A DNA stretch of 64,000 bases from Methanobacteriota archaeon. GTDB taxonomy: Archaea; Thermoplasmatota; Poseidoniia; Poseidoniales; Thalassarchaeaceae. The DNA lies in the NCBI GenBank assembly GCA_002708695.1, contig PAOZ01000019.1, positions 3,065 through 67,064 on the forward strand, read 5' to 3'. Position numbers and translations under genes: made by a program. Positions 1-64,000 of this stretch are shown one piece after another (position 1 is the stretch's first letter; each line of letters starts with the position of its first letter). Below the pieces are notes generated by a model, which was given only the letters and a program-made list of their open reading frames with translations, ran no database searches and was not told the DNA's origin.

Positions 1-1
1 C

Positions 2-454
2 AAATTTGGTATGGCAAAGAGAAGTAGACTAGGAACAGCTAATCGAATTCCTGACCTTGACCGAGATGGAAATGAGCGTTTAGACGATGAGGGCAAAATC
101 AAGATGATGACAGACGGTTATCGCTCAACTAAACCTGGTGCAAAGGGTGTTCGAACCATGAAACTCGATGAAGAGTTTGACGACGAACTGATTAGTGTTC
201 GCCGTATTCCAGATTTAGACGATAATTTGTTTGTATTGACAAAGAAGGGCATGATGATTCGTCTTTCAGTAAATCAAACGAAAGAAACTAGTGGTAAATC
301 CACAAGAGGAACGCGAATTATGGAGTTAAGATCTAAAGATAAAAAGTCATTTAATGATGAAATTATCTTTACAGCAAGATTGCCTGCATCACTAATTGAT
401 AACCAAGATGATGATTTTGAAGAGCAAACGCCCACATCTGGGGAAGAAGAATGA
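2..454 (+). CDS. gyrA: DNA gyrase subunit A, C-terminal end (5' partial, continues upstream of window)
   Basis: Open frame from position 2 with no stop. Repeated GyrA C-terminal-domain beta-pinwheel blade motifs (GAKGVRTMKL..., SGKSTRGTRIMEL...). Acidic tail DDDFEEQTPTSGEEE typical of GyrA C-termini. Confidence 0.55.
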   Translation, partial: KFGMAKRSRLGTANRIPDLDRDGNERLDDEGKIKMMTDGYRSTKPGAKGVRTMKLDEEFDDELISVRRIPDLDDNLFVLTKKGMMIRLSVNQTKETSGKSTRGTRIMELRSKDKKSFNDEIIFTARLPASLIDNQDDDFEEQTPTSGEEE

Positions 455-495
455 ACCGCTTCGCTTAAGCCAGCCTGATGGGTCGTATGGGTACT

Positions 496-582
496 GCGGC
501 AGTCGCATAGCCTGGCCATTGCGCTGGATTGCTAATCCAGTGGTGTCTCACCGCGAGGGTTCAAATCCCTCCTGTCGCGCCA
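496..582 (+). tRNA. tRNA-Ser(GCT), 87 nt, encoded CCA
   Basis: Acceptor stem GCGGCAG/CTGTCGC with one G-U pair, discriminator G, CCA at 580-582. Anticodon stem CTGGA/TCCAG with loop TTGCTAA gives anticodon GCT. 14-nt variable arm with GGTG/CACC stem, typical of class II Ser tRNA. T-arm GAGGG-TTCAAAT-CCCTC. Confidence 0.8.
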
Positions 583-3500
583 TTAATCGAAGAAATCGTC
601 TAAATCATCGCCTTGACCATCAGAGGAACGATCCCCTACTTTCTCAAGTAAGAACTTCAAACGCCGTCGGATTTTTCGATTTCGATTTATTACCATTGGA
701 ACAGCAATAAGATTGATTGCAATAATGACAATAGCAACTAAAGAAGACGTTTGGAAATTCTGATCAGAGATGTCTTCAAGGAAACTATTCATCCAATCGT
801 TCTCATGATTTCGTTCAGGAGTAACTACATCGGGAATCAAATGAGGATTAGTTTCCCAAAACTGATCAGTAATCAATATTGATGCAGTGTTATCATTACG
901 AACTATAAAATCAGAATTACCGACTGAATCTTCAGGAATTAAGATGTAATAATATGTCTGCCCGATAGAAAGGCCGTCTTCTCCTGATGCCTGAACTTCG
1001 GTATACGATTCAGAAGTCAATGGCTCCCCCCATAATCCAGTCAAAATAGGTTCAATAAATTGAACTGATTGGGGTAAATTCTGTGTACGATACAAGGACC
1101 AAGTAACATTTTCTTCGTCAGGCAATCCATCACCGTCTTCATCAGGAATCTCGGGATAAATCCAAGTTACAGTGACAGAATGGGAATCTTTCTCATTTCC
1201 TGGAGATATATCATAATCATAAGAAAGAGTTACTCGAACATCTTGCATCTCATAATCAGGCGGATGAGCATCGCCACACTGAAGATCAGGATTGCCTACA
1301 TCTTTGAATCCTGTAACATTACCATGAGTATAATCAACAAGTCCTTGATGGTCAATAGCTGCAAGGATGTAACTTGCACAAATCCCCTCTTCTAGAGGAA
1401 CTGGATCTTTCCATTCAGTTTGATTTCCAGGTAAATCAACTACAAAGTTCTGTGTAACAGTTGATTCAAAATCATCGAGATTTTCGTACGGCCATCTAAA
1501 TGGGAACTCGGCCCTCTTGTAAACTCTCCATCCTCCAAAATAAGGGTCATCAATTGGCCCTTCAGAATCCCACATTAGAGTTAATTCTCCTCCTGCAGAT
1601 TTCTCTGTTCGTAGATTTAATGGAGTGACATTTACAGGAGCCATGTCTCCAACCAACATAATTGAACCACTAGATACGTCATTAAGACGAAGATGGAACG
1701 AATTATTAGACTCAAAGGCTTCAAACAAATCGTCTGAATCTAGAGGAGCCAAAACACCATTTGAACCATTGATAACATGCATTGCAACTACAGATGCAGG
1801 ACTAACACTGCTAGGAATTAGTTGACTAATATTGCCCCAAAAATCAATGTAATCAACATTCAAATCTTCGCCCGCAGTTGGATACAATCTAAAATCAAAT
1901 GAACGCAAAGGTGTCTTTCCGATGTTTACAGCTTGAGCATGTACTACTGTTTCGGGAAATGAAACATCAAGAACTTCGAATTCCATCTGTTCTACGGAAA
2001 CTGCCTCTCCAGAGGTAACTATAGGCATCTCTTGGAATTGGATTCTATTCAATACCTTGACGTACCTAGAAGATACTTCATCAAAGTCAGTTGGACTCAT
2101 CAAACTATGGCGAACGTGAAGAGTAATCTGATGATAACCCATTGGAAGAGTTGTACTAATCACTCTTCCATATCCTATTGTTTCAATGTAATCGATTTTC
2201 CAAGTATAATTCACAGGCAATGGAGAATCAGGTGCAAGGCCTGCTACAAACATGATTGATTCCCCAGTCTCAAATGTTGCATCGTCTAATGGAGGTACTG
2301 CAACATAAGCTCCTGTTGATGTTTGATTAATTACAATCTGAGTTTCGAAATAGTTGTTCGCAGGATCAAGATCAATTGATCCAGTCGAAGAAGTGGTAGT
2401 GGCATTTACTACAAATAAACCCAAATGATTCAAGGGGAAAATACAGGACACTAATTCCCCAGGATCAATTGTTTTAGTACATGAATCAGGATATCCTTCT
2501 ACCAAAGAATAGCCACTAGAAATATTGAATAATTCGATATTTAATGTAGTATTCCAAGGCATTTCTCCATCATTTCGAAGTTGAACTTGAAGGGCATCTT
2601 CGCCATAAGGGAATTTAACATAATTCTCAAAACCGATAGGAACCACTACTTCATCGCCCCTAGCAGGAGATATTCCTACTACTACAATATCTACATCATC
2701 GCTGACTTCAACTCTTACAGTTTCACCAATATTATTCCACGGATTAGGGTCTTCTGACGATTGCACATAGAATTCAACGTCATAAATCCCCTCGGAAGGG
2801 AATTGGAGATCAGGAGGAGACAGTACAAGAGAAGTCGAAGAACCAGAGACTGAAACTACAGAAGAAGATTCTGAAATTAGAAGGTGTGGAAGAACTAATT
2901 CAGCGCGAACACAGTGGAGGCCCTCTTCCATCCCAACAAAATCCATTTGGATTGAGACATCACTACCGTTAGATTTCCAATCATAAGAACCAGAATGGGA
3001 CTGATTTACTATTGATCCTGAGACAATAGACCACCTCAAAGAATAAGTTTCTTCATTTGATAGAGAAGTTGCATTGAATGTAGCATTAATTACATCATTT
3101 AGGGCATATGCCTCAACAAGAAGATATGGAGGAACCGTATCTGCTGGGGGAACAGGATTTTCAAAAAAACCAGCACCTACATACATACAGAATTGAGAAC
3201 TACCCATTGGAACATCCACTTGGTTCATCGACCAACCAACTGTAACTTCATCTTCTGCTGGCCAACCTATCGTGGTAACGGATACCGAAGTAGGGTAGTC
3301 TATACCAGGATTGAGGACATTGTTGGGGTCTAAATCATTTGAATTATAGATAATATCTTGAAAGAATTCATCCATATAGAATTTAACTGCTAAGCGGTCA
3401 TCAACAGGACGAATATCTTCTGATGAAAATCTAAACACAACTGTATAGGTCTGATTGGTGTATTCTATAGCATAAAAAGCATCAACAAAGGAAATTGTTG

Positions 3501-3855
3501 CTATTTCTTGAGGATCTAATGTTGGCACGGTAGTTTGACGTGAAAACAAAACGGATGGGCATGTAGCTGTAGATACATGGTCGCCTAAACAGATTTCAGC
3601 AACGATTGTGCGCCCTCCAATTGGAGTACTTGCATTACTTTGCACCTTTACTTCTAAGAAAATTGGGTCCCAAACACTGTAATGTGCTTCACTAATAGGG
3701 TCAATTACATCTGTAATCATGAAATCCTGAATGTTCCTTGAACTAGTTGCCTCAGTAGCAGGCAATAGTGGTAATGAAGACATCAAAAATAAGGCCAAAA
3801 CAAGGGGTACAGAGCGAATTATTCTAGAAGATGAACCAGCCGCTGGTCCCGCCAT
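583..3855 (-). CDS. large secreted surface protein (1090 aa). Sec-type signal peptide, very many N-X-S/T sequons, C-terminal TM anchor with basic/acidic cytoplasmic tail. Putative surface glycoprotein/adhesin.
   Basis: N-terminus MAGPAAGSSSRIIRSVPLVLALFLMSSLPLLPATEA is signal-peptide-like. C-terminus LVAIVIIAINLIAVPMVI followed by NRNRKIRRRLK...DDLDDFFD. Dozens of NxS/T motifs. Stop codon abuts the tRNA-Ser 3' end. Confidence 0.6.
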   Translation of the reverse strand: MAGPAAGSSSRIIRSVPLVLALFLMSSLPLLPATEATSSRNIQDFMITDVIDPISEAHYSVWDPIFLEVKVQSNASTPIGGRTIVAEICLGDHVSTATCPSVLFSRQTTVPTLDPQEIATISFVDAFYAIEYTNQTYTVVFRFSSEDIRPVDDRLAVKFYMDEFFQDIIYNSNDLDPNNVLNPGIDYPTSVSVTTIGWPAEDEVTVGWSMNQVDVPMGSSQFCMYVGAGFFENPVPPADTVPPYLLVEAYALNDVINATFNATSLSNEETYSLRWSIVSGSIVNQSHSGSYDWKSNGSDVSIQMDFVGMEEGLHCVRAELVLPHLLISESSSVVSVSGSSTSLVLSPPDLQFPSEGIYDVEFYVQSSEDPNPWNNIGETVRVEVSDDVDIVVVGISPARGDEVVVPIGFENYVKFPYGEDALQVQLRNDGEMPWNTTLNIELFNISSGYSLVEGYPDSCTKTIDPGELVSCIFPLNHLGLFVVNATTTSSTGSIDLDPANNYFETQIVINQTSTGAYVAVPPLDDATFETGESIMFVAGLAPDSPLPVNYTWKIDYIETIGYGRVISTTLPMGYHQITLHVRHSLMSPTDFDEVSSRYVKVLNRIQFQEMPIVTSGEAVSVEQMEFEVLDVSFPETVVHAQAVNIGKTPLRSFDFRLYPTAGEDLNVDYIDFWGNISQLIPSSVSPASVVAMHVINGSNGVLAPLDSDDLFEAFESNNSFHLRLNDVSSGSIMLVGDMAPVNVTPLNLRTEKSAGGELTLMWDSEGPIDDPYFGGWRVYKRAEFPFRWPYENLDDFESTVTQNFVVDLPGNQTEWKDPVPLEEGICASYILAAIDHQGLVDYTHGNVTGFKDVGNPDLQCGDAHPPDYEMQDVRVTLSYDYDISPGNEKDSHSVTVTWIYPEIPDEDGDGLPDEENVTWSLYRTQNLPQSVQFIEPILTGLWGEPLTSESYTEVQASGEDGLSIGQTYYYILIPEDSVGNSDFIVRNDNTASILITDQFWETNPHLIPDVVTPERNHENDWMNSFLEDISDQNFQTSSLVAIVIIAINLIAVPMVINRNRKIRRRLKFLLEKVGDRSSDGQGDDLDDFFD

Positions 3856-3991
3856 GAGTATGTTTAGCCGCTCGTGTGGTAAATAATCAACGCCCTAATA
3901 CTACCTCGAGTATACCCAAATCGACTTTCAATGTCATCTTCCAGTACCTATGTGAGCAAGGGTTCATGTCCTCCCCAAAGAATCGGATTTC

Positions 3992-5029
3992 ATGCGGAGA
4001 GACTTTCAGTCAGATGAGGGGGGCCTCACCGCAGTGATTGAATTCCTTTCAGCATTCGTTCTTTTCCTAGTTATTGTCTCTGCTTTCCTCAGTCTTAGCC
4101 GTCTTAGTTTAGGTCCAAATGACCCTATGATAGATCGTTTAGATGAACACGCATCCGACGGTATAATGCGATTAACTTCAAGCCAAGGCTGGATGACACC
4201 ATATATTGATGAAAAAAGAGATGAAAATAATGGCACAGAAAATTGGCACTACGCAAATGCTAGCCAATTATTACATTCTGATGTCTTACCTGGAATAGGA
4301 AATTCAAATGGACAATTAGACCCAGAACGAATTTCTGCATTAAGTAATATTACAGAAGAACAACTGAAAAATGGTTTGGGTTTCCCGAATTTTGCTTCAA
4401 TAAACTTGTCAATAACTATACTTAACAGTCCGAATTTAGAACGTAATGGAATGACTTTATTTCTAGATGGAACTCCTCGAAAAGCAGCACAAAATTCTGC
4501 AGCAGCATTTCGCATCTTACCCATGGGGAATGAAACAATAGAAGTCAAATTAGAAGTTCATGATGCTGGGATGGTACCGGCCACAATGAAAATTACTGAA
4601 TTTGTCCCGAATCCAGAGATTGGAAAACCGGAATGGGTAGAGATACAAAACGACGGCGGGTTCGCTGTAGATTTGAACGGGTGGGGGATTTCCCGAAATG
4701 GTTTCCTTACCTTAGTTGGACAAGAAGCATTGAGAGGAGGAGGAATATTGATCTTATCTGGAGACATTGAAGAAATGGATACAGGAAACGCTAGCGTGGG
4801 CATTGATCTCGGACACACTGGAGTACTGGGAAGAGGAATGATGGACGGGCTGCACAATAATGCAGACAATCTCAAATTAACATACAATGAACCGGGTTTT
4901 TCTTTCACTCAAGAAGTAAATGTTGTCTCGTATGATTCTGATTGGGGGTTCCAAACAGGGTATAGTGCAAAATTGGATGAAAACGGATCTTGGCAAGTTT
5001 CTCAAATTACTACACCTGGCAACGTCTAA
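3992..5029 (+). CDS. pilin-like protein with class III (prepilin-type) signal peptide and C-terminal lamin-tail domain (LTD)
   Basis: N-terminus MRRDFQSDEGG|LTAVIEFLSAFVLFLVIV has basic n-region, Gly at -1 and E at +6, as in Flp/type IV prepilins. C-terminal segment EFVPNPEIGKPEWVEIQNDGGFAVDLNGWGIS matches the LTD consensus (EV..NP.....EWIEL.N.G...VDLSGW.L). Confidence 0.55.
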   Translation: MRRDFQSDEGGLTAVIEFLSAFVLFLVIVSAFLSLSRLSLGPNDPMIDRLDEHASDGIMRLTSSQGWMTPYIDEKRDENNGTENWHYANASQLLHSDVLPGIGNSNGQLDPERISALSNITEEQLKNGLGFPNFASINLSITILNSPNLERNGMTLFLDGTPRKAAQNSAAAFRILPMGNETIEVKLEVHDAGMVPATMKITEFVPNPEIGKPEWVEIQNDGGFAVDLNGWGISRNGFLTLVGQEALRGGGILILSGDIEEMDTGNASVGIDLGHTGVLGRGMMDGLHNNADNLKLTYNEPGFSFTQEVNVVSYDSDWGFQTGYSAKLDENGSWQVSQITTPGNV

Positions 5030-5066
5030 CCAACTTCTTGGCGTGGACTTATGAACAGAGTGTTGT

Positions 5067-5843
5067 GTGTTCGGTCCGGTCGCCATGCTGGGCAACGCAT
5101 CATATGAGCGTGATAGGTGCGTAACAGGTATACGGGGCCTCGATGAAATCCTGAGAGGAGGGATTCCTTACGGGTCCGCTACTCTTGTCGCCGGAACATG
5201 TGGTTCTGGAAAGACTACTTTGGGAATGGAGTTTCTAATGAATGGCGCACTTGCAGGAGAAGCGTGTGCTCATTTCTCAGCTACTGAGCCTTCAGTAAAA
5301 TTGCTTGAAAATATTAGACAATACAGTTTCTTCGATATGACTACCGTAGATCGAGGATTGATCAATGTGTTTGATATGGATGTTCTTTTCTCTTGGTTGG
5401 GTTTAGATAAAAGTACATTCAATCTAGATGATATTGATGCAATGGTCAAAGCGATTACCGATATTGTAAACACTATTGGAGTCACTAGACTTGTTATCGA
5501 TTCGGTAACTTCTCTTTGTTACAAAGTCCCAAATGAGCAACTTATCAGAGATTTTCTTTTCAAGTTAGGTAAATCACTCTCTACTTTAGGTTGCACTACA
5601 CTATTGATTGCTGAAATTACATCCGTAGGAGGTAGTTCCCACCGTTCAGCATTTGGTGTTGAAGAAGCAATTGCAGATGGAATCATTGTACTTGGAGACG
5701 TTGAACGAATGGGTCATCTTCTAAGATACTTACAAGTTGTCAAGATGCGTGGTACAGACCATAGTAGAGCAAAATATGCCTTGGAACTAACTCGAAGTGG
5801 AGTGATGCTAACTCCAATGCTAAAGTGGGGTGTTAGTCAATGA
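5067..5843 (+). CDS. KaiC/RecA-superfamily ATPase, single domain, intact Walker A (FlaH/ArlH-like or KaiC-like)
   Basis: GIRGLDEILRGGIPYGSATLVAGTCGSGKTTLGMEFLMNG is KaiC-type P-loop architecture. Walker-B-like TRLVIDSVTSL. GTG start at 5067 or ATG at 5085. Confidence 0.75.
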   Translation: MFGPVAMLGNASYERDRCVTGIRGLDEILRGGIPYGSATLVAGTCGSGKTTLGMEFLMNGALAGEACAHFSATEPSVKLLENIRQYSFFDMTTVDRGLINVFDMDVLFSWLGLDKSTFNLDDIDAMVKAITDIVNTIGVTRLVIDSVTSLCYKVPNEQLIRDFLFKLGKSLSTLGCTTLLIAEITSVGGSSHRSAFGVEEAIADGIIVLGDVERMGHLLRYLQVVKMRGTDHSRAKYALELTRSGVMLTPMLKWGVSQ

Positions 5844-6424
5844 TTGAATTTGATTTAGGAATTGCTGAACAATTAACTCAAGTTACCACCACCTCTAGTG
5901 TCCAAGTTAGAGTTGGAACCAGTAATTCTGATTTGGTAATTGCATCAATTATTCAACCATTAATGCAAAATTTTGGAATGGGAGGTGTATACATAACGGC
6001 CTCTCAAACTGCACCGAACGTTATCGAAATGATGAATACAATTGGAATTGATGTCTCTCCAATTCATTTCATTGATTGCGTTTCTTCTGGCATCCTAGGT
6101 GGAACTCAAAACCCATATCCAAATATTGGCTATATCGATAGCCCAATCATGCTTGAATCAATGATGTTACGTACATTACATCATCTAGAAAACTCTCAAG
6201 TTCAGCAAAACTTTGTCATCTTAGATTCTGTAAATGCACTTTCAATATATAATGAACAAAGAATTTTAGCAGAATATCTCCATACATTCATCAACACTTG
6301 CAAAAATAGACAAGTTCTCAGTCTAATTGTTAACGTTCCTGATCAAACACCAGCAGGAGTTCTTTCCAATCTTGACTTGTATTGTAGTGATCTCATTGAT
6401 AGAGGACAAGTAGTTATTTCTTGA
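5840..6424 (+). CDS. KaiC/RecA-like domain protein lacking a P-loop (pseudo-ATPase)
   Basis: ATGA overlap with the upstream gene (translational coupling). Retains Walker-B-like FVILDSVNAL and the KaiC-like C-terminal layout, but has no GxxxxGK[ST]. Confidence 0.5.
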   Translation: MIEFDLGIAEQLTQVTTTSSVQVRVGTSNSDLVIASIIQPLMQNFGMGGVYITASQTAPNVIEMMNTIGIDVSPIHFIDCVSSGILGGTQNPYPNIGYIDSPIMLESMMLRTLHHLENSQVQQNFVILDSVNALSIYNEQRILAEYLHTFINTCKNRQVLSLIVNVPDQTPAGVLSNLDLYCSDLIDRGQVVIS

Positions 6425-6433
6425 GGGATTTGA

Positions 6434-7249
6434 ATGACAATAAATTTTGATTCCGAAGATGAAGACTTCTATGGAGAAATGGGGTCAATCGGTTCAGTTA
6501 AATTCGATAGAATCCTTACAGGGACCCCACATAATACGGGAAGCATCCCAAGGGGCTTTACCCTTCTAGGATACGGAAATACTGGCGCTGGAATTGATTT
6601 GTTCGCAAAACAGTTCGTTTCAGTTGCTGAAGACCCAGAAAATACAATTTTGATTTCAACATCAGAAACAACATCAGAAATCCTATCGGTTTACAAAAAA
6701 TATGACTGGCCCACCGAGATACGTGTTCGAACTATGGGCGAGGAATACAATAAAGAAGTCCTAACTAGAGAACTTGAAGCTTCAAGATACAGAATCGAAG
6801 GATTTACTCTTAGCGACATACAAAAGTTGGCTCAAACACGTTTCGTTGATCAACAATCTCACGATTTTCTAACTGATTTAACAACTCAAGTCACATCTCT
6901 AGGACCTTACTTCCGAGCAGCCATAGATAGTTTGGATTTCTTTTACAGTAGATTTGATCCTGGAAGAGTCACATCTATGCTAAGAATTATGCAAGCACAT
7001 GCTCAAAGAAATAGAGGTCTTCTACTATTAACAGTAAGTGGTGATGCGGTAGAGAAGAGTACCGAACGTGAATCAATGGCAATTTGCGACATGGTAATGG
7101 AATTTGAAGTAGGGATGAGAGGTTCAGATTTCGATACTAGAATGGTAATTCGAAGATTTAGAAACCATCCAGAGAATCTAGCATTTATCACATTCAGAGT
7201 CACACCCGAAGAAGCCATAACTCCAGAGACGGTCGAAAGAGTAGCATAA
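6434..7249 (+). CDS. KaiC/RecA-like domain protein with degenerate P-loop (GYGNTGAGID, no Lys)
   Basis: GSIPRGFTLLGYGNTGAGIDLFAKQFVSVAE parallels the KaiC GGxPxGsxxLxxGxxGxGKT segment with Lys lost. GAGGG SD-like motif 6 nt upstream of the ATG. Confidence 0.5.
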   Translation: MTINFDSEDEDFYGEMGSIGSVKFDRILTGTPHNTGSIPRGFTLLGYGNTGAGIDLFAKQFVSVAEDPENTILISTSETTSEILSVYKKYDWPTEIRVRTMGEEYNKEVLTRELEASRYRIEGFTLSDIQKLAQTRFVDQQSHDFLTDLTTQVTSLGPYFRAAIDSLDFFYSRFDPGRVTSMLRIMQAHAQRNRGLLLLTVSGDAVEKSTERESMAICDMVMEFEVGMRGSDFDTRMVIRRFRNHPENLAFITFRVTPEEAITPETVERVA

Positions 7250-7280
7250 GTCGCCCAACCTTCAAGATAGTCAACCTCTA

Positions 7281-7784
7281 GTGCGTACCATGAAGGCCCC
7301 GAAGGAGTCTCAAGATGCAGTGAGCCCAGTTATTGCTACTGTTCTTCTTTTGGCAATTACCGTTCTTCTAACAAGTGGTATCTACATCATGGTTCAAGAT
7401 GCAGTTCAAGCCCCCGATAAAGGGACACCATATGGACAATTAACATCTCAATCCTTGGATAATGGATTCCAAGTAGTAAGAGTCTCTGATTTATCCAATG
7501 AATTGATGATAAATACAATCAAATTCCAAATTATATCCAATAATGGCACTATTATCGAAGGTCTAGCAAATGATGCATCCGTATACGGTGCTATCGGTTC
7601 AGATATTACCTTTCAAGACAGAGATGCTGGACTTACCCTAAATCGAGGCGACTATTTCATTATCAACGCAACAGCCATTGGTTCAGATGAAGGTGATTGG
7701 ACATTCAGATTAATCTTCATGGGAACCGGAACGCGAGGAACTGCGGATCTTGGCCAAGTAATTCTTCCAGCGATTAATCAATAA
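7281..7784 (+). CDS. archaeal type IV pilin (class III signal peptide, Pilin_N-type N-terminus)
   Basis: M(R)TMKAPKESQDA|VSPVIATVLLLAITVLLTSGIYIMV. The VSPVIATVLL(L/V)AITV segment is the hallmark archaeal pilin/archaellin N-terminal motif. Small Gly/Thr/Asn-rich mature domain. GTG at 7281 or ATG at 7290. Confidence 0.7.
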   Translation: MRTMKAPKESQDAVSPVIATVLLLAITVLLTSGIYIMVQDAVQAPDKGTPYGQLTSQSLDNGFQVVRVSDLSNELMINTIKFQIISNNGTIIEGLANDASVYGAIGSDITFQDRDAGLTLNRGDYFIINATAIGSDEGDWTFRLIFMGTGTRGTADLGQVILPAINQ

Positions 7785-7822
7785 TCGAGAAGAATCAAAC
7801 ATCAAAGCCATCAGTCAACAAT

Positions 7823-9064
7823 ATGGTCGAAGAGAGATTGGCAGGTCCTATCCAGACAATTCACCCCTCCAATTTCGAAGGAGTAAACTGGTTTTTATCG
7901 CCTTCAAAGTCACATATGATACGATGGTTAGTATTAGCATCCATGTCCAAAGATAAGACTAGGATATCTTTTGATGGGAAACCCGGAGAAGATATCCATT
8001 CTATGGCTAACTGTTTAGAAAAAATGGGAATCGTCATTAAAAGAGAAAAAGAATTCTGGGAAATTCAAGGGAATGGCCCACATGGATTTTCAATACCAAA
8101 TGAAGTTCTTGACTGTAGAAATTCAGGGACGACAATGAGATTTCTGATTCCACAATTAGCATGTTTCTCCTCTTCAGCAGTCATAGACGGAGATTGGACA
8201 TTAAGGAACAGACACCTAGAGTCATCTACCAATTCAATCGAACAATTGGGGGCTAAGATTGAATCTTCAGAAGATAATCTTGGTGCACCCTATACAATAG
8301 TTGGACCATTAAATTCGGGAATCGTAAAGTTAGATACAAGTAAATCTAGTCAATCACTTTCTGCACTTGTGTTACTTGGTCCTAGAATGTCTGGACCAAT
8401 AAAAATAGAAACTATTGGGAGAAGTGTATCGAATCGACATGCACAGTTAACTTTTGAAATCGCACAAAAAACCGGTTCGAAAACAATTTGGAACGGAGAA
8501 AGGGAGATTATAATTCAACCTTGGATTCCAATATGTCCAAAGAATGTTAAAATTCCATCAGACCTGAGCCTTGCTGCATTTGGAATTGTCGCCGCCACGG
8601 CCCATAATACCGATTTAACAATACTAAATCCACCTAATCCAGAAGATGGAATTGGGGCCGAGATTATTTTCGACATTATGGAGAAAAAACCGAAAGAACC
8701 AATGGAATTAGATTTACTAAATTGTAATGATTTGCTCCCTGCTTTATCTGCTTTCTTAGCTTTAGGACCAGGGGGAAGAATTCGGAATGCTTCACATGCC
8801 AGATTCAAGGAGTCTAATCGAATTTCAAAAACAATAGAAATGCTTTCTCATTTTGGACTTGTAGTAGAACAATGTGAAGATGGCATTCAAACTGAAGGTG
8901 GCCAAACCCCAAAAAAGCCCGAAAATGTCATCGACGTATACGGAGATCATAGGTTATTCATGACTGCAGCATGTATTGCGAGTAAAACAGGTGGAAAAAT
9001 TACTGATAAAGGAGTATGGAATATTACTGACCCATTATTTGCAGAACAAATTGGTTTCAATTAA
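7823..9064 (+). CDS. aroA: 3-phosphoshikimate 1-carboxyvinyltransferase (EPSP synthase)
   Basis: PSKSHMIRWLVLA near the N-terminus and NSGTTMRFLIP mid-protein are AroA-type signatures. Length 413 aa. Confidence 0.7.
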   Translation: MVEERLAGPIQTIHPSNFEGVNWFLSPSKSHMIRWLVLASMSKDKTRISFDGKPGEDIHSMANCLEKMGIVIKREKEFWEIQGNGPHGFSIPNEVLDCRNSGTTMRFLIPQLACFSSSAVIDGDWTLRNRHLESSTNSIEQLGAKIESSEDNLGAPYTIVGPLNSGIVKLDTSKSSQSLSALVLLGPRMSGPIKIETIGRSVSNRHAQLTFEIAQKTGSKTIWNGEREIIIQPWIPICPKNVKIPSDLSLAAFGIVAATAHNTDLTILNPPNPEDGIGAEIIFDIMEKKPKEPMELDLLNCNDLLPALSAFLALGPGGRIRNASHARFKESNRISKTIEMLSHFGLVVEQCEDGIQTEGGQTPKKPENVIDVYGDHRLFMTAACIASKTGGKITDKGVWNITDPLFAEQIGFN

Positions 9065-10649
9065 TTCTAGATTTAACCATAACATGATCATCTTCTCCGG
9101 AAGGTGGATCAATCCAATCAGGATCACCTGGTAAAACTAAACTACGACCTATTGAATCAAGTATATTCGCTAATTCAACTTGAGATTGAGACAGTTCTTT
9201 CCAAGGAATCGAGCCATCCCTTAATCGGAACCAACGACGCAACGTTTGCATTGCACGAACGCTACGTTGCCATAATCTTAGGTGAAGTCTAGCACCTACA
9301 CTCCATAATGGCATTATAATAAATGCAAGAAATACCCATGGAACTGAAGTAATTGTTGGTTTGAGGAACCCGAGTGTTCCTTGACCTAAAATCGTCCAAA
9401 CTGGACTAGAGGACCCTGCCAAAAGCCATGCAACAGGAAATGAAACAATGACCCACCAAATTGGAAGAAGCATGAAGGCTACAGCAATTTTCTTTGTACC
9501 TAATGCATAAGGCTCATTTTCTGCAGATTTTGCAGCAATTGGCCCAGCAATTCGGTATGGAGGGTAAGATCCTATGAGTGCACTCCAAGTAATCAAACCA
9601 AGCATCCAAATCCAACACCATACAAATTGAATCAATGCAGAAGCCATGGAAAACAAACCAGGACGTTTGTTTCGATCATACAATTCGTATTCAGATAACC
9701 CATATGATTGCATTACTTTCGAATGATTTTCAACTTTGGAACGTAATTCATTGGCCTTATTGGGTTGAGTTTGAAGCATATATAGCCATGCTGCACGCAT
9801 TCTACGAGCGCCTAAAATTGCTTCTTCAAAAGTTGCTCTCTTTTGCCTTCCTTCTGCTCTATTTCGATGGACTGAAACTAATCCTCTAGTTCTCCAAAGC
9901 AATTTTCGATCTTCCCAAGAATCCAAACCATGACTAGTTCTTTGTAACTCTCCACCTAAATCTTCAGTAACATATTGTACCCAAGCACGATCATTAGCTT
10001 CCTCTTTACCAAATTCAGAAATCATTTGTTCAGAAGGTACAGGAGCGTCTTCTTCTCCTGGAAGAGGAGGTAAAGACATCGGAGAATGAACTTCAACCAA
10101 TGCTCTCTCTCTAAATCGATTAGGATCAGAATAATGTAAACCTACAGGAACAATAACTGGCTCAGGGACTCCTTGTTCTCGGGCTCTTCTAATTGCAAGT
10201 AACAACATTCTTGCAGGGCCGGTTTTCACTCTTTCTGGTTGGCTAGAAAGATGTGAAACTCCTTCAGGAAAAATAACACATCTTCCTTGATCAACCAATA
10301 TATCTGCAACCGTATCAATAACGGCTTGATTACCCTTTTTTCTATCCCCAGATATCTGTTCTTTATCTATAGAACGATATATTGGTCTTGCACCAGCCGC
10401 TTTCATTACATTTCCCAATATTGGAATTTTGAATAGAGTATGTTTGGCGATGAATGTAATTTGACCAGGTAATGTAGATATCATTATCAGAGGATCAATT
10501 AGAGAACCAGGGTGCCATGCTGCAAACAACACACCCCCTTCTTCTGGAATATTATCTATCTCAATAGCCCCATGTTCTCTAAACCAAGTTTCACTAATCT
10601 CTTTCGCTATCCACCTAACTGCTCGATATGACGCAGAAGGAGTAGCCAT
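9057..10649 (-). CDS. lysophospholipid (1-acyl-glycerol-3-phosphate) acyltransferase family protein, PlsC-like, with C-terminal multi-TM domain
   Basis: HX4D acyltransferase motif (FAAWHPGSLIDP). FPEG block (VIFPEGVSH). C-terminal half has several hydrophobic helices. Start placed at the internal ATG 10649 (MATPSASY...) to avoid overlap with mutL; the ORF-track start at 10784 lies inside mutL. Confidence 0.65.
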   Translation of the reverse strand: MATPSASYRAVRWIAKEISETWFREHGAIEIDNIPEEGGVLFAAWHPGSLIDPLIMISTLPGQITFIAKHTLFKIPILGNVMKAAGARPIYRSIDKEQISGDRKKGNQAVIDTVADILVDQGRCVIFPEGVSHLSSQPERVKTGPARMLLLAIRRAREQGVPEPVIVPVGLHYSDPNRFRERALVEVHSPMSLPPLPGEEDAPVPSEQMISEFGKEEANDRAWVQYVTEDLGGELQRTSHGLDSWEDRKLLWRTRGLVSVHRNRAEGRQKRATFEEAILGARRMRAAWLYMLQTQPNKANELRSKVENHSKVMQSYGLSEYELYDRNKRPGLFSMASALIQFVWCWIWMLGLITWSALIGSYPPYRIAGPIAAKSAENEPYALGTKKIAVAFMLLPIWWVIVSFPVAWLLAGSSSPVWTILGQGTLGFLKPTITSVPWVFLAFIIMPLWSVGARLHLRLWQRSVRAMQTLRRWFRLRDGSIPWKELSQSQVELANILDSIGRSLVLPGDPDWIDPPSGEDDHVMVKSRIN

Positions 10650-10702
10650 CGTCCCTCGGAGTAAGCCAATACAAATAGCACAATCGACAAAAAAAACGAA
10701 AT

Positions 10703-12643
10703 TTATCCTAAACGTCCAAAGTGGTCGTCTAATTGAGATATATCCAATTTCAATACAGTAGGCCGTCCGTGCACACAAGCCCAAGGATTCTCGATGGTAG
10801 ACATATCTGCCAACAATCTTCTCATTTCAGCTAATTCAAGACGTTGGTTTGCCTTTACAGCACCTCTACAAGATTTCATGAATGCTATTTCATCTTGAAG
10901 TTGATCTACGCTATCTAGAATCATACTATCTGATTCATTAATGTCGGAAAGTAAATCTTTGATAAATCCAATCAACCTATCATCACCAAGTAATAATCGG
11001 GGTACTGAAATTATATCCTCGACAGATTCCTCTCCAAAATTGAATCCTAAATTATTCAATAATTCCCTATTATTTTCAATTATTCCCCTTTGTCTTGCCG
11101 ATAATTCGATTTTCAATGGATGAATCAATGACTGAGGTTCCCAAGAAGACATATCATGACGTAATCTTTCATATCTGATTCGCTCATGTAGAGCATGTTG
11201 ATCTACAACAAACAATGATTCTCCACCTTGGGCCAAAATGTAGGTATCAGCAAACTGAGAAAGTGCCTCCATAGCAGGAACATCTGTCACTGGGCCTCTA
11301 AATTCTGGTTCAGAAATAGGCGATACGGGGTCTCCAGTACTCGAGTAACGATGTAATTCTCTTTCTGCTACAGAGAGTGCGGGGGAAATTGGCATCGAAT
11401 CAAGTCCTGGCAATGTTTCCTGTACTGATGGTGAATGAGAAATAGGCCTAGCACGAGGAGATTCAGAAATGGTTCTTGGAGAAACAGGTTGATTGAATCT
11501 AGTTTGAACTGATGTAGCTGCTTCAATCCAAGCAGGATTCTTATTTTGGGTCGGTGGGGGGGTTGGAAGATTATTCAAATCACTCACAGACCCTAGCGGA
11601 AAGGAATCTGTAGCAGGAGCACCAGTAGGAATAGAAAGTAAAGTATGAGCAATACTACGCTCAAGACGTTCTAAAACTCTCCAAGAATTCTTTAATCGAA
11701 CTTCCCGTTTTGTGGGATGGACATTGACGTCAACTTCATCATTTGGCATATCTAAGAATAAAACACAAACCGGATGTCGACCAACCATTAATCGAGTTTG
11801 GTATCCCTTTCGAATAGATTGTAAAAATGGCGTAGAAGCTACTGTTCGATTATTTACAAAAATATGGATGTCATCAGAACGGCCTCGATCAACTGATGGA
11901 GGAGAAATCCAACCTCGCCATCGTTCTTCACCTGGTGCAGATTCATCTGATTCAGGACCAACAAGCGGAATTAAGCGCTCAGAAGAACCTCCAAGAACAT
12001 CATAAAGACGAGATTCAGGAGTAGTTGGACCTGGTGAAGAAAGCACAATTCTATCATCTACCTTGATTGAAAAACCAACTTCTGGATGAGCAAGAGCATA
12101 AGCCATGACTACATCGACTATAGCTGCAGTTTCAGTAGAAGGACGCCTTTGAAAAGCCATTCTCGCAGGAACAGAGGAAAAAATATCCTTTACTTCTATC
12201 CTAGTTCCAATTGATTTACCTACAGGACCAATTGGAAAGACCTCTCCGTGATTTACTTCTATGAATGAACCCTCTTGTGTTTCTAACTTCGATTCTATTC
12301 TCAAGTGACTTACTGAGCCAATAGCTGCCAAGGCTTCACCTCTGAAACCAAGGGTCCCAATATTCGAAAGATCTTCCGATGTTCTCAATTTACTAGTAGC
12401 ATGACGGTTTACTGCTAAAATTAATTCAGATGCAGGAATACCGTGACCATCATCCTCCACTGAAAGACGAGAAAATCCACCATCTTCAACTACAATACCA
12501 ATGTTTGTTGAACCCGCATCTAAACTATTCTCAACTAATTCCTTGACAACCTGAGCGGGACGTTCGACTACTTCACCTGCTGCAATTCTTCCGATTGTTG
12601 CATCATCCAATTGTTCTATTGGAGACCGAGTCAAAATCATCAC
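10703..12643 (-). CDS. mutL: DNA mismatch repair protein MutL
   Basis: N-terminal GHKL ATPase motifs IAAGEVVERPAQVVKELVENSLDAG. C-terminal dimerisation domain. 646 aa. Confidence 0.93.
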   Translation of the reverse strand: MMILTRSPIEQLDDATIGRIAAGEVVERPAQVVKELVENSLDAGSTNIGIVVEDGGFSRLSVEDDGHGIPASELILAVNRHATSKLRTSEDLSNIGTLGFRGEALAAIGSVSHLRIESKLETQEGSFIEVNHGEVFPIGPVGKSIGTRIEVKDIFSSVPARMAFQRRPSTETAAIVDVVMAYALAHPEVGFSIKVDDRIVLSSPGPTTPESRLYDVLGGSSERLIPLVGPESDESAPGEERWRGWISPPSVDRGRSDDIHIFVNNRTVASTPFLQSIRKGYQTRLMVGRHPVCVLFLDMPNDEVDVNVHPTKREVRLKNSWRVLERLERSIAHTLLSIPTGAPATDSFPLGSVSDLNNLPTPPPTQNKNPAWIEAATSVQTRFNQPVSPRTISESPRARPISHSPSVQETLPGLDSMPISPALSVAERELHRYSSTGDPVSPISEPEFRGPVTDVPAMEALSQFADTYILAQGGESLFVVDQHALHERIRYERLRHDMSSWEPQSLIHPLKIELSARQRGIIENNRELLNNLGFNFGEESVEDIISVPRLLLGDDRLIGFIKDLLSDINESDSMILDSVDQLQDEIAFMKSCRGAVKANQRLELAEMRRLLADMSTIENPWACVHGRPTVLKLDISQLDDHFGRLG

Positions 12644-15321
12644 TCCTCAACCCAATCTGGCATTTTCTCTTTCCCTTGTTCTTCGGCTTTCAAAGCATAT
12701 AATGCATCAAGTGCTTCACGGGGAGTCATCATGTCTGGATCTAACGCAGAAAGACGTTCCAACAAATCTCTTTGTCTATCTGATAAGAGGGGGGCGGAAG
12801 GAATAGAGGGTTGAATTTCAGAATTAATTTCAGAATTTACCATCCATCCAAAAAGAGAAGATTGTCCATTAGGTCTGGAAAGAGGAATTCCCTTTCCTCC
12901 GGCTCTAGCCCCTTCCGCTTGTTGTTCTAAGAAAATCAACAAGTCTCTGGCTCTTTCGATTACTGAAGTGGGTAAACCCGCTAGAGAAGCAACTTGGACA
13001 CCATAAGAATCATCACATGGACCCTCAGAAACAGTATGTAAGAAAGTCAATTCACGATTAATTTCCGCTACTTGTACATGGATATTGAATAAACTTTCAA
13101 TTTCTCCTTCTAAACCTACTAATTGATGATAATGGGTTGCAAATAATGACCTTGCGCCAATCCTTTTAGCCAAATCTTCTGTTACGGACCAAGCAATTGC
13201 AAGTCCATCAAATGTAGAGGTACCCCTACCCACTTCATCAAGCAATACTAGACTTCTAGAAGTGGCTCGGCGAAGAATATGAGCGACTTCAATCATTTCC
13301 ACCATAAACGTAGATCTCCCTCTACGAAGGTCGTCGTGTGCTCCAACTCTAGTGAAAACGCGATCAATTAAACCAATTCTAGCCTTTGAAGCAGGAACAA
13401 AAGAACCTGCTTGGGCAAGAATAGATATCAATGCAGTTTGACGTAAATAAGTAGACTTTCCCCCCATATTTGGTCCAGTTAATAATAGAAATTTTCTATT
13501 CTTAGCAAACTGAATATCATTTGGAACAAAACCCTCTATTTCTTCTAAAACTGGATGTCTGCCGGCAATGATATCTAATCTATCATCTTCAAAAATTTCT
13601 GGTCTAACCCAAGACCTTCGACGAGATTGTTCGGCCAGTGAACAGAGAACATCTATGGCAGCAACATTTCTTGCAATTTGAGATAAAACAGAACTTTGGA
13701 CTTTCACTCGCTCCCTCAATTCCAAAAATAACCGATATTCCAAATCGTTAGCTCTTCCACCTGCATTCAGAATTATGTCTTCCCATTCTGCTAATTCATC
13801 GGTAGTGTATCTCTCCGCATTAGTCAATGTTTGACGACGGCGATATTCCTTTGGAACCTTATCGGTATGAACTTTAGTGACTTCAACAAAATAACCAAAT
13901 TGTCGATTAAATTTAACTTTGAGAGAAGGGATATTCAACCGTTCTCTCTCTCTTTCTTCAAATCCTTTTAGCCAATCTTTACCTTCACCCGAACGATTAC
14001 GAAGTTCATCCAATGATTCGTTAATTCCTATTCTGAAAATTCCTCCATCTCGAATTGTATGAGGCGGTTCTTCAACCAATTCATGTTCAATTATTGTTCT
14101 TATCGATTCCAACTTTGTCAGGCCATTTCCTAAAGAAATCAATAATCCATCAGAGGATTCATTCACTAATCCCTGCAATCTAGGCATCCGGCTAAGAGCA
14201 TCAGAAATCGCAATCAAATCTCTAGCATTCGCTCTATCATAAGCTAAACGAGTAGAAAGACGTTCGAGGTCTCTCATTGACTGGAGACATGATCTGATTT
14301 CGGCTAGTCGTTTAGATGCACGAACCAAAGAAGAAATCGCTGAATGGCGCTCAGCAATTCTATTCTTATCCATTAAAGGCCTAAGCAACCATTCCTTCAA
14401 CATTCTTCGCCCCATCCATGTCCTAGTCTGATCAATGGCATGAAGAAGTGAACCAACTCTTTCTCCAAGCAAAGTTTGTGTCAATTCTAAATTTTTCAGG
14501 GTAGTTTGATCAAGAGACATATAATCAGAATCATCCTCAACTGAAATCTCTCTAAGAGGAACAGAATCTATCAAATGAAGAGAAGAAATGTAAGACGCTC
14601 CAAGACCACATGCTTCCATCCCATGTGGTCGAGAATCAAGGTCTATCGATCCTAAATCTGCAATATCAAGATGATGACGAACAACTTCCATCCTACGTTT
14701 TGGTGAGCATTCATGAGTAGAAAGTGAAAGGCCGTCAACATCGATAATCACTGAACGCATGGATTCATTGATTGCGTCCTTGCTAGTCGTAACCAATTCT
14801 GCAGGAGACCATCGAAGCATCTCGTCCCTTAGTCTGTCAAAACGAGATGGGCCAGTAAATTGCTGAGCCCATGCTCTTCCAGTAGAAGTATCTAGTAATG
14901 CCAGACCCAATGAATCTGATTTTAGGACAACGGATGCAAGCAAAGCCGAACCATCTTCGCCAATTAACGAATCTTCGTACAATGAACCAGGAGTATATAC
15001 TCTAGAAACTACTCTCCTGAGAATCTTCTCTCCCGGAAGGGGGTCTGATGCTTGCTCACAAACAGTAACCTTGTGACCTGCTTGAACCATTTTTCGCAAG
15101 TAATCTTCGACACTATGCCATGGAACGCCAGCCATAGGTACTGGATTTTCAGCATTCTTATCTCTACTTGTTAATGTAATTCCTAAAACTTCAGCACCTA
15201 AAACTGCATCTTCGTAAAACATCTCATAGAAATCCCCCATTCTGAAGAAAAGCACAGTATCCGGATGTTCTTGCTTAATCGCCCTATATTGATCAAGCAT
15301 CCCGGGTCCCTTGCTGGCCAT
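12640..15321 (-). CDS. mutS: DNA mismatch repair protein MutS (MutS1 type)
   Basis: N-terminal mismatch-binding motif GDFYEMF. ABC ATPase GPNMGGKSTYLRQ...STFMVEM. 4-nt overlap with mutL. The ORF track extends to 15387; MASKGPGMLDQYRAIK at 15321 is the more likely start. Confidence 0.93.
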   Translation of the reverse strand: MASKGPGMLDQYRAIKQEHPDTVLFFRMGDFYEMFYEDAVLGAEVLGITLTSRDKNAENPVPMAGVPWHSVEDYLRKMVQAGHKVTVCEQASDPLPGEKILRRVVSRVYTPGSLYEDSLIGEDGSALLASVVLKSDSLGLALLDTSTGRAWAQQFTGPSRFDRLRDEMLRWSPAELVTTSKDAINESMRSVIIDVDGLSLSTHECSPKRRMEVVRHHLDIADLGSIDLDSRPHGMEACGLGASYISSLHLIDSVPLREISVEDDSDYMSLDQTTLKNLELTQTLLGERVGSLLHAIDQTRTWMGRRMLKEWLLRPLMDKNRIAERHSAISSLVRASKRLAEIRSCLQSMRDLERLSTRLAYDRANARDLIAISDALSRMPRLQGLVNESSDGLLISLGNGLTKLESIRTIIEHELVEEPPHTIRDGGIFRIGINESLDELRNRSGEGKDWLKGFEERERERLNIPSLKVKFNRQFGYFVEVTKVHTDKVPKEYRRRQTLTNAERYTTDELAEWEDIILNAGGRANDLEYRLFLELRERVKVQSSVLSQIARNVAAIDVLCSLAEQSRRRSWVRPEIFEDDRLDIIAGRHPVLEEIEGFVPNDIQFAKNRKFLLLTGPNMGGKSTYLRQTALISILAQAGSFVPASKARIGLIDRVFTRVGAHDDLRRGRSTFMVEMIEVAHILRRATSRSLVLLDEVGRGTSTFDGLAIAWSVTEDLAKRIGARSLFATHYHQLVGLEGEIESLFNIHVQVAEINRELTFLHTVSEGPCDDSYGVQVASLAGLPTSVIERARDLLIFLEQQAEGARAGGKGIPLSRPNGQSSLFGWMVNSEINSEIQPSIPSAPLLSDRQRDLLERLSALDPDMMTPREALDALYALKAEEQGKEKMPDWVEE

Positions 15322-15425
15322 TCTTGCACCTCCAATTATCGCGTGACCGTCTGCGCACCTCAGCGAGGTATGATGAACATAACGCAAAGAAAATTACAGA
15401 TTTCAGATTAAACAAAGAGGTTGGA

Positions 15426-16616
15426 TTACCATGCATCAAAACCCATAACTTGGAAATTTCGAGCCAAAACCAAACAAGCGCCTGCTGCAATTGCTAAGAA
15501 AATACCATCAAAAAGAAGTGACGGGCGAACAATTGGATTCGTCAATGAAGAAGTATCGATTATCAATAGGCTATCGCCCTCGTGGATAACATGAATGGTG
15601 CCTCCATCGGAAACAGCAGATTGAGCAGAGAACCCCGCCGGAGATTCGACACTCAGACTTTGGACTGACCCATCTGCACCTAAAACAATAACATTCGATT
15701 CTTCTCCAAATACCCATAATCTTCCTTCAGAATCAACAGTTGAAGCTAAGCCTCCACCTATCTCAATATCTGTCGATACCGATAAGTCGTCGCTGATTAG
15801 TGTTAATTGATCAGGAGAAACAGCAAATCCAAGAAGATTTGAATCTTCAGAAATGTGAACCGAATGATATGCTGCTCCAAAACTATGCTGAACTAAAGTT
15901 GCCTGGGGCGCAAAACCAATAGATGCAGATGCGACAAAAAGGACTTCTCCAACATCAGAAGGTGAGCCAGGATTAGAAAACACTGAAGAAATACCCGAAA
16001 CTATAGCTGAATTTCCTGAATCATCAACATCAAAACCAGTTAGAGTTAGAGTATTCTCTTCAATATCTGCTGCAAAACTCAATGAATTCTGAATTCTAGA
16101 ATCAAAAGTACGTAATTCCACATTTTGTCCTCTTTCTAAAAGAATCCATCCGGACGAACCATCTGCTGCATGTAAATCAATTACTCTATCTTCCGATTGC
16201 AATATTGGAAGAGGAGTTTGATCTTGTCCAACTATACGTACTAAAAGTCCGGATTCTCCACCAACCAACCACTCAGAACCTGAAGAAGATACAACTGTAG
16301 GTTCTGAAGACAATGAAATTTCCTCAGCACTGGAACCTTGAATTCTAAAAAGACGATTTATGCCCGAATCATCGATTACTGCCAATGCAGAACCATCTTC
16401 TGCGAATGCCATTGACAAAATTCTACTATCATCTGGTAATGTAGGATGATTTTCAGTTCCAGAAGGGATTACATCTGCAACATGAATCAAGGCGGCTCCC
16501 AATATCATTATCATTACAAATCCTGCCAATGAAAGCCATTGACCCTCCCCCTCTTCTGAGAGTAATGCAGAGAAAGGAACTTGCCTAGAACCAGTGGCCA
16601 TACAATAGTGTGCCAC
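15426..16616 (-). CDS. membrane-anchored hypothetical protein with repeated beta-strand-rich (propeller-like) segments
   Basis: N-terminal TM helix LSLAGFVMIMILGAALIHVA followed by Ser/Gly/Asp-rich repeats. No recognisable catalytic motif. Confidence 0.4.
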   Translation of the reverse strand: MAHYCMATGSRQVPFSALLSEEGEGQWLSLAGFVMIMILGAALIHVADVIPSGTENHPTLPDDSRILSMAFAEDGSALAVIDDSGINRLFRIQGSSAEEISLSSEPTVVSSSGSEWLVGGESGLLVRIVGQDQTPLPILQSEDRVIDLHAADGSSGWILLERGQNVELRTFDSRIQNSLSFAADIEENTLTLTGFDVDDSGNSAIVSGISSVFSNPGSPSDVGEVLFVASASIGFAPQATLVQHSFGAAYHSVHISEDSNLLGFAVSPDQLTLISDDLSVSTDIEIGGGLASTVDSEGRLWVFGEESNVIVLGADGSVQSLSVESPAGFSAQSAVSDGGTIHVIHEGDSLLIIDTSSLTNPIVRPSLLFDGIFLAIAAGACLVLARNFQVMGFDAW

Positions 16617-16692
16617 GGGTCGGTTCTTGAAGCATAGCCTGCTATTTCGTTAAAAGTGTGACATCAACTGTAATCTCTATGTAGAGAGGGGA

Positions 16693-16699
16693 TTAAATA
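16693..16699 (+). promoter_or_regulatory. candidate archaeal TATA box (TTAAATA) upstream of rpl10e
   Basis: About 36-42 bp upstream of the ATG at 16735 in a 118-bp divergent intergenic region. Consistent with a short leader or leaderless transcript. Confidence 0.25.
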
Positions 16700-16734
16700 G
16701 AGACTGTAAGTCGCCGAGACCCGAGAGGATTCCT

Positions 16735-17274
16735 ATGGCACGTAAGCCCGCCAAGATGTATCGCCGTGTGAAAGGACAATCGTTCACACGACGTAAGTAT
16801 ACTGGTGGTGTCCCTAACAACAGAATTCTTCGATTTCACATGGGTAACCGCACAAGAGCTGAAGCCGGTGGATTCCCAGTAATCTTACATTTAACTGTAA
16901 ACAATGCATGTCAAATCCGCCATACTGCTCTTGAAGCAGGAAGAATGATTTCCAACTCCAGAATTAGAAGTAGTGCTGGAGAACAGGGATATGCTCTGAG
17001 AGTACATACTTACCCTCATCAGATTCTTCGTGAGAACAAGCAAGCAACTGGAGCAGGGGCTGACCGTGTATCTCAGGGTATGCGCCAATCATTTGGAAAA
17101 AATGTAGGCACTGCTGCAAGGGTAAAGAAAAATCAATGCATTATTTCCATACAAACAGACCCTGAATTCTATCTAGATGCACGTGATGCTTTGAGGAAAG
17201 CAGGAATGAAATTTCCTTCATCTACCAAGATTAGAGTCATACAGGGTGCTGAACTTCTAAAGGGCCTTGTTTGA
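16735..17274 (+). CDS. rpl10e: 50S ribosomal protein L10e (uL16)
   Basis: MARKPAKMYRRVKGQSFTRRKYTGGVPNNRI... is the characteristic L10e N-terminus. 179 aa. Confidence 0.9.
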   Translation: MARKPAKMYRRVKGQSFTRRKYTGGVPNNRILRFHMGNRTRAEAGGFPVILHLTVNNACQIRHTALEAGRMISNSRIRSSAGEQGYALRVHTYPHQILRENKQATGAGADRVSQGMRQSFGKNVGTAARVKKNQCIISIQTDPEFYLDARDALRKAGMKFPSSTKIRVIQGAELLKGLV

Positions 17275-17311
17275 ACGTCTAGTTCAATACTGATGGCTAA
17301 AGTCGACGGCC

Positions 17312-17890
17312 ATGTACTCCGAAGTCGAAGCAGTGACGATGCTCGAAGAAAGCGTTCGCACCGCCCCAGTAATTTGGAAAGGAGAATATCCCTATTTCAT
17401 TCACCCTCTATCCGATGGAGTGCCGAGAGCATCTAGCAATCTCCTCTCTGCTGCTAGAGATGTATTACTTCACCGGATTAACTGGGAAAATATTGACTTG
17501 ATATTATCGATTGAAGCAATGGGGCTTCCTCTTGCGTCTGTTCTCTCTGTAGCAACAGGCATTCCCACCGTAGTAGCTAGAAAACGATCATATGGGCTAG
17601 ATTTTGAAACAGTAGTTGACCAAAGTACTGGTTATTCTAAAGGTTCCATTTGGATTAATGATGTTAATCCCGGAGAAAAAATCCTAGTCGTTGATGATGT
17701 TGTTTCTACAGGAGGAACTATGGAAGCCGTACTTACGGCATTGGAAGCAAGAGGTGCAATTCTTTCCGAAGTTTGGACTATTTTTGAAAAGGATGATGGC
17801 ATGAAGAAGTTGATTGAAAAACACGATTGGCCAATGAAGAGTCTCGTCCGTATAGAAATGAAAGGTGCAGAAGTAAATATTCTACATTAA
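17312..17890 (+). CDS. hpt: archaeal-type hypoxanthine/guanine phosphoribosyltransferase (PRTase type I)
   Basis: PRPP-binding motif ILVVDDVVSTGGT. SPVIWKGEYPYFIHPLSDGVP and EAMGLPLASVLS match the archaeal Hpt family. True start may be the internal MLEESV at 17339. Confidence 0.7.
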   Translation: MYSEVEAVTMLEESVRTAPVIWKGEYPYFIHPLSDGVPRASSNLLSAARDVLLHRINWENIDLILSIEAMGLPLASVLSVATGIPTVVARKRSYGLDFETVVDQSTGYSKGSIWINDVNPGEKILVVDDVVSTGGTMEAVLTALEARGAILSEVWTIFEKDDGMKKLIEKHDWPMKSLVRIEMKGAEVNILH

Positions 17891-17912
17891 ATGAAATGTA
17901 TCTCAAAGGAAG

Positions 17913-19028
17913 TTGAAAATCATGGATTTATCAAGACATGAATTTGAACTCGATGAATTAGTTGAGAGAATCAAGAAAAATGACACTAAATTAGTCGCCC
18001 TTCAAGTCCCAGAGGGGCTAAAAATGCAAGCCTTAGAAATGATGGATCAAATAGAAACAGAAACTTCAGCAAGAGTAGTCCTTTCTGCGGACCCATGTTA
18101 TGGTGCTTGTGACTTAGTCCACGATAAAATGCAAAACATTGGAGTTGAATTGGTAGCCCATATGGGGCATTCTCAAATGAATATTGATTCTGGGATGCCT
18201 ACTCAATTTATCCCAGTAACATACGATGGATGTCCTGAAATTGCATCTGTAATACCTTACCTAAATGCTCATCGAGAAATTGCAATTGAGAGATTGAATA
18301 ACCCTTCAAAACCTGTACAAGACGAACTCGAAGCGATAAATAAATTCCAAGATATGGTGGGAAGAATTGCACCACTTACAGATACAAAACTCGGCTTAGT
18401 AGGAAGCATACAGCACTTACATTTGTTACCTACATACAAAAAATACCTTGAAGAAGCAGGATTTGAAGTTACAATTCCAGTTGGTGGTGCTCGCTTAACA
18501 TTCCCAGGACAAGTCCTAGGATGCAATTATTCAGGAGATGACCCAACTGTTGGGCACTACATATTCTTAGGAAGTGGAGACTTTCATCCTATTGGACTTG
18601 TATTGCATACGGGGAAACCTCTTGCGATGTTAGACCCATATACTGGCGATGCAATGGAAATGGGAAGAGAACGAATTGAACGAATTCTCAGACAGCGGTC
18701 AGGATTGATAATGTCTTCAATGGATAAAAATCGATTTGGAATACTAATTGGAGCAAAACCTGGCCAAATGCGTCGGAATCTCGCACTTCGAATGAAAAAT
18801 AAACTCGAAAAACATGGTAAAAAGGGATATCTTCTAGCCATGGAACATGTTGGGCCAGAACTAATTGATTTTTACCCAGTAGATGTTTTTGTTAATACTG
18901 CATGCCCAAGAATTGCAATTGATGATGCTGTAAAATATGCAAAACCCATGATTACTCCATATGAGTTGGAAGTAGTTTTGGGTGAGAAAAAATGGGAAGA
19001 TGGATACAAATTCGATGAAATTCCATAA
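17913..19028 (+). CDS. dph2: 2-(3-amino-3-carboxypropyl)histidine synthase (diphthamide biosynthesis)
   Basis: LQVPEGL, conserved Cys-containing segments (DPCYGACD, CPRI) and size of about 370 aa are typical of archaeal Dph2. Confidence 0.75.
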   Translation: MKIMDLSRHEFELDELVERIKKNDTKLVALQVPEGLKMQALEMMDQIETETSARVVLSADPCYGACDLVHDKMQNIGVELVAHMGHSQMNIDSGMPTQFIPVTYDGCPEIASVIPYLNAHREIAIERLNNPSKPVQDELEAINKFQDMVGRIAPLTDTKLGLVGSIQHLHLLPTYKKYLEEAGFEVTIPVGGARLTFPGQVLGCNYSGDDPTVGHYIFLGSGDFHPIGLVLHTGKPLAMLDPYTGDAMEMGRERIERILRQRSGLIMSSMDKNRFGILIGAKPGQMRRNLALRMKNKLEKHGKKGYLLAMEHVGPELIDFYPVDVFVNTACPRIAIDDAVKYAKPMITPYELEVVLGEKKWEDGYKFDEIP

Positions 19029-19075
19029 TTTGAATCATCGACATTGTCATATCATCTAGATACAACCGAGTAATT

Positions 19076-20464
19076 GTGTCGGATAGAGATTGGTCAACAG
19101 TTACCTTCGAAAGAAGGTTGCAAATGGTGTATCATGGAATAATTATCGTAGCCATGGTAATTTTAGCTGCTCACTTACTAGAAGGTGTTCTAAAACCATT
19201 ATTCCTTGCCTTTGGACTATATTTCGTTCTTAAGCCAGGAGCAGATTGGCTAAACAATCATGGATTCAATACTTTGCAAGCAAATGGAACTATGCTCCTG
19301 TTATTGATTTTAGCACTTTCACTTATTGGGCTATTTGCTTGGTTACAAGTAGATGCATTTCTCTCTAATGAACAAAAAATTTCTGAATTAGAAGCAGCCT
19401 ATTCATCACTTCTTGTGAGATCTGAATCATGGCCAATTATTGGAGATTATATACAAAATATGGATACTTCTCAATCTCCTACTCAAATTCTTGAAGATAT
19501 GGGCATAGAAATTGGATCAGCAAGTCAATTAGCATCTCTTTCAGGTATGGTATTTTCATCACTAACAGTTTTATTCTTCTTACTCTTCATTATTTTTGAA
19601 GCAAATCTCTTACCAGGTAGAATCGAAGCCGCTTTCCCAGGAGATTCTTTGGGACGTTTTCAAAACATTTCAGATAAAGCAAGAGAGGGAATCAATACTT
19701 ACATCGTAGTAAAAACAGGCGTAAGCATTGGAACTGGAACATGTGCTGGAATAATTTGCTTGATTTTTGGTATTGAACTATGGTTTGTATGGGCTGTTGC
19801 TGCTATTGTTCTAAACTACGTGCCCTACATTGGTTCATTGATTGCTTCAGTTCCACCTGCTTTACTAGGAATGCTAATGATGAACGATGACCCTCTCAAT
19901 CTTTTACTATTCTTGGGTCTACTAATGGGGAATCAACAATTCTGGGGCGGATTAGTAGAAACAAAATGGGCTGGAGAAGCATTAGATCTTAGTCCGGTTC
20001 TATTACTGATTGTTGTAGCATTCTCTTATTGGCTTTGGGGAGTTGTTGGGATGGTTATATCTGTTCCATTTACAGTAATTATCAAAATTGTGCTAGATAC
20101 TGTAGAACAAACTAGGCCTTTGGCAGTATTAATGTCTGAAAGAAGTCCGGACCTGCAGAAAGTTTGGAATGATGCTCTAAGAGATGGAAGATTGGATGAC
20201 TGGGAATTTACACGTTTACTTGAACTACAAAGAAATCTGGAAATTGATGAGCAAGAAATGAATGTCGCTGCTGGAAGAGCTGCAATTGTTTCAGCATTAG
20301 AAAGAGGATCTCTAAGTCCTATCGAAAGAGAATTTGTGATTAGGTACGCAAAAAATACCAGTTTACGAAACAAAGCAACTGAGTTGTTGGTACCAGGTGC
20401 CCTCTCCCCTGCTTCAATTGAATTAATTGAAAGTTTGCTAGATGCAAAACAGGAAGAAGAATGA
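19076..20464 (+). CDS. AI-2E family transporter (PerM/UPF0118) with long acidic C-terminal cytoplasmic extension
   Basis: Multi-TM protein. LNYVPYIGSLIASVPPALLGML matches the AI-2E/PF01594 signature region. Confidence 0.6.
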   Translation: MSDRDWSTVTFERRLQMVYHGIIIVAMVILAAHLLEGVLKPLFLAFGLYFVLKPGADWLNNHGFNTLQANGTMLLLLILALSLIGLFAWLQVDAFLSNEQKISELEAAYSSLLVRSESWPIIGDYIQNMDTSQSPTQILEDMGIEIGSASQLASLSGMVFSSLTVLFFLLFIIFEANLLPGRIEAAFPGDSLGRFQNISDKAREGINTYIVVKTGVSIGTGTCAGIICLIFGIELWFVWAVAAIVLNYVPYIGSLIASVPPALLGMLMMNDDPLNLLLFLGLLMGNQQFWGGLVETKWAGEALDLSPVLLLIVVAFSYWLWGVVGMVISVPFTVIIKIVLDTVEQTRPLAVLMSERSPDLQKVWNDALRDGRLDDWEFTRLLELQRNLEIDEQEMNVAAGRAAIVSALERGSLSPIEREFVIRYAKNTSLRNKATELLVPGALSPASIELIESLLDAKQEEE

Positions 20465-20465
20465 A

Positions 20466-20744
20466 CTAAAGTTCACCAAGTTCCATCCACATTGCCATGT
20501 TTGCTGGATCATCCAAATCAGTAGGGTCCATTGACATCGCAGGACCATGATTTTGAGTCGGAGAGGTATAAGTTCCAACATTCGAATTGTAATTTTCAGA
20601 AGTTGAAACTCCTCTTCCTATTATCCAAAATAAGACTAGTAAAACAAATCCTAAACAAAAAAGAGTGTCCCACATGTAATCGTACCTAATTAAATCAATT
20701 GTAATCATCCCAATTAGTTCCATTCCACCATTGGGTCGAACCAT
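20466..20744 (-). CDS. small hypothetical membrane protein (92 aa)
   Basis: One hydrophobic helix (LFCLGFVLLVLFWIIG). No homology recognisable. Confidence 0.25.
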   Translation of the reverse strand: MVRPNGGMELIGMITIDLIRYDYMWDTLFCLGFVLLVLFWIIGRGVSTSENYNSNVGTYTSPTQNHGPAMSMDPTDLDDPANMAMWMELGEL

Positions 20745-22197
20745 CGCTCATGTTCCGCCATGTATGTCCTGATTCATCAGTCCACTGTTGGATGACTTCA
20801 ATTATTTTTTCTTCAATAGCAGGTGCTTCTGAATTATTAGATAAAAAAGAATCCTCAATTTGCTTTACTCTTTCGTTATTAATTCCATAAGCGGATGCTA
20901 AAGTAACAAGTAAAGAACGTTCATTTTCTGTAATAGAACCATCCTTCATTGATTTAGCATATTGTTCTAGATACTCTATCTCTTCAGGAGAATATTCACT
21001 AGGAATTAATTGTCCTGAAAAACCATCAATTAACCCAAGAATCGGTTTCCTTACAACTAAGAAACCAAGACCAATTACTACTCCACCTGCTAATCCAAAA
21101 CCAAGGACATTTTCCATTATCTCGCTTGATAAAATGAATAGAAATGCTCCAAAACCTGTGAATACAGCATTTCGAAATGTCTTCCTCAAATTCTGATCAA
21201 TCCCGAAAACCGAGTCCTTAAGCGACGCATGAACGAACATCATTGCCTCAAACGCTAGTCCAATCGGTCCAAAAGCGAAACATAAAGTGAACAAGAAATA
21301 CTTGAATCGTGACATGAACGTGCGCTCGGCATATCTCCATAGCATTTCATCTTGGAAATTAGGGACTATTCCTCCGTTTAAAATCGGCAAAATAAGTATT
21401 AGAGTGGTGAAAAACAACACGCTTCCAATCACTTTCCCTAAAAATCCGATGTAGAATGAACGTGAAACTTGGCTCTCATTCTTTACTTGCTCAGTATCCG
21501 AATTCTTCCGAATTGATGATCGGATGAACAATAAGGCAACGATAGAAACTGGTGTTTGAGAAAATACAATCAGCCATATCCCTGCCGGTTCATCTCCGAG
21601 TGTGATATCGAATGCAGCAGGACAAGTACCAATTGCAGTTAATCCACTCTGTATAGTAGGGGCAGATGAAGTACCAAGGAATTCGTAAACCACTGGATCG
21701 GCCCCTGCCATAGTACATTCAATCCATGAAAGATTATCCACAGCGAATGGAGGAAGTCCCTGAATCATCAGCCATATCGCTATTCCAAAAACAATTGGTA
21801 AGTACCAAGCATGTTTCTGCAAGCCCTCTCGATACATGAAACCCAAGCCCCTAATCTTGTAATAGACTGGAAAACAAAGATAGAGAAAAATTGCAGCAAT
21901 CTGCATAGAGAAAAAGAAATCGAATTTGATATTCCATGCTACAATCCAGAATGAATTCCACTCATGCATCCAAGGGAATACCTCCAATGCGATCCATAGA
22001 TTCTTGAATCCCTCAACAGAAAGTAATGTTGCAATAAAACGATTCTGAGGTGATTTAGAATTGGCTCTCCAAACAAGATAAGCGAGAGCGAACAACCACA
22101 GCATAACCAATAAGGTTGCAATATTGATTGTCATCCTCAAACCAAAGAGTAATTCAGAACTAAATGCCCTAGAATAGTACTCTGCAAGAGAGGTCAT
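20695..22197 (-). CDS. polytopic integral membrane protein of unknown function with soluble C-terminal domain
   Basis: About 10 hydrophobic helices. Start moved to the internal ATG at 22197 (MTSLAEY...), because the first 70 codons of the ORF-track model overlap orc1 on the opposite strand. Confidence 0.45.
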   Translation of the reverse strand: MTSLAEYYSRAFSSELLFGLRMTINIATLLVMLWLFALAYLVWRANSKSPQNRFIATLLSVEGFKNLWIALEVFPWMHEWNSFWIVAWNIKFDFFFSMQIAAIFLYLCFPVYYKIRGLGFMYREGLQKHAWYLPIVFGIAIWLMIQGLPPFAVDNLSWIECTMAGADPVVYEFLGTSSAPTIQSGLTAIGTCPAAFDITLGDEPAGIWLIVFSQTPVSIVALLFIRSSIRKNSDTEQVKNESQVSRSFYIGFLGKVIGSVLFFTTLILILPILNGGIVPNFQDEMLWRYAERTFMSRFKYFLFTLCFAFGPIGLAFEAMMFVHASLKDSVFGIDQNLRKTFRNAVFTGFGAFLFILSSEIMENVLGFGLAGGVVIGLGFLVVRKPILGLIDGFSGQLIPSEYSPEEIEYLEQYAKSMKDGSITENERSLLVTLASAYGINNERVKQIEDSFLSNNSEAPAIEEKIIEVIQQWTDESGHTWRNMSDGSTQWWNGTNWDDYN

Positions 22198-22283
22198 ATC
22201 TATCCGGAAACATAAGAAGAATATAATGGAAGTGTATAGGTACTCAATATCTCTAAGAACGTTAGAATTCAATTTCAATCCGC

Positions 22284-23465
22284 ATGGCAGGTTACCTAGA
22301 CCGGATTGGTGCAGGCAAAATCCTAGTGGATTCAGAGCCTCTTTCATTCGATTGGTTGCCAAATGAATTAGTTGGGAGAGATGATGCATTAGGCGAAATT
22401 GCATCAATGTTCATGGGTATTGAATCTCCTAATTTTAGTGGAAGAGCTATCGTAATTGGTCCAGTAGGAAGTGGGAAAACAGCAATCGTTCGACGATTTT
22501 CAGACGATTTAACGAAACATCTTGTAGATACTCGGCGTATACTTCCTGTTCACATTAATTGCAGGAATCACCCCACAACATCTCAAGTTCTACAACGTAT
22601 CGCTCAACATCTAGATCATCGACATCCAGAAAGGGGTTTCAGTCCAGGAGAAATAATTCAAAGTATACGAAGAAATTTACAAAATAGTGGCAGACATATG
22701 CTTCTTGTCTTAGATGAAGTAAGTGTACTTTTACAAAGAGAAGGTGATAATCTATTGTATCAACTTCTACGTATTGATGAAGGTAGAGAAGAAACAGGAA
22801 CACTATCCCTAATCCTAGTTAGTCAAGAACCAATGGTGCATTTGTTTGAAGCAGCGGTCAAATCAAGATTTGGCCAAAGTAATCGTATCAAACTTAATCC
22901 ATACAAAGAAGAAGGATTACGAGCAATTGTGGAACAAAGAACATCAGCAGCATGTAGGAAAGGAAGTGTACGGGATGATGCGAAATCAAGAATCGCTGGA
23001 TTCGCTGCAGAAACAGGAGATGCTAGACTGGCCATCGAACTACTGGAAAGTGCAATCAGACGTGCAGAAAAAAAGGGTGAAAACGAAGTCTCTCCTGAAC
23101 ATGTAGAACCAAGTAGCACACGTGGAGCAGGTATTGAACCTGATATGGTTGATAGCCTAAATAATCATCAAAAGATGTGCTTACTCGCACTTTGTCGCCG
23201 TTTACGGCGAGAAGAATCGGTAACAAGTGGTGACGCGGAACGTCTGTATCATGTTGTGTGCGAAGAATTTGAACAAGAATCAAGAGGGCATACTTCATTT
23301 TGGGGATATATCAAACGTCTTGAAGAAATAGGATTTATACTCGCAGAGACTAGCAATACCCCGAAAGGGCGAGGTAGAACAACACTAATTCGTGCTGCAA
23401 ATATACTCCCTGCAACAGTTGAAAAAAGACTCGAAAAGGACCTGAATCGAACTAGTATTGTGTAA
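22284..23465 (+). CDS. orc1: Orc1/Cdc6 family replication initiation protein
   Basis: N-terminal LVGRDDALGEIA, AAA+ Walker A GPVGSGKTAIV, Walker B LLVLDEV and a C-terminal winged-helix region. 393 aa. Confidence 0.85.
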   Translation: MAGYLDRIGAGKILVDSEPLSFDWLPNELVGRDDALGEIASMFMGIESPNFSGRAIVIGPVGSGKTAIVRRFSDDLTKHLVDTRRILPVHINCRNHPTTSQVLQRIAQHLDHRHPERGFSPGEIIQSIRRNLQNSGRHMLLVLDEVSVLLQREGDNLLYQLLRIDEGREETGTLSLILVSQEPMVHLFEAAVKSRFGQSNRIKLNPYKEEGLRAIVEQRTSAACRKGSVRDDAKSRIAGFAAETGDARLAIELLESAIRRAEKKGENEVSPEHVEPSSTRGAGIEPDMVDSLNNHQKMCLLALCRRLRREESVTSGDAERLYHVVCEEFEQESRGHTSFWGYIKRLEEIGFILAETSNTPKGRGRTTLIRAANILPATVEKRLEKDLNRTSIV

Positions 23466-23523
23466 TTTTTGACCTCTTCAGCAGCGAACCGCTCTTATAG
23501 GGGTCAATGGTCGGCGAAACGCA

Positions 23524-24027
23524 GTGAGTACCATGGCCGACGATCGAGTGTTCAAAGCCGTCGTAAATGATTCCACTACAAAATTGGAGAGGAAGAATGC
23601 TAAGGACGAGGTCCGAACATATTCTCCATCATACCAGACCGATGTTGAAGGAAATAACTACAACGCATTACTGGGGAAAAAAATCGGGGATGAAATACCT
23701 GGAGAAAATGTCCATGAAGATATGACTGGATACACACTAAAAGTCACCGGTGGAAGTGACAAGACAGGTACACCAATGCGCAGCGACCTACATGGAGGCG
23801 GAGTAAACGCAGTCCTTGTGGGTCCAGGTGTAGGATACAAAGGGAAACGCTACGTAAGAAAGAATGGAAAGGTGTACCGTTACAAATACGGAGGAATCCG
23901 ACGACGAAGAAATCTGCGTGGAAATACAATTTCCACAGATACACGACAAATCAACCTCACAGTCGTAAAGAAGGGATCAAGACCTCTTGGCGACATCTTC
24001 GGAGCCGGCGATGAAGGCTCTGAGTGA
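23524..24027 (+). CDS. rps6e: 30S ribosomal protein S6e
   Basis: ALLGKKIGDEIPG...GYTLKVTGGSDKTGTPM is the S6e signature. GTG at 23524 or ATG at 23533. Confidence 0.85.
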   Translation: MSTMADDRVFKAVVNDSTTKLERKNAKDEVRTYSPSYQTDVEGNNYNALLGKKIGDEIPGENVHEDMTGYTLKVTGGSDKTGTPMRSDLHGGGVNAVLVGPGVGYKGKRYVRKNGKVYRYKYGGIRRRRNLRGNTISTDTRQINLTVVKKGSRPLGDIFGAGDEGSE

Positions 24028-24084
24028 TTGAGGAGTGGGTGAAGCCTGGCAATACTTCCCCGACAACCGGAAGTAAACATTGGT

Positions 24085-25281
24085 TTGGTTGGACATGTCG
24101 ACCATGGGAAGACAACTCTAACAAGAGCACTTTCCGGAACTTGGACAGATACACACTCAGAAGAAAGAAAACGAGGTATCTCAATAAAACTAGGATATGC
24201 GGATACCGCGTTCTATTGTACAAAAGATGGGCAATATTATCCGATGGGTAAGCGTCCAGATGGAAATAAAGACAAACAAGAAGAGTTACAGAGAACTGTA
24301 TCTTTTGTTGATGCGCCTGGTCACGAGACCTTGATGGCAGTAATGATTTCAGGTGCTTCAATAATGGATGGAGCTCTTCTTCTCATTGCTGCAAACGAAC
24401 AATGCCCGCAACCTCAAACTAGAGAACACTTGGCAGCACTACAGATAGCAGGGATTGAGAATATAGTCATAGTCCAAAATAAAGTAGATTTAGTTACTAG
24501 AGAAAGAGCAATTGAATCCTACAAAGAAATAACTGAATTTGTTTCTGGAACAATTGCAGAAAAGGCACCAATTATTCCTGTATCTGCTCACCATGATGTA
24601 AATCTAGACATCTTAATCCAAGCTATTGAAGCACAAATACCGACCCCAAATAGAGGAAATGAAGATGGAATGATGCACATTGCTAGATCTTTCGATATCA
24701 ATCGTCCTGGAACTAGGCCAAATGGTCTGAAAGGAGGGATTATTGGTGGGTCCATAGTAAGAGGAAAATTCTCCAAGGGAGATGACGTAGTTATTGCACC
24801 TGGTAGAAGATCAACACAAGGTTCCAAACAAAGATGGACTCCTATAGAAACTAGAATTATGTCGATGAAAGGAGGAGGACTAGACCTTGAAGAAATGAAC
24901 GCAGGGGGCCTTTGTGGTATTTCGACACCTTTGGATCCTGCTATGACAAAAGCAGATAATCTGTCTGGACAAGTAATGGCTCGAAAAGGAGAATTACCTC
25001 CCATTTGGGAAGAAATGTCATTGGATCTAACATTATTGGAAAGAATGGTCGCAAGCGAAGAAGGAAAAGCAGACAAAGTAAAGCCACTAGCTCTAAATGA
25101 AATGTTGATGGTAAATGCAGCAACTGCTACCTCTGTAGGAGTAGTAAACAAGGTCTCCAAAGGAGTAACAACATTAAGTTTGAGACTTCCAATTTGTGCT
25201 CCAATAGGGAGTAGAGTTACCCTATCAAGAAGGATTGACTCTCGATGGCGTCTTATCGGACACGGAACAATCTCAGGGTGA
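24085..25281 (+). CDS. eif2g: translation initiation factor 2 subunit gamma (aIF2-gamma)
   Basis: G1 motif (L/M)VGHVDHGKTTLTRALSGTWTD, DAPGHE, NKVD and a zinc knuckle. Annotated start is TTG at 24085; the frame is open from 24043, so an alternative start is possible. Confidence 0.9.
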   Translation: MVGHVDHGKTTLTRALSGTWTDTHSEERKRGISIKLGYADTAFYCTKDGQYYPMGKRPDGNKDKQEELQRTVSFVDAPGHETLMAVMISGASIMDGALLLIAANEQCPQPQTREHLAALQIAGIENIVIVQNKVDLVTRERAIESYKEITEFVSGTIAEKAPIIPVSAHHDVNLDILIQAIEAQIPTPNRGNEDGMMHIARSFDINRPGTRPNGLKGGIIGGSIVRGKFSKGDDVVIAPGRRSTQGSKQRWTPIETRIMSMKGGGLDLEEMNAGGLCGISTPLDPAMTKADNLSGQVMARKGELPPIWEEMSLDLTLLERMVASEEGKADKVKPLALNEMLMVNAATATSVGVVNKVSKGVTTLSLRLPICAPIGSRVTLSRRIDSRWRLIGHGTISG

Positions 25282-25645
25282 GATTTTGCCGGACTTGTTA
25301 ATTGATGCATGTGGTTGGGTTGCAGTAGTAGATTCAGGTATGAATATCGATCTTGAAATAAAGAGAACAATTGGACCTAGTCATTGGATTATTCCTAATC
25401 AAGTTAAGGAAGAATTAGAAAAAATGGGAGAACAACACGGTGATTTATTGTTGGATTTATTATTTACTAGAGCTGAAGTAATTATATCTGAAAATAAACA
25501 TACAGATGATGCGTTGTTGTCTTTGGCGAAAAACACTGGGGCAAGAGTTCTAACAGTAGATAAAGAACTCAAACGAAGATTAATCGCACAAGGATGCGGA
25601 TATCTAGAAGTTGTGAAAGAGAGAACACTTCGTTTGATTGAATAA
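25235..25645 (+). CDS. PIN-domain protein
   Basis: VAVVDSG...LTVDKELKRRL pattern of acidic residues in a PIN-like fold. Position directly after aIF2-gamma is a conserved archaeal neighbourhood. Start uncertain: either ATG 25235 overlapping 47 nt, or TTG 25286. Confidence 0.5.
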   Translation: MTLDGVLSDTEQSQGEILPDLLIDACGWVAVVDSGMNIDLEIKRTIGPSHWIIPNQVKEELEKMGEQHGDLLLDLLFTRAEVIISENKHTDDALLSLAKNTGARVLTVDKELKRRLIAQGCGYLEVVKERTLRLIE

Positions 25646-25936
25646 TCATGGTAAAGTGAAAAGATGATCATCTCCATGTCCATCAAGCCAACCAATTCGA
25701 ACTCCTGCATCTATCCAAGCGTGAGCATAGTATATCGCTCCGAATGCTCGGACATGGTCTCCATTTTCTAAGAAATGTAGAGCATCTTTACAATAATCAT
25801 CACACATATTCAACATATCCTGTAAACGAATACCCTCAGAAGATGCAAGATCAACAATAGGGGTGGCTTTCTCTCTAGCAGCATTTGTTAGAGCAAGTGC
25901 CTCCAAAACCTTCTCTCTTGAAACTTCTATATTCAT
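25646..25936 (-). CDS. small conserved hypothetical protein (96 aa)
   Basis: 1-nt overlap with the upstream beta-propeller gene. No assignable motif. Confidence 0.35.
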   Translation of the reverse strand: MNIEVSREKVLEALALTNAAREKATPIVDLASSEGIRLQDMLNMCDDYCKDALHFLENGDHVRAFGAIYYAHAWIDAGVRIGWLDGHGDDHLFTLP

Positions 25937-26967
25937 TATTCTGAACCCTCCTGCAGTCCCAATACTCTTCTAACATCCTCTTCTCTACCTAATGCACGAT
26001 AAAGTTCCAAAGCCCTAGACCAAAGTCCTTCTTCTTCTGCTTCCTGAGCAGATTCAAACATCGAAGTTCTCTGCATCCAATCCAAACGTCTTCGCTCTTC
26101 AGTCTGTAATGATCTAAGATTTTCCATCCTCGCTCCACTAAGTGATGGAGATTCACTCCATCGGATTAATCCTTCACGAGTTGCTGAAACGATAACACCT
26201 GAACCATCTGAATGAATAATATCTACGCAATCTTCTCCAAATCCAGCATCTGTATCTTCTATCGAATGATATATTCGGCCTTCAAGGTCCATAATCCACC
26301 AACCATCTCCTGCTCTAATAGCACGGTGAGGATCTATTCCACCATCAGAAATACGGGATATCTCATCCCATCCAAACGGATTTGGTACCCCCTCAAATAA
26401 TGCTCCTGATGAATCCAACATTAGCATCCTTCCATTTGATAATCTGCTGCACCATGTCCAACGACGATTTTCTATGATTCTTTGAGCATGCTCACCATGC
26501 AATCGAACACATCGGAGTTGGCCATCGTGATCTAAACAAAGAAGATGTTCTCTATCCATCCATCCAACAATCATACGAGTGAGGCCAACGCGAAGACGAC
26601 GAACTCCTCTTCCATTTTCTCTAAAGAGGTGTAAGTGGTCTCCTCTATCTGGGGCAATCCATCCACCTCCTGTACGATATATTGCCTCTCGATAACCACC
26701 TGGAATAGAGCGACCATCACTAAGTGGGGCCCCTGTGCTACGATTCAAGACATGAATCGAAGTGCCGGTCAATAGAGCAACACTTGATCCGGATGATTCT
26801 ACTGAATAAGTATCGAAAATATAGTCGCTTCTCCAAGCAGTAGTCCCATCGGAACGTAAAGCAACCAAAGATTGTCCTGTACAAATCAACATCCCATTTG
26901 AATCAACCTTTACATCATTCACTGGTCCTTCTATCTGATGACTCCATGCAACTCGCCATTCACTCAT
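25936..26967 (-). CDS. beta-propeller (PQQ/WD-like repeat) protein with C-terminal helical/TPR-like tail
   Basis: Repeated strand/turn segments with D-G turns. C-terminus EEEGLWSRALELYRALGREEDVRRVLGL. ATGA overlap with the upstream NTPase gene. Confidence 0.4.
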   Translation of the reverse strand: MSEWRVAWSHQIEGPVNDVKVDSNGMLICTGQSLVALRSDGTTAWRSDYIFDTYSVESSGSSVALLTGTSIHVLNRSTGAPLSDGRSIPGGYREAIYRTGGGWIAPDRGDHLHLFRENGRGVRRLRVGLTRMIVGWMDREHLLCLDHDGQLRCVRLHGEHAQRIIENRRWTWCSRLSNGRMLMLDSSGALFEGVPNPFGWDEISRISDGGIDPHRAIRAGDGWWIMDLEGRIYHSIEDTDAGFGEDCVDIIHSDGSGVIVSATREGLIRWSESPSLSGARMENLRSLQTEERRRLDWMQRTSMFESAQEAEEEGLWSRALELYRALGREEDVRRVLGLQEGSE

Positions 26968-29015
26968 TCATCCACCTCCGTTAATAGCCGCGATGCAGCG
27001 GCTGTCATTCTATACCATCGAGTCCTACCTTCTTTGCGAACAGAGAGGAATCCATGTTTTCTTAAATCATTAAAAATCTGAGATAATCGTGAACGTCCAA
27101 CCTGTAATCTTGCTTGTAAAGCATCATCACTTGGAGATATATCCCTAGTTGTAGCTGCCGTTAAAACAACTACATCGGCATCTGAAACCTCTCTTAGACG
27201 ATCGGGGCGAAGAGGTGCATCTGGATCCCAACGGGGAGAACGCAATGAATTAAGTCCCCGAAGAATGTCTTCGGGCGAAGCCCTAGGAACTGATTCGGAT
27301 GAAGGGATAACAGAAGATTTCTGATTCTGAGAAGGAGGTTCGGAACCGGCTTCAACCCAAAGATCGGCTCCCTCAGAGGTTAAATCAGGAGGCCGAGAAG
27401 CCATAGGATTGGGTACTAAATTATTGGAAATCGGAGAAGAGATGTTGCTATCATCAATTGGTTCGACAAAGGCAGGAGGTTTATCTGTAGAAGAATAAGG
27501 ATCAATTATTTCAGGAGTCGGTAATGGATCAATTCCCATAATTTCGGACGTAGGGGGGTTAGGAGGGAGGTTTGCATCAATACGTGCAGTCATTTCTTTA
27601 CTCCTCGCAGATAATCCGTATATTCCTCCCCTTTTTGGAGGAGGAGGGGGTTTTACCACAATATCATTGACTGGCGATACGGAATTTGAAATTGGTAGTT
27701 CATCTTCAATAAATTCGATTAAATCCTCGGAATCAGGTAAAGATGTTATATCTGTTTCAGGATATGATGAAGACACTTCCATATCTGCTTCTCTAGATGC
27801 CTTTTCCCAAGCAGCAAAAGGCTCCAATTGCTCAGGCTCATCTTCTGTCTCAAGATATAGAGGATCTCCTTCGAAATCGTCGAATCCTCCACGTGAAGCG
27901 AAATGGACTGCTTCATCGTCCCATCCAACTTCACTATCCATACTATCGGAATCATCTAACATTAGAGAATCCACAATAGGCTCAAATTTTGAATTTGAAG
28001 CAGGCGCTGGTTCAACAATAGATTCTGTTTGAATTGTAGTTCCTTGAAGCCAAGCATCATATTCGTCCTCTACTTTATCTGTAGAAGAAGGAGAAGTTGG
28101 AGAAAATAATGGACGTGAGATTTCAGGAGCAGGGATGTGTTGAGGCGTAGCAGAAAATTCATCACGATTTGGCAATTCTGATTCATGTACTTCAGGATAA
28201 GTCGATACGTCTACTGAAAGAAATTCAGGAGGAAGTTGCCCCTCAGGATCTCGAAGATAAAGGAGATGTCGATGTAGTTGACGATTTATTGTTGATGGAT
28301 TACCTCGAGAATATGAATGAAGTTTGGTTAATTCAGTCGAATCTGTAACTATTGTCTCATTTGAGACGGTTCCCATGCGTTTATCGATAAATTGGCGGAT
28401 GTCACTCTGATTTAATGGCTCCAAATAATGAATCATGTCAAACGAGTCATGTAGAGAACGATCCCACGTGGTCATCTGGTCACTTCTTACAGCAAACACT
28501 ACCATTGCCCGCATTCTTCTTAATACAGGTATAAGTTCCTCAACTAACGACATCAATTCTTGTGATTTCGGTGATTTATAATCAAGTGCAACCAATGGAA
28601 GAGGGCCTTGAATCGAATTTAGGTGACTTGTTAACTCATTGGCTACAGCTTGAGGAGTAGGAGGAGTTTTGAAACCCCCCATCAAACCTACCAAAGCCTC
28701 ATCCAAGAATCTAGAAATGGGGTCTGATGGTGCCCAAATTGACCCTATGTGTCTCGAATCTAGAGGGGAAAGGCATTGTAATAGACTAGTTCTACCAGAA
28801 CCAGATTCTCCAACAATCAAATGGATTCCTGGTTGTCTATTCATTATATCGCTGGCAAGACAGGTGACGATTTTTTCTCTGCCAACTAGGAGATTCTTGT
28901 GTTCATGCTCAAGCGGAGACTGAGTGAAAGGGTTTCCTCGCACTAGAGGGCCACTCGGTAAGTGCTCCGCGCCTGACATCAACGGCCCATCACAATCCAA
29001 ATATAAACAATTCAC
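26964..29015 (-). CDS. Orc1/Cdc6-like or archaeal-ATPase-like P-loop protein with Walker A Lys replaced by Arg, about 350-aa acidic/Pro-rich disordered linker, and C-terminal winged HTH
   Basis: NPF..SPLEHEHKNLLVGREKIV resembles the Orc1 N-terminal box. P-loop GESGSGRTSLL has R in place of K. Linker contains PPPPKRGG and many D/E/S/P. C-terminus LSQIFNDLRKHGFLSVRKEGRTRWYRMT is wHTH-like. Confidence 0.5.
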   Translation of the reverse strand: MNCLYLDCDGPLMSGAEHLPSGPLVRGNPFTQSPLEHEHKNLLVGREKIVTCLASDIMNRQPGIHLIVGESGSGRTSLLQCLSPLDSRHIGSIWAPSDPISRFLDEALVGLMGGFKTPPTPQAVANELTSHLNSIQGPLPLVALDYKSPKSQELMSLVEELIPVLRRMRAMVVFAVRSDQMTTWDRSLHDSFDMIHYLEPLNQSDIRQFIDKRMGTVSNETIVTDSTELTKLHSYSRGNPSTINRQLHRHLLYLRDPEGQLPPEFLSVDVSTYPEVHESELPNRDEFSATPQHIPAPEISRPLFSPTSPSSTDKVEDEYDAWLQGTTIQTESIVEPAPASNSKFEPIVDSLMLDDSDSMDSEVGWDDEAVHFASRGGFDDFEGDPLYLETEDEPEQLEPFAAWEKASREADMEVSSSYPETDITSLPDSEDLIEFIEDELPISNSVSPVNDIVVKPPPPPKRGGIYGLSARSKEMTARIDANLPPNPPTSEIMGIDPLPTPEIIDPYSSTDKPPAFVEPIDDSNISSPISNNLVPNPMASRPPDLTSEGADLWVEAGSEPPSQNQKSSVIPSSESVPRASPEDILRGLNSLRSPRWDPDAPLRPDRLREVSDADVVVLTAATTRDISPSDDALQARLQVGRSRLSQIFNDLRKHGFLSVRKEGRTRWYRMTAAASRLLTEVDE

Positions 29016-29117
29016 ACAAATTCACATTTCAAAAATGGATTTTAGAGAGATTTTCTTACTTGCCGAATATACAAGTGATTGACTGATTCGCAGTAAAGAA
29101 AATATGAATAACAGACA

Positions 29118-29152
29118 TTAACGCATTTTAACGGTTAAAAATAATGCGTTAA
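29118..29152. promoter_or_regulatory. perfect inverted repeat TTAACGCATT-N15-AATGCGTTAA in the divergent intergenic region
   Basis: Read directly: 10-bp arms at 29118-29127 and 29143-29152. The 15-bp spacer contains a second near-palindrome, TTAACGGTTAA. Located about 105 bp upstream of both the hmgA ATG (29260) and the minus-strand 683-aa gene start (29015). Confidence 0.4.
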
Positions 29153-29259
29153 ACGCGTGAATTAGAGGATTATCCAAGCGCAAAACGAGGAAAATTACCA
29201 TTTTGGACAACAAGGGACATATCCAAGACATTCCACGCAATGGATAACGGGGCAGACAC

Positions 29260-30549
29260 ATGGATAGTCGAATTAGTGGATTCTACTCGCTTTCAATGGA
29301 TGAAAGGCACGAAGCAATAGCTAATGCGCTCTCTCTAAGCCCAGAACATTTTCACCCTTGGATTAACCCTCAATCGCTTGACCAAGAGACTGCAAACAGA
29401 ATGATTGAGAATGTAGTTGGACAATTATCGCTCCCCGTAGGCATTGCAATGAACTTCTTAATCGATGGAGAATCAAAATTCATCCCATTTTGTGTCGAAG
29501 AGTCAAGTATTGTTGCCGCCGCCAGTAATATCGCCAAACGGGCCTTCAAATGTGGAGGATTTACAACAAATGTTGACCCCCCTCTGATGATTGGACAATT
29601 GCAAATATTGGATGTAAAAAACATTGATAATGCGATAAAAGTGATTGAAGAGAATAAGAAAGAATTGATTGAGAAATGTAACGACATAGAATCTACTATG
29701 ATTCGCTTAGGCGGTGGTTGTAAAGACATTGAGTGCAAAATTTTGGAAACCGAATCAGAAAAAATGTTGATCGTTCACTTAATTGTAGATACTAGAGATG
29801 CAATGGGAGCGAATGCAGTGAATACAATGGCAGAAAGGGCTGCTCCTTGGCTAGAGAACCTCACAGGAGGTAGAATTTTACTTAGGATTCTTTCTAATTT
29901 AGCAACTAAAAGGCTTGCTAGGGCCTCTGTGAAACTATCGCCTGAAGCAATTTCATCAAAAGGAGAGCCTTCAGAGGGGGCTCAAATAATCAATGATATC
30001 ATCCTTGCATATGAATTCGCAGATGCTGACCCATGGAGAGCAGCAACGCATAACAAAGGAATAATGAATGCGATTTCTCCAATAGGATTAGCATGTGGAC
30101 AAGATTGGAGAGCAATAGAAGCGGGAGCCCATGCTTATGCCTCAATTACTGGAAGATATCGCTCTATGACTCGTTGGTGGATAGATGAACAAGGATGGAT
30201 AAATGGAACAATCGAGATACCACTCGCTGTAGGAACAGTAGGGGGTGCTTCGAAGATTCATCCTGTAGCCAAATTAAACCTAGAACTAACAAAAACAAAC
30301 AGTGCCCAAGAATTAGCAGGAGTGATGGCCTGTGCAGGACTCGCACAAAACCTTGGAGCAATGAGGGCTCTGGCTACCAAGGGAATTCAAGAAGGGCACA
30401 TGAGGCTACACTTACGAAATATGGTAATGTCGGCAGGAGCAACACCTGATGAAGTAGATGAGGTAGCAAACGCTGTACGATTAGACGGAGGGAACATTAC
30501 CCAATCACTCGTAGATTCAAAATTGAAGGAATTTCGCAATCAATCTTGA
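29260..30549 (+). CDS. hmgA: hydroxymethylglutaryl-CoA reductase, class II-like
   Basis: ENVVGQLSLPVGIAMNFLIDGE...VEESSIVAAASN and DAMGANAVN closely parallel class II (mvaA-type) HMGR motifs. 429 aa. Confidence 0.85.
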   Translation: MDSRISGFYSLSMDERHEAIANALSLSPEHFHPWINPQSLDQETANRMIENVVGQLSLPVGIAMNFLIDGESKFIPFCVEESSIVAAASNIAKRAFKCGGFTTNVDPPLMIGQLQILDVKNIDNAIKVIEENKKELIEKCNDIESTMIRLGGGCKDIECKILETESEKMLIVHLIVDTRDAMGANAVNTMAERAAPWLENLTGGRILLRILSNLATKRLARASVKLSPEAISSKGEPSEGAQIINDIILAYEFADADPWRAATHNKGIMNAISPIGLACGQDWRAIEAGAHAYASITGRYRSMTRWWIDEQGWINGTIEIPLAVGTVGGASKIHPVAKLNLELTKTNSAQELAGVMACAGLAQNLGAMRALATKGIQEGHMRLHLRNMVMSAGATPDEVDEVANAVRLDGGNITQSLVDSKLKEFRNQS

Positions 30550-31166
30550 CCTTCTATGTCTTCTTCGGTCCCATCAGAGTCAGGAATTACGTCCATATCA
30601 CCTACTTGAGGATCCAACTCACGGATAGAATCAACCAATGCCTGAGAAGAAATTCCATTTTCTTGAGCCTGTTGCCTAAACCATTCTTTGACTTTCTTTG
30701 GCTCAGTATGTGGGCATTGGAAACGTTCGGCAAAATATCGAGTAGTTTGCAAACGTCGTGAATTCCCTTTTCTACGCCTATCAACTAAACCTAATCGCGC
30801 TAAAGAACGTACGTAATCATATGCAATCGGACCCATCATGCTAACTAAATCACTCTGCATCATAGGTTGATGATAAGCAATCAAGGCAGCAGCGCGTTGT
30901 AATCTCTCAGGTATATCTCCCCTTAATTCAGAAGGCAAATAGGGAGAAAGACGAGGGTCTACTTCCATAGACCATCTGCCACCAACTTCCACTATCTGAA
31001 GAGCATTTCCTCTTCTACGCCTATATTGACCTCTTAGAGAATCAAGAGCTTGGGTTACTTCTTCTTCACTAATGGATGATTGAGATGCTAATTCTGAGCA
31101 ACTTAAAGACCTACCTGAGCAAAATAGTAAGGCTTCTACAATTGCATCAACTCCTGGTTCACTCAT
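30540..31166 (-). CDS. scpB: segregation and condensation protein B
   Basis: N-terminus IVEALLFCSGRSLSCSELA is the ScpB winged-helix signature. 4-nt overlap with scpA. Confidence 0.8.
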   Translation of the reverse strand: MSEPGVDAIVEALLFCSGRSLSCSELASQSSISEEEVTQALDSLRGQYRRRRGNALQIVEVGGRWSMEVDPRLSPYLPSELRGDIPERLQRAAALIAYHQPMMQSDLVSMMGPIAYDYVRSLARLGLVDRRRKGNSRRLQTTRYFAERFQCPHTEPKKVKEWFRQQAQENGISSQALVDSIRELDPQVGDMDVIPDSDGTEEDIEGQD

Positions 31167-32173
31167 ACTTCCACCTCCACTAACGAAATTCCACGTTCTT
31201 CAGCAATCTTGTTTAGAGCATCCTCATATGAATTGGAAGATGGCCACCTATCTTTGATGAAAATCCTGCCCTCTGATGCCTTTCCCATTTGCCAAATTTC
31301 AGCGAACCCCCTGTGGGTAAGGAAAAGAGATGCAACAAAACCGGAAATTTCACCTTCAATACTTGCTTCATTATCAGTAGCTCCTTCTTCGATGGCTAAT
31401 GCCATCAAATGCTCTCTAATTGACTGTAATTCAACTGGTGCACCATTCCTACCTAAATCTCTCATTGCAGACCAGCAACGTCGAATATCGTCCTCAAGAT
31501 TCTCCCTATGTATCCTTGAAGAAACATTAGCCATTGCCTCTGCAACTTCAGCTTGATGACGAACTCTTGCTTGTTCACGAAGTTGCCTTTCTCTAGCATC
31601 CTCATGGGCACCTTTCAATGAAAATAGCATTTCAGTGAGAGTAATGGGCCTTGATTCGGTAGTTCTACGAATGCGACCTTCGAAGAGATTTGGCAAAGCA
31701 TCTTTTGCTTGCCCAGTGAGCACATTTACCGAAAAAGAATATTCATCATCACTCAGTTCACTTTCCCAACCTATATCCATAGTCCAATCATCTTCAAGTA
31801 ATTCTTCTTCCCAACGTTCATGACGTTCAATGAGAGTAAATGTTTGAGCATGTAAAATTGACCATGCCATTCTAATCAGTCTTCCACAACTAGGCAAATC
31901 GATATTTTCTGCAGTCTTTATCCTCTCACTGAATAAATCAATAAAAGTAGAAAGATCGACGTCCCATGGATCAAGAGATTCTGTTTGGAAAAGTTGGAAA
32001 ACAAGTGCAATTGACCTATCAATTGGATCAACCAACATCTGGTGCTCTCCATTTTCCATTTCTGCGATTTCCACTAATCGGTCAATGAACGGAGAAACTG
32101 ATTCTTCTTCTTCTTCTCCGAGCAAGCGATTTACAATATCAGAACGAAGGTGGTGTGAATCTAAAATATTCAT
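31163..32173 (-). CDS. scpA: segregation and condensation protein A (kleisin)
   Basis: FEGPLDLL-like N-terminal segment (QLFQTESLDPWDVDLSTFIDLF). Position between smc and scpB. Confidence 0.8.
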   Translation of the reverse strand: MNILDSHHLRSDIVNRLLGEEEEESVSPFIDRLVEIAEMENGEHQMLVDPIDRSIALVFQLFQTESLDPWDVDLSTFIDLFSERIKTAENIDLPSCGRLIRMAWSILHAQTFTLIERHERWEEELLEDDWTMDIGWESELSDDEYSFSVNVLTGQAKDALPNLFEGRIRRTTESRPITLTEMLFSLKGAHEDARERQLREQARVRHQAEVAEAMANVSSRIHRENLEDDIRRCWSAMRDLGRNGAPVELQSIREHLMALAIEEGATDNEASIEGEISGFVASLFLTHRGFAEIWQMGKASEGRIFIKDRWPSSNSYEDALNKIAEERGISLVEVEV

Positions 32174-32183
32174 TCAATACACC

Positions 32184-35100
32184 TCACTCCTTGAGCAAAT
32201 GCTCATCTTGGGCATTTTGATCAGGAGATTCAACAACTTCTTGAGCGGCTTCTGCCTCTTCAAGACGATTTTCCCAATCTAATTTTTCATCCAAATCCTC
32301 TTTGGTATCTGCAGCCCTATCACCCAACAAAGCCAATGTAGATGCATCTACATCATCTGATTCTTCTTCTCGAATTCCTCCAAGACTCTCAGGATTTGGC
32401 AATGGTTCTGGGACCATTGGACGATTCTGAGGATTTGGCAATTCTTCCATGTTTCCTTTTTCTTCTGCCGCCTTCCTTTGTGCTTCTAATTCTGCTTCAG
32501 CAGCTTCTCCCATCTCAACTGCAGCATCTCTGTCGAAATTCATTATCAATCGACTACAACCATCACCGCCGTGAGTTACTCCGATATGGTGATCTGCCAT
32601 CTGGAGGCTGACCTTGCGCAATGTGACCATGATAAATTGTGCTCGACCACTTCTTAGTCGACATAACTTAGCAATACTTTCAGCATTAAACGAATCTAAG
32701 TTTTGATCAACTTCATCGAAATAATAGAAGGGTGAAGGTTCAAAATCTTGAATTGCAAAAATTAGGGCCAAAGCAGCCATTGATTTTTCACCGCCTGAAA
32801 GGAGATTTAGACGGGTTTTATTGCTCTTACCAGGGGGTTTTGCCCACATTTCCAACCCTCCAGAGAATGGGTTGTCTGGGTTTTCTAGTCTCAAATCTCC
32901 CTTTCCACCAGGTTGGAGAAGTTGGTATACTCTTGAGAAATTTTTTGCTACTTGAGTAAGTACTTCTGTCAGCCTTAGACGACGTTCAGACTCAAGTTGT
33001 TCTGCTATATCGATTAAACGAGTACGCCTATCTCTTAGACTGGAAGCGTCCTTACGAAGTTGTTCAACTCTTGATGCGGCTTCATCATACTGCTCGATTG
33101 CAAGTTGATTCACATTTCCAATTTGGCTTATCCTACGCTCTAAACCCCGAACCTTTGACTCAATTTGAGTAAATGCTGGAATGCTATCTCCCTCTTCTGG
33201 TATTGAAATATTCATGTCCGACATTTCTGTGGCTAATTCTCGGAGTACAGCATGTTTCCTATCTATTTCAGAATTTAATTCAGTAATTCTTGCCATCATT
33301 GTTATTCGTTTAGAATTCATTGATTCAAGATTTGCACGCAATGTTGCTCTTTCTTCTACAAATTCCATTCGTTGTTCATCTAATTCCTTCTGTTCTTCAC
33401 TAACTTGAGAATGTATCTCTCGTAGTCCTTCAAGTTCTTCACCCCATTCTCCTCTCTTGGATTCCAATTCGATGATTTGAGTTTCATTTTCTTGGGCCAA
33501 TGAACGGGCTTCTTGTTCCCTCTGTACTAATTTCTCAACTTCTCCTTGAATAATACTGAGACGTTCATTACTAGTGGCCAAAGCAGATTCAGCTTGAATT
33601 GATGCTCTAGATGCTTCTGTGAAAGCCTCTTGAGCATCTCTCAAACGTTTAGATAAATGCTCAGGAGTTTGAGAACGCAAGCGTTCCATTAAATTATCTC
33701 GATTAGAAACTGCGGCAAGATGATCTGCTTCTGCTTTAGCAGAGGCAATTTCGCAGTTTTCAACTTCTTTCGCCTTCTTTTTCAATTCTGCTTCAGAATC
33801 ATTCAGTCTCTTCTTTACATCCAATAATCTGGAACGTGCTCGTTCTAAATCTCCCTTTATCTCTCTAGCACGCATTGACCCATCTTCTTGGGTTAACGAA
33901 TTTATTCTAGTTCTGATTTCTTGTTGTGATTGTTGATTCTTCTCTACTGCAGATTGAACTGTCATGTGTAAAATCTCAGCAGAATCAAGAGCAGAAGATG
34001 CTTTTTCAACAATTGACAAACCAAGTGCTTTGCCACCACCAAATGATGCTGAAGGGGCGCGACTAACACCTCCAACCATTGCACCTGATGCTTCAAAGAC
34101 TGTTCCGTCTAATGTCACCATTCTAACTCCTCCCATATTTCCGCGAGCCACGTCCATATTCTGGACAATCAAAGTATCTCGAACTGCAGTTCTAACTGCA
34201 TTTTCAATTTCAGAATCATAATCCAAAAGGTCTGCTGCAAATCCTACAACTCCATTTTGCCTAGATACCATCAATGCACGCCCTCCAGCACGTCGCACCT
34301 GCATTTTGTTGAGTGGCAAGAACACAGCGCGCCCTAAACGTCCTTCCTTTAGGCGACGAATGCACATTGATGCAACTTCATCATCTCGAACGACAATGTG
34401 ATTCATGCCTCCACCTAAAGCATGAGAAAGGGCCAATGAATGCGATTCGTCCTTTGGTACACATAATTCACTTAATGGCCCCATAATGCCTTCAATTTCG
34501 CCAGTATCTCTCATCCCACATATTGCCTTTACAGCCTGTGCTTGATGGGAGGATCGGCCAGATTTCTGTTCCATCTCTTGTCTAACTCGAATTAGTTGAC
34601 GTTCTGCCTCATTTCTTGCATTCTTAGCATCCAATTCTTCCTGACGAAGTGTGACCTCCGCTTTTTGAAGACGAATTAATTCCTGTCCCAATTTTGTACG
34701 TTCTTCGCCGGAATCCATGCCTCCTGATTCCTCTAATTCCATCTCGAGGTCAGACACTTCCATTTCAGCATCCCTATGTTTGTCTTGTAAATCTGCCACT
34801 TGCCCATGCACAATATCTGCGGACTGACGAGCCCTCTCAGTTTCCAAGGTTTGCACTTGAAGGCTATCTGATAATTTTGTAGCCTCATTTACTGCCTTTC
34901 CATAAGCTCGATTCAAATCCATTGTGGCCTTATCGCCTTGCTCCATGGCCTTCCTTGCATCAGATTCGTCGTTTTTTGCTTGCTCGATATCCAACTTAGA
35001 ATTAGTAAGACGAGTCTCTGCATCTTGAATACTTGACAAGTGTTGTTCAATAGATTTCTTCGCTTGACCAATTTCTTTCTCCAACGTTTTGGCTTCCAAT

Positions 35101-36095
35101 AATGACCTTTCAGCAGAATTTTTCAATTCAAGAACTCTGTCTCCTGCTGCTTCAATATCAATCTCAAGGCGGCGAATTCTCTCCAACGTACCTCGTTCAG
35201 ATGAGCCGAGTAAAGCATCCATCTCTTTTTGGATTCTAACTATTTCATCATCCAAAAATTGAACTCTAAGATCGGACTTCTCACAATTATCCTTCAATTC
35301 TTCGGAAGAAGAGATGTAACGTGTTCTTTCTTCTCCTAACATTCGAATCTCTTCAAATTGCGCCCTATGTTTTGATTGCATCAATAACGATTTTGATTCT
35401 TCTAAATCTTGAATCAAATCGCGATATTTTAATGCCTTCTCTCGTTCTTTCTCCAAACTTTCAATCCGCTCAATCTGCTGTTTTTCAAAGACATCAATCA
35501 TTTCTAATTGGGACTCAACTTGCTTCTTCTGGCGATCAGCCTTTCTCAATTCTTCATCGTATTGAGTTACTCCCGCGACATCTTCGAGTACACGCCTTCT
35601 CTCAAGAGGAGTCATTGTAGAAAGACTAGCAACATCTCCTTGGAGAACGATATTATAGCCATCTCCTCGCGCTCCTGCTTCGATTAACAATCTCCTAAAT
35701 TCCGTACTAGATGAAGGACGATCATTCAGCCTGTATGCAGACACAGCTGCCCCCTTTGAATTTAGTTTGACTGCTCTAGTGAAACAAACTTCATCTGCAT
35801 CTACCTTCAAACGTCTTTCTCCAGAATCATTGGCAGGATTATCAAAAATTAGCGTAACTGTACAAAATTTGGCCGGCTTACTCCTACTGCCTCCGTTGAA
35901 AATCAATTCTTTCACATTTTGGGCGCGAAGGGATTTCGTTGAACGGGTACCAAGAACAAATTGAATTGCATCGCCGCTATTTGATTTACCTGAACCATTA
36001 GGGCCAGTGATTGCCGTAAATCCTTCTTCTAAATCTATCACTAGTTCTCCCATGAAAGATTTGAAATTTTCAAGTTCTATTCTTTTCAGATGCAT
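32184..36095 (-). CDS. smc: chromosome segregation protein SMC, with unusually long acidic C-terminal tail
   Basis: N-terminus IELENFKSF...ITGPNGSGKSN. Long coiled coils and hinge. C-terminal ABC signature LSGGEKS and Walker B. About 140 extra acidic residues after the head domain. Confidence 0.93.
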   Translation of the reverse strand: MHLKRIELENFKSFMGELVIDLEEGFTAITGPNGSGKSNSGDAIQFVLGTRSTKSLRAQNVKELIFNGGSRSKPAKFCTVTLIFDNPANDSGERRLKVDADEVCFTRAVKLNSKGAAVSAYRLNDRPSSSTEFRRLLIEAGARGDGYNIVLQGDVASLSTMTPLERRRVLEDVAGVTQYDEELRKADRQKKQVESQLEMIDVFEKQQIERIESLEKEREKALKYRDLIQDLEESKSLLMQSKHRAQFEEIRMLGEERTRYISSSEELKDNCEKSDLRVQFLDDEIVRIQKEMDALLGSSERGTLERIRRLEIDIEAAGDRVLELKNSAERSLLEAKTLEKEIGQAKKSIEQHLSSIQDAETRLTNSKLDIEQAKNDESDARKAMEQGDKATMDLNRAYGKAVNEATKLSDSLQVQTLETERARQSADIVHGQVADLQDKHRDAEMEVSDLEMELEESGGMDSGEERTKLGQELIRLQKAEVTLRQEELDAKNARNEAERQLIRVRQEMEQKSGRSSHQAQAVKAICGMRDTGEIEGIMGPLSELCVPKDESHSLALSHALGGGMNHIVVRDDEVASMCIRRLKEGRLGRAVFLPLNKMQVRRAGGRALMVSRQNGVVGFAADLLDYDSEIENAVRTAVRDTLIVQNMDVARGNMGGVRMVTLDGTVFEASGAMVGGVSRAPSASFGGGKALGLSIVEKASSALDSAEILHMTVQSAVEKNQQSQQEIRTRINSLTQEDGSMRAREIKGDLERARSRLLDVKKRLNDSEAELKKKAKEVENCEIASAKAEADHLAAVSNRDNLMERLRSQTPEHLSKRLRDAQEAFTEASRASIQAESALATSNERLSIIQGEVEKLVQREQEARSLAQENETQIIELESKRGEWGEELEGLREIHSQVSEEQKELDEQRMEFVEERATLRANLESMNSKRITMMARITELNSEIDRKHAVLRELATEMSDMNISIPEEGDSIPAFTQIESKVRGLERRISQIGNVNQLAIEQYDEAASRVEQLRKDASSLRDRRTRLIDIAEQLESERRLRLTEVLTQVAKNFSRVYQLLQPGGKGDLRLENPDNPFSGGLEMWAKPPGKSNKTRLNLLSGGEKSMAALALIFAIQDFEPSPFYYFDEVDQNLDSFNAESIAKLCRLRSGRAQFIMVTLRKVSLQMADHHIGVTHGGDGCSRLIMNFDRDAAVEMGEAAEAELEAQRKAAEEKGNMEELPNPQNRPMVPEPLPNPESLGGIREEESDDVDASTLALLGDRAADTKEDLDEKLDWENRLEEAEAAQEVVESPDQNAQDEHLLKE

Positions 36096-36225
36096 CGCTC
36101 CACCTCGTTAATCCCATCCATAATCGAGCACCTCGATGGCTTACAGCACACCTGAGGACACTTAAATCATCATGGTCAGAGATAGTAATTACATTCGATT
36201 TTACGCGTGGCCCTCAAACGCCGAT

Positions 36226-36969
36226 TCACATCGAACCCGTAGAACCGCATTCTGAACATCCAACCCCACTACAATAATGACATGCCCGTCCAACCTTTTC
36301 TTCGAATTCATCTGAAGAACCCAGTTGAAATACATCTTCTAAAATATCCAAACCCAATATTCGCCTCATTTGTCCAACACTCATATCAGTTCCTTCGAGT
36401 TCCATCTTCCCACGATATCGAACTCTATTCATCGGTGATTGATTAAGAAGTTGAGAATGGTTGGACGATCCTCGTCGAAATAAAACAACTCCAATAACAA
36501 TCAGAAGTATATTTACAATTATTGACGGAATTCCAAATATCATTTTCCATTCTATGCCAGAACCCCCTGGATAAGATACTCCAATGATATCTAGAACACC
36601 AAATACTGCAATTATTGAACCTGCAATCATTGAAGCCCAAGATCGTCGTCTTGATTGACCACGTGAACTCAAACGGATATTTAGTGCCGAAGTCAATCCA
36701 ATAAATGCTAACGTTGCCCCAAGCCCTCCGACTAACAAATCTGAGAGAGCATAATTTCCTAACGGATGTAAACAAGGAGATTGACCAAAAGTCACAAGTT
36801 GAGCCAAAATTTCTGCTTCAGTACAAGAAAAAGTAGCCAAACCAATGAGATCTACTTTCTGATTGTATTCGGCATGATGGGCCCACAATCCAAATTCTAC
36901 ATTGTAAATTACTCCAAAGAAAAGAAAGCAGCCAAATACAGCGAGAACTAATCGAGAAGCCTTAGACAC
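36226..36969 (-). CDS. membrane protein with C-terminal Cys4 zinc-ribbon
   Basis: Several TM helices. C-terminus CHYCSGVGCSECGSTG. Confidence 0.4.
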   Translation of the reverse strand: MSKASRLVLAVFGCFLFFGVIYNVEFGLWAHHAEYNQKVDLIGLATFSCTEAEILAQLVTFGQSPCLHPLGNYALSDLLVGGLGATLAFIGLTSALNIRLSSRGQSRRRSWASMIAGSIIAVFGVLDIIGVSYPGGSGIEWKMIFGIPSIIVNILLIVIGVVLFRRGSSNHSQLLNQSPMNRVRYRGKMELEGTDMSVGQMRRILGLDILEDVFQLGSSDEFEEKVGRACHYCSGVGCSECGSTGSM

Positions 36970-37058
36970 AGACCGTCATGTTAAGGATAGGCTATTCACG
37001 CTATCGCAAAAAAAAGGTCTGCAAGAATCTTCATGCCAGAATTCCTGTACGACAGGGC

Positions 37059-38660
37059 ATGGTGCAAACGGCGATGGAGTTTGATGCCGTTGTTATCGGC
37101 TCTGGAATTGCTGGACTTACCATGGCTGTTGGACTTGCAAGAGAAGGCAGAGATGTTGCTTTGGTAACAAAAAAACAACTAGAGGATTCATCCACCAATT
37201 GGGCCCAAGGCGGCATTGCAGGAGTACTAGATACAACAAATGAAGAAGCAATAGAGAAGCATATCCAAGATACCTTAGATGCAGGCGATGGATTATGTGA
37301 CGAAAATGTAGTCAGAAGTGTTGTAAGAGAAGCCGCAAAGAGAATTCAATCTCTAATTAACGAAGGAGTTGATTTCGATCGTTCTTCAGATGGGGCCTTT
37401 GACTTAGTTAAAGAAGGAGGACATCAAGAAAAAAGAATTCTACACGTCAAAGATCGCACAGGCGCAGCAATCGAAAGTACTCTTATCCAACGTTTACATG
37501 AAGAAAATGTCACCATTTTGGAAGGATGGATGGCTGTGGATTTAATCTTGGAAGAACAAAATACCCCTAAAAAGGGGAATAGAGGTGTTTGGTGCTTAGA
37601 TCCGGTAGGAGAAGTACATTCAATTGTATGCAAAGCGTTGATTATTGCAACAGGAGGAGCGGGTAAATTGTGGAGAGAAACCACCAATCCATCAGTTGCT
37701 ACAGGAGATGGAATTGCAATGGCTCATCGTGCTTCAGTAAGAACCACACATTTAGAATTCATACAATTCCACCCCACAGCACTGGCAATTTCCGGAGAAC
37801 AGCCATTTTTAATCACAGAAGCGCTTCGGGGAGCAGGAGCCATTTTGATGACAAAAAAAGAATTAGAACATTTTAGAAAATCAAACAAAAAACCGTCCCA
37901 TTTTTCCTACATGAACAGTATTGATCCAAGAGGATCTTTGGCAACTAGAGATATTGTTGCACGTGCAACAGACCGTGTGCTAAAACAAACGGGAGATAAA
38001 CATGTATTTCTTGTAACAGAACATCTCGAAAAGGATGAACTCAAATCTAAATTTCCTACAATAAGTAAAAGATTGGAAACACATGGATTAGAGCTTGGTC
38101 CTGACCCAATACCAGTTACTCCAGCAGCACATTACATTGTAGGAGGAATTGAAGTCGATCATATGGGGCAATGCAAAACATTTGATGGAGAAATATACAG
38201 TGGACTTTTTGCTATTGGAGAAGTTGCATGCACCGGACTGCATGGTGCTAACCGATTGGCATCAAATAGCCTACTTGAAGCGATAGTAATGACTCATCGT
38301 GCATTATCAAAAGCATTAATTGAAACTGAAAAAGAAAAAAATAATTCAACAAAAGTTCCACTTTGGAGGGCTAATGGTCTTGAACATTTGAAAGAACACG
38401 CCCCGCTAAAAGCAGATCGCGAAGCATTACAAGCCATAATGTCTGACGATGTTGGACTTGTGAGGAGAAATGAACGTCTACAGAGAGCCAAACGAAAAAT
38501 TCTCCATATTACTGAAGAAATAGATCGAATTTGGAGAACTTCAAAACCTACAAGAAAATTAGTCGAATTAAGAAATATGTCAATTGTTTCCTCACTAGTC
38601 ATTGATTCAGCTATTTCAAGAAAAGAAAATGTCGGTTTACACTATAATATAGATCAATAA
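37059..38660 (+). CDS. nadB: L-aspartate oxidase
   Basis: FAD-binding FDAVVIGSGIAGL...NWAQGGIAG. Family motifs RHAHS/HPTAL-like (FIQFHPTAL). Start at ATG 37059 rather than the ORF-track 36978. Confidence 0.85.
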   Translation: MVQTAMEFDAVVIGSGIAGLTMAVGLAREGRDVALVTKKQLEDSSTNWAQGGIAGVLDTTNEEAIEKHIQDTLDAGDGLCDENVVRSVVREAAKRIQSLINEGVDFDRSSDGAFDLVKEGGHQEKRILHVKDRTGAAIESTLIQRLHEENVTILEGWMAVDLILEEQNTPKKGNRGVWCLDPVGEVHSIVCKALIIATGGAGKLWRETTNPSVATGDGIAMAHRASVRTTHLEFIQFHPTALAISGEQPFLITEALRGAGAILMTKKELEHFRKSNKKPSHFSYMNSIDPRGSLATRDIVARATDRVLKQTGDKHVFLVTEHLEKDELKSKFPTISKRLETHGLELGPDPIPVTPAAHYIVGGIEVDHMGQCKTFDGEIYSGLFAIGEVACTGLHGANRLASNSLLEAIVMTHRALSKALIETEKEKNNSTKVPLWRANGLEHLKEHAPLKADREALQAIMSDDVGLVRRNERLQRAKRKILHITEEIDRIWRTSKPTRKLVELRNMSIVSSLVIDSAISRKENVGLHYNIDQ

Positions 38661-38697
38661 TCAAAAAAGATGCAAAGATGGCTAACAATTCAGAATA

Positions 38698-39612
38698 TTA
38701 CATCGATAATCCACGAACTAAATCCCACAATGTTTGAGTTCTTGGTACTGGAACTCCGTGAATCTCTGCTCTTTCTACAATAGCGCCACAAATCCAATCA
38801 ACTTCAGTTGGAATTCCATTCATCACATCTTGAAGCATGCTACATCTATTCTCGGCAGTAGATATCAATACCTCATTCAAAGAACTCTGCAATTTTTCAA
38901 AATCAATCTGTATTCCTTCAAGTTCTGCCACGGTTGCACCTTCCATCATTACAGAAATTGCTAATTCATTAAGAGGAGATGAAAGTAGAACACCGTTGCG
39001 AACTCCACATATTGCAGAAATTGGATTTATTGCCAAATTTAGAAGTAACTTCTCCCAGATTGAGGGCAATATTTCAGGTGATGAAACCGGAGAAAGATTT
39101 GCGTCATCAAACATCTCAATTAGTCTTTCAAATAATCCAGGTCTTCCCGAAAAATTCTGTTTATCCAAGGGGCCAATGATGATTCTTCCTTCTCCTCCAA
39201 GTTTAATCTCAGCAGGCCCTATTCTGTTAGACCCGTGGGTGATACAAGCACCAATTGTCCTGCCTCTCCCTACAACCGAGGCAACACGATTCAGATGCCC
39301 CAAACCATTCTGAATTGCAATTACAAAACCATCGCTCACGAGATGTTTTTCAGCTATAATTGTCAATTCAGATACAGAATTTTGTTTACAACAAATTATT
39401 GCTATATCCAATGATTGTTGAGAATTAAGAATTGAATATTCGATAGGAGTTAACACATCGATTGATGATTCAGAATGAACAATTATTCCTCTCTCTTGTA
39501 AAGTGGAGAATGACTCTCCTCTTGAGTAGATAAATGGATTATGCCCTGCTTTAATCAACTTGTAAGTAAGTAAAACACCAATTGCTCCTGTACCGAAAAT
39601 ACCGAGCCGCAA
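38698..39612 (-). CDS. panE: 2-dehydropantoate 2-reductase (ketopantoate reductase)
   Basis: N-terminal Rossmann GxGxxG (MRLGIFGTGAIG). ApbA/PanE family layout with C-terminal helical domain. 304 aa. Confidence 0.65.
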   Translation of the reverse strand: MRLGIFGTGAIGVLLTYKLIKAGHNPFIYSRGESFSTLQERGIIVHSESSIDVLTPIEYSILNSQQSLDIAIICCKQNSVSELTIIAEKHLVSDGFVIAIQNGLGHLNRVASVVGRGRTIGACITHGSNRIGPAEIKLGGEGRIIIGPLDKQNFSGRPGLFERLIEMFDDANLSPVSSPEILPSIWEKLLLNLAINPISAICGVRNGVLLSSPLNELAISVMMEGATVAELEGIQIDFEKLQSSLNEVLISTAENRCSMLQDVMNGIPTEVDWICGAIVERAEIHGVPVPRTQTLWDLVRGLSM

Positions 39613-42111
39613 TTAATCACCCAAACTACATTCAATACTAGGATAACACATTGCTGCAAGGTGTATTTCGAGGCCAATTGAAGAGGATTCGAACCAAATT
39701 GCGGTAAATCCACCAGTAACATTAGCCCGTGTAGAGTCAAAAGAATACGAACTATTTGCTCCTATTTCAGATGGGAAAGAAATATTCCAAATCGAATCCA
39801 AAGAAATAGAAGAATGAATTACAGGAATTAGAGATACTGATTCAGAACCCACATTTGAAAGATTAATTGATTGATCATTTATATTTGAATCTAAAATCAA
39901 CATTTTCCCATTGACTAAAATCGACGGACCGCTAACCATCTCATAATTTGACCTAAACGATTGCTCACACACTGTCAAGATTCCAAAATTAGGAATAATT
40001 AGTCTAGCATTCGTAATATTTTCAGAAACATGAATAATTTGAGAATTGTTATTGTTCTCATCAAATGTTTGATTCCCATTTTGTGATAACTCTGTAGTAA
40101 CAAATTCAGGACAAGAACTTGATTCATTAACATGCCATCCAATACTTCGAGCATCAATTGGATATGATGAATCAAATTCAAATCCATCTGCTAAGGCAAC
40201 TGCCGACCGATTCACATCCATCAATCTAGCAGTCAAGGAATACGAAGAACCATCGTCCGATTGATACGTTATTGTAGGACCATTTATGCCTCCATCCGAT
40301 GATAAATCAGCCATTTGAATCGCTCCTTCCATAGGCTCAACACATACCAATTCAGGTGATTCAATTGTAATGTTCATTGGATCATTCACAGAATGGGTTT
40401 CTCCTCCCACAATGCTCCACAGAGGGTTATTCAAAGTAATATTCGCAGGCAACGATTCCAAACCTACAACCATCTCAATACAATGATTCTCGTCCTGATA
40501 AAACCAACCATCATTCAAAATACGTACAGAACCACCAACTTTCACAGTCGTTTGATGTTCAAATGTAGTACCCGTAGTAGTGCTATGTAAATGTAAATTC
40601 AATTTTACTACTCCAGTAATTGAATCAGAAGGAGGTTTTAATTTAATCAATAATTTACCAGGAGTACGCTGAGAAATATTCGAATAATTACAATCTAATC
40701 CTGAAAAATCATCTTCACCAGGGCACTTAATTTCGATAATCCAACCCTCAATTACCCCTGAAGGAGAAACATGTATACTTCCTGAACTATCTAAGACTCC
40801 TTTCGGAATAAGTGGATATTCCAATGTCGAATTATTTTCAAATAAAATTTCATAATTATCAATCCAATCTTCTATGTCTAAATCCTGATTCCAGTCATCA
40901 ATTGAATAATTCACATCATAAGTCGGTAACGAAAGAATTAGCATTACTATTCCTATAGGGAGAACCCATGAGGGCATGGAGGTGTTGGCTGCATCTGTAT
41001 CATTGATAACAAGAGGAATGGGGATTGCATCGCTTTGGAAACGACGCCAAATAGCCAAACTTCCTATCGCAATCCATATCCAGAATTGGCCTTGGAAATT
41101 TACCAAAAGTGCAACTACTACTGTGAATAGAAGGAGTTGAGCTTGTTCTGATGTTTCAGTTCCCCACTTTGCAGCGCCGCGAATTGCAGTATACAGATGA
41201 TCACCAGGGAAATTAGGAATCGGGAGCAATAGAATAAATCCAACAACTGTCATACCATGTCCTGCCAATAGCATAGGAGAAGCCCATTGAACTCTGAAAA
41301 ATATTGATTCTCCAATTAACAAAGTACCCATCAATTCTGTAAACCAATTCAAATCCAAAACAAAGGGAATCTCTTCAATTGGAAGAGGATTAGTAGGTGT
41401 GAGGTGCAAACCTATCAATGCAAATCCTATTCCAGAAACAATCAATGTGAATGGTAAAACCAAAGATACCAGAGCTAAACTGATACGATTGGGGAACTGA
41501 ATCTCATCAATACGCCTGAGTTGAAGAATTCCAATCAATCCAAAAGGCCAAATCGGACTTAATCCAGTTATGGGAAATGGAATACTAATCGGCAACAGAT
41601 GGTCTACTTTGACTCCATGTGATTTTGCAACCATCCTCCTAACAACACTTGCTAAAGCAATGGTTGACATTATGGGCAACGCATACTGGATTCCTCCAAT
41701 TTGGAATGCCTCAATAGAACTAGAATCGATAGACGAATTTACTCTTCCAATCCAACCTGCACCAATTATTGTCAGAAATACAAAAGAAAGTAACCACAAA
41801 AAGATCTGTGTACTCCTTTGAATTACAGCACTTCTTACACGAATTGGAGATATTTCTAGAATATATGGTTCATCATCCTCAAGATTAGGAACCCAACCCA
41901 AAGGAGTTAATTTGGAACGTAAGTCGTCCAAACAAGAATCTACGTCATCATCTAATGCATCTACCATCCATGCATAGCCATACTGTGCTTCATTTATTTC
42001 CGAAATCACAACAAAATGTTCAGCAGTTAATTCCTCTAGGAAATCACGTTGAGTCCAAGCCTTTCTTTCCAAGCGGAGTGCTGGCACATCTGGTTCGCTC
42101 AACACTTCCAC
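39613..42111 (-). CDS. polytopic membrane protein: about 100-aa cytoplasmic N-domain, about 8 TM helices, and about 430-aa extracellular C-terminal domain rich in N-glycosylation sequons
   Basis: Hydrophobicity pattern read from the translation. Many NxS/T in the C-terminal half. No HExxH, WWDYG or other catalytic signature found. Confidence 0.4.
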   Translation of the reverse strand: MEVLSEPDVPALRLERKAWTQRDFLEELTAEHFVVISEINEAQYGYAWMVDALDDDVDSCLDDLRSKLTPLGWVPNLEDDEPYILEISPIRVRSAVIQRSTQIFLWLLSFVFLTIIGAGWIGRVNSSIDSSSIEAFQIGGIQYALPIMSTIALASVVRRMVAKSHGVKVDHLLPISIPFPITGLSPIWPFGLIGILQLRRIDEIQFPNRISLALVSLVLPFTLIVSGIGFALIGLHLTPTNPLPIEEIPFVLDLNWFTELMGTLLIGESIFFRVQWASPMLLAGHGMTVVGFILLLPIPNFPGDHLYTAIRGAAKWGTETSEQAQLLLFTVVVALLVNFQGQFWIWIAIGSLAIWRRFQSDAIPIPLVINDTDAANTSMPSWVLPIGIVMLILSLPTYDVNYSIDDWNQDLDIEDWIDNYEILFENNSTLEYPLIPKGVLDSSGSIHVSPSGVIEGWIIEIKCPGEDDFSGLDCNYSNISQRTPGKLLIKLKPPSDSITGVVKLNLHLHSTTTGTTFEHQTTVKVGGSVRILNDGWFYQDENHCIEMVVGLESLPANITLNNPLWSIVGGETHSVNDPMNITIESPELVCVEPMEGAIQMADLSSDGGINGPTITYQSDDGSSYSLTARLMDVNRSAVALADGFEFDSSYPIDARSIGWHVNESSSCPEFVTTELSQNGNQTFDENNNNSQIIHVSENITNARLIIPNFGILTVCEQSFRSNYEMVSGPSILVNGKMLILDSNINDQSINLSNVGSESVSLIPVIHSSISLDSIWNISFPSEIGANSSYSFDSTRANVTGGFTAIWFESSSIGLEIHLAAMCYPSIECSLGD

Positions 42112-42189
42112 CGGTTAAGCGTCTAACTAGTTGGATATGTCATTTATGTTGCCAAAGCCAAAATATTTCTTTCAATAATTAGTGAATCA

Positions 42190-42807
42190 TCACTTATTCT
42201 TGAAGCGTTTTAACCGGAATGTCTCTTCTCTTTCCATTTCTTCTAATCGAAGTTGAATGAATGATTTTGCCTCTTCCATTTGAGGAATTACAACGAACTC
42301 CAGAGCATTTACTCTTCTTTTTGTAGCTTCTATCTCTTCAAGAAGACGTTTGAGAGTGGCTTCCATTTCTGAGGCTTTAACAATCTTCTCAATTAAGGCA
42401 GAATATCCATCTGCGGCTTCATCAATATAAGGAGAACCGCCAACTAATCCCATGCCTCTTTCATCCATTGTAGAGGATAGATTTTCACCAGAAACACTCG
42501 GGACAACCACTCCCATGATATTTCTCCTCTCGACCATTACCTCTGGATGATTCGATATAGCAATTGCAGCACTCTGAACTTCAAGCCCTCCTTCTATTGC
42601 ACTAGCCAAATCAATACCTTGTTTTGCTTCTCTGAAGGTTTGAACAAGTTCTTCTCTCGCAGAAATCATCTCAGAAAGTAGGGTTCTAAATTCGTGGAAA
42701 AGACCATCTCGCTTCATCTTCAGAAGTTTGTAACCATTCTGAGTCTGCTTTATTCGGCGTTTCAAGTTGATTAGTTCACTGCGTGCAGGTTTGATATCTA
42801 ACGCCAT
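42190..42807 (-). CDS. atpD: A-type ATP synthase subunit D
   Basis: MALDIKPARSELINLKRRIK... coiled-coil central-stalk subunit. Last gene of the operon. Confidence 0.88.
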   Translation of the reverse strand: MALDIKPARSELINLKRRIKQTQNGYKLLKMKRDGLFHEFRTLLSEMISAREELVQTFREAKQGIDLASAIEGGLEVQSAAIAISNHPEVMVERRNIMGVVVPSVSGENLSSTMDERGMGLVGGSPYIDEAADGYSALIEKIVKASEMEATLKRLLEEIEATKRRVNALEFVVIPQMEEAKSFIQLRLEEMEREETFRLKRFKNK

Positions 42808-42841
42808 GATAAATCACCTCCTCATATTTCCTTGAATAAAT

Positions 42842-44224
42842 TCATTCCTTCTTTTCATTAGGATGGTACTTAGAAATAAGTTCATCATCTAATCTTTCAA
42901 GATATTTGGTGTCAATATTTGCCAACAATTCCCAACAAAGATTGAGTGTGCCATCAATAGTTCGATCTTCATCACGACCCTGCCTAACGAATTTATCCTC
43001 AAAGATATCTGAAAACTTGAGATATTGTAAATCTCTCTCATTCAATGCATCTTCACCTACAATCGCAACAAGTCCACGTAGTTCACGACCTTGAGCATAT
43101 GCTGCATACATCTGGTCACTGATTTTCTTATGATCATCACGTGTTGTTTCTTCACCAATACAACCACCCATCAATCTCGACAAGGATGGAAGAACGTTAA
43201 TCGGCGGATAAATTCCAGCTTGATGCAATTCACGAGAAATCACAATTTGTCCTTCAGTAATATATCCAGAAAGATCAGGAATTGGATGAGTAATATCATC
43301 ACCAGGCATTGTCAAGATTGGGAACTGAGTGATGCTTCCCTTCTTCCCTTTTACAATTCCTGCACGTTCGTAAAGCATTGCTAAGTCAGTATACATGTAT
43401 CCAGGGTAACCACGACGACCAGGTACTTCTTCACGAGCTGCACCAATCTGACGCAGAGAATCACAATAGTTGGTCATGTCCGTGTAGATAACCAAAACGT
43501 GATAGTCGTGTTCAAACGCAAGATATTCTGCCGCAGTTAAAGCAAGTCTAGGAGTAATCAATCGTTCAACTGCAGGATCGTCTGCCAGATTAACGAATAA
43601 AACCGCATTTTCTAAAGCGCCAGTTCGTTCCAAATCAGCACGGAAGAAATTGTATTCCTCAGCAGTAATTCCCATTGCACAGAACACTACAATAAATTCT
43701 TCATCACTGTCCTTCAATTTTGCTTGACGAGCAATCTGCAAAGCGATATCGTTGTGAGGAAGTCCAGATGCACTAAAGATTGGAAGTTTCTGTCCTCTAA
43801 CCAAAGTAGTACAACAATCAATTGCACTAACTCCTGTCTGAATAAAATCATGAGGAGATTGGCGCGAATAAGGGTTAATTGCAGCACCAATAATGTCTGC
43901 TTTCTCATCTGCAACAATGTCAGGACCACCGTCTCTTGGTCTACCGGCTCCATCTAAAATTCGGCCAACTAAACCTTTGCTAACTGGTAATTTGAATACA
44001 TCTCCAAGGAACTTTACTCCTGCTCTACGATCAATACCTTCTGTGCCTTCAAACACCTGAACAACAACCATATCATCGGATGTATCTAACACTTGGCCGT
44101 TCTTTGTAGAACCATCAGAAAGTCGAATTGTTACAATCTCACCATATGCTACCGGTTCTGTCTTCTCTAGGAACACCAAAGGTCCCTTAATGTCAGTAAT
44201 TGTCTTGTATTCTTTACTTGTCAT
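42842..44224 (-). CDS. atpB: A-type ATP synthase subunit B
   Basis: Non-catalytic subunit family sequence. 460 aa. Confidence 0.93.
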
Positions 44225-44237
44225 TTTTCATACCCCC

Positions 44238-46013
44238 CTACTGGGCCTCCACAGAATTGCCAATCTGATTCACCATTTCTTCGACGAGCCCTTCAATCTT
44301 CTCAAGATATCCTTCTGCAAATCTAGCACGCATTAATTCAATGCGTGCAGGAACATTCACAACATCTTCTAGAACTGCTCCAGCAGCCATGGCTTTCTTT
44401 GCTTCTTCTTGGAATGTAAGAATTGCACGAGCCATAGCATATTGCTGCTCAACTCCACTATATGCATCAACAGGATCGAAACCATTCTGCTGAAGGAAGT
44501 ATACACGAATCATACGTGCTACCTCAAGAGTTAGTTGTTGATCCATTGGCAATGCATCTGAACCAACTAATTGGACAATTTCTTGCAACTCGGCTTCAAC
44601 CTTGAGGAGTGCACTAATTTCTGTCCTAACTTCAGGAAAATCACTTGCAATATTATCTCTGAACCATTGATTTAGACTCTGAGGATATAATGAATAAGAA
44701 TTCAGCCAATTAATTGCAGGGAAATGCCGCTGTCTTGCTAAACCCGCATCAAGCCCCCAGAAAACTTTCACAATTCGAAGTGTACCTTGGCTAACTGGTT
44801 CTGAAATATCACCACCAGGTGGAGATACTGCACCAATAACAGTAACAGAACCGTCATCTCCATTCAAGGTCTCAACACGACCTGCACGCTCATAGAATTC
44901 AGCTAAACGGCTAGATAGGTATGCAGGATAACCTTCCTCTCCAGGCATCTCTTCAAGACGACTAGAAATTTCACGCATTGCTTCTGCCCAACGACTAGTA
45001 GAATCAGCCATAAGAGCAACGTCATATCCTTGATCTCGGAAATATTCTGCAATAGTAATACCTGTATACACAGATGCTTCTCGAGCAGCAACAGGCATAT
45101 TGGAAGTATTGGCAATCATGACAGTTCTATTCATCAAAGGCTTCCCTGTATTAGGATCGATTAGATGAGGGAATTCGTCCAATACTTCAGTCATTTCATT
45201 ACCTCGCTCTCCACATCCGATATAAACCACAATTTGTGCATCAGAATACTTTGCAAGAGACTGCTGAGTAACGGTCTTACCTGAACCAAACGGACCAGGA
45301 ATTCCCGCTGCTCCACCTTTTGCCAATGGGAAAAGGAAATCTAGAATTCTCATACCTGTAACAAGTGGAGTGTCAGGAGCATATTTCTGGTTAAACGGAC
45401 GAGGATGACGTACCGGCCATTCTTGCATCATCTGAATCTCAGTTCCATCATCGAGAGTACATACTGTTTGAGTAACATTGAACTCCCCTGATTCTAGTGA
45501 TTTTATTTTTCCAGATGCCTTAGGTGGAACCATAATTTTGTGAGTGATTGTATCGGTTTCCTGCACAGTACCAATTACCTGTCCACCTGAAACCTCGTCA
45601 CCAACAGATGCTGTTGCTTCAAATTCCCACTTCTTCTCCAAATCAAGACCATCGGCATCGACTCCTCGAGTAATGAACACACCCATTACTTCCTCTAAAG
45701 TTTGAAGAGGACGTTGAATACCATCGTAAATCTGTGTAAGTAGACCTGGACCTAATTGCACGGAAAGTGTCTGTCCTGTACTAAATACTGGTTCTCCAGG
45801 ACGAATACCAGATGTATCCTCGTAAACTTGAATCACGGATTGTTCGCCGTGAATCTCAATTACTTCACCCATTAGTTTTTCATGCCCTACACGGACCACT
45901 TCGTACATTCTTGCATCAATTCCCGTCGCTGTAACGACAGGTCCTGAAATTCGATATATGACGCCTTCATTATTACTCATTTCTTCACTTCCTTTGTGTT
46001 TTTTCACTTCCAT
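44238..46013 (-). CDS. atpA: A-type ATP synthase catalytic subunit A
   Basis: Walker A GPFGSGKT. 591 aa, with no intein-sized insertion. Confidence 0.95.
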
Positions 46014-46303
46014 AAATCGACACCAAGTGCCTTTCTGATGGACTCCCGCAAGGTGTTATCCTCCTCAGTACCAATACCAAGGAATGTGGGCGTAATGCTC
46101 AGGTTAACCTGATCACGGACACGCTCCGGTAAACGACTTAGGTCGCGGGAATCTAATACTACGATGCCAATATCACTATCTGACATCAACTCGCGACATG
46201 TTGTCGCAAGTTCATCAATAGTTGTAGGATTGTGAAGATGAGTAATGCCTGCCAATTGGAAACCAAGCGTAAATTCAGGATTTCCGACAACTGCTATTTC
46301 CAA
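46004..46303 (-). CDS. atpF: A-type ATP synthase subunit F
   Basis: [20 protein letters not shown]. 99 aa. 10-nt overlap with atpA. Confidence 0.85.
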
Positions 46304-46314
46304 ACTTTCACCTC

Positions 46315-47361
46315 CTACAATGTTAAATGCGCTTCAATAATGCCTTCCGGCAAACCTGCCGCTTTACCGCGCACGAGTAAGCGTAGGTTTTCAACCTCGA
46401 GTAATTTCCTCTCAATATAATAGACAATGGGGACTCCGGAAATAGGATTAAGATGTGAAAAACGAAGCAATAGTTCACTTCTCTTATGATGAAATAAATC
46501 TACTACTGGATCTAAGGAAATACCCGCATCGACCGCAGCAAAGGCTGCTTCAAGACCCTCGTCATCGAAACTAGGTGTTCGCCGTAATGCTGCAAGAATA
46601 TCGTCATTATTTTGAGCTGCCAGCAGACCTTTCTCAGTTGCCTTAGATAAACCACTTCCTGGAACAAATATTTGCGACCTCTTTTCATTTGACAAACCTT
46701 GACGCATTGCCCTCATTATATTCAAAACATCACGATGAGCAATTTCCATTCTAAGGTATCTCTTGAGGCACGAATGTGGACCTCGTGTAGGAATTGATTT
46801 CAAGGCCTGTCTATAATAGGCTCTATCTAAGGCATCTTCATATTCTGCTAAACCTGCTTCAGGTGGAACTTCGGAGAATATCCTAGTTCCAATTCTCATC
46901 TTGCTAATGGATGTGGCGGCTTCAGCGAGGTTGGAGGATGAATCGATGATGGAGATCCATCGCGTGTTATGCGGGTTTTCCGCAGGTAACGCACCTTCGC
47001 CTACTCTGGAGCCATCTGCTCCACTTTTTACTGCTCTAAGAACTGCCTTCGCTTTATTGAAATCAACTCTTAGAGCCCAGACATCAACAATATCAGCTAA
47101 CTCACCATTACAAAATCGCTCCACTTCATGGACTTCTCGATCTAAATTATGACTTAATGCTGCTTCAACAAGTTCTGCACCATTTAATCGATGACCATAC
47201 AAATCCATATCAGCACGATATCCAGCATCCCCAATGGTATTTGCAATACTATCAGGTTCTAATTTCAACAATTGCCGAATTCTAGTCCTATCAAGTAAAC
47301 GAGATCTACGTGAACGAGCACGGGCTGCTGCATTTGCCCAATTCGCTCGCCCTAACCACAT
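46315..47361 (-). CDS. atpC: A-type ATP synthase subunit C
   Basis: Helical subunit of 348 aa at the operon position between E and F. Confidence 0.8.
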   Translation of the reverse strand: MWLGRANWANAAARARSRRSRLLDRTRIRQLLKLEPDSIANTIGDAGYRADMDLYGHRLNGAELVEAALSHNLDREVHEVERFCNGELADIVDVWALRVDFNKAKAVLRAVKSGADGSRVGEGALPAENPHNTRWISIIDSSSNLAEAATSISKMRIGTRIFSEVPPEAGLAEYEDALDRAYYRQALKSIPTRGPHSCLKRYLRMEIAHRDVLNIMRAMRQGLSNEKRSQIFVPGSGLSKATEKGLLAAQNNDDILAALRRTPSFDDEGLEAAFAAVDAGISLDPVVDLFHHKRSELLLRFSHLNPISGVPIVYYIERKLLEVENLRLLVRGKAAGLPEGIIEAHLTL

Positions 47362-47370
47362 AAATATCCC

Positions 47371-47943
47371 TCATTCACCAAATAATGTCCTAGTTACATC
47401 GCCGAGGGAATCCATCCAGACTTCCTCTAACCTATTATCAAAAGTAAAATCTAACCGTATGCTATTATCTTCTGCAACTAGAATAAAACCACCAAGCGCA
47501 TCAATGTCGTCACCAATTTTGTAACCACTGGCTTTCTGCTCTAGAGCTGCTCTATCGATTGAAGCAGGCAATAATGTCATTTTTCCTGAACTTTCTGATT
47601 TAGCCTGTTTTAACATCGAGTCTAACATCGCTGAACGTTTGGCCAACTTAGGATTTCCAAGTTGACTACGAACTGCATCTAATGTAATGTCGATTTCTTC
47701 TCTACGGGCAATCAGAACGTCCTTTTGGTTCATCTGCCTAGCACTAGCAACTGATTCTTTAGCAATTTGAGATGCCTCTATTTCTGAACCAGATAGAGTA
47801 GAAGAAGCATGTGCTTCGATCTCTTTCTGGGCCTCAGATGCAATAGCTGCAGCTTGAGTCTCGGCCTCTGAAATTATGGCCTTGGCTTCCTTCGCCGCTT
47901 CCGCTGCTATGTCCTTAGCAAGTTTTTCTAAACTCATGTACAA
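47371..47943 (-). CDS. atpE: A-type ATP synthase subunit E
   Basis: Ala/Glu/Lys-rich N-terminal helix and globular C-terminus. 190 aa. Confidence 0.75.
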   Translation of the reverse strand: MYMSLEKLAKDIAAEAAKEAKAIISEAETQAAAIASEAQKEIEAHASSTLSGSEIEASQIAKESVASARQMNQKDVLIARREEIDITLDAVRSQLGNPKLAKRSAMLDSMLKQAKSESSGKMTLLPASIDRAALEQKASGYKIGDDIDALGGFILVAEDNSIRLDFTFDNRLEEVWMDSLGDVTRTLFGE

Positions 47944-47981
47944 TCCTCACAATCGTGGGTAAGTATTCGAATTCCGAATGT

Positions 47982-48299
47982 TCACATCAAGAACATTGCA
48001 AGGAAACCGAACAATACGATGGTCTCAGGTAGTGCCGTAAAGATTAGACCTGTAACGAACTTGTCGCCATCTTCAGCAACCATTCCTACAGCTGCTGCTC
48101 CAATCTGTCCTTGGCTGAGGCCAGTGCCAACACCAGCTAAGCCTAGGGCGATTCCTGCTCCAAGGGGCATACCCCAGGAGTAACCTCCGCTGGCTGTAGC
48201 TGCGACTGCACCAGTCGCTGCAACCACGTCTGCCATGCCAATAAAGGCTAGCAGAACGATCATCATTCTCATCACGTTTCTCATCATCTTTGGGTTCAT
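47982..48299 (-). CDS. atpK: A-type ATP synthase proteolipid subunit K (c subunit), single hairpin
   Basis: Two TM helices, Gly-rich helix 1 (GIALGLAGVGTGLSQGQIGAAAVG) and helix 2 with the conserved carboxylate in ALPETIV. Confidence 0.9.
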   Translation of the reverse strand: MNPKMMRNVMRMMIVLLAFIGMADVVAATGAVAATASGGYSWGMPLGAGIALGLAGVGTGLSQGQIGAAAVGMVAEDGDKFVTGLIFTALPETIVLFGFLAMFLM

Positions 48300-48348
48300 T
48301 TCTCATTCCTCCGTTGTTTTGTATCCTGCGCGAAACCGCGCGGGAATG

Positions 48349-50544
48349 TCATTGTTGCCCCGAATCCACCTCCACGAATTGGGACCGTCCTCCTAGGGGA
48401 GCAAATGCTCTCCCCGAAGCGGTGTAGAATTGGCGCATCCATTCAACAAAATGGAGTCTAGCAGCATGAATATTGGGGCTAAACACTCCCAATACCCATG
48501 CGAAAATTTGGACTGAAAACCATCCAATTAAAGCGATAATAGCAACTAGGAAAGAACCTGAAGAAAAACCTTCGACAATCATTGGATAAAGTAAACCATT
48601 ACCCGCCTCAGCGATTTTAACTCCTACAATTCCAACTGCAAATAATCGAACGTAGGACAAGGTGGTTGGCAACATTCCAATTGCTTCAATTGGACCCAAT
48701 AGAAGAGCGACTGGTAATGGCACATTTTCATGAGTTAGATGTACGATAATTAGAGCAACCCCGATGGCTGCAGCAACTGCTCCTCCGGTTTGTAAATCCA
48801 AAAGAAGTGCCTCGTATTCAGCAGAAGGGTTTCCTTGGAGAATTAGATAGGCATAGGAGAAAAAGAAACCTCCTCCCAAGACCAACATCCAAGATACCTT
48901 TCCAAATAAAGCTCCAGACCAGCCATGTCCATGTCTAATCTCGTCAATAGCTCCCAAAACAAAAGCTATCATCAGATGAACGACTCCCAAGTATATTGTA
49001 AGGAGAATTAAATCGGTTAAATTCCCAGTTACCCTATGGAATGGGAATGCTAAAACAACGCCCATCGGAAGATTTGCCTCAAACAAATTATGATGATTGG
49101 AAAATTCTCCACCAGATGGGTACATTATTGATAGAGAGGAGGCCCAAGAAGGAACTCCATCAGTAAATACCCAATGACATCCTGAACCATAAGACCCTCC
49201 AGCAGCATGTAAAGCAGCCTCGCAATGCCAATGAGGAAGTATTTCAAAACCAGCAAATTCTCCATAAATATAACCAAACAGAATAGTGGATATTCCAATG
49301 TATGACAATAGTTTTGCACCAAGAATACCTAATTCATTGCCAGAATCTTTAGTTTTCATGTATACGAGTCCGCCAAGACCTAAGGTCATCAACCCATACA
49401 ACATATCTCCCAACATTAAACCGAAGAACAATGGATATGTGAATAGCATGAAAACAGTGGGATCAATCTTGCCATAATCAGAACGACCGACAGCATCAGT
49501 AAGTAATTCCATTGGTTTAGAAAGACCGTGATCTCCAAATGCAATTGGGGGACTAGGAGAATCATGATGATCATCATGACCATGTAATCCATGATGTTTT
49601 GGAGCAACATCAGTATCTACATGGATATGACTACAATGGGAGCCGATAGAGGCCTGAACTTCTTCAACCCTATCTGCGACAACCCACCCATCTATGACAA
49701 ATGCATGCTTACTGACAGCGATTCTAGTAGGTGCAGTAGATTCTACAAAATCTCTCTCTAATAGTTCCAAACCACAAAGGAATTTGGGGCCATGGGATGT
49801 ACTCCAATCTTCCAGTGCTTTTTCCAAATTGATTTTCTCATTTTCAAGAGTTTCAAGATTCTTATTTTCTACAGTTAATTCAGAAGAAGGTGAACCTTCA
49901 CCTGAAGGAGGTTGGACAGCAGTAAATCCTAACGAATCCAAGGCCTTAGATGCAGAGTCAGCATCTTCATTTCGCACTACAACCAAGCAAAGATTCCCAT
50001 TATCTGTTTTTGCGCTAGCGACAAAACCTTCAACTCCTGCTTCTTTGAGCGATGAATTTACAGAACCTTTGCCTGAAATTCTGCCAATCAATGCAGTAGC
50101 CGAACGATATCCGTCTAAAAGATCTAAATCAACATCTAAAGCGGTAAAATCTTCCAACGATTGAACTCTCTCTTTAGAGGAATTAATCAATGAAGTAAGG
50201 TCTTCAATCCGCTCTATTTTACTAGCTACATCCGTTACTGCATCACCTAAAGAGCCTGAAATCCATTCTCGGACTTTAGATTCAACTGCTTTACTAGTAG
50301 GCCTCTCTGGATTGATCCAATTAGAAACACTACGATAAGTAGTCAATTGTTTTGCTATATCTTCATGATCTTCACGAGGTGAACCTAAATCCAAGCCGTC
50401 TCCATCTTCTCCATCAAAATCAATGATATCAATAGCATTCAGAGCTACTAATCGATGCATCACTTCATCTAGATTGGATCGTAAACCAGCAACAACAAAC
50501 CGTGCCATAGGCCGATTTGTCATCTCTCCAACCATCAAAATCAC
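48349..50544 (-). CDS. atpI: A-type ATP synthase subunit I (a subunit) with His-rich insertion
   Basis: Soluble N-domain plus about 7-8 C-terminal TM helices. Insert HVDTDVAPKHHGLHGHDDHHDSPSPP. Confidence 0.88.
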   Translation of the reverse strand: MILMVGEMTNRPMARFVVAGLRSNLDEVMHRLVALNAIDIIDFDGEDGDGLDLGSPREDHEDIAKQLTTYRSVSNWINPERPTSKAVESKVREWISGSLGDAVTDVASKIERIEDLTSLINSSKERVQSLEDFTALDVDLDLLDGYRSATALIGRISGKGSVNSSLKEAGVEGFVASAKTDNGNLCLVVVRNEDADSASKALDSLGFTAVQPPSGEGSPSSELTVENKNLETLENEKINLEKALEDWSTSHGPKFLCGLELLERDFVESTAPTRIAVSKHAFVIDGWVVADRVEEVQASIGSHCSHIHVDTDVAPKHHGLHGHDDHHDSPSPPIAFGDHGLSKPMELLTDAVGRSDYGKIDPTVFMLFTYPLFFGLMLGDMLYGLMTLGLGGLVYMKTKDSGNELGILGAKLLSYIGISTILFGYIYGEFAGFEILPHWHCEAALHAAGGSYGSGCHWVFTDGVPSWASSLSIMYPSGGEFSNHHNLFEANLPMGVVLAFPFHRVTGNLTDLILLTIYLGVVHLMIAFVLGAIDEIRHGHGWSGALFGKVSWMLVLGGGFFFSYAYLILQGNPSAEYEALLLDLQTGGAVAAAIGVALIIVHLTHENVPLPVALLLGPIEAIGMLPTTLSYVRLFAVGIVGVKIAEAGNGLLYPMIVEGFSSGSFLVAIIALIGWFSVQIFAWVLGVFSPNIHAARLHFVEWMRQFYTASGRAFAPLGGRSQFVEVDSGQQ

Positions 50545-50546
50545 CC

Positions 50547-50861
50547 TTAATTTCGAATTGCATCCAATACCAATGAAATTGCTGCGTCCCGATTTGATTC
50601 AGCATTTGAATGAACATCAGAAAGTGCTCCAGACCCAGATTCTTTCACTTTCGCTGCCTCCCCAGAAGCGGAATCTCGGGCTGCCTGAAGATTACTCTGT
50701 GCCGATGCCTCTGTTTCACGACGACCAGCGTTGATAGATTCAGTTGCGGCGGCGCGAGCATCCGAAAGAATACGGGATGCTTTCTCCTTTGCATCAAGAA
50801 TCGTTTTTTCAGCAGAAGCCTCGGCTTCCTTGACGGCACGTAGGATGTCATCTCTTCCCAA
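50547..50861 (-). CDS. atpH: A-type ATP synthase subunit H
   Basis: Small Ala/Glu-rich helical protein, first in the operon. TTG start. Confidence 0.65.
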   Translation of the reverse strand: MGRDDILRAVKEAEASAEKTILDAKEKASRILSDARAAATESINAGRRETEASAQSNLQAARDSASGEAAKVKESGSGALSDVHSNAESNRDAAISLVLDAIRN

Positions 50862-50975
50862 AGTGAATCACCTTGCTCACGCCCAATAATGATGGGCTTA
50901 TCATATTGACCGTTAAGGATTGACTCCAGAAAATCACAACTCAAAACTCATAGCCATCCAATAATTGGGCCACAT

Positions 50976-51686
50976 GTGGACCACACCTCGATAGGAGAAG
51001 GCGACTGGAATACTCTCCAGTCCAATCTAGAGGCAACTATCCCCGTATATGACCGAATCAATCGATTCGCCACATTTGGCCAAGACCAAAGATGGAGAAA
51101 AATGGTACAGGACCGGTTACCCATCAATGGGCGCATTCTAGAAATCGGATGCGGACCTGGTTCTTTTGCTGAAAATCTCGTTGGACGGGAATTAACGTGC
51201 CTAGACCCCATACCTGCAATGCTAGAAGTGGCAAAACCTAGAGTAAACAAAAAACGCTTAGAAAGAGGTGATTCAAAAGTAAATTTTGTCGAAGCAACTG
51301 CTGAATCACTACCTTTTGAGGATTCTACATTTGATGCAATATGTTCCCTTTTTTCCTTTAGAGACTGGTATGACAAACCCAAGGGATTAACTGAAGCACT
51401 AAGAGTACTAAAGCCAGGAGGAAAAATAGTGATTGTAGACCCTGCAAAAATAAACAGAATTCATGGCTTTCTCGGCTATCTATACATGAGAATATGGGTA
51501 GGATCTTATGCCAGATTAATTTGCAAACAAAAAGAACATCCATGGAAGTGGTTAACTAAAACTTACGTCCATTTCGGAACCACTCGCGACTATGTTAGAA
51601 TGCTGAAGGATACTGGGTTCACTGAAGTTAATTCAAAAGTTATCTTCCCAGGCATGGCAACGATTTGGGAAGGCAAAAAACCCTAA
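50976..51686 (+). CDS. class I SAM-dependent methyltransferase, UbiE/MenG family
   Basis: Motif I ILEIGCGPGSF. Post-I acidic residue. Motif LKPGGKIVIVD. 236 aa. Confidence 0.7.
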   Translation: MDHTSIGEGDWNTLQSNLEATIPVYDRINRFATFGQDQRWRKMVQDRLPINGRILEIGCGPGSFAENLVGRELTCLDPIPAMLEVAKPRVNKKRLERGDSKVNFVEATAESLPFEDSTFDAICSLFSFRDWYDKPKGLTEALRVLKPGGKIVIVDPAKINRIHGFLGYLYMRIWVGSYARLICKQKEHPWKWLTKTYVHFGTTRDYVRMLKDTGFTEVNSKVIFPGMATIWEGKKP

Positions 51687-51690
51687 CGCC

Positions 51691-52809
51691 TCAATATATC
51701 AGAAACATTCGACGACAAGTGACTGCTCTCCAGATAATGCCCTTAGTTAAACGGTTGAAAAGCAAATTTAGAATCCAATCAGGTAAACGGAAAAGAAGAC
51801 TCCCGAATCGGAATGAACGCTTGGAGTTCCGCATAACATCTCCCATTTGATTTTTCCACCTTTTTTCATAATCTGTAAGAGGTGTGCCATCCTTAAGATG
51901 CTCTGCTATCACTTGACCTGCAATTCTTCCACCTACCATCGCGATTGTAATACCTGCACCATTTGATGGAAGCACCATTCCCGTTGCATCATTAACCAAT
52001 AGATAGTTACCTTTCACAAAGGTCTTGATTGTACCCGACATAGGAAGAGATCCTGCTCCCTTGAATGATATCTCTCCATTATATTTTGAAATAAATTCAT
52101 TTGCATATTGGTTCATTGTTTTACCTTTGGAAAAGCTCTTCTGTATTCCTAGACCAATATTGGCTCCTCTCGATTTAGGAAACATCCAGGCATAACCGCC
52201 TGGAGCCATGGAACCAAAATGTAATTCTACAGCATCTCCATAATCTCCATCCATAAGAACAAATTTTACAGGGATTTTCAAGGATTTTTCATCCCAATAA
52301 TCTCTTCTTAATGGATCGCTATGTCCACCTGCACCAACTATAACTTTAGCATGATAAGATTGGCCACTTCGAAGCTTTACCTCATTTCCTTCCACGGATT
52401 TGACATATTGATCAACGATATATTTTGCACCACATTTCTTGGCTAGTTCCACAAGTGCTTCATCATGAGCTACGCGATTTAGAACCAATCCCTCAAAATC
52501 AAATTTCAACGGTTTCCTTGAAGGAGGAACTATATGCATTTTAGAAGAGATTCTAGATATGGCATGTTTTGGTGTTTGAAACAAATCATCCATATCAGGA
52601 ACATCAGGGCAAAGTCTCCTCAACTCATCATTAGTAGGAACCAATTCTCCACATTGAAGTGGGGTTCCTATAGGGTCACGTCCATCAATAACCAAAACAT
52701 TCGCCCCACCTTCTGCAGCATATCGAGCTACCGTACTTCCAGCAGGACCTCCTCCAATTATGATAACATCATAACTATCTTCCACCATACTGTCACACCT
52801 TTCTACCAA
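51691..52809 (-). CDS. geranylgeranyl reductase family protein (digeranylgeranylglycerophospholipid reductase-like)
   Basis: FAD-binding YDVIIIGGGPAGSTVARYAA...GELVP. About 370 aa. Adjacent to the GGPP synthase. Start may be the internal Met at 52788. Confidence 0.8.
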   Translation of the reverse strand: MVERCDSMVEDSYDVIIIGGGPAGSTVARYAAEGGANVLVIDGRDPIGTPLQCGELVPTNDELRRLCPDVPDMDDLFQTPKHAISRISSKMHIVPPSRKPLKFDFEGLVLNRVAHDEALVELAKKCGAKYIVDQYVKSVEGNEVKLRSGQSYHAKVIVGAGGHSDPLRRDYWDEKSLKIPVKFVLMDGDYGDAVELHFGSMAPGGYAWMFPKSRGANIGLGIQKSFSKGKTMNQYANEFISKYNGEISFKGAGSLPMSGTIKTFVKGNYLLVNDATGMVLPSNGAGITIAMVGGRIAGQVIAEHLKDGTPLTDYEKRWKNQMGDVMRNSKRSFRFGSLLFRLPDWILNLLFNRLTKGIIWRAVTCRRMFLIY

Positions 52810-53662
52810 GCGATATCTCTGCTAATCCTTCCATCAGTTCCCTAGCAGGAGTAAGTGGCAACGATCTCAGATTTTCTAATGCATTTATCAAATGAGTCTC
52901 GATTAAATTTCTAGTATAATCGAATGAACCGGCTTCATTCAGTAACTCTGTTAATTCATTCCAATAAGCATCATTGAATGATTCAAGAATTTCAGACATT
53001 CTTTGTCTAGGTTCTCCGTGTAAAATAGTAAGTGCATGTATCAATGGCAGAGTCATTTTACCTTCATGTACATCTGTACCTCTAGGCTTACCCATAGTTA
53101 AATCACCAGTTAAATCTAGTAAATCATCTACCATCTGAAACGCTATACCTACTCCCATTCCGAATTTAGATAAATTATCAACTTCATTTTCTGGAGCGTT
53201 TGCAAGAATTGCTGCAGCAGCACAAGCATTTGCAAAAGGACCCGCAGTCTTACCCCTTACAATCTCGTCATAATCCTCTGGACGAGTGGTTAAGTCTCTA
53301 ATATGCCTCATTTGTTTCAATTCAGCAGCAGCAATTGCAGTACAAGTTTTTGATACTGAATCAACGATTCGTGTTTCGGCTCTTCCTCCTAATCCAAAAC
53401 CCAATACAAATAGATAATCTCCAACAATTATTGCTTGAGCATCTCCATGAGTGGTATGTAATGTGGGAGCACCTCTTCTTAGACGCGCACCATCATAGAT
53501 ATCATCATGCACCAACGTAGCAGTATGAATTAATTCAAAAGCTAAAGCCAGATCCATTACTTCGTCATTTAGAGTCCCACCTGCAGCCTCATGTGCCAAT
53601 AGCGTAAGAACTGGACGCCATCTCTTCCCACCTGCCATCAATACTGTACGCGCCATAGCCAT
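52793..53662 (-). CDS. idsA: geranylgeranyl diphosphate synthase (short-chain trans-prenyltransferase). The N-terminal 32 codons (53773-53678) are separated from this ORF by an in-frame TAA (53675-53677).
   Basis: GGKRWRP, first DDxxD (LVHDDIYDG), and second aspartate-rich motif (FQMVDDLLD). Upstream same-frame segment MVAGKELDARLRSYRDKVEAALEDLVAKEMLG-TAA-SAEAMAMARTVLMAGGKR would restore a normal 326-aa protein. Confidence 0.8.
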   Translation of the reverse strand: MAMARTVLMAGGKRWRPVLTLLAHEAAGGTLNDEVMDLALAFELIHTATLVHDDIYDGARLRRGAPTLHTTHGDAQAIIVGDYLFVLGFGLGGRAETRIVDSVSKTCTAIAAAELKQMRHIRDLTTRPEDYDEIVRGKTAGPFANACAAAAILANAPENEVDNLSKFGMGVGIAFQMVDDLLDLTGDLTMGKPRGTDVHEGKMTLPLIHALTILHGEPRQRMSEILESFNDAYWNELTELLNEAGSFDYTRNLIETHLINALENLRSLPLTPARELMEGLAEISLGRKV

Positions 53663-53833
53663 CGCTTCTGCAGATTATCCAAGCATCTCTTTAGCAACTA
53701 AATCTTCCAAAGCAGCCTCTACCTTATCACGATATGAGCGAAGCCGCGCATCCAATTCTTTGCCCGCAACCATGGGAACAAGTGTATGTCGGAGGGTTTG
53801 CTATATCAACAGGTGTACAGACGACAGGACAAT

Positions 53834-54835
53834 ATGACCGAGGAGGGCGTAGACAAAATTGGCGTTCTATCGACTCTTTCCCACCACTGCGCTGCCAGAT
53901 TAGATACGCTTTCGGGTCATCTTTCAGAAAATAATATCGAAAATGTTGAAAGTTTTATTGAAGGATGTGAGAATTTAGATCAAGGAAGAATTGATCTTTT
54001 TGTTGCGCCGAGTAATTTGGTTTGGAATGATAGAGAAATTCTCGCAAAAAAAGGATTGTCTATCGTAGCCGCGCTCCAAAGAAATCACCCTTTTCACGTA
54101 TTAGTTTCAAGTGATGACACTTGGCATCTCAAAGCTGATGCAATTGTTCTCTGTGATGAAAAAATCATACAACGACAACTACTCCGGAAGAGAGGTAAAG
54201 TACCACGTAGATTGAATATTAGAAATTATTCTGAATTTGATTTAGATTCAAATTCTGGAGAAGATCTCAGAAAGGCTCAGCAGATGATTAATGATGGTAA
54301 AATAGATGGATTCATCATTCCAAGAGGAAGCTATTCTCTAACTGGATTGAACGAAAGAAGACATGCGATGCTACCTGATGCAGAAGAAATGGCAGGAATG
54401 CGGTTTGTGCCAGCCCCATTTGTTGATTTGATGTTAGTTTTATCACGCCAAGGCTTTCACCCTCATGTTATTCAATCATGGACAGATAATGAAGCAAAGA
54501 ATGCATGGCTGGCAACTAAAGCGATTCTAGAAAGAACTCCTAAAGATTTGCATGATCGTATTGGTATCCACTATAGACAAAGAAATGTAGGTCCGATATT
54601 AGAAGAAGCAGAAAGGGTGAAGGATCTGTTCGTCCTCGAAACACTTCACGATCCTGAAGGAGAAGTTGACGACTTACTACGATATGAGATAATTGTCGAG
54701 ACAATCAATGGAGATGGTACTATGACAACGGGAATCGAAAGAGTCGGCCCTGTAGACAAATTATATGTCGATATTCATTTTATGATGAATGATTGGAATT
54801 CGATTCTTGAGGGTATACCAATGTCAGAAGAATAG
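53834..54835 (+). CDS. hypothetical protein (possibly a periplasmic-binding-protein-like fold)
   Basis: ORF of 349 aa in the track; the internal Met at 53834 is the likely start. No assignable catalytic motif. Confidence 0.35.
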   Translation: MTEEGVDKIGVLSTLSHHCAARLDTLSGHLSENNIENVESFIEGCENLDQGRIDLFVAPSNLVWNDREILAKKGLSIVAALQRNHPFHVLVSSDDTWHLKADAIVLCDEKIIQRQLLRKRGKVPRRLNIRNYSEFDLDSNSGEDLRKAQQMINDGKIDGFIIPRGSYSLTGLNERRHAMLPDAEEMAGMRFVPAPFVDLMLVLSRQGFHPHVIQSWTDNEAKNAWLATKAILERTPKDLHDRIGIHYRQRNVGPILEEAERVKDLFVLETLHDPEGEVDDLLRYEIIVETINGDGTMTTGIERVGPVDKLYVDIHFMMNDWNSILEGIPMSEE

Positions 54836-54859
54836 AATATCTCGGCAATTCAGATTTTC

Positions 54860-56623
54860 GTGCAGAATGTACATTTCACCCTCAACCTTGGCGTAACCTA
54901 TACAATACCTAATGACGCGAAGGACATAATTGAGGGAAGAGAAATGCAGGTAGACACTGAACGTCTAGCAATTCTCCATACAAGTAAATTAGAGGACCTC
55001 AAAGAGATTGCATCAGATGCAGGAATCCCTCGTACAGGTTCCGTAGAAAGACTACGTGTTCGCCTAATAATTGCTACAATAATACCTGGAGAAGATCTTA
55101 GTTGGGATGGAATTCAAGACATTTCTAACCAACAACTTACTAATTTATTGAAGATATTTGGAATAAAAAGTTCAGGTTCACAAAAAGATAAGAGGCAACG
55201 AGTGTGGTTACACATCTACCACGATCCAAAGAAACTCACAATTGATTCACTTACTGAAATGAATAGAGATGACTTACATGAGTTATGTGCAAGATTAGAA
55301 ATGCCTCGTTCAGGAAATAAAACACAACTCGTGGGAAGAGTAGCAGGAGTTCTATCGAATCAAGAAGGCGCTTGGGGCCGCATCAAAAGATCCGTGAAAC
55401 GGGGTTCAACTTCTTCCATTCCTACTGCAAAACCTAAGCCTCAGTCTCCTCCAGCCCCACCTGCACCGATTGCCGATACTCCTGAAACCACTTTAACTAA
55501 ACTAGAAGAAGTTGAAGAATTAACTGAAATAGAACCAGATATAGAAATCTTAGAAGAAAACCCTACAGAAGAAGAAATTCCAGTTGAAGAAACTAAACCA
55601 CTCACTGAAACAATAGAAGTAGGTGCAGAAATTGCATTCAGAGAAATGGAAAGTAGAGAAGCAGAATTACGCTCACTAATTCGTGATTTCCTAATTATTG
55701 GAGAACAATCTCCCGAAGATATTTCAGCATTTATTGAAGATTTAAACCCAAGAGGATTTGATGTATCTCATAATGTTGTCAAAGAACACATTCTAAATTT
55801 AATTCAAGAAATGGCGCAAAGAAAAGAGAAAGAGCATGAGGCTCAGTCACTATTACCTGGCTCATGGAGAGAAAGACAAGCAATAAGACGGTTTGAAGAA
55901 GAACGTGGACATTTGCTTGATTCTCTTGAAGAAATACTTCTAGCATCTAGAGGAGATATACCTAGTGCAAGAATGTCGTTTGAAAATTACGCAAAAGAAG
56001 CAGGATTAGACCTTGATTTACCTGCCATCAGTGGACGAGTACATGGCCTATTTGATCTCCAAATTTCACTTAACGACATGGAAATGGATATTGATCCAGT
56101 AGCAGCAAGAAGAGATCGAGCAATTAGATTACTTCTTCGAAGAGTCGATGAAATAGATGAGGTAGCCAAATCAACCTTAGAGCGTATGGAGCAGCAAATC
56201 GAAGCCTTGGAACGTATTGTTGAAACCGTAATTCGTAGAAACGACGGGAAATTCACATCATTAGAACATTCTTTGATGATTAGATTCCTTGAAAGAAGAG
56301 GATGGGATGCAAATCACCCTGAAGTGAGACCACGATTAATTGCAGCAGCAGGAGTCCTAGCGGTTGAAATGGGATACATATCAGAAGCAGAAATGCCAAC
56401 TCTTCCTGGACAAATTGCTTTAGATCCTGAACGAGTTTCTGACGTTGTTGATACACTTAATGATGTCTTGGAATCATTTGGAAAGAAGCCAGCACGAAGT
56501 GTGGAAGAATTAGATGAGATGGACGTAGAGGATGTTAATGAAATTGAATCAGCAAGAAGAACTTTGGACTCAGCTGATGCTATACTCGATCGATTAAGAC
56601 AATTGGGCGAAGAAGGAATCTAA
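54860..56623 (+). CDS. hypothetical acidic protein with two SAP/Rho-N-like helix-extension-helix motifs, Pro-rich linker and coiled-coil C-terminal half
   Basis: LEDLKEIASDAGIPRTGSVERLRVRLI and DDLHELCARLEMPRSGNKTQLVGRVAGVL match the SAP pattern (L..L.v.eLr..L...gL...G.K..L..Rl). Linker PKPQSPPAPPAPIADTPETT. Confidence 0.4.
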   Translation: MQNVHFTLNLGVTYTIPNDAKDIIEGREMQVDTERLAILHTSKLEDLKEIASDAGIPRTGSVERLRVRLIIATIIPGEDLSWDGIQDISNQQLTNLLKIFGIKSSGSQKDKRQRVWLHIYHDPKKLTIDSLTEMNRDDLHELCARLEMPRSGNKTQLVGRVAGVLSNQEGAWGRIKRSVKRGSTSSIPTAKPKPQSPPAPPAPIADTPETTLTKLEEVEELTEIEPDIEILEENPTEEEIPVEETKPLTETIEVGAEIAFREMESREAELRSLIRDFLIIGEQSPEDISAFIEDLNPRGFDVSHNVVKEHILNLIQEMAQRKEKEHEAQSLLPGSWRERQAIRRFEEERGHLLDSLEEILLASRGDIPSARMSFENYAKEAGLDLDLPAISGRVHGLFDLQISLNDMEMDIDPVAARRDRAIRLLLRRVDEIDEVAKSTLERMEQQIEALERIVETVIRRNDGKFTSLEHSLMIRFLERRGWDANHPEVRPRLIAAAGVLAVEMGYISEAEMPTLPGQIALDPERVSDVVDTLNDVLESFGKKPARSVEELDEMDVEDVNEIESARRTLDSADAILDRLRQLGEEGI

Positions 56624-57862
56624 TTAGTTAACTGTAGAGTGATACGTCTGTATTATTCTAGTAACTGATTCAATATCTCTAATGTCTCGGTTGACCAAAT
56701 CTGTCAAAATCTGTTCTTTTTGTCTAACTACTGCTTCAAAATCAGCAGGAGTACATCCTTTCGCAGTACAGATGATTTCTCTAACCTTGCTTGGAACTCC
56801 AGTTTCAACAATTTTTCCTTGACTTGCATCATACTTCCAAATTGGATTCAGGCGAGGAGTATCTCCTTCCATTCCTGCAATTTCAGCAACTTCAGTAATT
56901 CTTCTAATATTCTTCCCTCCAACATTAAGACGTGCTTGCATTATAATCAAATCTAGCGCATTCAGCATTATTGCAGGGACACTCATTGGAGGATTCACGA
57001 GTCTCTTAACGGTCTCATTGGCCGTATTTGCGTGAAGACTTCCAAATGAACCATCATGACCAGTATTCATCGCCATTAACATAGTTGCAGCTTCTGGGCC
57101 ACGAACTTCACCAACAATTACTCTATCAGGACGCATTCTAAGACTGGATTTCAAACAGTCATTCATGTCAATTTCAGATGTGCCGTCTGGACGTCTATCC
57201 CTAGTTTCCATTCTTAGCCAATGATCATGATAAATCTGGAGTTCAGCAGTGTCTTCTACCGATAAAACACGGTCAGACCATGGAACAAACATTCCGAGGC
57301 AATTGAGCGTTGTTGTTTTACCAGAACCTGTTCCTCCCGCTATAACGAAATTTGCTGGCTTTGCACCTAATCCGTCTACCCATGTCCAAAACATAGCGGC
57401 TAAACGAGGTGATACTGTGCCCCACTTTATCAAATCAACAATTGTAATTGGATCCTCTCTAAATTTCCTAATGGTTAGAGTAGGACCATCAGGAGAAACA
57501 GGAGGGATTGTCCCATTCACACGAGAACCATCTGGAAGACGGCCGTCGAAAATAGGCACCATACCTGGTCCATCTCCAAGAGGAACTTCGGTATGTGATG
57601 CGATATTTTTTGCAATCTGAATTCCTTCTTCATCTTCTACCCAAATATTTGTTCTACACATACCATGCTTCCTATGGGCAATCTTCACACATTGTTTTCC
57701 ACCGTTATACATCACTTCCTCAAGATCATCGTCGTCCAACAAAACTTGGAGAACCCCATAGGGATTAGCAGCAATTTGTCCATTGTATTCATAGAAAGGA
57801 GTAGGATGACCCTCTTCACTGTAAACAATTACATCGCCATATTGATCAATAATTTCTGCCAT
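56624..57862 (-). CDS. type II/IV secretion system ATPase, CpaF/TadA/VirB11-like (FlaI/PilB superfamily)
   Basis: Walker A IAGGTGSGKTTTL. Walker B and Asp box RVIVGEVRGPEA. His box NTGHDGSFGSLHANTA. TIRKF segment. 412 aa, shorter than typical FlaI. Confidence 0.85.
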   Translation of the reverse strand: MAEIIDQYGDVIVYSEEGHPTPFYEYNGQIAANPYGVLQVLLDDDDLEEVMYNGGKQCVKIAHRKHGMCRTNIWVEDEEGIQIAKNIASHTEVPLGDGPGMVPIFDGRLPDGSRVNGTIPPVSPDGPTLTIRKFREDPITIVDLIKWGTVSPRLAAMFWTWVDGLGAKPANFVIAGGTGSGKTTTLNCLGMFVPWSDRVLSVEDTAELQIYHDHWLRMETRDRRPDGTSEIDMNDCLKSSLRMRPDRVIVGEVRGPEAATMLMAMNTGHDGSFGSLHANTANETVKRLVNPPMSVPAIMLNALDLIIMQARLNVGGKNIRRITEVAEIAGMEGDTPRLNPIWKYDASQGKIVETGVPSKVREIICTAKGCTPADFEAVVRQKEQILTDLVNRDIRDIESVTRIIQTYHSTVN

Positions 57863-57871
57863 TTTTATCCC

Positions 57872-58612
57872 TCAGAACATGTTCCCTGCCATGATGTATA
57901 CACCCTGAAACAATAGAGTGGACATCAACATCCAAGCCGGAGCAGACCAGAGATATTGACCAGTCCGACCAAGCATTCGACCACTAATTGCAACAGTTAC
58001 TCCTGTTGCTGCGGCAGAGAAAAGGTAGAGGGCTTCTAAGGTTGAAGCCAAAGGATATCCAGTTGATGGAGGTGCAAAAATCCCTACAATAAATCCAGTG
58101 ATACAAGGAAGCATAAGACCCATCAAAACTATCATTGTAAATGCTTGACCAAAGACCTTTTCTTCCTTTAACCGCATTAGAGAATTCAACTTCTCGTATT
58201 CTATACTCATCCTGTATGTTACTTCCTGTAATGGTGCCTGTTGTTCAAGAGCAGCATCCAAAAGATTGACTACTCTTTGAACCAAAGCACTTCTAGATTC
58301 AAGAGCAAATTTTGCTAATGCAGCAGTAAATGATGTTGCTTGAGCCCTAACCAAAGCTTGATCCAATAAAGTTCCAGCAACATCGTTACGAGACTTCGCC
58401 ACATCAGCAAAAGCTTGTTCAAGACCCAAACCGGCTCCCAACTCGGCTGAAATTAATTCCATCATCTCAGGTAAAGCACCATCAATACTGCTTCTTCTTC
58501 GGGATTCTAATGCCAAAGGAATCGCTCCTCCAATCCCAATTATTGCCAAAGGAAGTAAGAACATAGCAGTAGGGTTGTCATTTAGACGTTCCATTAATTG
58601 CCAAAGCATCAA
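57872..58612 (-). CDS. T2SSF-domain membrane protein (TadC/FlaJ half-size)
   Basis: Helical T2SSF-like repeat and 3-4 TM helices. 246 aa. 6 nt downstream of the preceding membrane-protein gene. Confidence 0.6.
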   Translation of the reverse strand: MMLWQLMERLNDNPTAMFLLPLAIIGIGGAIPLALESRRRSSIDGALPEMMELISAELGAGLGLEQAFADVAKSRNDVAGTLLDQALVRAQATSFTAALAKFALESRSALVQRVVNLLDAALEQQAPLQEVTYRMSIEYEKLNSLMRLKEEKVFGQAFTMIVLMGLMLPCITGFIVGIFAPPSTGYPLASTLEALYLFSAAATGVTVAISGRMLGRTGQYLWSAPAWMLMSTLLFQGVYIMAGNMF

Positions 58613-58618
58613 ATCACC

Positions 58619-59191
58619 TCAGACTCCAGGATCCCTAGTATGGGCCTTTAGACCAATCATCCCCATTGCAAATACACAAAATGCAAGACCGCCGAATGTT
58701 GCCATTCGCGCCACACCTGGACCAGGGACATCGATTAACCCTGACGCTCCTGCAAAAAGATATGGCGCTACTGCCATCAATGGCAAAACAATTGGACCAA
58801 GCATTCCTACAGTCAACAAGGCTGTAGGCATTCCCTCAAGGGCTTCGATGTACTTCATTATACGATCTGTGCGCTCTTCTTCTTCCCTATCTGCTTGACG
58901 TCGTAAATCTGAAATCAAATCAGTATTCGATGTCACATTGGTTTTTAGTGTCGTAAGGAGACGTTTGTAACCTGTGGATTTTGTACGAGAAGTGGCCTTA
59001 GTAAGTTCATCTTCAATCCTTCTTCCGGCTCGAACACCATCCATAATCTTCTCCATATCTTTACTGATAGCACCATATCCACCTCTAGCGATATTAATCA
59101 ATACAGATTCAAGACCAACTCCAGCTCCTAAAAGAACATCAAACGCTCGTAGAGCGGCTAACAAATCTCGTTCTTCGGCTTCCATAATCAC
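58619..59191 (-). CDS. T2SSF-domain membrane protein (TadB/FlaJ half-size)
   Basis: Cytoplasmic helical domain (LLAALRAFDVLLGAGVGLESVL) followed by TM helices. 190 aa. ATGA overlap with the upstream 114-aa gene. Confidence 0.55.
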   Translation of the reverse strand: MIMEAEERDLLAALRAFDVLLGAGVGLESVLINIARGGYGAISKDMEKIMDGVRAGRRIEDELTKATSRTKSTGYKRLLTTLKTNVTSNTDLISDLRRQADREEEERTDRIMKYIEALEGMPTALLTVGMLGPIVLPLMAVAPYLFAGASGLIDVPGPGVARMATFGGLAFCVFAMGMIGLKAHTRDPGV

Positions 59192-59532
59192 GCCTCCGCA
59201 TCTTCAACCAAAACCAACTCAATCTCTCCCGATTCTGAATCATAAGTCATTTCTTGAATTGCTACAAGCATCTCTCTATCAATAAACGGATCAATGAACG
59301 AAGGTTGGCCTGCGCGGAATAATCCTTCCAAAACCTTGTATCCTCTAGTATCCACTTTTAGTCGAATGGTATATACTGCAGATTCCGAACCTTCATCCTT
59401 TACATCATCTCCTTCGCCACCGCGAACTAATTTACGTTCAAGACGCCTTTTTATGTTCACAGAAACGTGACATTCCTCTAATTGCATCCATTCTCCATCC
59501 TTTGCGCGAATGAAGCAAGAGATGCCTGACAT
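59188..59532 (-). CDS. hypothetical protein (114 aa), translationally coupled to the T2SSF genes
   Basis: ORF with acidic C-terminus. No recognisable motif. Confidence 0.35.
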   Translation of the reverse strand: MSGISCFIRAKDGEWMQLEECHVSVNIKRRLERKLVRGGEGDDVKDEGSESAVYTIRLKVDTRGYKVLEGLFRAGQPSFIDPFIDREMLVAIQEMTYDSESGEIELVLVEDAEA

Positions 59533-59591
59533 GTCTGTCCCTACCCCTCCACTGGAGACTTGGGGGCATCAAGGTATCGCATTATCGAGAG

Positions 59592-60539
59592 TTATAAAAT
59601 CTCAAAGAAACCGAATTCTGGTTCTTGAATCAACGCTTGAACATCTCGAAGATCGTCGATGACCTCCTCGGCTGTTAACCGTACTACACCAACACTAGCA
59701 CAAGCACGGATGAGCGTATCATAATCAACTGGATCATCAGATGCATTCAAACATTGCAAAATTGCCTCTTTCGCTTTATCTATTGCTTCATCTCCCTCTA
59801 AATTCTCAACTGTTTTTGGAGAAACAGATTCATCAGGAACAGGAGATGTTTCAACAACTTCATCGGGTGGAGCAAGCCCTTCACTCATACTAATTGCACG
59901 CATGACCGCCACTTCGTAAACTGAATCATCGATATCACCATAATGTTCTCTTGACTTCAGGAGACCAGAAATAAGATCTGAAGGAATTCCTCCCGATTTG
60001 TAACTTATCTCCGTATTTTCTAATTCACGTGATTTTCTCTGAGCATCTATTCTTCTCATTGTTGCATCTGCAGTACGGGCCAACCAAACATGGTAGCGAG
60101 TTACGTCAATTTCCCTAAAACCTTCAGCACGAATACTAGTAAACACGCCACCATCTTCTGTTTCATAATGTCTTGAACGTCCCAACATCAATACTAGGAA
60201 ACGATCGCCTCTCTCAAATCTAGCAAGTATCTCTTCCGCATCAGCATGTAATTCAGGAGTAAATGGGGTAACATCAAACATATGTAAACCAGTAGAATCT
60301 CTCAAACGTCCACGATATCCCGGTCCACTTTCTGTATCTCTTCTTTCCATATTATCGATTACACCTGCTACCAACATCCTAGAAGTCATAGCACCAAGAC
60401 GACTAACAACAAATGAGGGGTCAAATTCGCCCTGTCCAACAATTGGTAGCGAAGATTGAGAAAACTCAATTGCAAACATCCTAAGAGCAGGTTGCCTCTG
60501 CCGACTAGATGAATTTGAAATCACAAAACCACCCCCCAT
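59592..60539 (-). CDS. hypothetical protein (315 aa) immediately downstream of rpa (possible RPA-associated protein)
   Basis: Overlaps the rpa stop by 19 nt (or starts at internal Met 60479). Assignment by synteny only. Confidence 0.35.
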   Translation of the reverse strand: MGGGFVISNSSSRQRQPALRMFAIEFSQSSLPIVGQGEFDPSFVVSRLGAMTSRMLVAGVIDNMERRDTESGPGYRGRLRDSTGLHMFDVTPFTPELHADAEEILARFERGDRFLVLMLGRSRHYETEDGGVFTSIRAEGFREIDVTRYHVWLARTADATMRRIDAQRKSRELENTEISYKSGGIPSDLISGLLKSREHYGDIDDSVYEVAVMRAISMSEGLAPPDEVVETSPVPDESVSPKTVENLEGDEAIDKAKEAILQCLNASDDPVDYDTLIRACASVGVVRLTAEEVIDDLRDVQALIQEPEFGFFEIL

Positions 60540-62212
60540 GTCTCACGTACTTTAGCAGCTATCGCAACTGGATCATCCAATTTCTCAACAACAGAATCAG
60601 GAAGTAGCATAATTCCTCTATCATCTACAATGGCTCTTCCATTAATCAAAATTCTAGTTCCAAACAATTTTTCACTTATCTCTCTAACAAAATTCCCAGG
60701 GCCTTCTTCATTGATTCTACTTTGAATTGAGGCCATATCTTGATGCAGAAATTTCTCAGATGCTGCGCGTCCTACAACTACATTTGCACTAGCTAGTCCA
60801 TCATCAATGACAAAACGAAGTCGAAGATCTTCCACTCCCTCAACTACATCGTGTTCTGCACAAACCCCTTCTCTCAAAACACGACGACATTCTGGACAAC
60901 GTAAAACAATTCCACAATCATCTCGAACAACCAAAACCTCTCCTTCAGTTTGGATTCCATCTCTAGAACCACTATTCTTGAGTTCTCCAAGAGTTGTCTC
61001 AACTACATGTGATTCAGGGTCTATTTCTCCCCATGGGGATTGATCCAAAATTGTTACTTGTTTTGCATCATCTACTGTAATATCAGGAGTTCCTTGGAAG
61101 GCTCGAATTCGTGCTTCTTGAATAGAAACCACTTGACCTGGTTGAATTTCTATCGGAGACCATACAGTCATCTTACAACGTCCGGAAGGATCTAAAACGC
61201 GAACACTCGTAAGACTACGTTCCTCACCATCTCTCACAAAAGTTCGAGTTTCTATTGATTCAACTTGAACAGTGATATCAACTCCCCTCATACCATCTCG
61301 AATATCCTCGATTTTTGCACGATTATTTGATGATAATTCATCAGCATCAGGGAATGATGCGTCTCGAAATACCTCAATTTTTGTTCTATCACTAAAATTG
61401 ACTTCAGGTGTTTCTCGGAATCTCCTGATATTCGCGCCTTCAAAACGAAGTAGTGAACCAACTTCATGATTGAATTCACCCCAACAAAGGAAACTCATCT
61501 GACCTGAACTATCTGCTAATCGTCCTCGAACAACGTCGATGGTACCGCTACCATCTTTCTTTACAATCTGATCCGGACGAGCAGCAATCACCCTTGCTAC
61601 CAATGTAACAGGACCTTCCATTGATGCAGCAGTAGCCAAATCAACTGGTTCAGATGTAGGTATATTGACTGTATTTCCTTCCTGAAGAACTGCTACACGT
61701 GAACTCTGATTGATGTTTATTGAACGTTTACCATTCCACTCATTCACTGATACTCCTTCTAATCTAACTATTGAACCCGGAGATAAATTCGAACTATGAT
61801 TCCCCCAATCCTTGTAATCCCAGCGAGTACTCCCTTCATTTGAGAAAGGAAGGTCTTCTATCCATCCAAAGGCAATTTGCCGTTCCTCACCTCGAACCAT
61901 TTGTACTCTAGGAGTGTAACTCACTACCATGACCTCGATTGTTACATTACGATCATCAGAGCCTAATTCAGAGAATCTTTCTACTTTCTTCGAAGCTACC
62001 ATACTATCCATTCTAGATTGAATTGAAGTTTCAGAATCATTCTTCTGAAATCGCTTCACAATCGAACGTACTGCATCCTCAGGTTCAATCCTAAACTGTG
62101 TGTGATATTTTTCAAATTCTTCACGAATTGCATTCCTATCAGCATCAGGAACCTCGGTTAGAACCTGCTCAATGTATGTCTCATATTCATCTGTCATTTT
62201 TTCAGTCTCCAC
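60521..62212 (-). CDS. rpa: replication protein A (single-stranded DNA-binding protein with multiple OB folds and a zinc ribbon)
   Basis: Repeated OB-fold segments (e.g. IRRFRETPEVNFSDRTKIEV). CxxC...CxxH zinc motif CPECRRVLREGVCAEH. 563 aa. Confidence 0.75.
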   Translation of the reverse strand: METEKMTDEYETYIEQVLTEVPDADRNAIREEFEKYHTQFRIEPEDAVRSIVKRFQKNDSETSIQSRMDSMVASKKVERFSELGSDDRNVTIEVMVVSYTPRVQMVRGEERQIAFGWIEDLPFSNEGSTRWDYKDWGNHSSNLSPGSIVRLEGVSVNEWNGKRSININQSSRVAVLQEGNTVNIPTSEPVDLATAASMEGPVTLVARVIAARPDQIVKKDGSGTIDVVRGRLADSSGQMSFLCWGEFNHEVGSLLRFEGANIRRFRETPEVNFSDRTKIEVFRDASFPDADELSSNNRAKIEDIRDGMRGVDITVQVESIETRTFVRDGEERSLTSVRVLDPSGRCKMTVWSPIEIQPGQVVSIQEARIRAFQGTPDITVDDAKQVTILDQSPWGEIDPESHVVETTLGELKNSGSRDGIQTEGEVLVVRDDCGIVLRCPECRRVLREGVCAEHDVVEGVEDLRLRFVIDDGLASANVVVGRAASEKFLHQDMASIQSRINEEGPGNFVREISEKLFGTRILINGRAIVDDRGIMLLPDSVVEKLDDPVAIAAKVRETWGVVL

Positions 62213-62292
62213 TGGAGGGGGGTAAAATCACGCTCCAGCAAACACCGAGTCACTCCAATATTAGGAGAAAGGAGAGATGACTCGGCGTAAGG

Positions 62293-63525
62293 ATGCTGAA
62301 GTCTGGACACCACATCGCCTCCGGAGAACTAGGTGATTGGTGGCGGTTCTTGAATCATCCTAATGGGAATTCAACCGATGACATCATGACGAATAGGGTA
62401 ATACGAAGGCCAATGAGGGAGCCTTTTCACTTCGAAGGATTTGATGTAGAACCGGGCACTCAAGCCCGAATTCCATTATCTGTCGGCCTAGATCCTCTTG
62501 GAAGAGATTTGTCGATACCGGTCCACATTCTACATGGTGAAGAAGATGGCCCAATCCTAACAATCACTTCAACAATTCATGGGGATGAACTCAATGGTGT
62601 AACCATAATTAGACACCTCCTTTACGGAATGGATTTGAAACCAGAAACAAGTGACGATTTGGTTAGAATTGAAAATTTAAGAGGAACTCTATTGATTGTG
62701 CCCGTATGTAATCCCGAAGCAGTAATTCTTGATACAAGGCGTTCAAGTGATGGAAGAGACCTCAATAGATGCTTTCCAGGGCTCCCAAATGGAACACATT
62801 CTGCAAGAATTGCACATGCATTGTTTGAGCGAGTTGTAATGAGAGGAGAATACCTAATCGATTTACATACAGCACCTGCTAGAAGAACTAACGCTCCACA
62901 TATTCGGGCAAATTGTGACCTTCAAGACTCTAAAGAATTAGCTAGAGCTTTTGGAACCCCGATTGTATTACATTCAATTGGCCCAGAGGGATCATTAAGA
63001 AGAACGGCCACAGGATTAGGTATTCATTCCATCCTATTGGAAGCAGGTACTGCAAATGTCTTCGAAGGAGGAGCAATTGCAGTAGGGGTTCAAGGAATCA
63101 TGAATGTAATGATACATTTAGGAATGATTGATGGAAATGTAAGGCGTCCTGAATGGAGACTCATTGTTCGAAAGTCTAGATGGATAAGATCACCAAGGGG
63201 AGGAATGTTACATCCAGCAATTGTTGCAGGAGAATTAGTAGATGAAGGGCAACCAATTGCTCATGTTACAAATCCTCTAAGTGGCGATGCGGAAGCAATT
63301 CTTAGTCCAATGGCAGGCGTAGCAGTCGGGTTAGCGACTTCACCGATTGTTCGAGAGGGTGATCCAGTAGCAAATATTGCATCTGTGCAAAAGAAAAAAA
63401 CACATCAGAAGATTCGAGCAGCACCTATGACTGAATGGACAATCAAAGATGTATCAGAAACACTAGAGGATATCTCTGATGACGAAGGTGGAGCATGTAT
63501 TGATGATACTCCAGAGGATGAATGA
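62293..63525 (+). CDS. succinylglutamate desuccinylase/aspartoacylase (AstE/AspA, M14-like) family protein
   Basis: Zn-ligand context TIHGDELNG, DLHTAP, and a C-terminal beta-rich domain typical of the family. 410 aa. Confidence 0.65.
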   Translation: MLKSGHHIASGELGDWWRFLNHPNGNSTDDIMTNRVIRRPMREPFHFEGFDVEPGTQARIPLSVGLDPLGRDLSIPVHILHGEEDGPILTITSTIHGDELNGVTIIRHLLYGMDLKPETSDDLVRIENLRGTLLIVPVCNPEAVILDTRRSSDGRDLNRCFPGLPNGTHSARIAHALFERVVMRGEYLIDLHTAPARRTNAPHIRANCDLQDSKELARAFGTPIVLHSIGPEGSLRRTATGLGIHSILLEAGTANVFEGGAIAVGVQGIMNVMIHLGMIDGNVRRPEWRLIVRKSRWIRSPRGGMLHPAIVAGELVDEGQPIAHVTNPLSGDAEAILSPMAGVAVGLATSPIVREGDPVANIASVQKKKTHQKIRAAPMTEWTIKDVSETLEDISDDEGGACIDDTPEDE

Positions 63526-64000
63526 TGACTATTGGAGAATTATATTTTGGATATGGTTCAAATCTCAACGAAGATGATTGGAATTCTTCAGGCGATTTTT
63601 TACCATGGAAAGAGGCATTGCAAATCTACAATCAAGCATATTTGTTAGATCATATCCCTGTTTATCACTACTTTTCGAAAGGCAGAGGTGGTGGAGCACT
63701 GGATGTTCGACCACTTAAAGGAGGAACAGTAAATGGGATGTTGTTTCGACCTACTGTCGAAGGATGGAAAAATGTAGAAAAAAAGGAAGGGAGTCCAAAT
63801 TATTATTTTCCAAAAAAAATCATTGTTCAAACAATCACTGGAGAATTACTGGAAGCAATCACCTACATGGTAGTAGAGCATAGAAAGGAAGCAGAGTTTA
63901 TACAACCCAGTAAAAAATACCAAAAAATTGTGCACGAAGGAATGAGAAATCTCGAATTGAATCCAAGTGGACAAAATGGAGCAGCTGTAAATGATGAATC
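63522..64000 (+). CDS. gamma-glutamyl cyclotransferase-like (AIG2/GGCT fold) protein, 3' partial (runs off window)
   Basis: ATGATG start overlapping the AstE stop (ATGA). YFGYGSNL matches the GGCT YGSNL motif. Frame is open to the window end. Not in the ORF track because it has no stop. Confidence 0.6.
   Translation, partial: MMTIGELYFGYGSNLNEDDWNSSGDFLPWKEALQIYNQAYLLDHIPVYHYFSKGRGGGALDVRPLKGGTVNGMLFRPTVEGWKNVEKKEGSPNYYFPKKIIVQTITGELLEAITYMVVEHRKEAEFIQPSKKYQKIVHEGMRNLELNPSGQNGAAVNDE

What the first reader, a model, noticed from the sequence alone, without database searches (positions are those of the whole stretch)
56624..59532. Tad-like secretion/pilus module with split platform protein and ATPase last
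Gene order on the minus strand is a 114-aa hypothetical, a 190-aa T2SSF-like protein, a 246-aa T2SSF-like protein, then a 412-aa CpaF/TadA-like ATPase. In archaellum (flaHIJ), archaeal pilus (pilBC, aapEF) and bacterial tad loci the ATPase precedes the membrane protein. Archaeal FlaJ/PilC is normally one polypeptide of about 500-600 aa with two T2SSF repeats. Here the platform is split TadB/TadC-style and the ATPase is bacterial CpaF-sized. This could be the missing motor for the pilin/KaiC operon at 4-7.8 kb.
Basis: partly seen in the sequence, partly recalled or inferred. Interest (0 to 1): 0.55.

Follow-up and report, generated by a model that had tools for sequence, protein, structure and literature searches.

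The report
Compact split-platform archaeal pilus motor
This is a real, conserved three-gene core of a type IV pilus assembly machine (two half-size membrane platform proteins plus a short ATPase) in Marine Group II archaea. It is a compact relative of the archaeal Epd and bacterial Tad pilus motors, not a broken archaellum, and it is preceded by a small protein predicted to fold like a phage tail tube.

Summary
The four minus-strand ORFs exist as described. The window comes from a Marine Group II archaeon (Ca. Poseidoniales, Thalassarchaeaceae). The 190-aa and 246-aa proteins each carry one T2SSF domain. The 412-aa protein is an intact PilB/VirB11-family ATPase.

The split is ancient, not a frameshift. 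It is kept in every MGII locus examined and in a 53%-identity Poseidoniia sister group. The reading-frame relation between the two genes varies among loci.

The ATPase is not FlaI (256 bits against a cut-off of 550). It carries CpaF-type motifs. Its nearest named relatives are Hydrothermarchaeota and Methanobacteriales (47-50% identity), then bacterial CpaF. Deep branching is unresolved.

Split platforms are already documented for archaeal Epd/System 1, some clade 2, and subsystems 4A and 4B. The kind is therefore known. The particular features here are the platform-platform-ATPase order, the small platform proteins and the ATPase that lacks the usual N-terminal ~100-145 residues. The same layout recurs in three unrelated archaeal contigs.

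The likely substrate is a PilA-type pilin. It lies 5-6 kb downstream in most MGII genomes and was moved next to the KaiC operon in this lineage by rearrangement.

The 114-aa protein is MGII-specific and is predicted to have a tail-tube-like fold. It could belong to the pilus module or to the adjacent RPA genes.

The parts
56624..57862 (-). 412-aa PilB/VirB11-family assembly ATPase. It is CpaF/Epd-type with a short N-terminus and archaeal C-terminal helices.
   Evidence: Pfam T2SSE 1e-40. PDB phmmer: CpaF 232.6 bits, afGspE 230.7, FlaI 169. NCBIfam FlaI 256 bits against a 550 cut-off, matching model positions 147-518 only. Walker A GGTGSGKTT and AMNTGHDG are shared with CpaF. Catalytic columns are invariant in A5 and A6. 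Identity across Poseidoniales is 70-98%.
57872..58612 (-). 246-aa platform protein, C-terminal-half type. It has one T2SSF domain flanked by TM segments. The probable start is the ATG at 58609.
   Evidence: Pfam T2SSF 2e-5. NCBIfam ArlJ match to model positions 298-378 of 465. TM segments. Orthologues share 27-38% identity in MGII and the sister group. hhalign probability 98.5% to bacterial TadB/TadC profiles.
58619..59191 (-). 190-aa platform protein, N-terminal-half type. It has one cytoplasmic T2SSF domain followed by two TM segments. The probable start is the ATG at 59185, after GGAGG.
   Evidence: Pfam T2SSF 2e-12. TM segments. Orthologues. BLASTP to Methanobacteriaceae, Methanobrevibacter and Hydrothermarchaeota platform proteins, 5e-16 to 6e-10. 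hhalign to TadC 71.5 and TadB 58.5.
59188..59532 (-). 114-aa acidic soluble protein. It is MGII-specific and is predicted to have a phage tail-tube-like beta-sandwich fold. It is either a candidate accessory of the module or an RPA-associated protein.
   Evidence: No Pfam, NCBIfam or PDB sequence hit. Only 13 homologue clusters, all MGII. AF2 pLDDT 84, pTM 0.73. The listed top 50 Foldseek hits in PDB are phage tail, tail-tube-fold or contractile-injection-system proteins, apart from two chains of one unrelated complex. The named BFVD hits are nearly all tail proteins. It always sits between the RPA32-like gene and the platform gene.
7281..7784 (+). Candidate substrate: a PilA-type archaeal type IV pilin with a class III signal peptide (KESQDA|VSPVIATVLLLAITV). 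The probable start is at 7290.
   Evidence: Pfam Pilin_N 3.7e-6. NCBIfam arch_flag_Nterm 8e-8. It is the only clean class III candidate in the window. A Pilin_N gene of similar size (164-172 aa) lies 5-6 kb downstream of the ATPase in L001-3, L014 and L018.
3992..5029 (+). Candidate partner: a 345-aa protein with a pilin-like N-terminus (DEGG|LTAVIEF plus a hydrophobic helix) and a lamin-tail domain. It is the first gene of the KaiC-like operon.
   Evidence: Pfam LTD 5e-6. N-terminus and TM segment. It is conserved ahead of the KaiC-like trio in Poseidoniaceae.
5067..7249 (+). Candidate regulators: three single-domain KaiC/FlaH-like proteins (258, 194 and 271 aa). Only the first has a Walker A motif.
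   Evidence: Pfam KaiC 1.8e-52, 1e-5 and 1.8e-7. Weak ArlH/FlaH matches. Walker A check. The 271-aa protein is conserved across Poseidoniales. A KaiC/DUF7125 gene lies beside a related short-N ATPase in L097.

Best explanation
The 190-aa, 246-aa and 412-aa genes encode the inner-membrane core of a type IV filament assembly machine.

Shown here:
- The ATPase is an intact PilB/VirB11-family enzyme.
- Each platform protein carries one T2SSF domain plus TM segments.
- The split and the gene order are conserved under purifying selection across MGII and a Poseidoniia sister group.
- The module is not the archaellum.

Inferred from homologues (Tad CpaF/CpaG/CpaH; Epd EpdL/EpdJ/EpdK):
- The two half-platform proteins form a heterodimer that stands in for the usual two-repeat PilC/FlaJ protein.
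- The ATPase forms a hexamer beneath this platform. It uses ATP to lift pilins, already cut by a signal peptidase III, out of the membrane and into a growing pilus.

Inferred from context: the filament is built from the conserved PilA-type pilin and serves adhesion to particles or cells. I put this step at about 0.6. The prepilin peptidase is encoded elsewhere.

The KaiC/FlaH-like trio, the LTD pilin-like protein and the 1090-aa surface protein may be trans-encoded accessories (about 0.35).

The 114-aa protein with a tail-tube-like fold is either the first gene of the pilus operon (about 0.35) or works with the upstream RPA pair (about 0.35).
For: - Domains and motifs.
- Tight packing with SD-like sites.
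- The platN-platC-ATPase triad is conserved in every MGII locus examined: L001-3, L008-9, L014-15, L017-18, L101-103, L105-109 and L111-116, with partial triads on truncated contigs. It is also conserved in the 53% sister group, L004-7. Frame relations vary among loci.
- The same compact layout appears in L098-L100. The halves are collinear with ours for both genes in L100 and for the first gene in L098; L099 is weak.
- Nearest named relatives are Hydrothermarchaeota and Methanobacteriales at 47-50% identity, then bacterial CpaF at 37-43%.
- hhalign gives 95-98.5% probability against TadB and TadC profiles.
- A pilin gene lies 5-6 kb downstream in several MGII lineages.
- Literature: both EpdJ and EpdK are needed for piliation (PMC4371748). 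TadB/TadC and Epd arose by fission of the platform gene (PMC6668835). ATPase/TadC modules often work with stand-alone pilins (PMC4858521).
Against: - No pilin, prepilin peptidase or other accessory gene lies inside the operon.
- No prepilin peptidase was found among the window ORFs scanned.
- The ATPase lacks the N-terminal ~100-145 residues present in FlaI, afGspE and CpaF, so partner contacts may differ.
- ATPase phylogeny is unresolved. NJ bootstrap support is below 30% for every node above the Poseidoniia clade.
- No expression or filament data exist for these uncultured organisms.
- One-to-one orthology of the halves to TadC and TadB is not resolved.
Confidence: 0.8

Rival explanations
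1. It is a degraded archaellum or pilus core. On this view the two membrane ORFs are a single flaJ/pilC broken by a nonsense or frameshift mutation, and the ATPase is a truncated FlaI.
For: In this window the two ORFs are in the same frame, separated only by TGA plus two codons. JGI annotates orthologues as 'flagellar protein FlaI'. The best NCBIfam hit is the FlaI model.
Against: The split is present in every locus examined across MGII and the sister group, with different frame relations and an SD-like site before the second gene. The proteins stay 27-45% identical with conserved lengths. The FlaI score is 256 bits against a 550 cut-off. No archaellin or flaF/G/H genes are nearby. MGII archaellum operons are a separate FlaAGHIJ-plus-flagellin locus (PMC6336850).
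Confidence: 0.03
2. The whole six-gene block (RPA41-like, RPA32-like, 114 aa, two platform genes, ATPase) is one functional unit for DNA uptake. A pilus machine would bring in DNA, and the co-encoded single-strand-binding proteins would coat it.
For: The block is co-directional and strictly syntenic in all MGII loci examined. The 563-aa and 315-aa proteins resemble P. abyssi Rpa1 and Rpa2. Epd-type pili are required for natural transformation in Methanococcus, and an OB-fold protein was a hit in that screen (PMC10133366). An 11-mer, CTCCAGTGGAG, occurs only upstream of the RPA and 114-aa starts in this window.
Against: The RPA is probably the housekeeping replication protein. In the sister group and in L098-L100 the triad occurs without RPA. 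The 11-mer is not conserved even in the 95%-identity relative. Streamlined genomes pack unrelated genes tightly.
Confidence: 0.08
3. The 114-aa protein is not part of the pilus module. It is the third, Rpa3/RPA14-like subunit of the upstream RPA.
For: It follows an RPA41-like gene and an RPA32-like gene. Its size matches Rpa3. Archaeal RPA is heterotrimeric and encoded by adjacent genes (PMC10122647). It is absent wherever the triad lacks RPA. The order of secondary-structure elements (three strands, a helix, then strands) is compatible with an OB fold.
Against: The AF2 model has no C-terminal trimerisation helix, which Rpa3 needs (PMC10122647). No OB-fold protein appears in the listed top 50 of either fold search, which are dominated by phage tail and tail-tube-fold proteins. 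There is no sequence match to any PDB chain. Its stop overlaps or lies within 34 nt of the platform gene, whereas 30-68 nt separate it from the RPA32-like gene.
Confidence: 0.35
4. The module builds no long filament. It would act instead as a short pseudopilus or bindosome-like device for surface display or secretion of class III signal-peptide proteins, such as the LTD protein.
For: It is minimal and has no dedicated pilin in the operon. The archaeal bindosome and the widespread class III signal-peptide binding proteins set a precedent (bioRxiv 10.64898/2026.04.22.720090). An LTD protein with a pilin-like N-terminus is conserved in Poseidoniales.
Against: The NCBIfam BasE score is low (131 bits). 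A canonical PilA-type pilin is conserved next to the module in most MGII.
Confidence: 0.07

Closest known systems
Archaeal Epd pilus core / TFF 'System 1' (Makarova clade 1): EpdL ATPase with EpdJ and EpdK platform proteins of Methanococcus maripaludis
   Same: One PilB-type ATPase sits beside two separate platform genes, each with a single T2SSF domain. The named sequences nearest to the ATPase come from taxa that carry clade 1 systems: Methanobacteriales at 47-49% and Methanocaldococcus at 45%.
   Different: The ATPase is ~60-130 residues shorter at the N-terminus. The platform proteins are 190 and 246 aa, against ~290-390 aa. The ATPase is last rather than first, compared with the Methanobacteriales and Hydrothermarchaeota loci. 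No EppA, short Epd pilins or adjacent FlaH-like gene was seen. The only pilin found is PilA-type. Clade membership is not resolved by my trees.
Bacterial Tad/Flp pilus motor: CpaF(TadA)-CpaG(TadB)-CpaH(TadC)
   Same: CpaF is the best-scoring solved structure by sequence (232.6 bits, 33-36% identity). It shares the GGTGSGKTT and AMNTGHDG motifs. Both systems split the platform into two single-T2SSF proteins.
   Different: The gene order is reversed. There is no TadZ, secretin, Flp pilin or TadV nearby. The ATPase keeps the archaeal C-terminal helical region, which aligns with afGspE to residue 408. TIGR03819 scores below its cut-off.
Archaellum core FlaH-FlaI-FlaJ (ArlHIJ)
   Same: It uses the same ATPase and platform superfamilies. 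FlaI is the best NCBIfam model hit and a top structural match.
   Different: The score is less than half the FlaI cut-off. The first 146 model positions are missing. FlaJ is a single polypeptide. There are no archaellins and no FlaF/G/H here. MGII archaella are encoded at a separate locus (PMC6336850, PMC6461757).
Compact short-N ATPase modules in uncultured archaea (L098, L099, L100; representative ATPases P0213, P0170, P0139)
   Same: They have the same three-gene layout and sizes (~180 aa, ~230 aa, ~390-404 aa). They share the ATPase N-terminal xxYGxVxI motif. The platform genes are collinear with ours for both genes in L100 and for the first gene in L098; the L099 matches are weak.
   Different: ATPase identity is only 42-45%. 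The NJ tree does not group them with the Poseidoniia clade. Their taxonomy is unknown. They have no 114-aa gene and no RPA neighbours.

Membership tests
Type IV filament (TFF) assembly core | PilB/VirB11-family hexameric ATPase with intact Walker A, Walker B, Asp-box and His-box residues | tested here: met
   T2SSE 1e-40. Matches to CpaF, afGspE and FlaI. Invariant G176-T184, E203, D204, E207, R242-R247, E252, H269 and H277.
Type IV filament (TFF) assembly core | Polytopic platform protein(s) with T2SSF domain(s) encoded beside the ATPase | tested here: met
   T2SSF in both neighbours. TM segments. hhalign probability 95-98.5% to TadB/TadC.
Type IV filament (TFF) assembly core | Class III signal-peptide pilin and a signal peptidase III in the genome | tested here: inconclusive
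   A pilin is present at 7281-7784 and lies close to the module in other MGII. No peptidase A24 was found among the window ORFs scanned. The rest of the genome was not available.
Archaellum (ArlH/I/J) | ATPase reaches the FlaI equivalog score and has the FlaI N-terminal region | tested here: not met
   NF058587 scores 255.6 bits against a 550 cut-off and matches model positions 147-518 only.
Archaellum (ArlH/I/J) | Single FlaJ polypeptide, with archaellins and FlaF/FlaG/FlaH in the locus | tested here: not met
   There are two separate platform genes. The neighbours are RPA genes and a SAP-domain protein.
Epd-like / System 1 (Makarova clade 1) | Two adjacent platform genes, each with one T2SSF domain, next to the ATPase | tested here: met
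   The definition comes from PMC6668835 and bioRxiv 10.64898/2026.04.22.720090.
Epd-like / System 1 (Makarova clade 1) | ATPase branches within clade 1 | tested here: inconclusive
   The nearest named relatives come from clade 1 taxa. In the NJ trees, support is below 30% for all nodes above the Poseidoniia clade. No arCOG reference set or ML tool was available.
Epd-like / System 1 (Makarova clade 1) | Short (~70 aa) Epd-type pilins without a globular domain, and an EppA-type peptidase | tested here: not met
   Within the window only a PilA-type pilin with a globular part (164-167 aa) was found. No EppA-like gene is in the window. The rest of the genome could not be tested.
Bacterial Tad/Flp pilus | tadZ-tadA-tadB-tadC order with a secretin (RcpA), Flp pilin and TadV | tested here: not met
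   The order is platform-platform-ATPase. None of the other components lies within 10 kb. The organism is an archaeon without an outer membrane.
Bacterial Tad/Flp pilus | TadA-family ATPase model score | tested here: not met
   TIGR03819 scores 210.5 bits against a 373 cut-off.
RPA heterotrimer, small subunit (for the 114-aa protein) | OB fold followed by a C-terminal helix that forms the three-helix trimerisation bundle | tested here: not met
   The AF2 model ends in a strand and has no C-terminal helix. The listed Foldseek top hits are phage tail and tail-tube-fold proteins, with no OB-fold protein among them. The criterion comes from PMC10122647. The test rests on a model built from nine sequences.
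Phage tail tube / Hcp-like fold (for the 114-aa protein) | Beta-sandwich with a long beta-hairpin and a flanking helix, able to form hexameric rings | tested here: inconclusive
   Fold similarity is consistent: E ~1e-4, TM 0.6-0.69, and the listed top hits are tail-tube-fold or related tail proteins. Oligomeric state and homology could not be tested, and sequence identity is 8-16%.

The most novel reading that the evidence does not exclude
The MGII-specific 114-aa protein is a cellular, phage-tail-tube-like ring protein recruited as a new cytoplasmic component of a minimal archaeal type IV pilus motor. It might stand in for the missing ATPase N-terminal region or for a FlaH/TadZ-type partner. 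A related version: the conserved RPA-114aa-pilus block is a DNA-uptake apparatus in the ocean's most abundant planktonic archaea.
Probability: 0.12. Interest if true: 0.7.

Novelty: new member of a known kind. Interest (0 to 1): 0.4.

Why it matters
Marine Group II archaea are among the most abundant heterotrophs in surface oceans and remain uncultured. Published genome surveys discuss only an archaellum operon, found in MGIIa and a few MGIIb clades, as their attachment or motility device (PMC6461757, PMC6336850).

This module is a second filament machine. It was present in every MGII locus I examined, from both families, and in a Poseidoniia sister group. It may therefore be the general adhesion or uptake pilus of these organisms, including clades said to lack 'flagella'.

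It also adds a very compact, ATPase-last variant to the Epd/Tad-like split-platform lineage. That lineage bears on how the bacterial Tad pilus arose from archaeal systems. The kind of machine itself is well known.

Tried and rejected
- **Frameshifted single flaJ:** rejected. The split is conserved with varying frame relations.
- **FlaI identity:** rejected on the NCBIfam cut-off.
- **ATPase phylogeny:** NJ trees with 100 bootstraps on 107 and 126 sequences resolved only the Poseidoniia, Methanobacteriales and bacterial CpaF clades. Deeper nodes had less than 30% support. No ML program was available.
- **Naming representative sequences:** cluster look-ups gave few names. The taxonomy of L098-L100 remains unknown.
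- **One-to-one orthology of the halves with TadC/TadB by hhalign:** platN slightly favours TadC (71.5 against 58.5). platC does not discriminate (108.7 against 108.0).
- **Context test for the 114-aa protein:** all 16 metagenome loci show the same RPA-114-platform order, so context cannot assign it.
- **Shared 11-mer upstream of the RPA and 114-aa genes:** significant within the window but not conserved in relatives. I treat it as unproven.
- **Sigma-70 promoter and intrinsic terminator scan:** no more sites than in the shuffles, and the scan is not suited to archaea.
- **PDB sequence searches with both platform proteins:** nothing useful.
- **MGII metatranscriptome paper (PMC9723583):** no mention of pilus genes.
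- **ATPase AF2 model:** only moderate quality (pLDDT 68), so I used the fold search only coarsely.


Full report
**1. Observation**

The four minus-strand ORFs are present exactly as listed.
- Pfam finds one T2SSF domain in the 190-aa protein (E = 2e-12).
- It finds one in the 246-aa protein (E = 2e-5, 24.8 bits against a 25.2-bit cut-off).
- It finds T2SSE in the 412-aa protein (E = 1e-40).
- The 114-aa protein matches nothing in Pfam or NCBIfam.

The genes are packed like an operon.
- The 114-aa stop overlaps the listed start of the 190-aa ORF. A GGAGG lies 7 nt before the ATG at 59185.
- The two platform genes are separated by TGA-GGTGAT-TTG-ATG.
- The ATPase ATG follows 9 nt after the 246-aa stop.

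**2. Organism and context**

The closest homologues of the ATPase are named Candidatus Thalassarchaeaceae, Poseidoniales and Poseidoniaceae. Identity is 95-98% for the nearest and 70-75% across the order. The window is therefore a chromosomal stretch of a Marine Group II (MGIIb) archaeon.

The rest of the window is housekeeping: an A-type ATP synthase operon, SMC/ScpB, MutS/MutL, Cdc6, ribosomal proteins and isoprenoid genes.

Upstream, on the same strand, lie two RPA genes.
- A 563-aa RPA: NCBIfam PRK07218, 289 bits. Its C-terminal half matches P. abyssi Rpa1.
- A 315-aa protein that aligns end to end with P. abyssi RPA32 (E = 0.007).

**3. The split is real and old**

The order RPA, RPA32-like, ~114-126 aa, ~190 aa T2SSF, ~244 aa T2SSF, ~412 aa ATPase, then a convergent SAP-domain gene, is found wherever the contig extends far enough. 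This holds for all MGII loci fetched: L001-3, L008-9, L014-18 and 16 of 16 metagenome loci.

A sister group with 53% identical ATPases is named Candidatus Poseidoniia. It keeps only the triad T2SSF(187-189) - T2SSF(261-266) - ATPase(414-417), in a different neighbourhood.

The two platform genes are in the same frame in the window, L014, L017 and L107. They are in different frames in L001, L008, L018, L101 and L105. They overlap by 4 nt in L005, L098 and L099. So they are independent genes, not a read-through or a recent nonsense allele.

Protein identity between MGII families is as follows:

| Protein | Identity |
|---|---|
| platN (190 aa) | 41-46% |
| platC (246 aa) | 37-40% |
| 114-aa protein | 38-44% |
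| ATPase | 70-74% |

**4. The ATPase**

Against solved structures it scores 232.6 bits with Caulobacter CpaF and 230.7 with Archaeoglobus afGspE. The afGspE alignment runs to residue 408, so it includes the archaeal C-terminal helices. It scores 169 with Sulfolobus FlaI and 85 or less with VirB11.

The NCBIfam FlaI model gives 256 bits against a cut-off of 550 and matches only model positions 147-518. TadA (TIGR03819) is also below its cut-off.

The protein lacks about 100-145 N-terminal residues found in FlaI, afGspE and CpaF.

Its Walker A (GGTGSGKTT) and AMNTGHDG motifs match CpaF and Methanocaldococcus. FlaI and afGspE have GETASGKTT and AM(S/Q)TGH instead. Catalytic residues are invariant.

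A moderate AF2 model (pLDDT 68) matches afGspE, FlaI and CpaF in that order by E-value. Sequence identity is highest to CpaF, at 33-36%.

**5. Relatives**

An exhaustive profile search found 25,156 relatives.

- Hydrothermarchaeota, 50% identity.
- Methanobrevibacter, Methanobacterium and Methanobacteriaceae, 47-49%.
- Bacterial CpaF, 37-43%.

A Methanocaldococcus 'CpaF family protein' is 45% identical. These archaea are the taxa that carry Makarova's clade 1, also called System 1 or the Epd pilus (PMC4858521; bioRxiv 10.64898/2026.04.22.720090).

My NJ trees put the Poseidoniia clade (98-100% support) in a loose group with these archaea and bacterial CpaF, apart from FlaI and afGspE. Every deeper node has under 30% support. 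The Epd/Tad-like affinity is therefore consistent but not proven.

**6. Gene order and size**

In the Methanobacteriales, Hydrothermarchaeota and Caulobacter loci, the ATPase (474-544 aa) comes first. Single-T2SSF platform genes of 284-392 aa follow it.

The same compact layout does occur elsewhere. Three unrelated uncultured archaeal contigs carry it:

| Contig | First gene | Second gene | ATPase |
|---|---|---|---|
| L098 | 178 aa | 230 aa | 404 aa |
| L099 | 184 aa | 226 aa | 390 aa |
| L100 | 181 aa | 237 aa | 394 aa |

Their ATPases share the short N-terminus and its xxYGxVxI motif. The platform genes are collinear with ours for both genes in L100 and for the first gene in L098. The L099 matches are weak and do not discriminate.

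Profile-profile comparison confirms that both halves are homologous to TadB and TadC (probability 95-98.5%). It does not settle which half matches which.

**7. What is already known**

- Denise et al. (PMC6668835) showed that Epd-like pili and Tad both have two platform genes with one T2SSF domain each. They explained this by gene fission.
- Makarova et al. (PMC4858521) report two tadC-like genes in clade 1, many clade 2 loci, and 4A and 4B. They note that ATPase/TadC modules evolve independently of pilin sets, and that KaiC-family ATPases associate with archaeal pilus loci.
- EpdJ and EpdK are both essential for piliation (PMC4371748).
- The MGII literature describes only a separate FlaAGHIJ-plus-flagellin operon in MGIIa and some MGIIb (PMC6461757, PMC6336850).
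- I found no description of this module in the held papers.

**8. Partners**

The only clean class III signal-peptide protein in the window is the 164-167-aa PilA-type pilin at 7281-7784. Its cleavage context, QDA|VSPVI, resembles the Haloferax PilA sites listed in PMC4371748.

In other MGII lineages a Pilin_N gene of similar size (164-172 aa) lies 5-6 kb downstream of the ATPase, after the polyprenyl synthase and geranylgeranyl reductase genes (L001-3, L014, L018). In the window's own lineage that position is taken by a UbiE methyltransferase and the A-type ATPase operon.

The KaiC-like operon consists of an LTD protein with a pilin-like N-terminus, a KaiC with a Walker A motif, and two KaiC/FlaH-like proteins without one. 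It is conserved across Poseidoniales. In Poseidoniaceae it is followed by the UbiE methyltransferase and A-type ATPase operon, not by the pilin.

So the 'pilin/KaiC operon' of this window is a product of rearrangement. The link between the motor and the KaiC genes rests on two things. One is the general association reported by Makarova. The other is a single contig (L097) in which a KaiC/DUF7125 gene and a platform-N-like gene lie beside a related short-N ATPase.

**9. The 114-aa protein**

It is restricted to MGII: 13 homologue clusters at 43-100% identity. It has an invariant acidic loop, RGGEGDD..DEG.ESAVYT.

AF2 gives pLDDT 84 and pTM 0.73 from a nine-sequence alignment. The loop sits at the tip of a long beta-hairpin.

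Foldseek returns phage tail and tail-tube-fold proteins for nearly all of the listed top 50 PDB hits (monocin, diffocin, 80alpha, GTA, HFTV1). The exceptions are two chains of one unrelated complex (DSR2-SPR). The named BFVD hits are likewise nearly all tail proteins. E-values are about 1e-4 and TM-scores 0.6-0.69.

By position it could be the Rpa3-like third subunit of the upstream RPA. However, the model lacks the C-terminal trimerisation helix that defines Rpa3 (PMC10122647). No OB-fold protein appears among the listed top hits.

It is also consistently closer to the platform gene (-4 to +34 nt) than to the RPA32-like gene (30-68 nt). Context cannot decide, because the block never varies within MGII. 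I leave this open, at roughly even odds.

**10. Verdict**

- The core interpretation is supported: a Tad/Epd-like pilus motor with a true split platform, and not FlaI.
- The claim that this architecture is exceptional for archaea is not supported. The kind is documented.
- What is specific here is a compact, ATPase-last, short-N variant. It was present in every MGII locus and sister-group locus I examined, and it carries an MGII-specific gene with a tail-tube-like fold at its head.
- I file it as a new member of a known kind, of moderate interest.

Noticed in passing
window 59188-59532 (-): The 114-aa hypothetical protein is predicted (AF2 pLDDT 84) to adopt a phage tail-tube-like beta-sandwich. 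An invariant acidic loop sits at the tip of a long hairpin. Tail-tube-fold and related tail proteins dominate the listed Foldseek hits in both PDB and BFVD. It is found only in MGII, always between the RPA32-like gene and the first platform gene.
   Followed up: partly
window 59592-62212 (-): The 563-aa RPA and the overlapping 315-aa gene resemble P. abyssi Rpa1 and Rpa2 (RPA32, end-to-end alignment, E = 0.007). MGII therefore seems to have a eukaryote-like multi-subunit RPA whose genes are fixed directly upstream of the pilus module.
   Followed up: partly
window 59547-59557 and 62207-62217: The near-palindromic 11-mer CTCCAGTGGAG occurs only twice in 64 kb. One copy lies 15 nt upstream of the 114-aa start codon and the other 10 nt upstream of the RPA start codon. 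No shuffle reached this count. It is absent from the same positions in a 95%-identity relative and in other MGII loci.
   Followed up: yes
window 3992-7784 versus L001, L010-L014, L018: The LTD-KaiC-KaiC-like-KaiC-like operon is conserved across Poseidoniales. In Poseidoniaceae a UbiE methyltransferase and the A-type ATPase operon follow it. The pilin and EPSP synthase pair normally follows the geranylgeranyl reductase near the pilus ATPase. The window's lineage has rearranged these junctions, and this created the apparent 'pilin/KaiC operon'.
   Followed up: partly
window 583-3855 (-): A 1090-aa protein with a signal peptide, a C-terminal membrane anchor and no Pfam match is transcribed divergently from the LTD/KaiC operon. 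It is conserved in that position in Poseidoniaceae (939-992 aa). It may be a surface or adhesin protein of the same system.
   Followed up: partly
proteins P0121-P0124, P0128, P0130 (relatives); L020 26-3592: Some relatives of the ATPase are tandem fusions of two or three complete ATPase copies in one polypeptide (851-1605 aa). Others look interrupted by intein-like insertions. The Hydrothermarchaeota ATPase ORF is 1188 aa.
   Followed up: partly
L021-L025 (Methanobacteriales loci): A TctA-family membrane protein gene lies just upstream of the pilus ATPase in all five Methanobacteriales loci (Pfam-confirmed in L022 only). A TctA-like protein was reported as essential for natural transformation in Methanococcus (PMC10133366).
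   Followed up: no
window 10703-15387 (-): Bacterial-type MutL and MutS mismatch-repair genes sit together in this archaeal chromosome.
   Followed up: no
window 26964-29015 (-), 39613-42111 (-), 20695-22407 (-): Several large ORFs have little or no family assignment: a 683-aa STAND-like NTPase, an 832-aa ORF and a 570-aa ORF.
   Followed up: no
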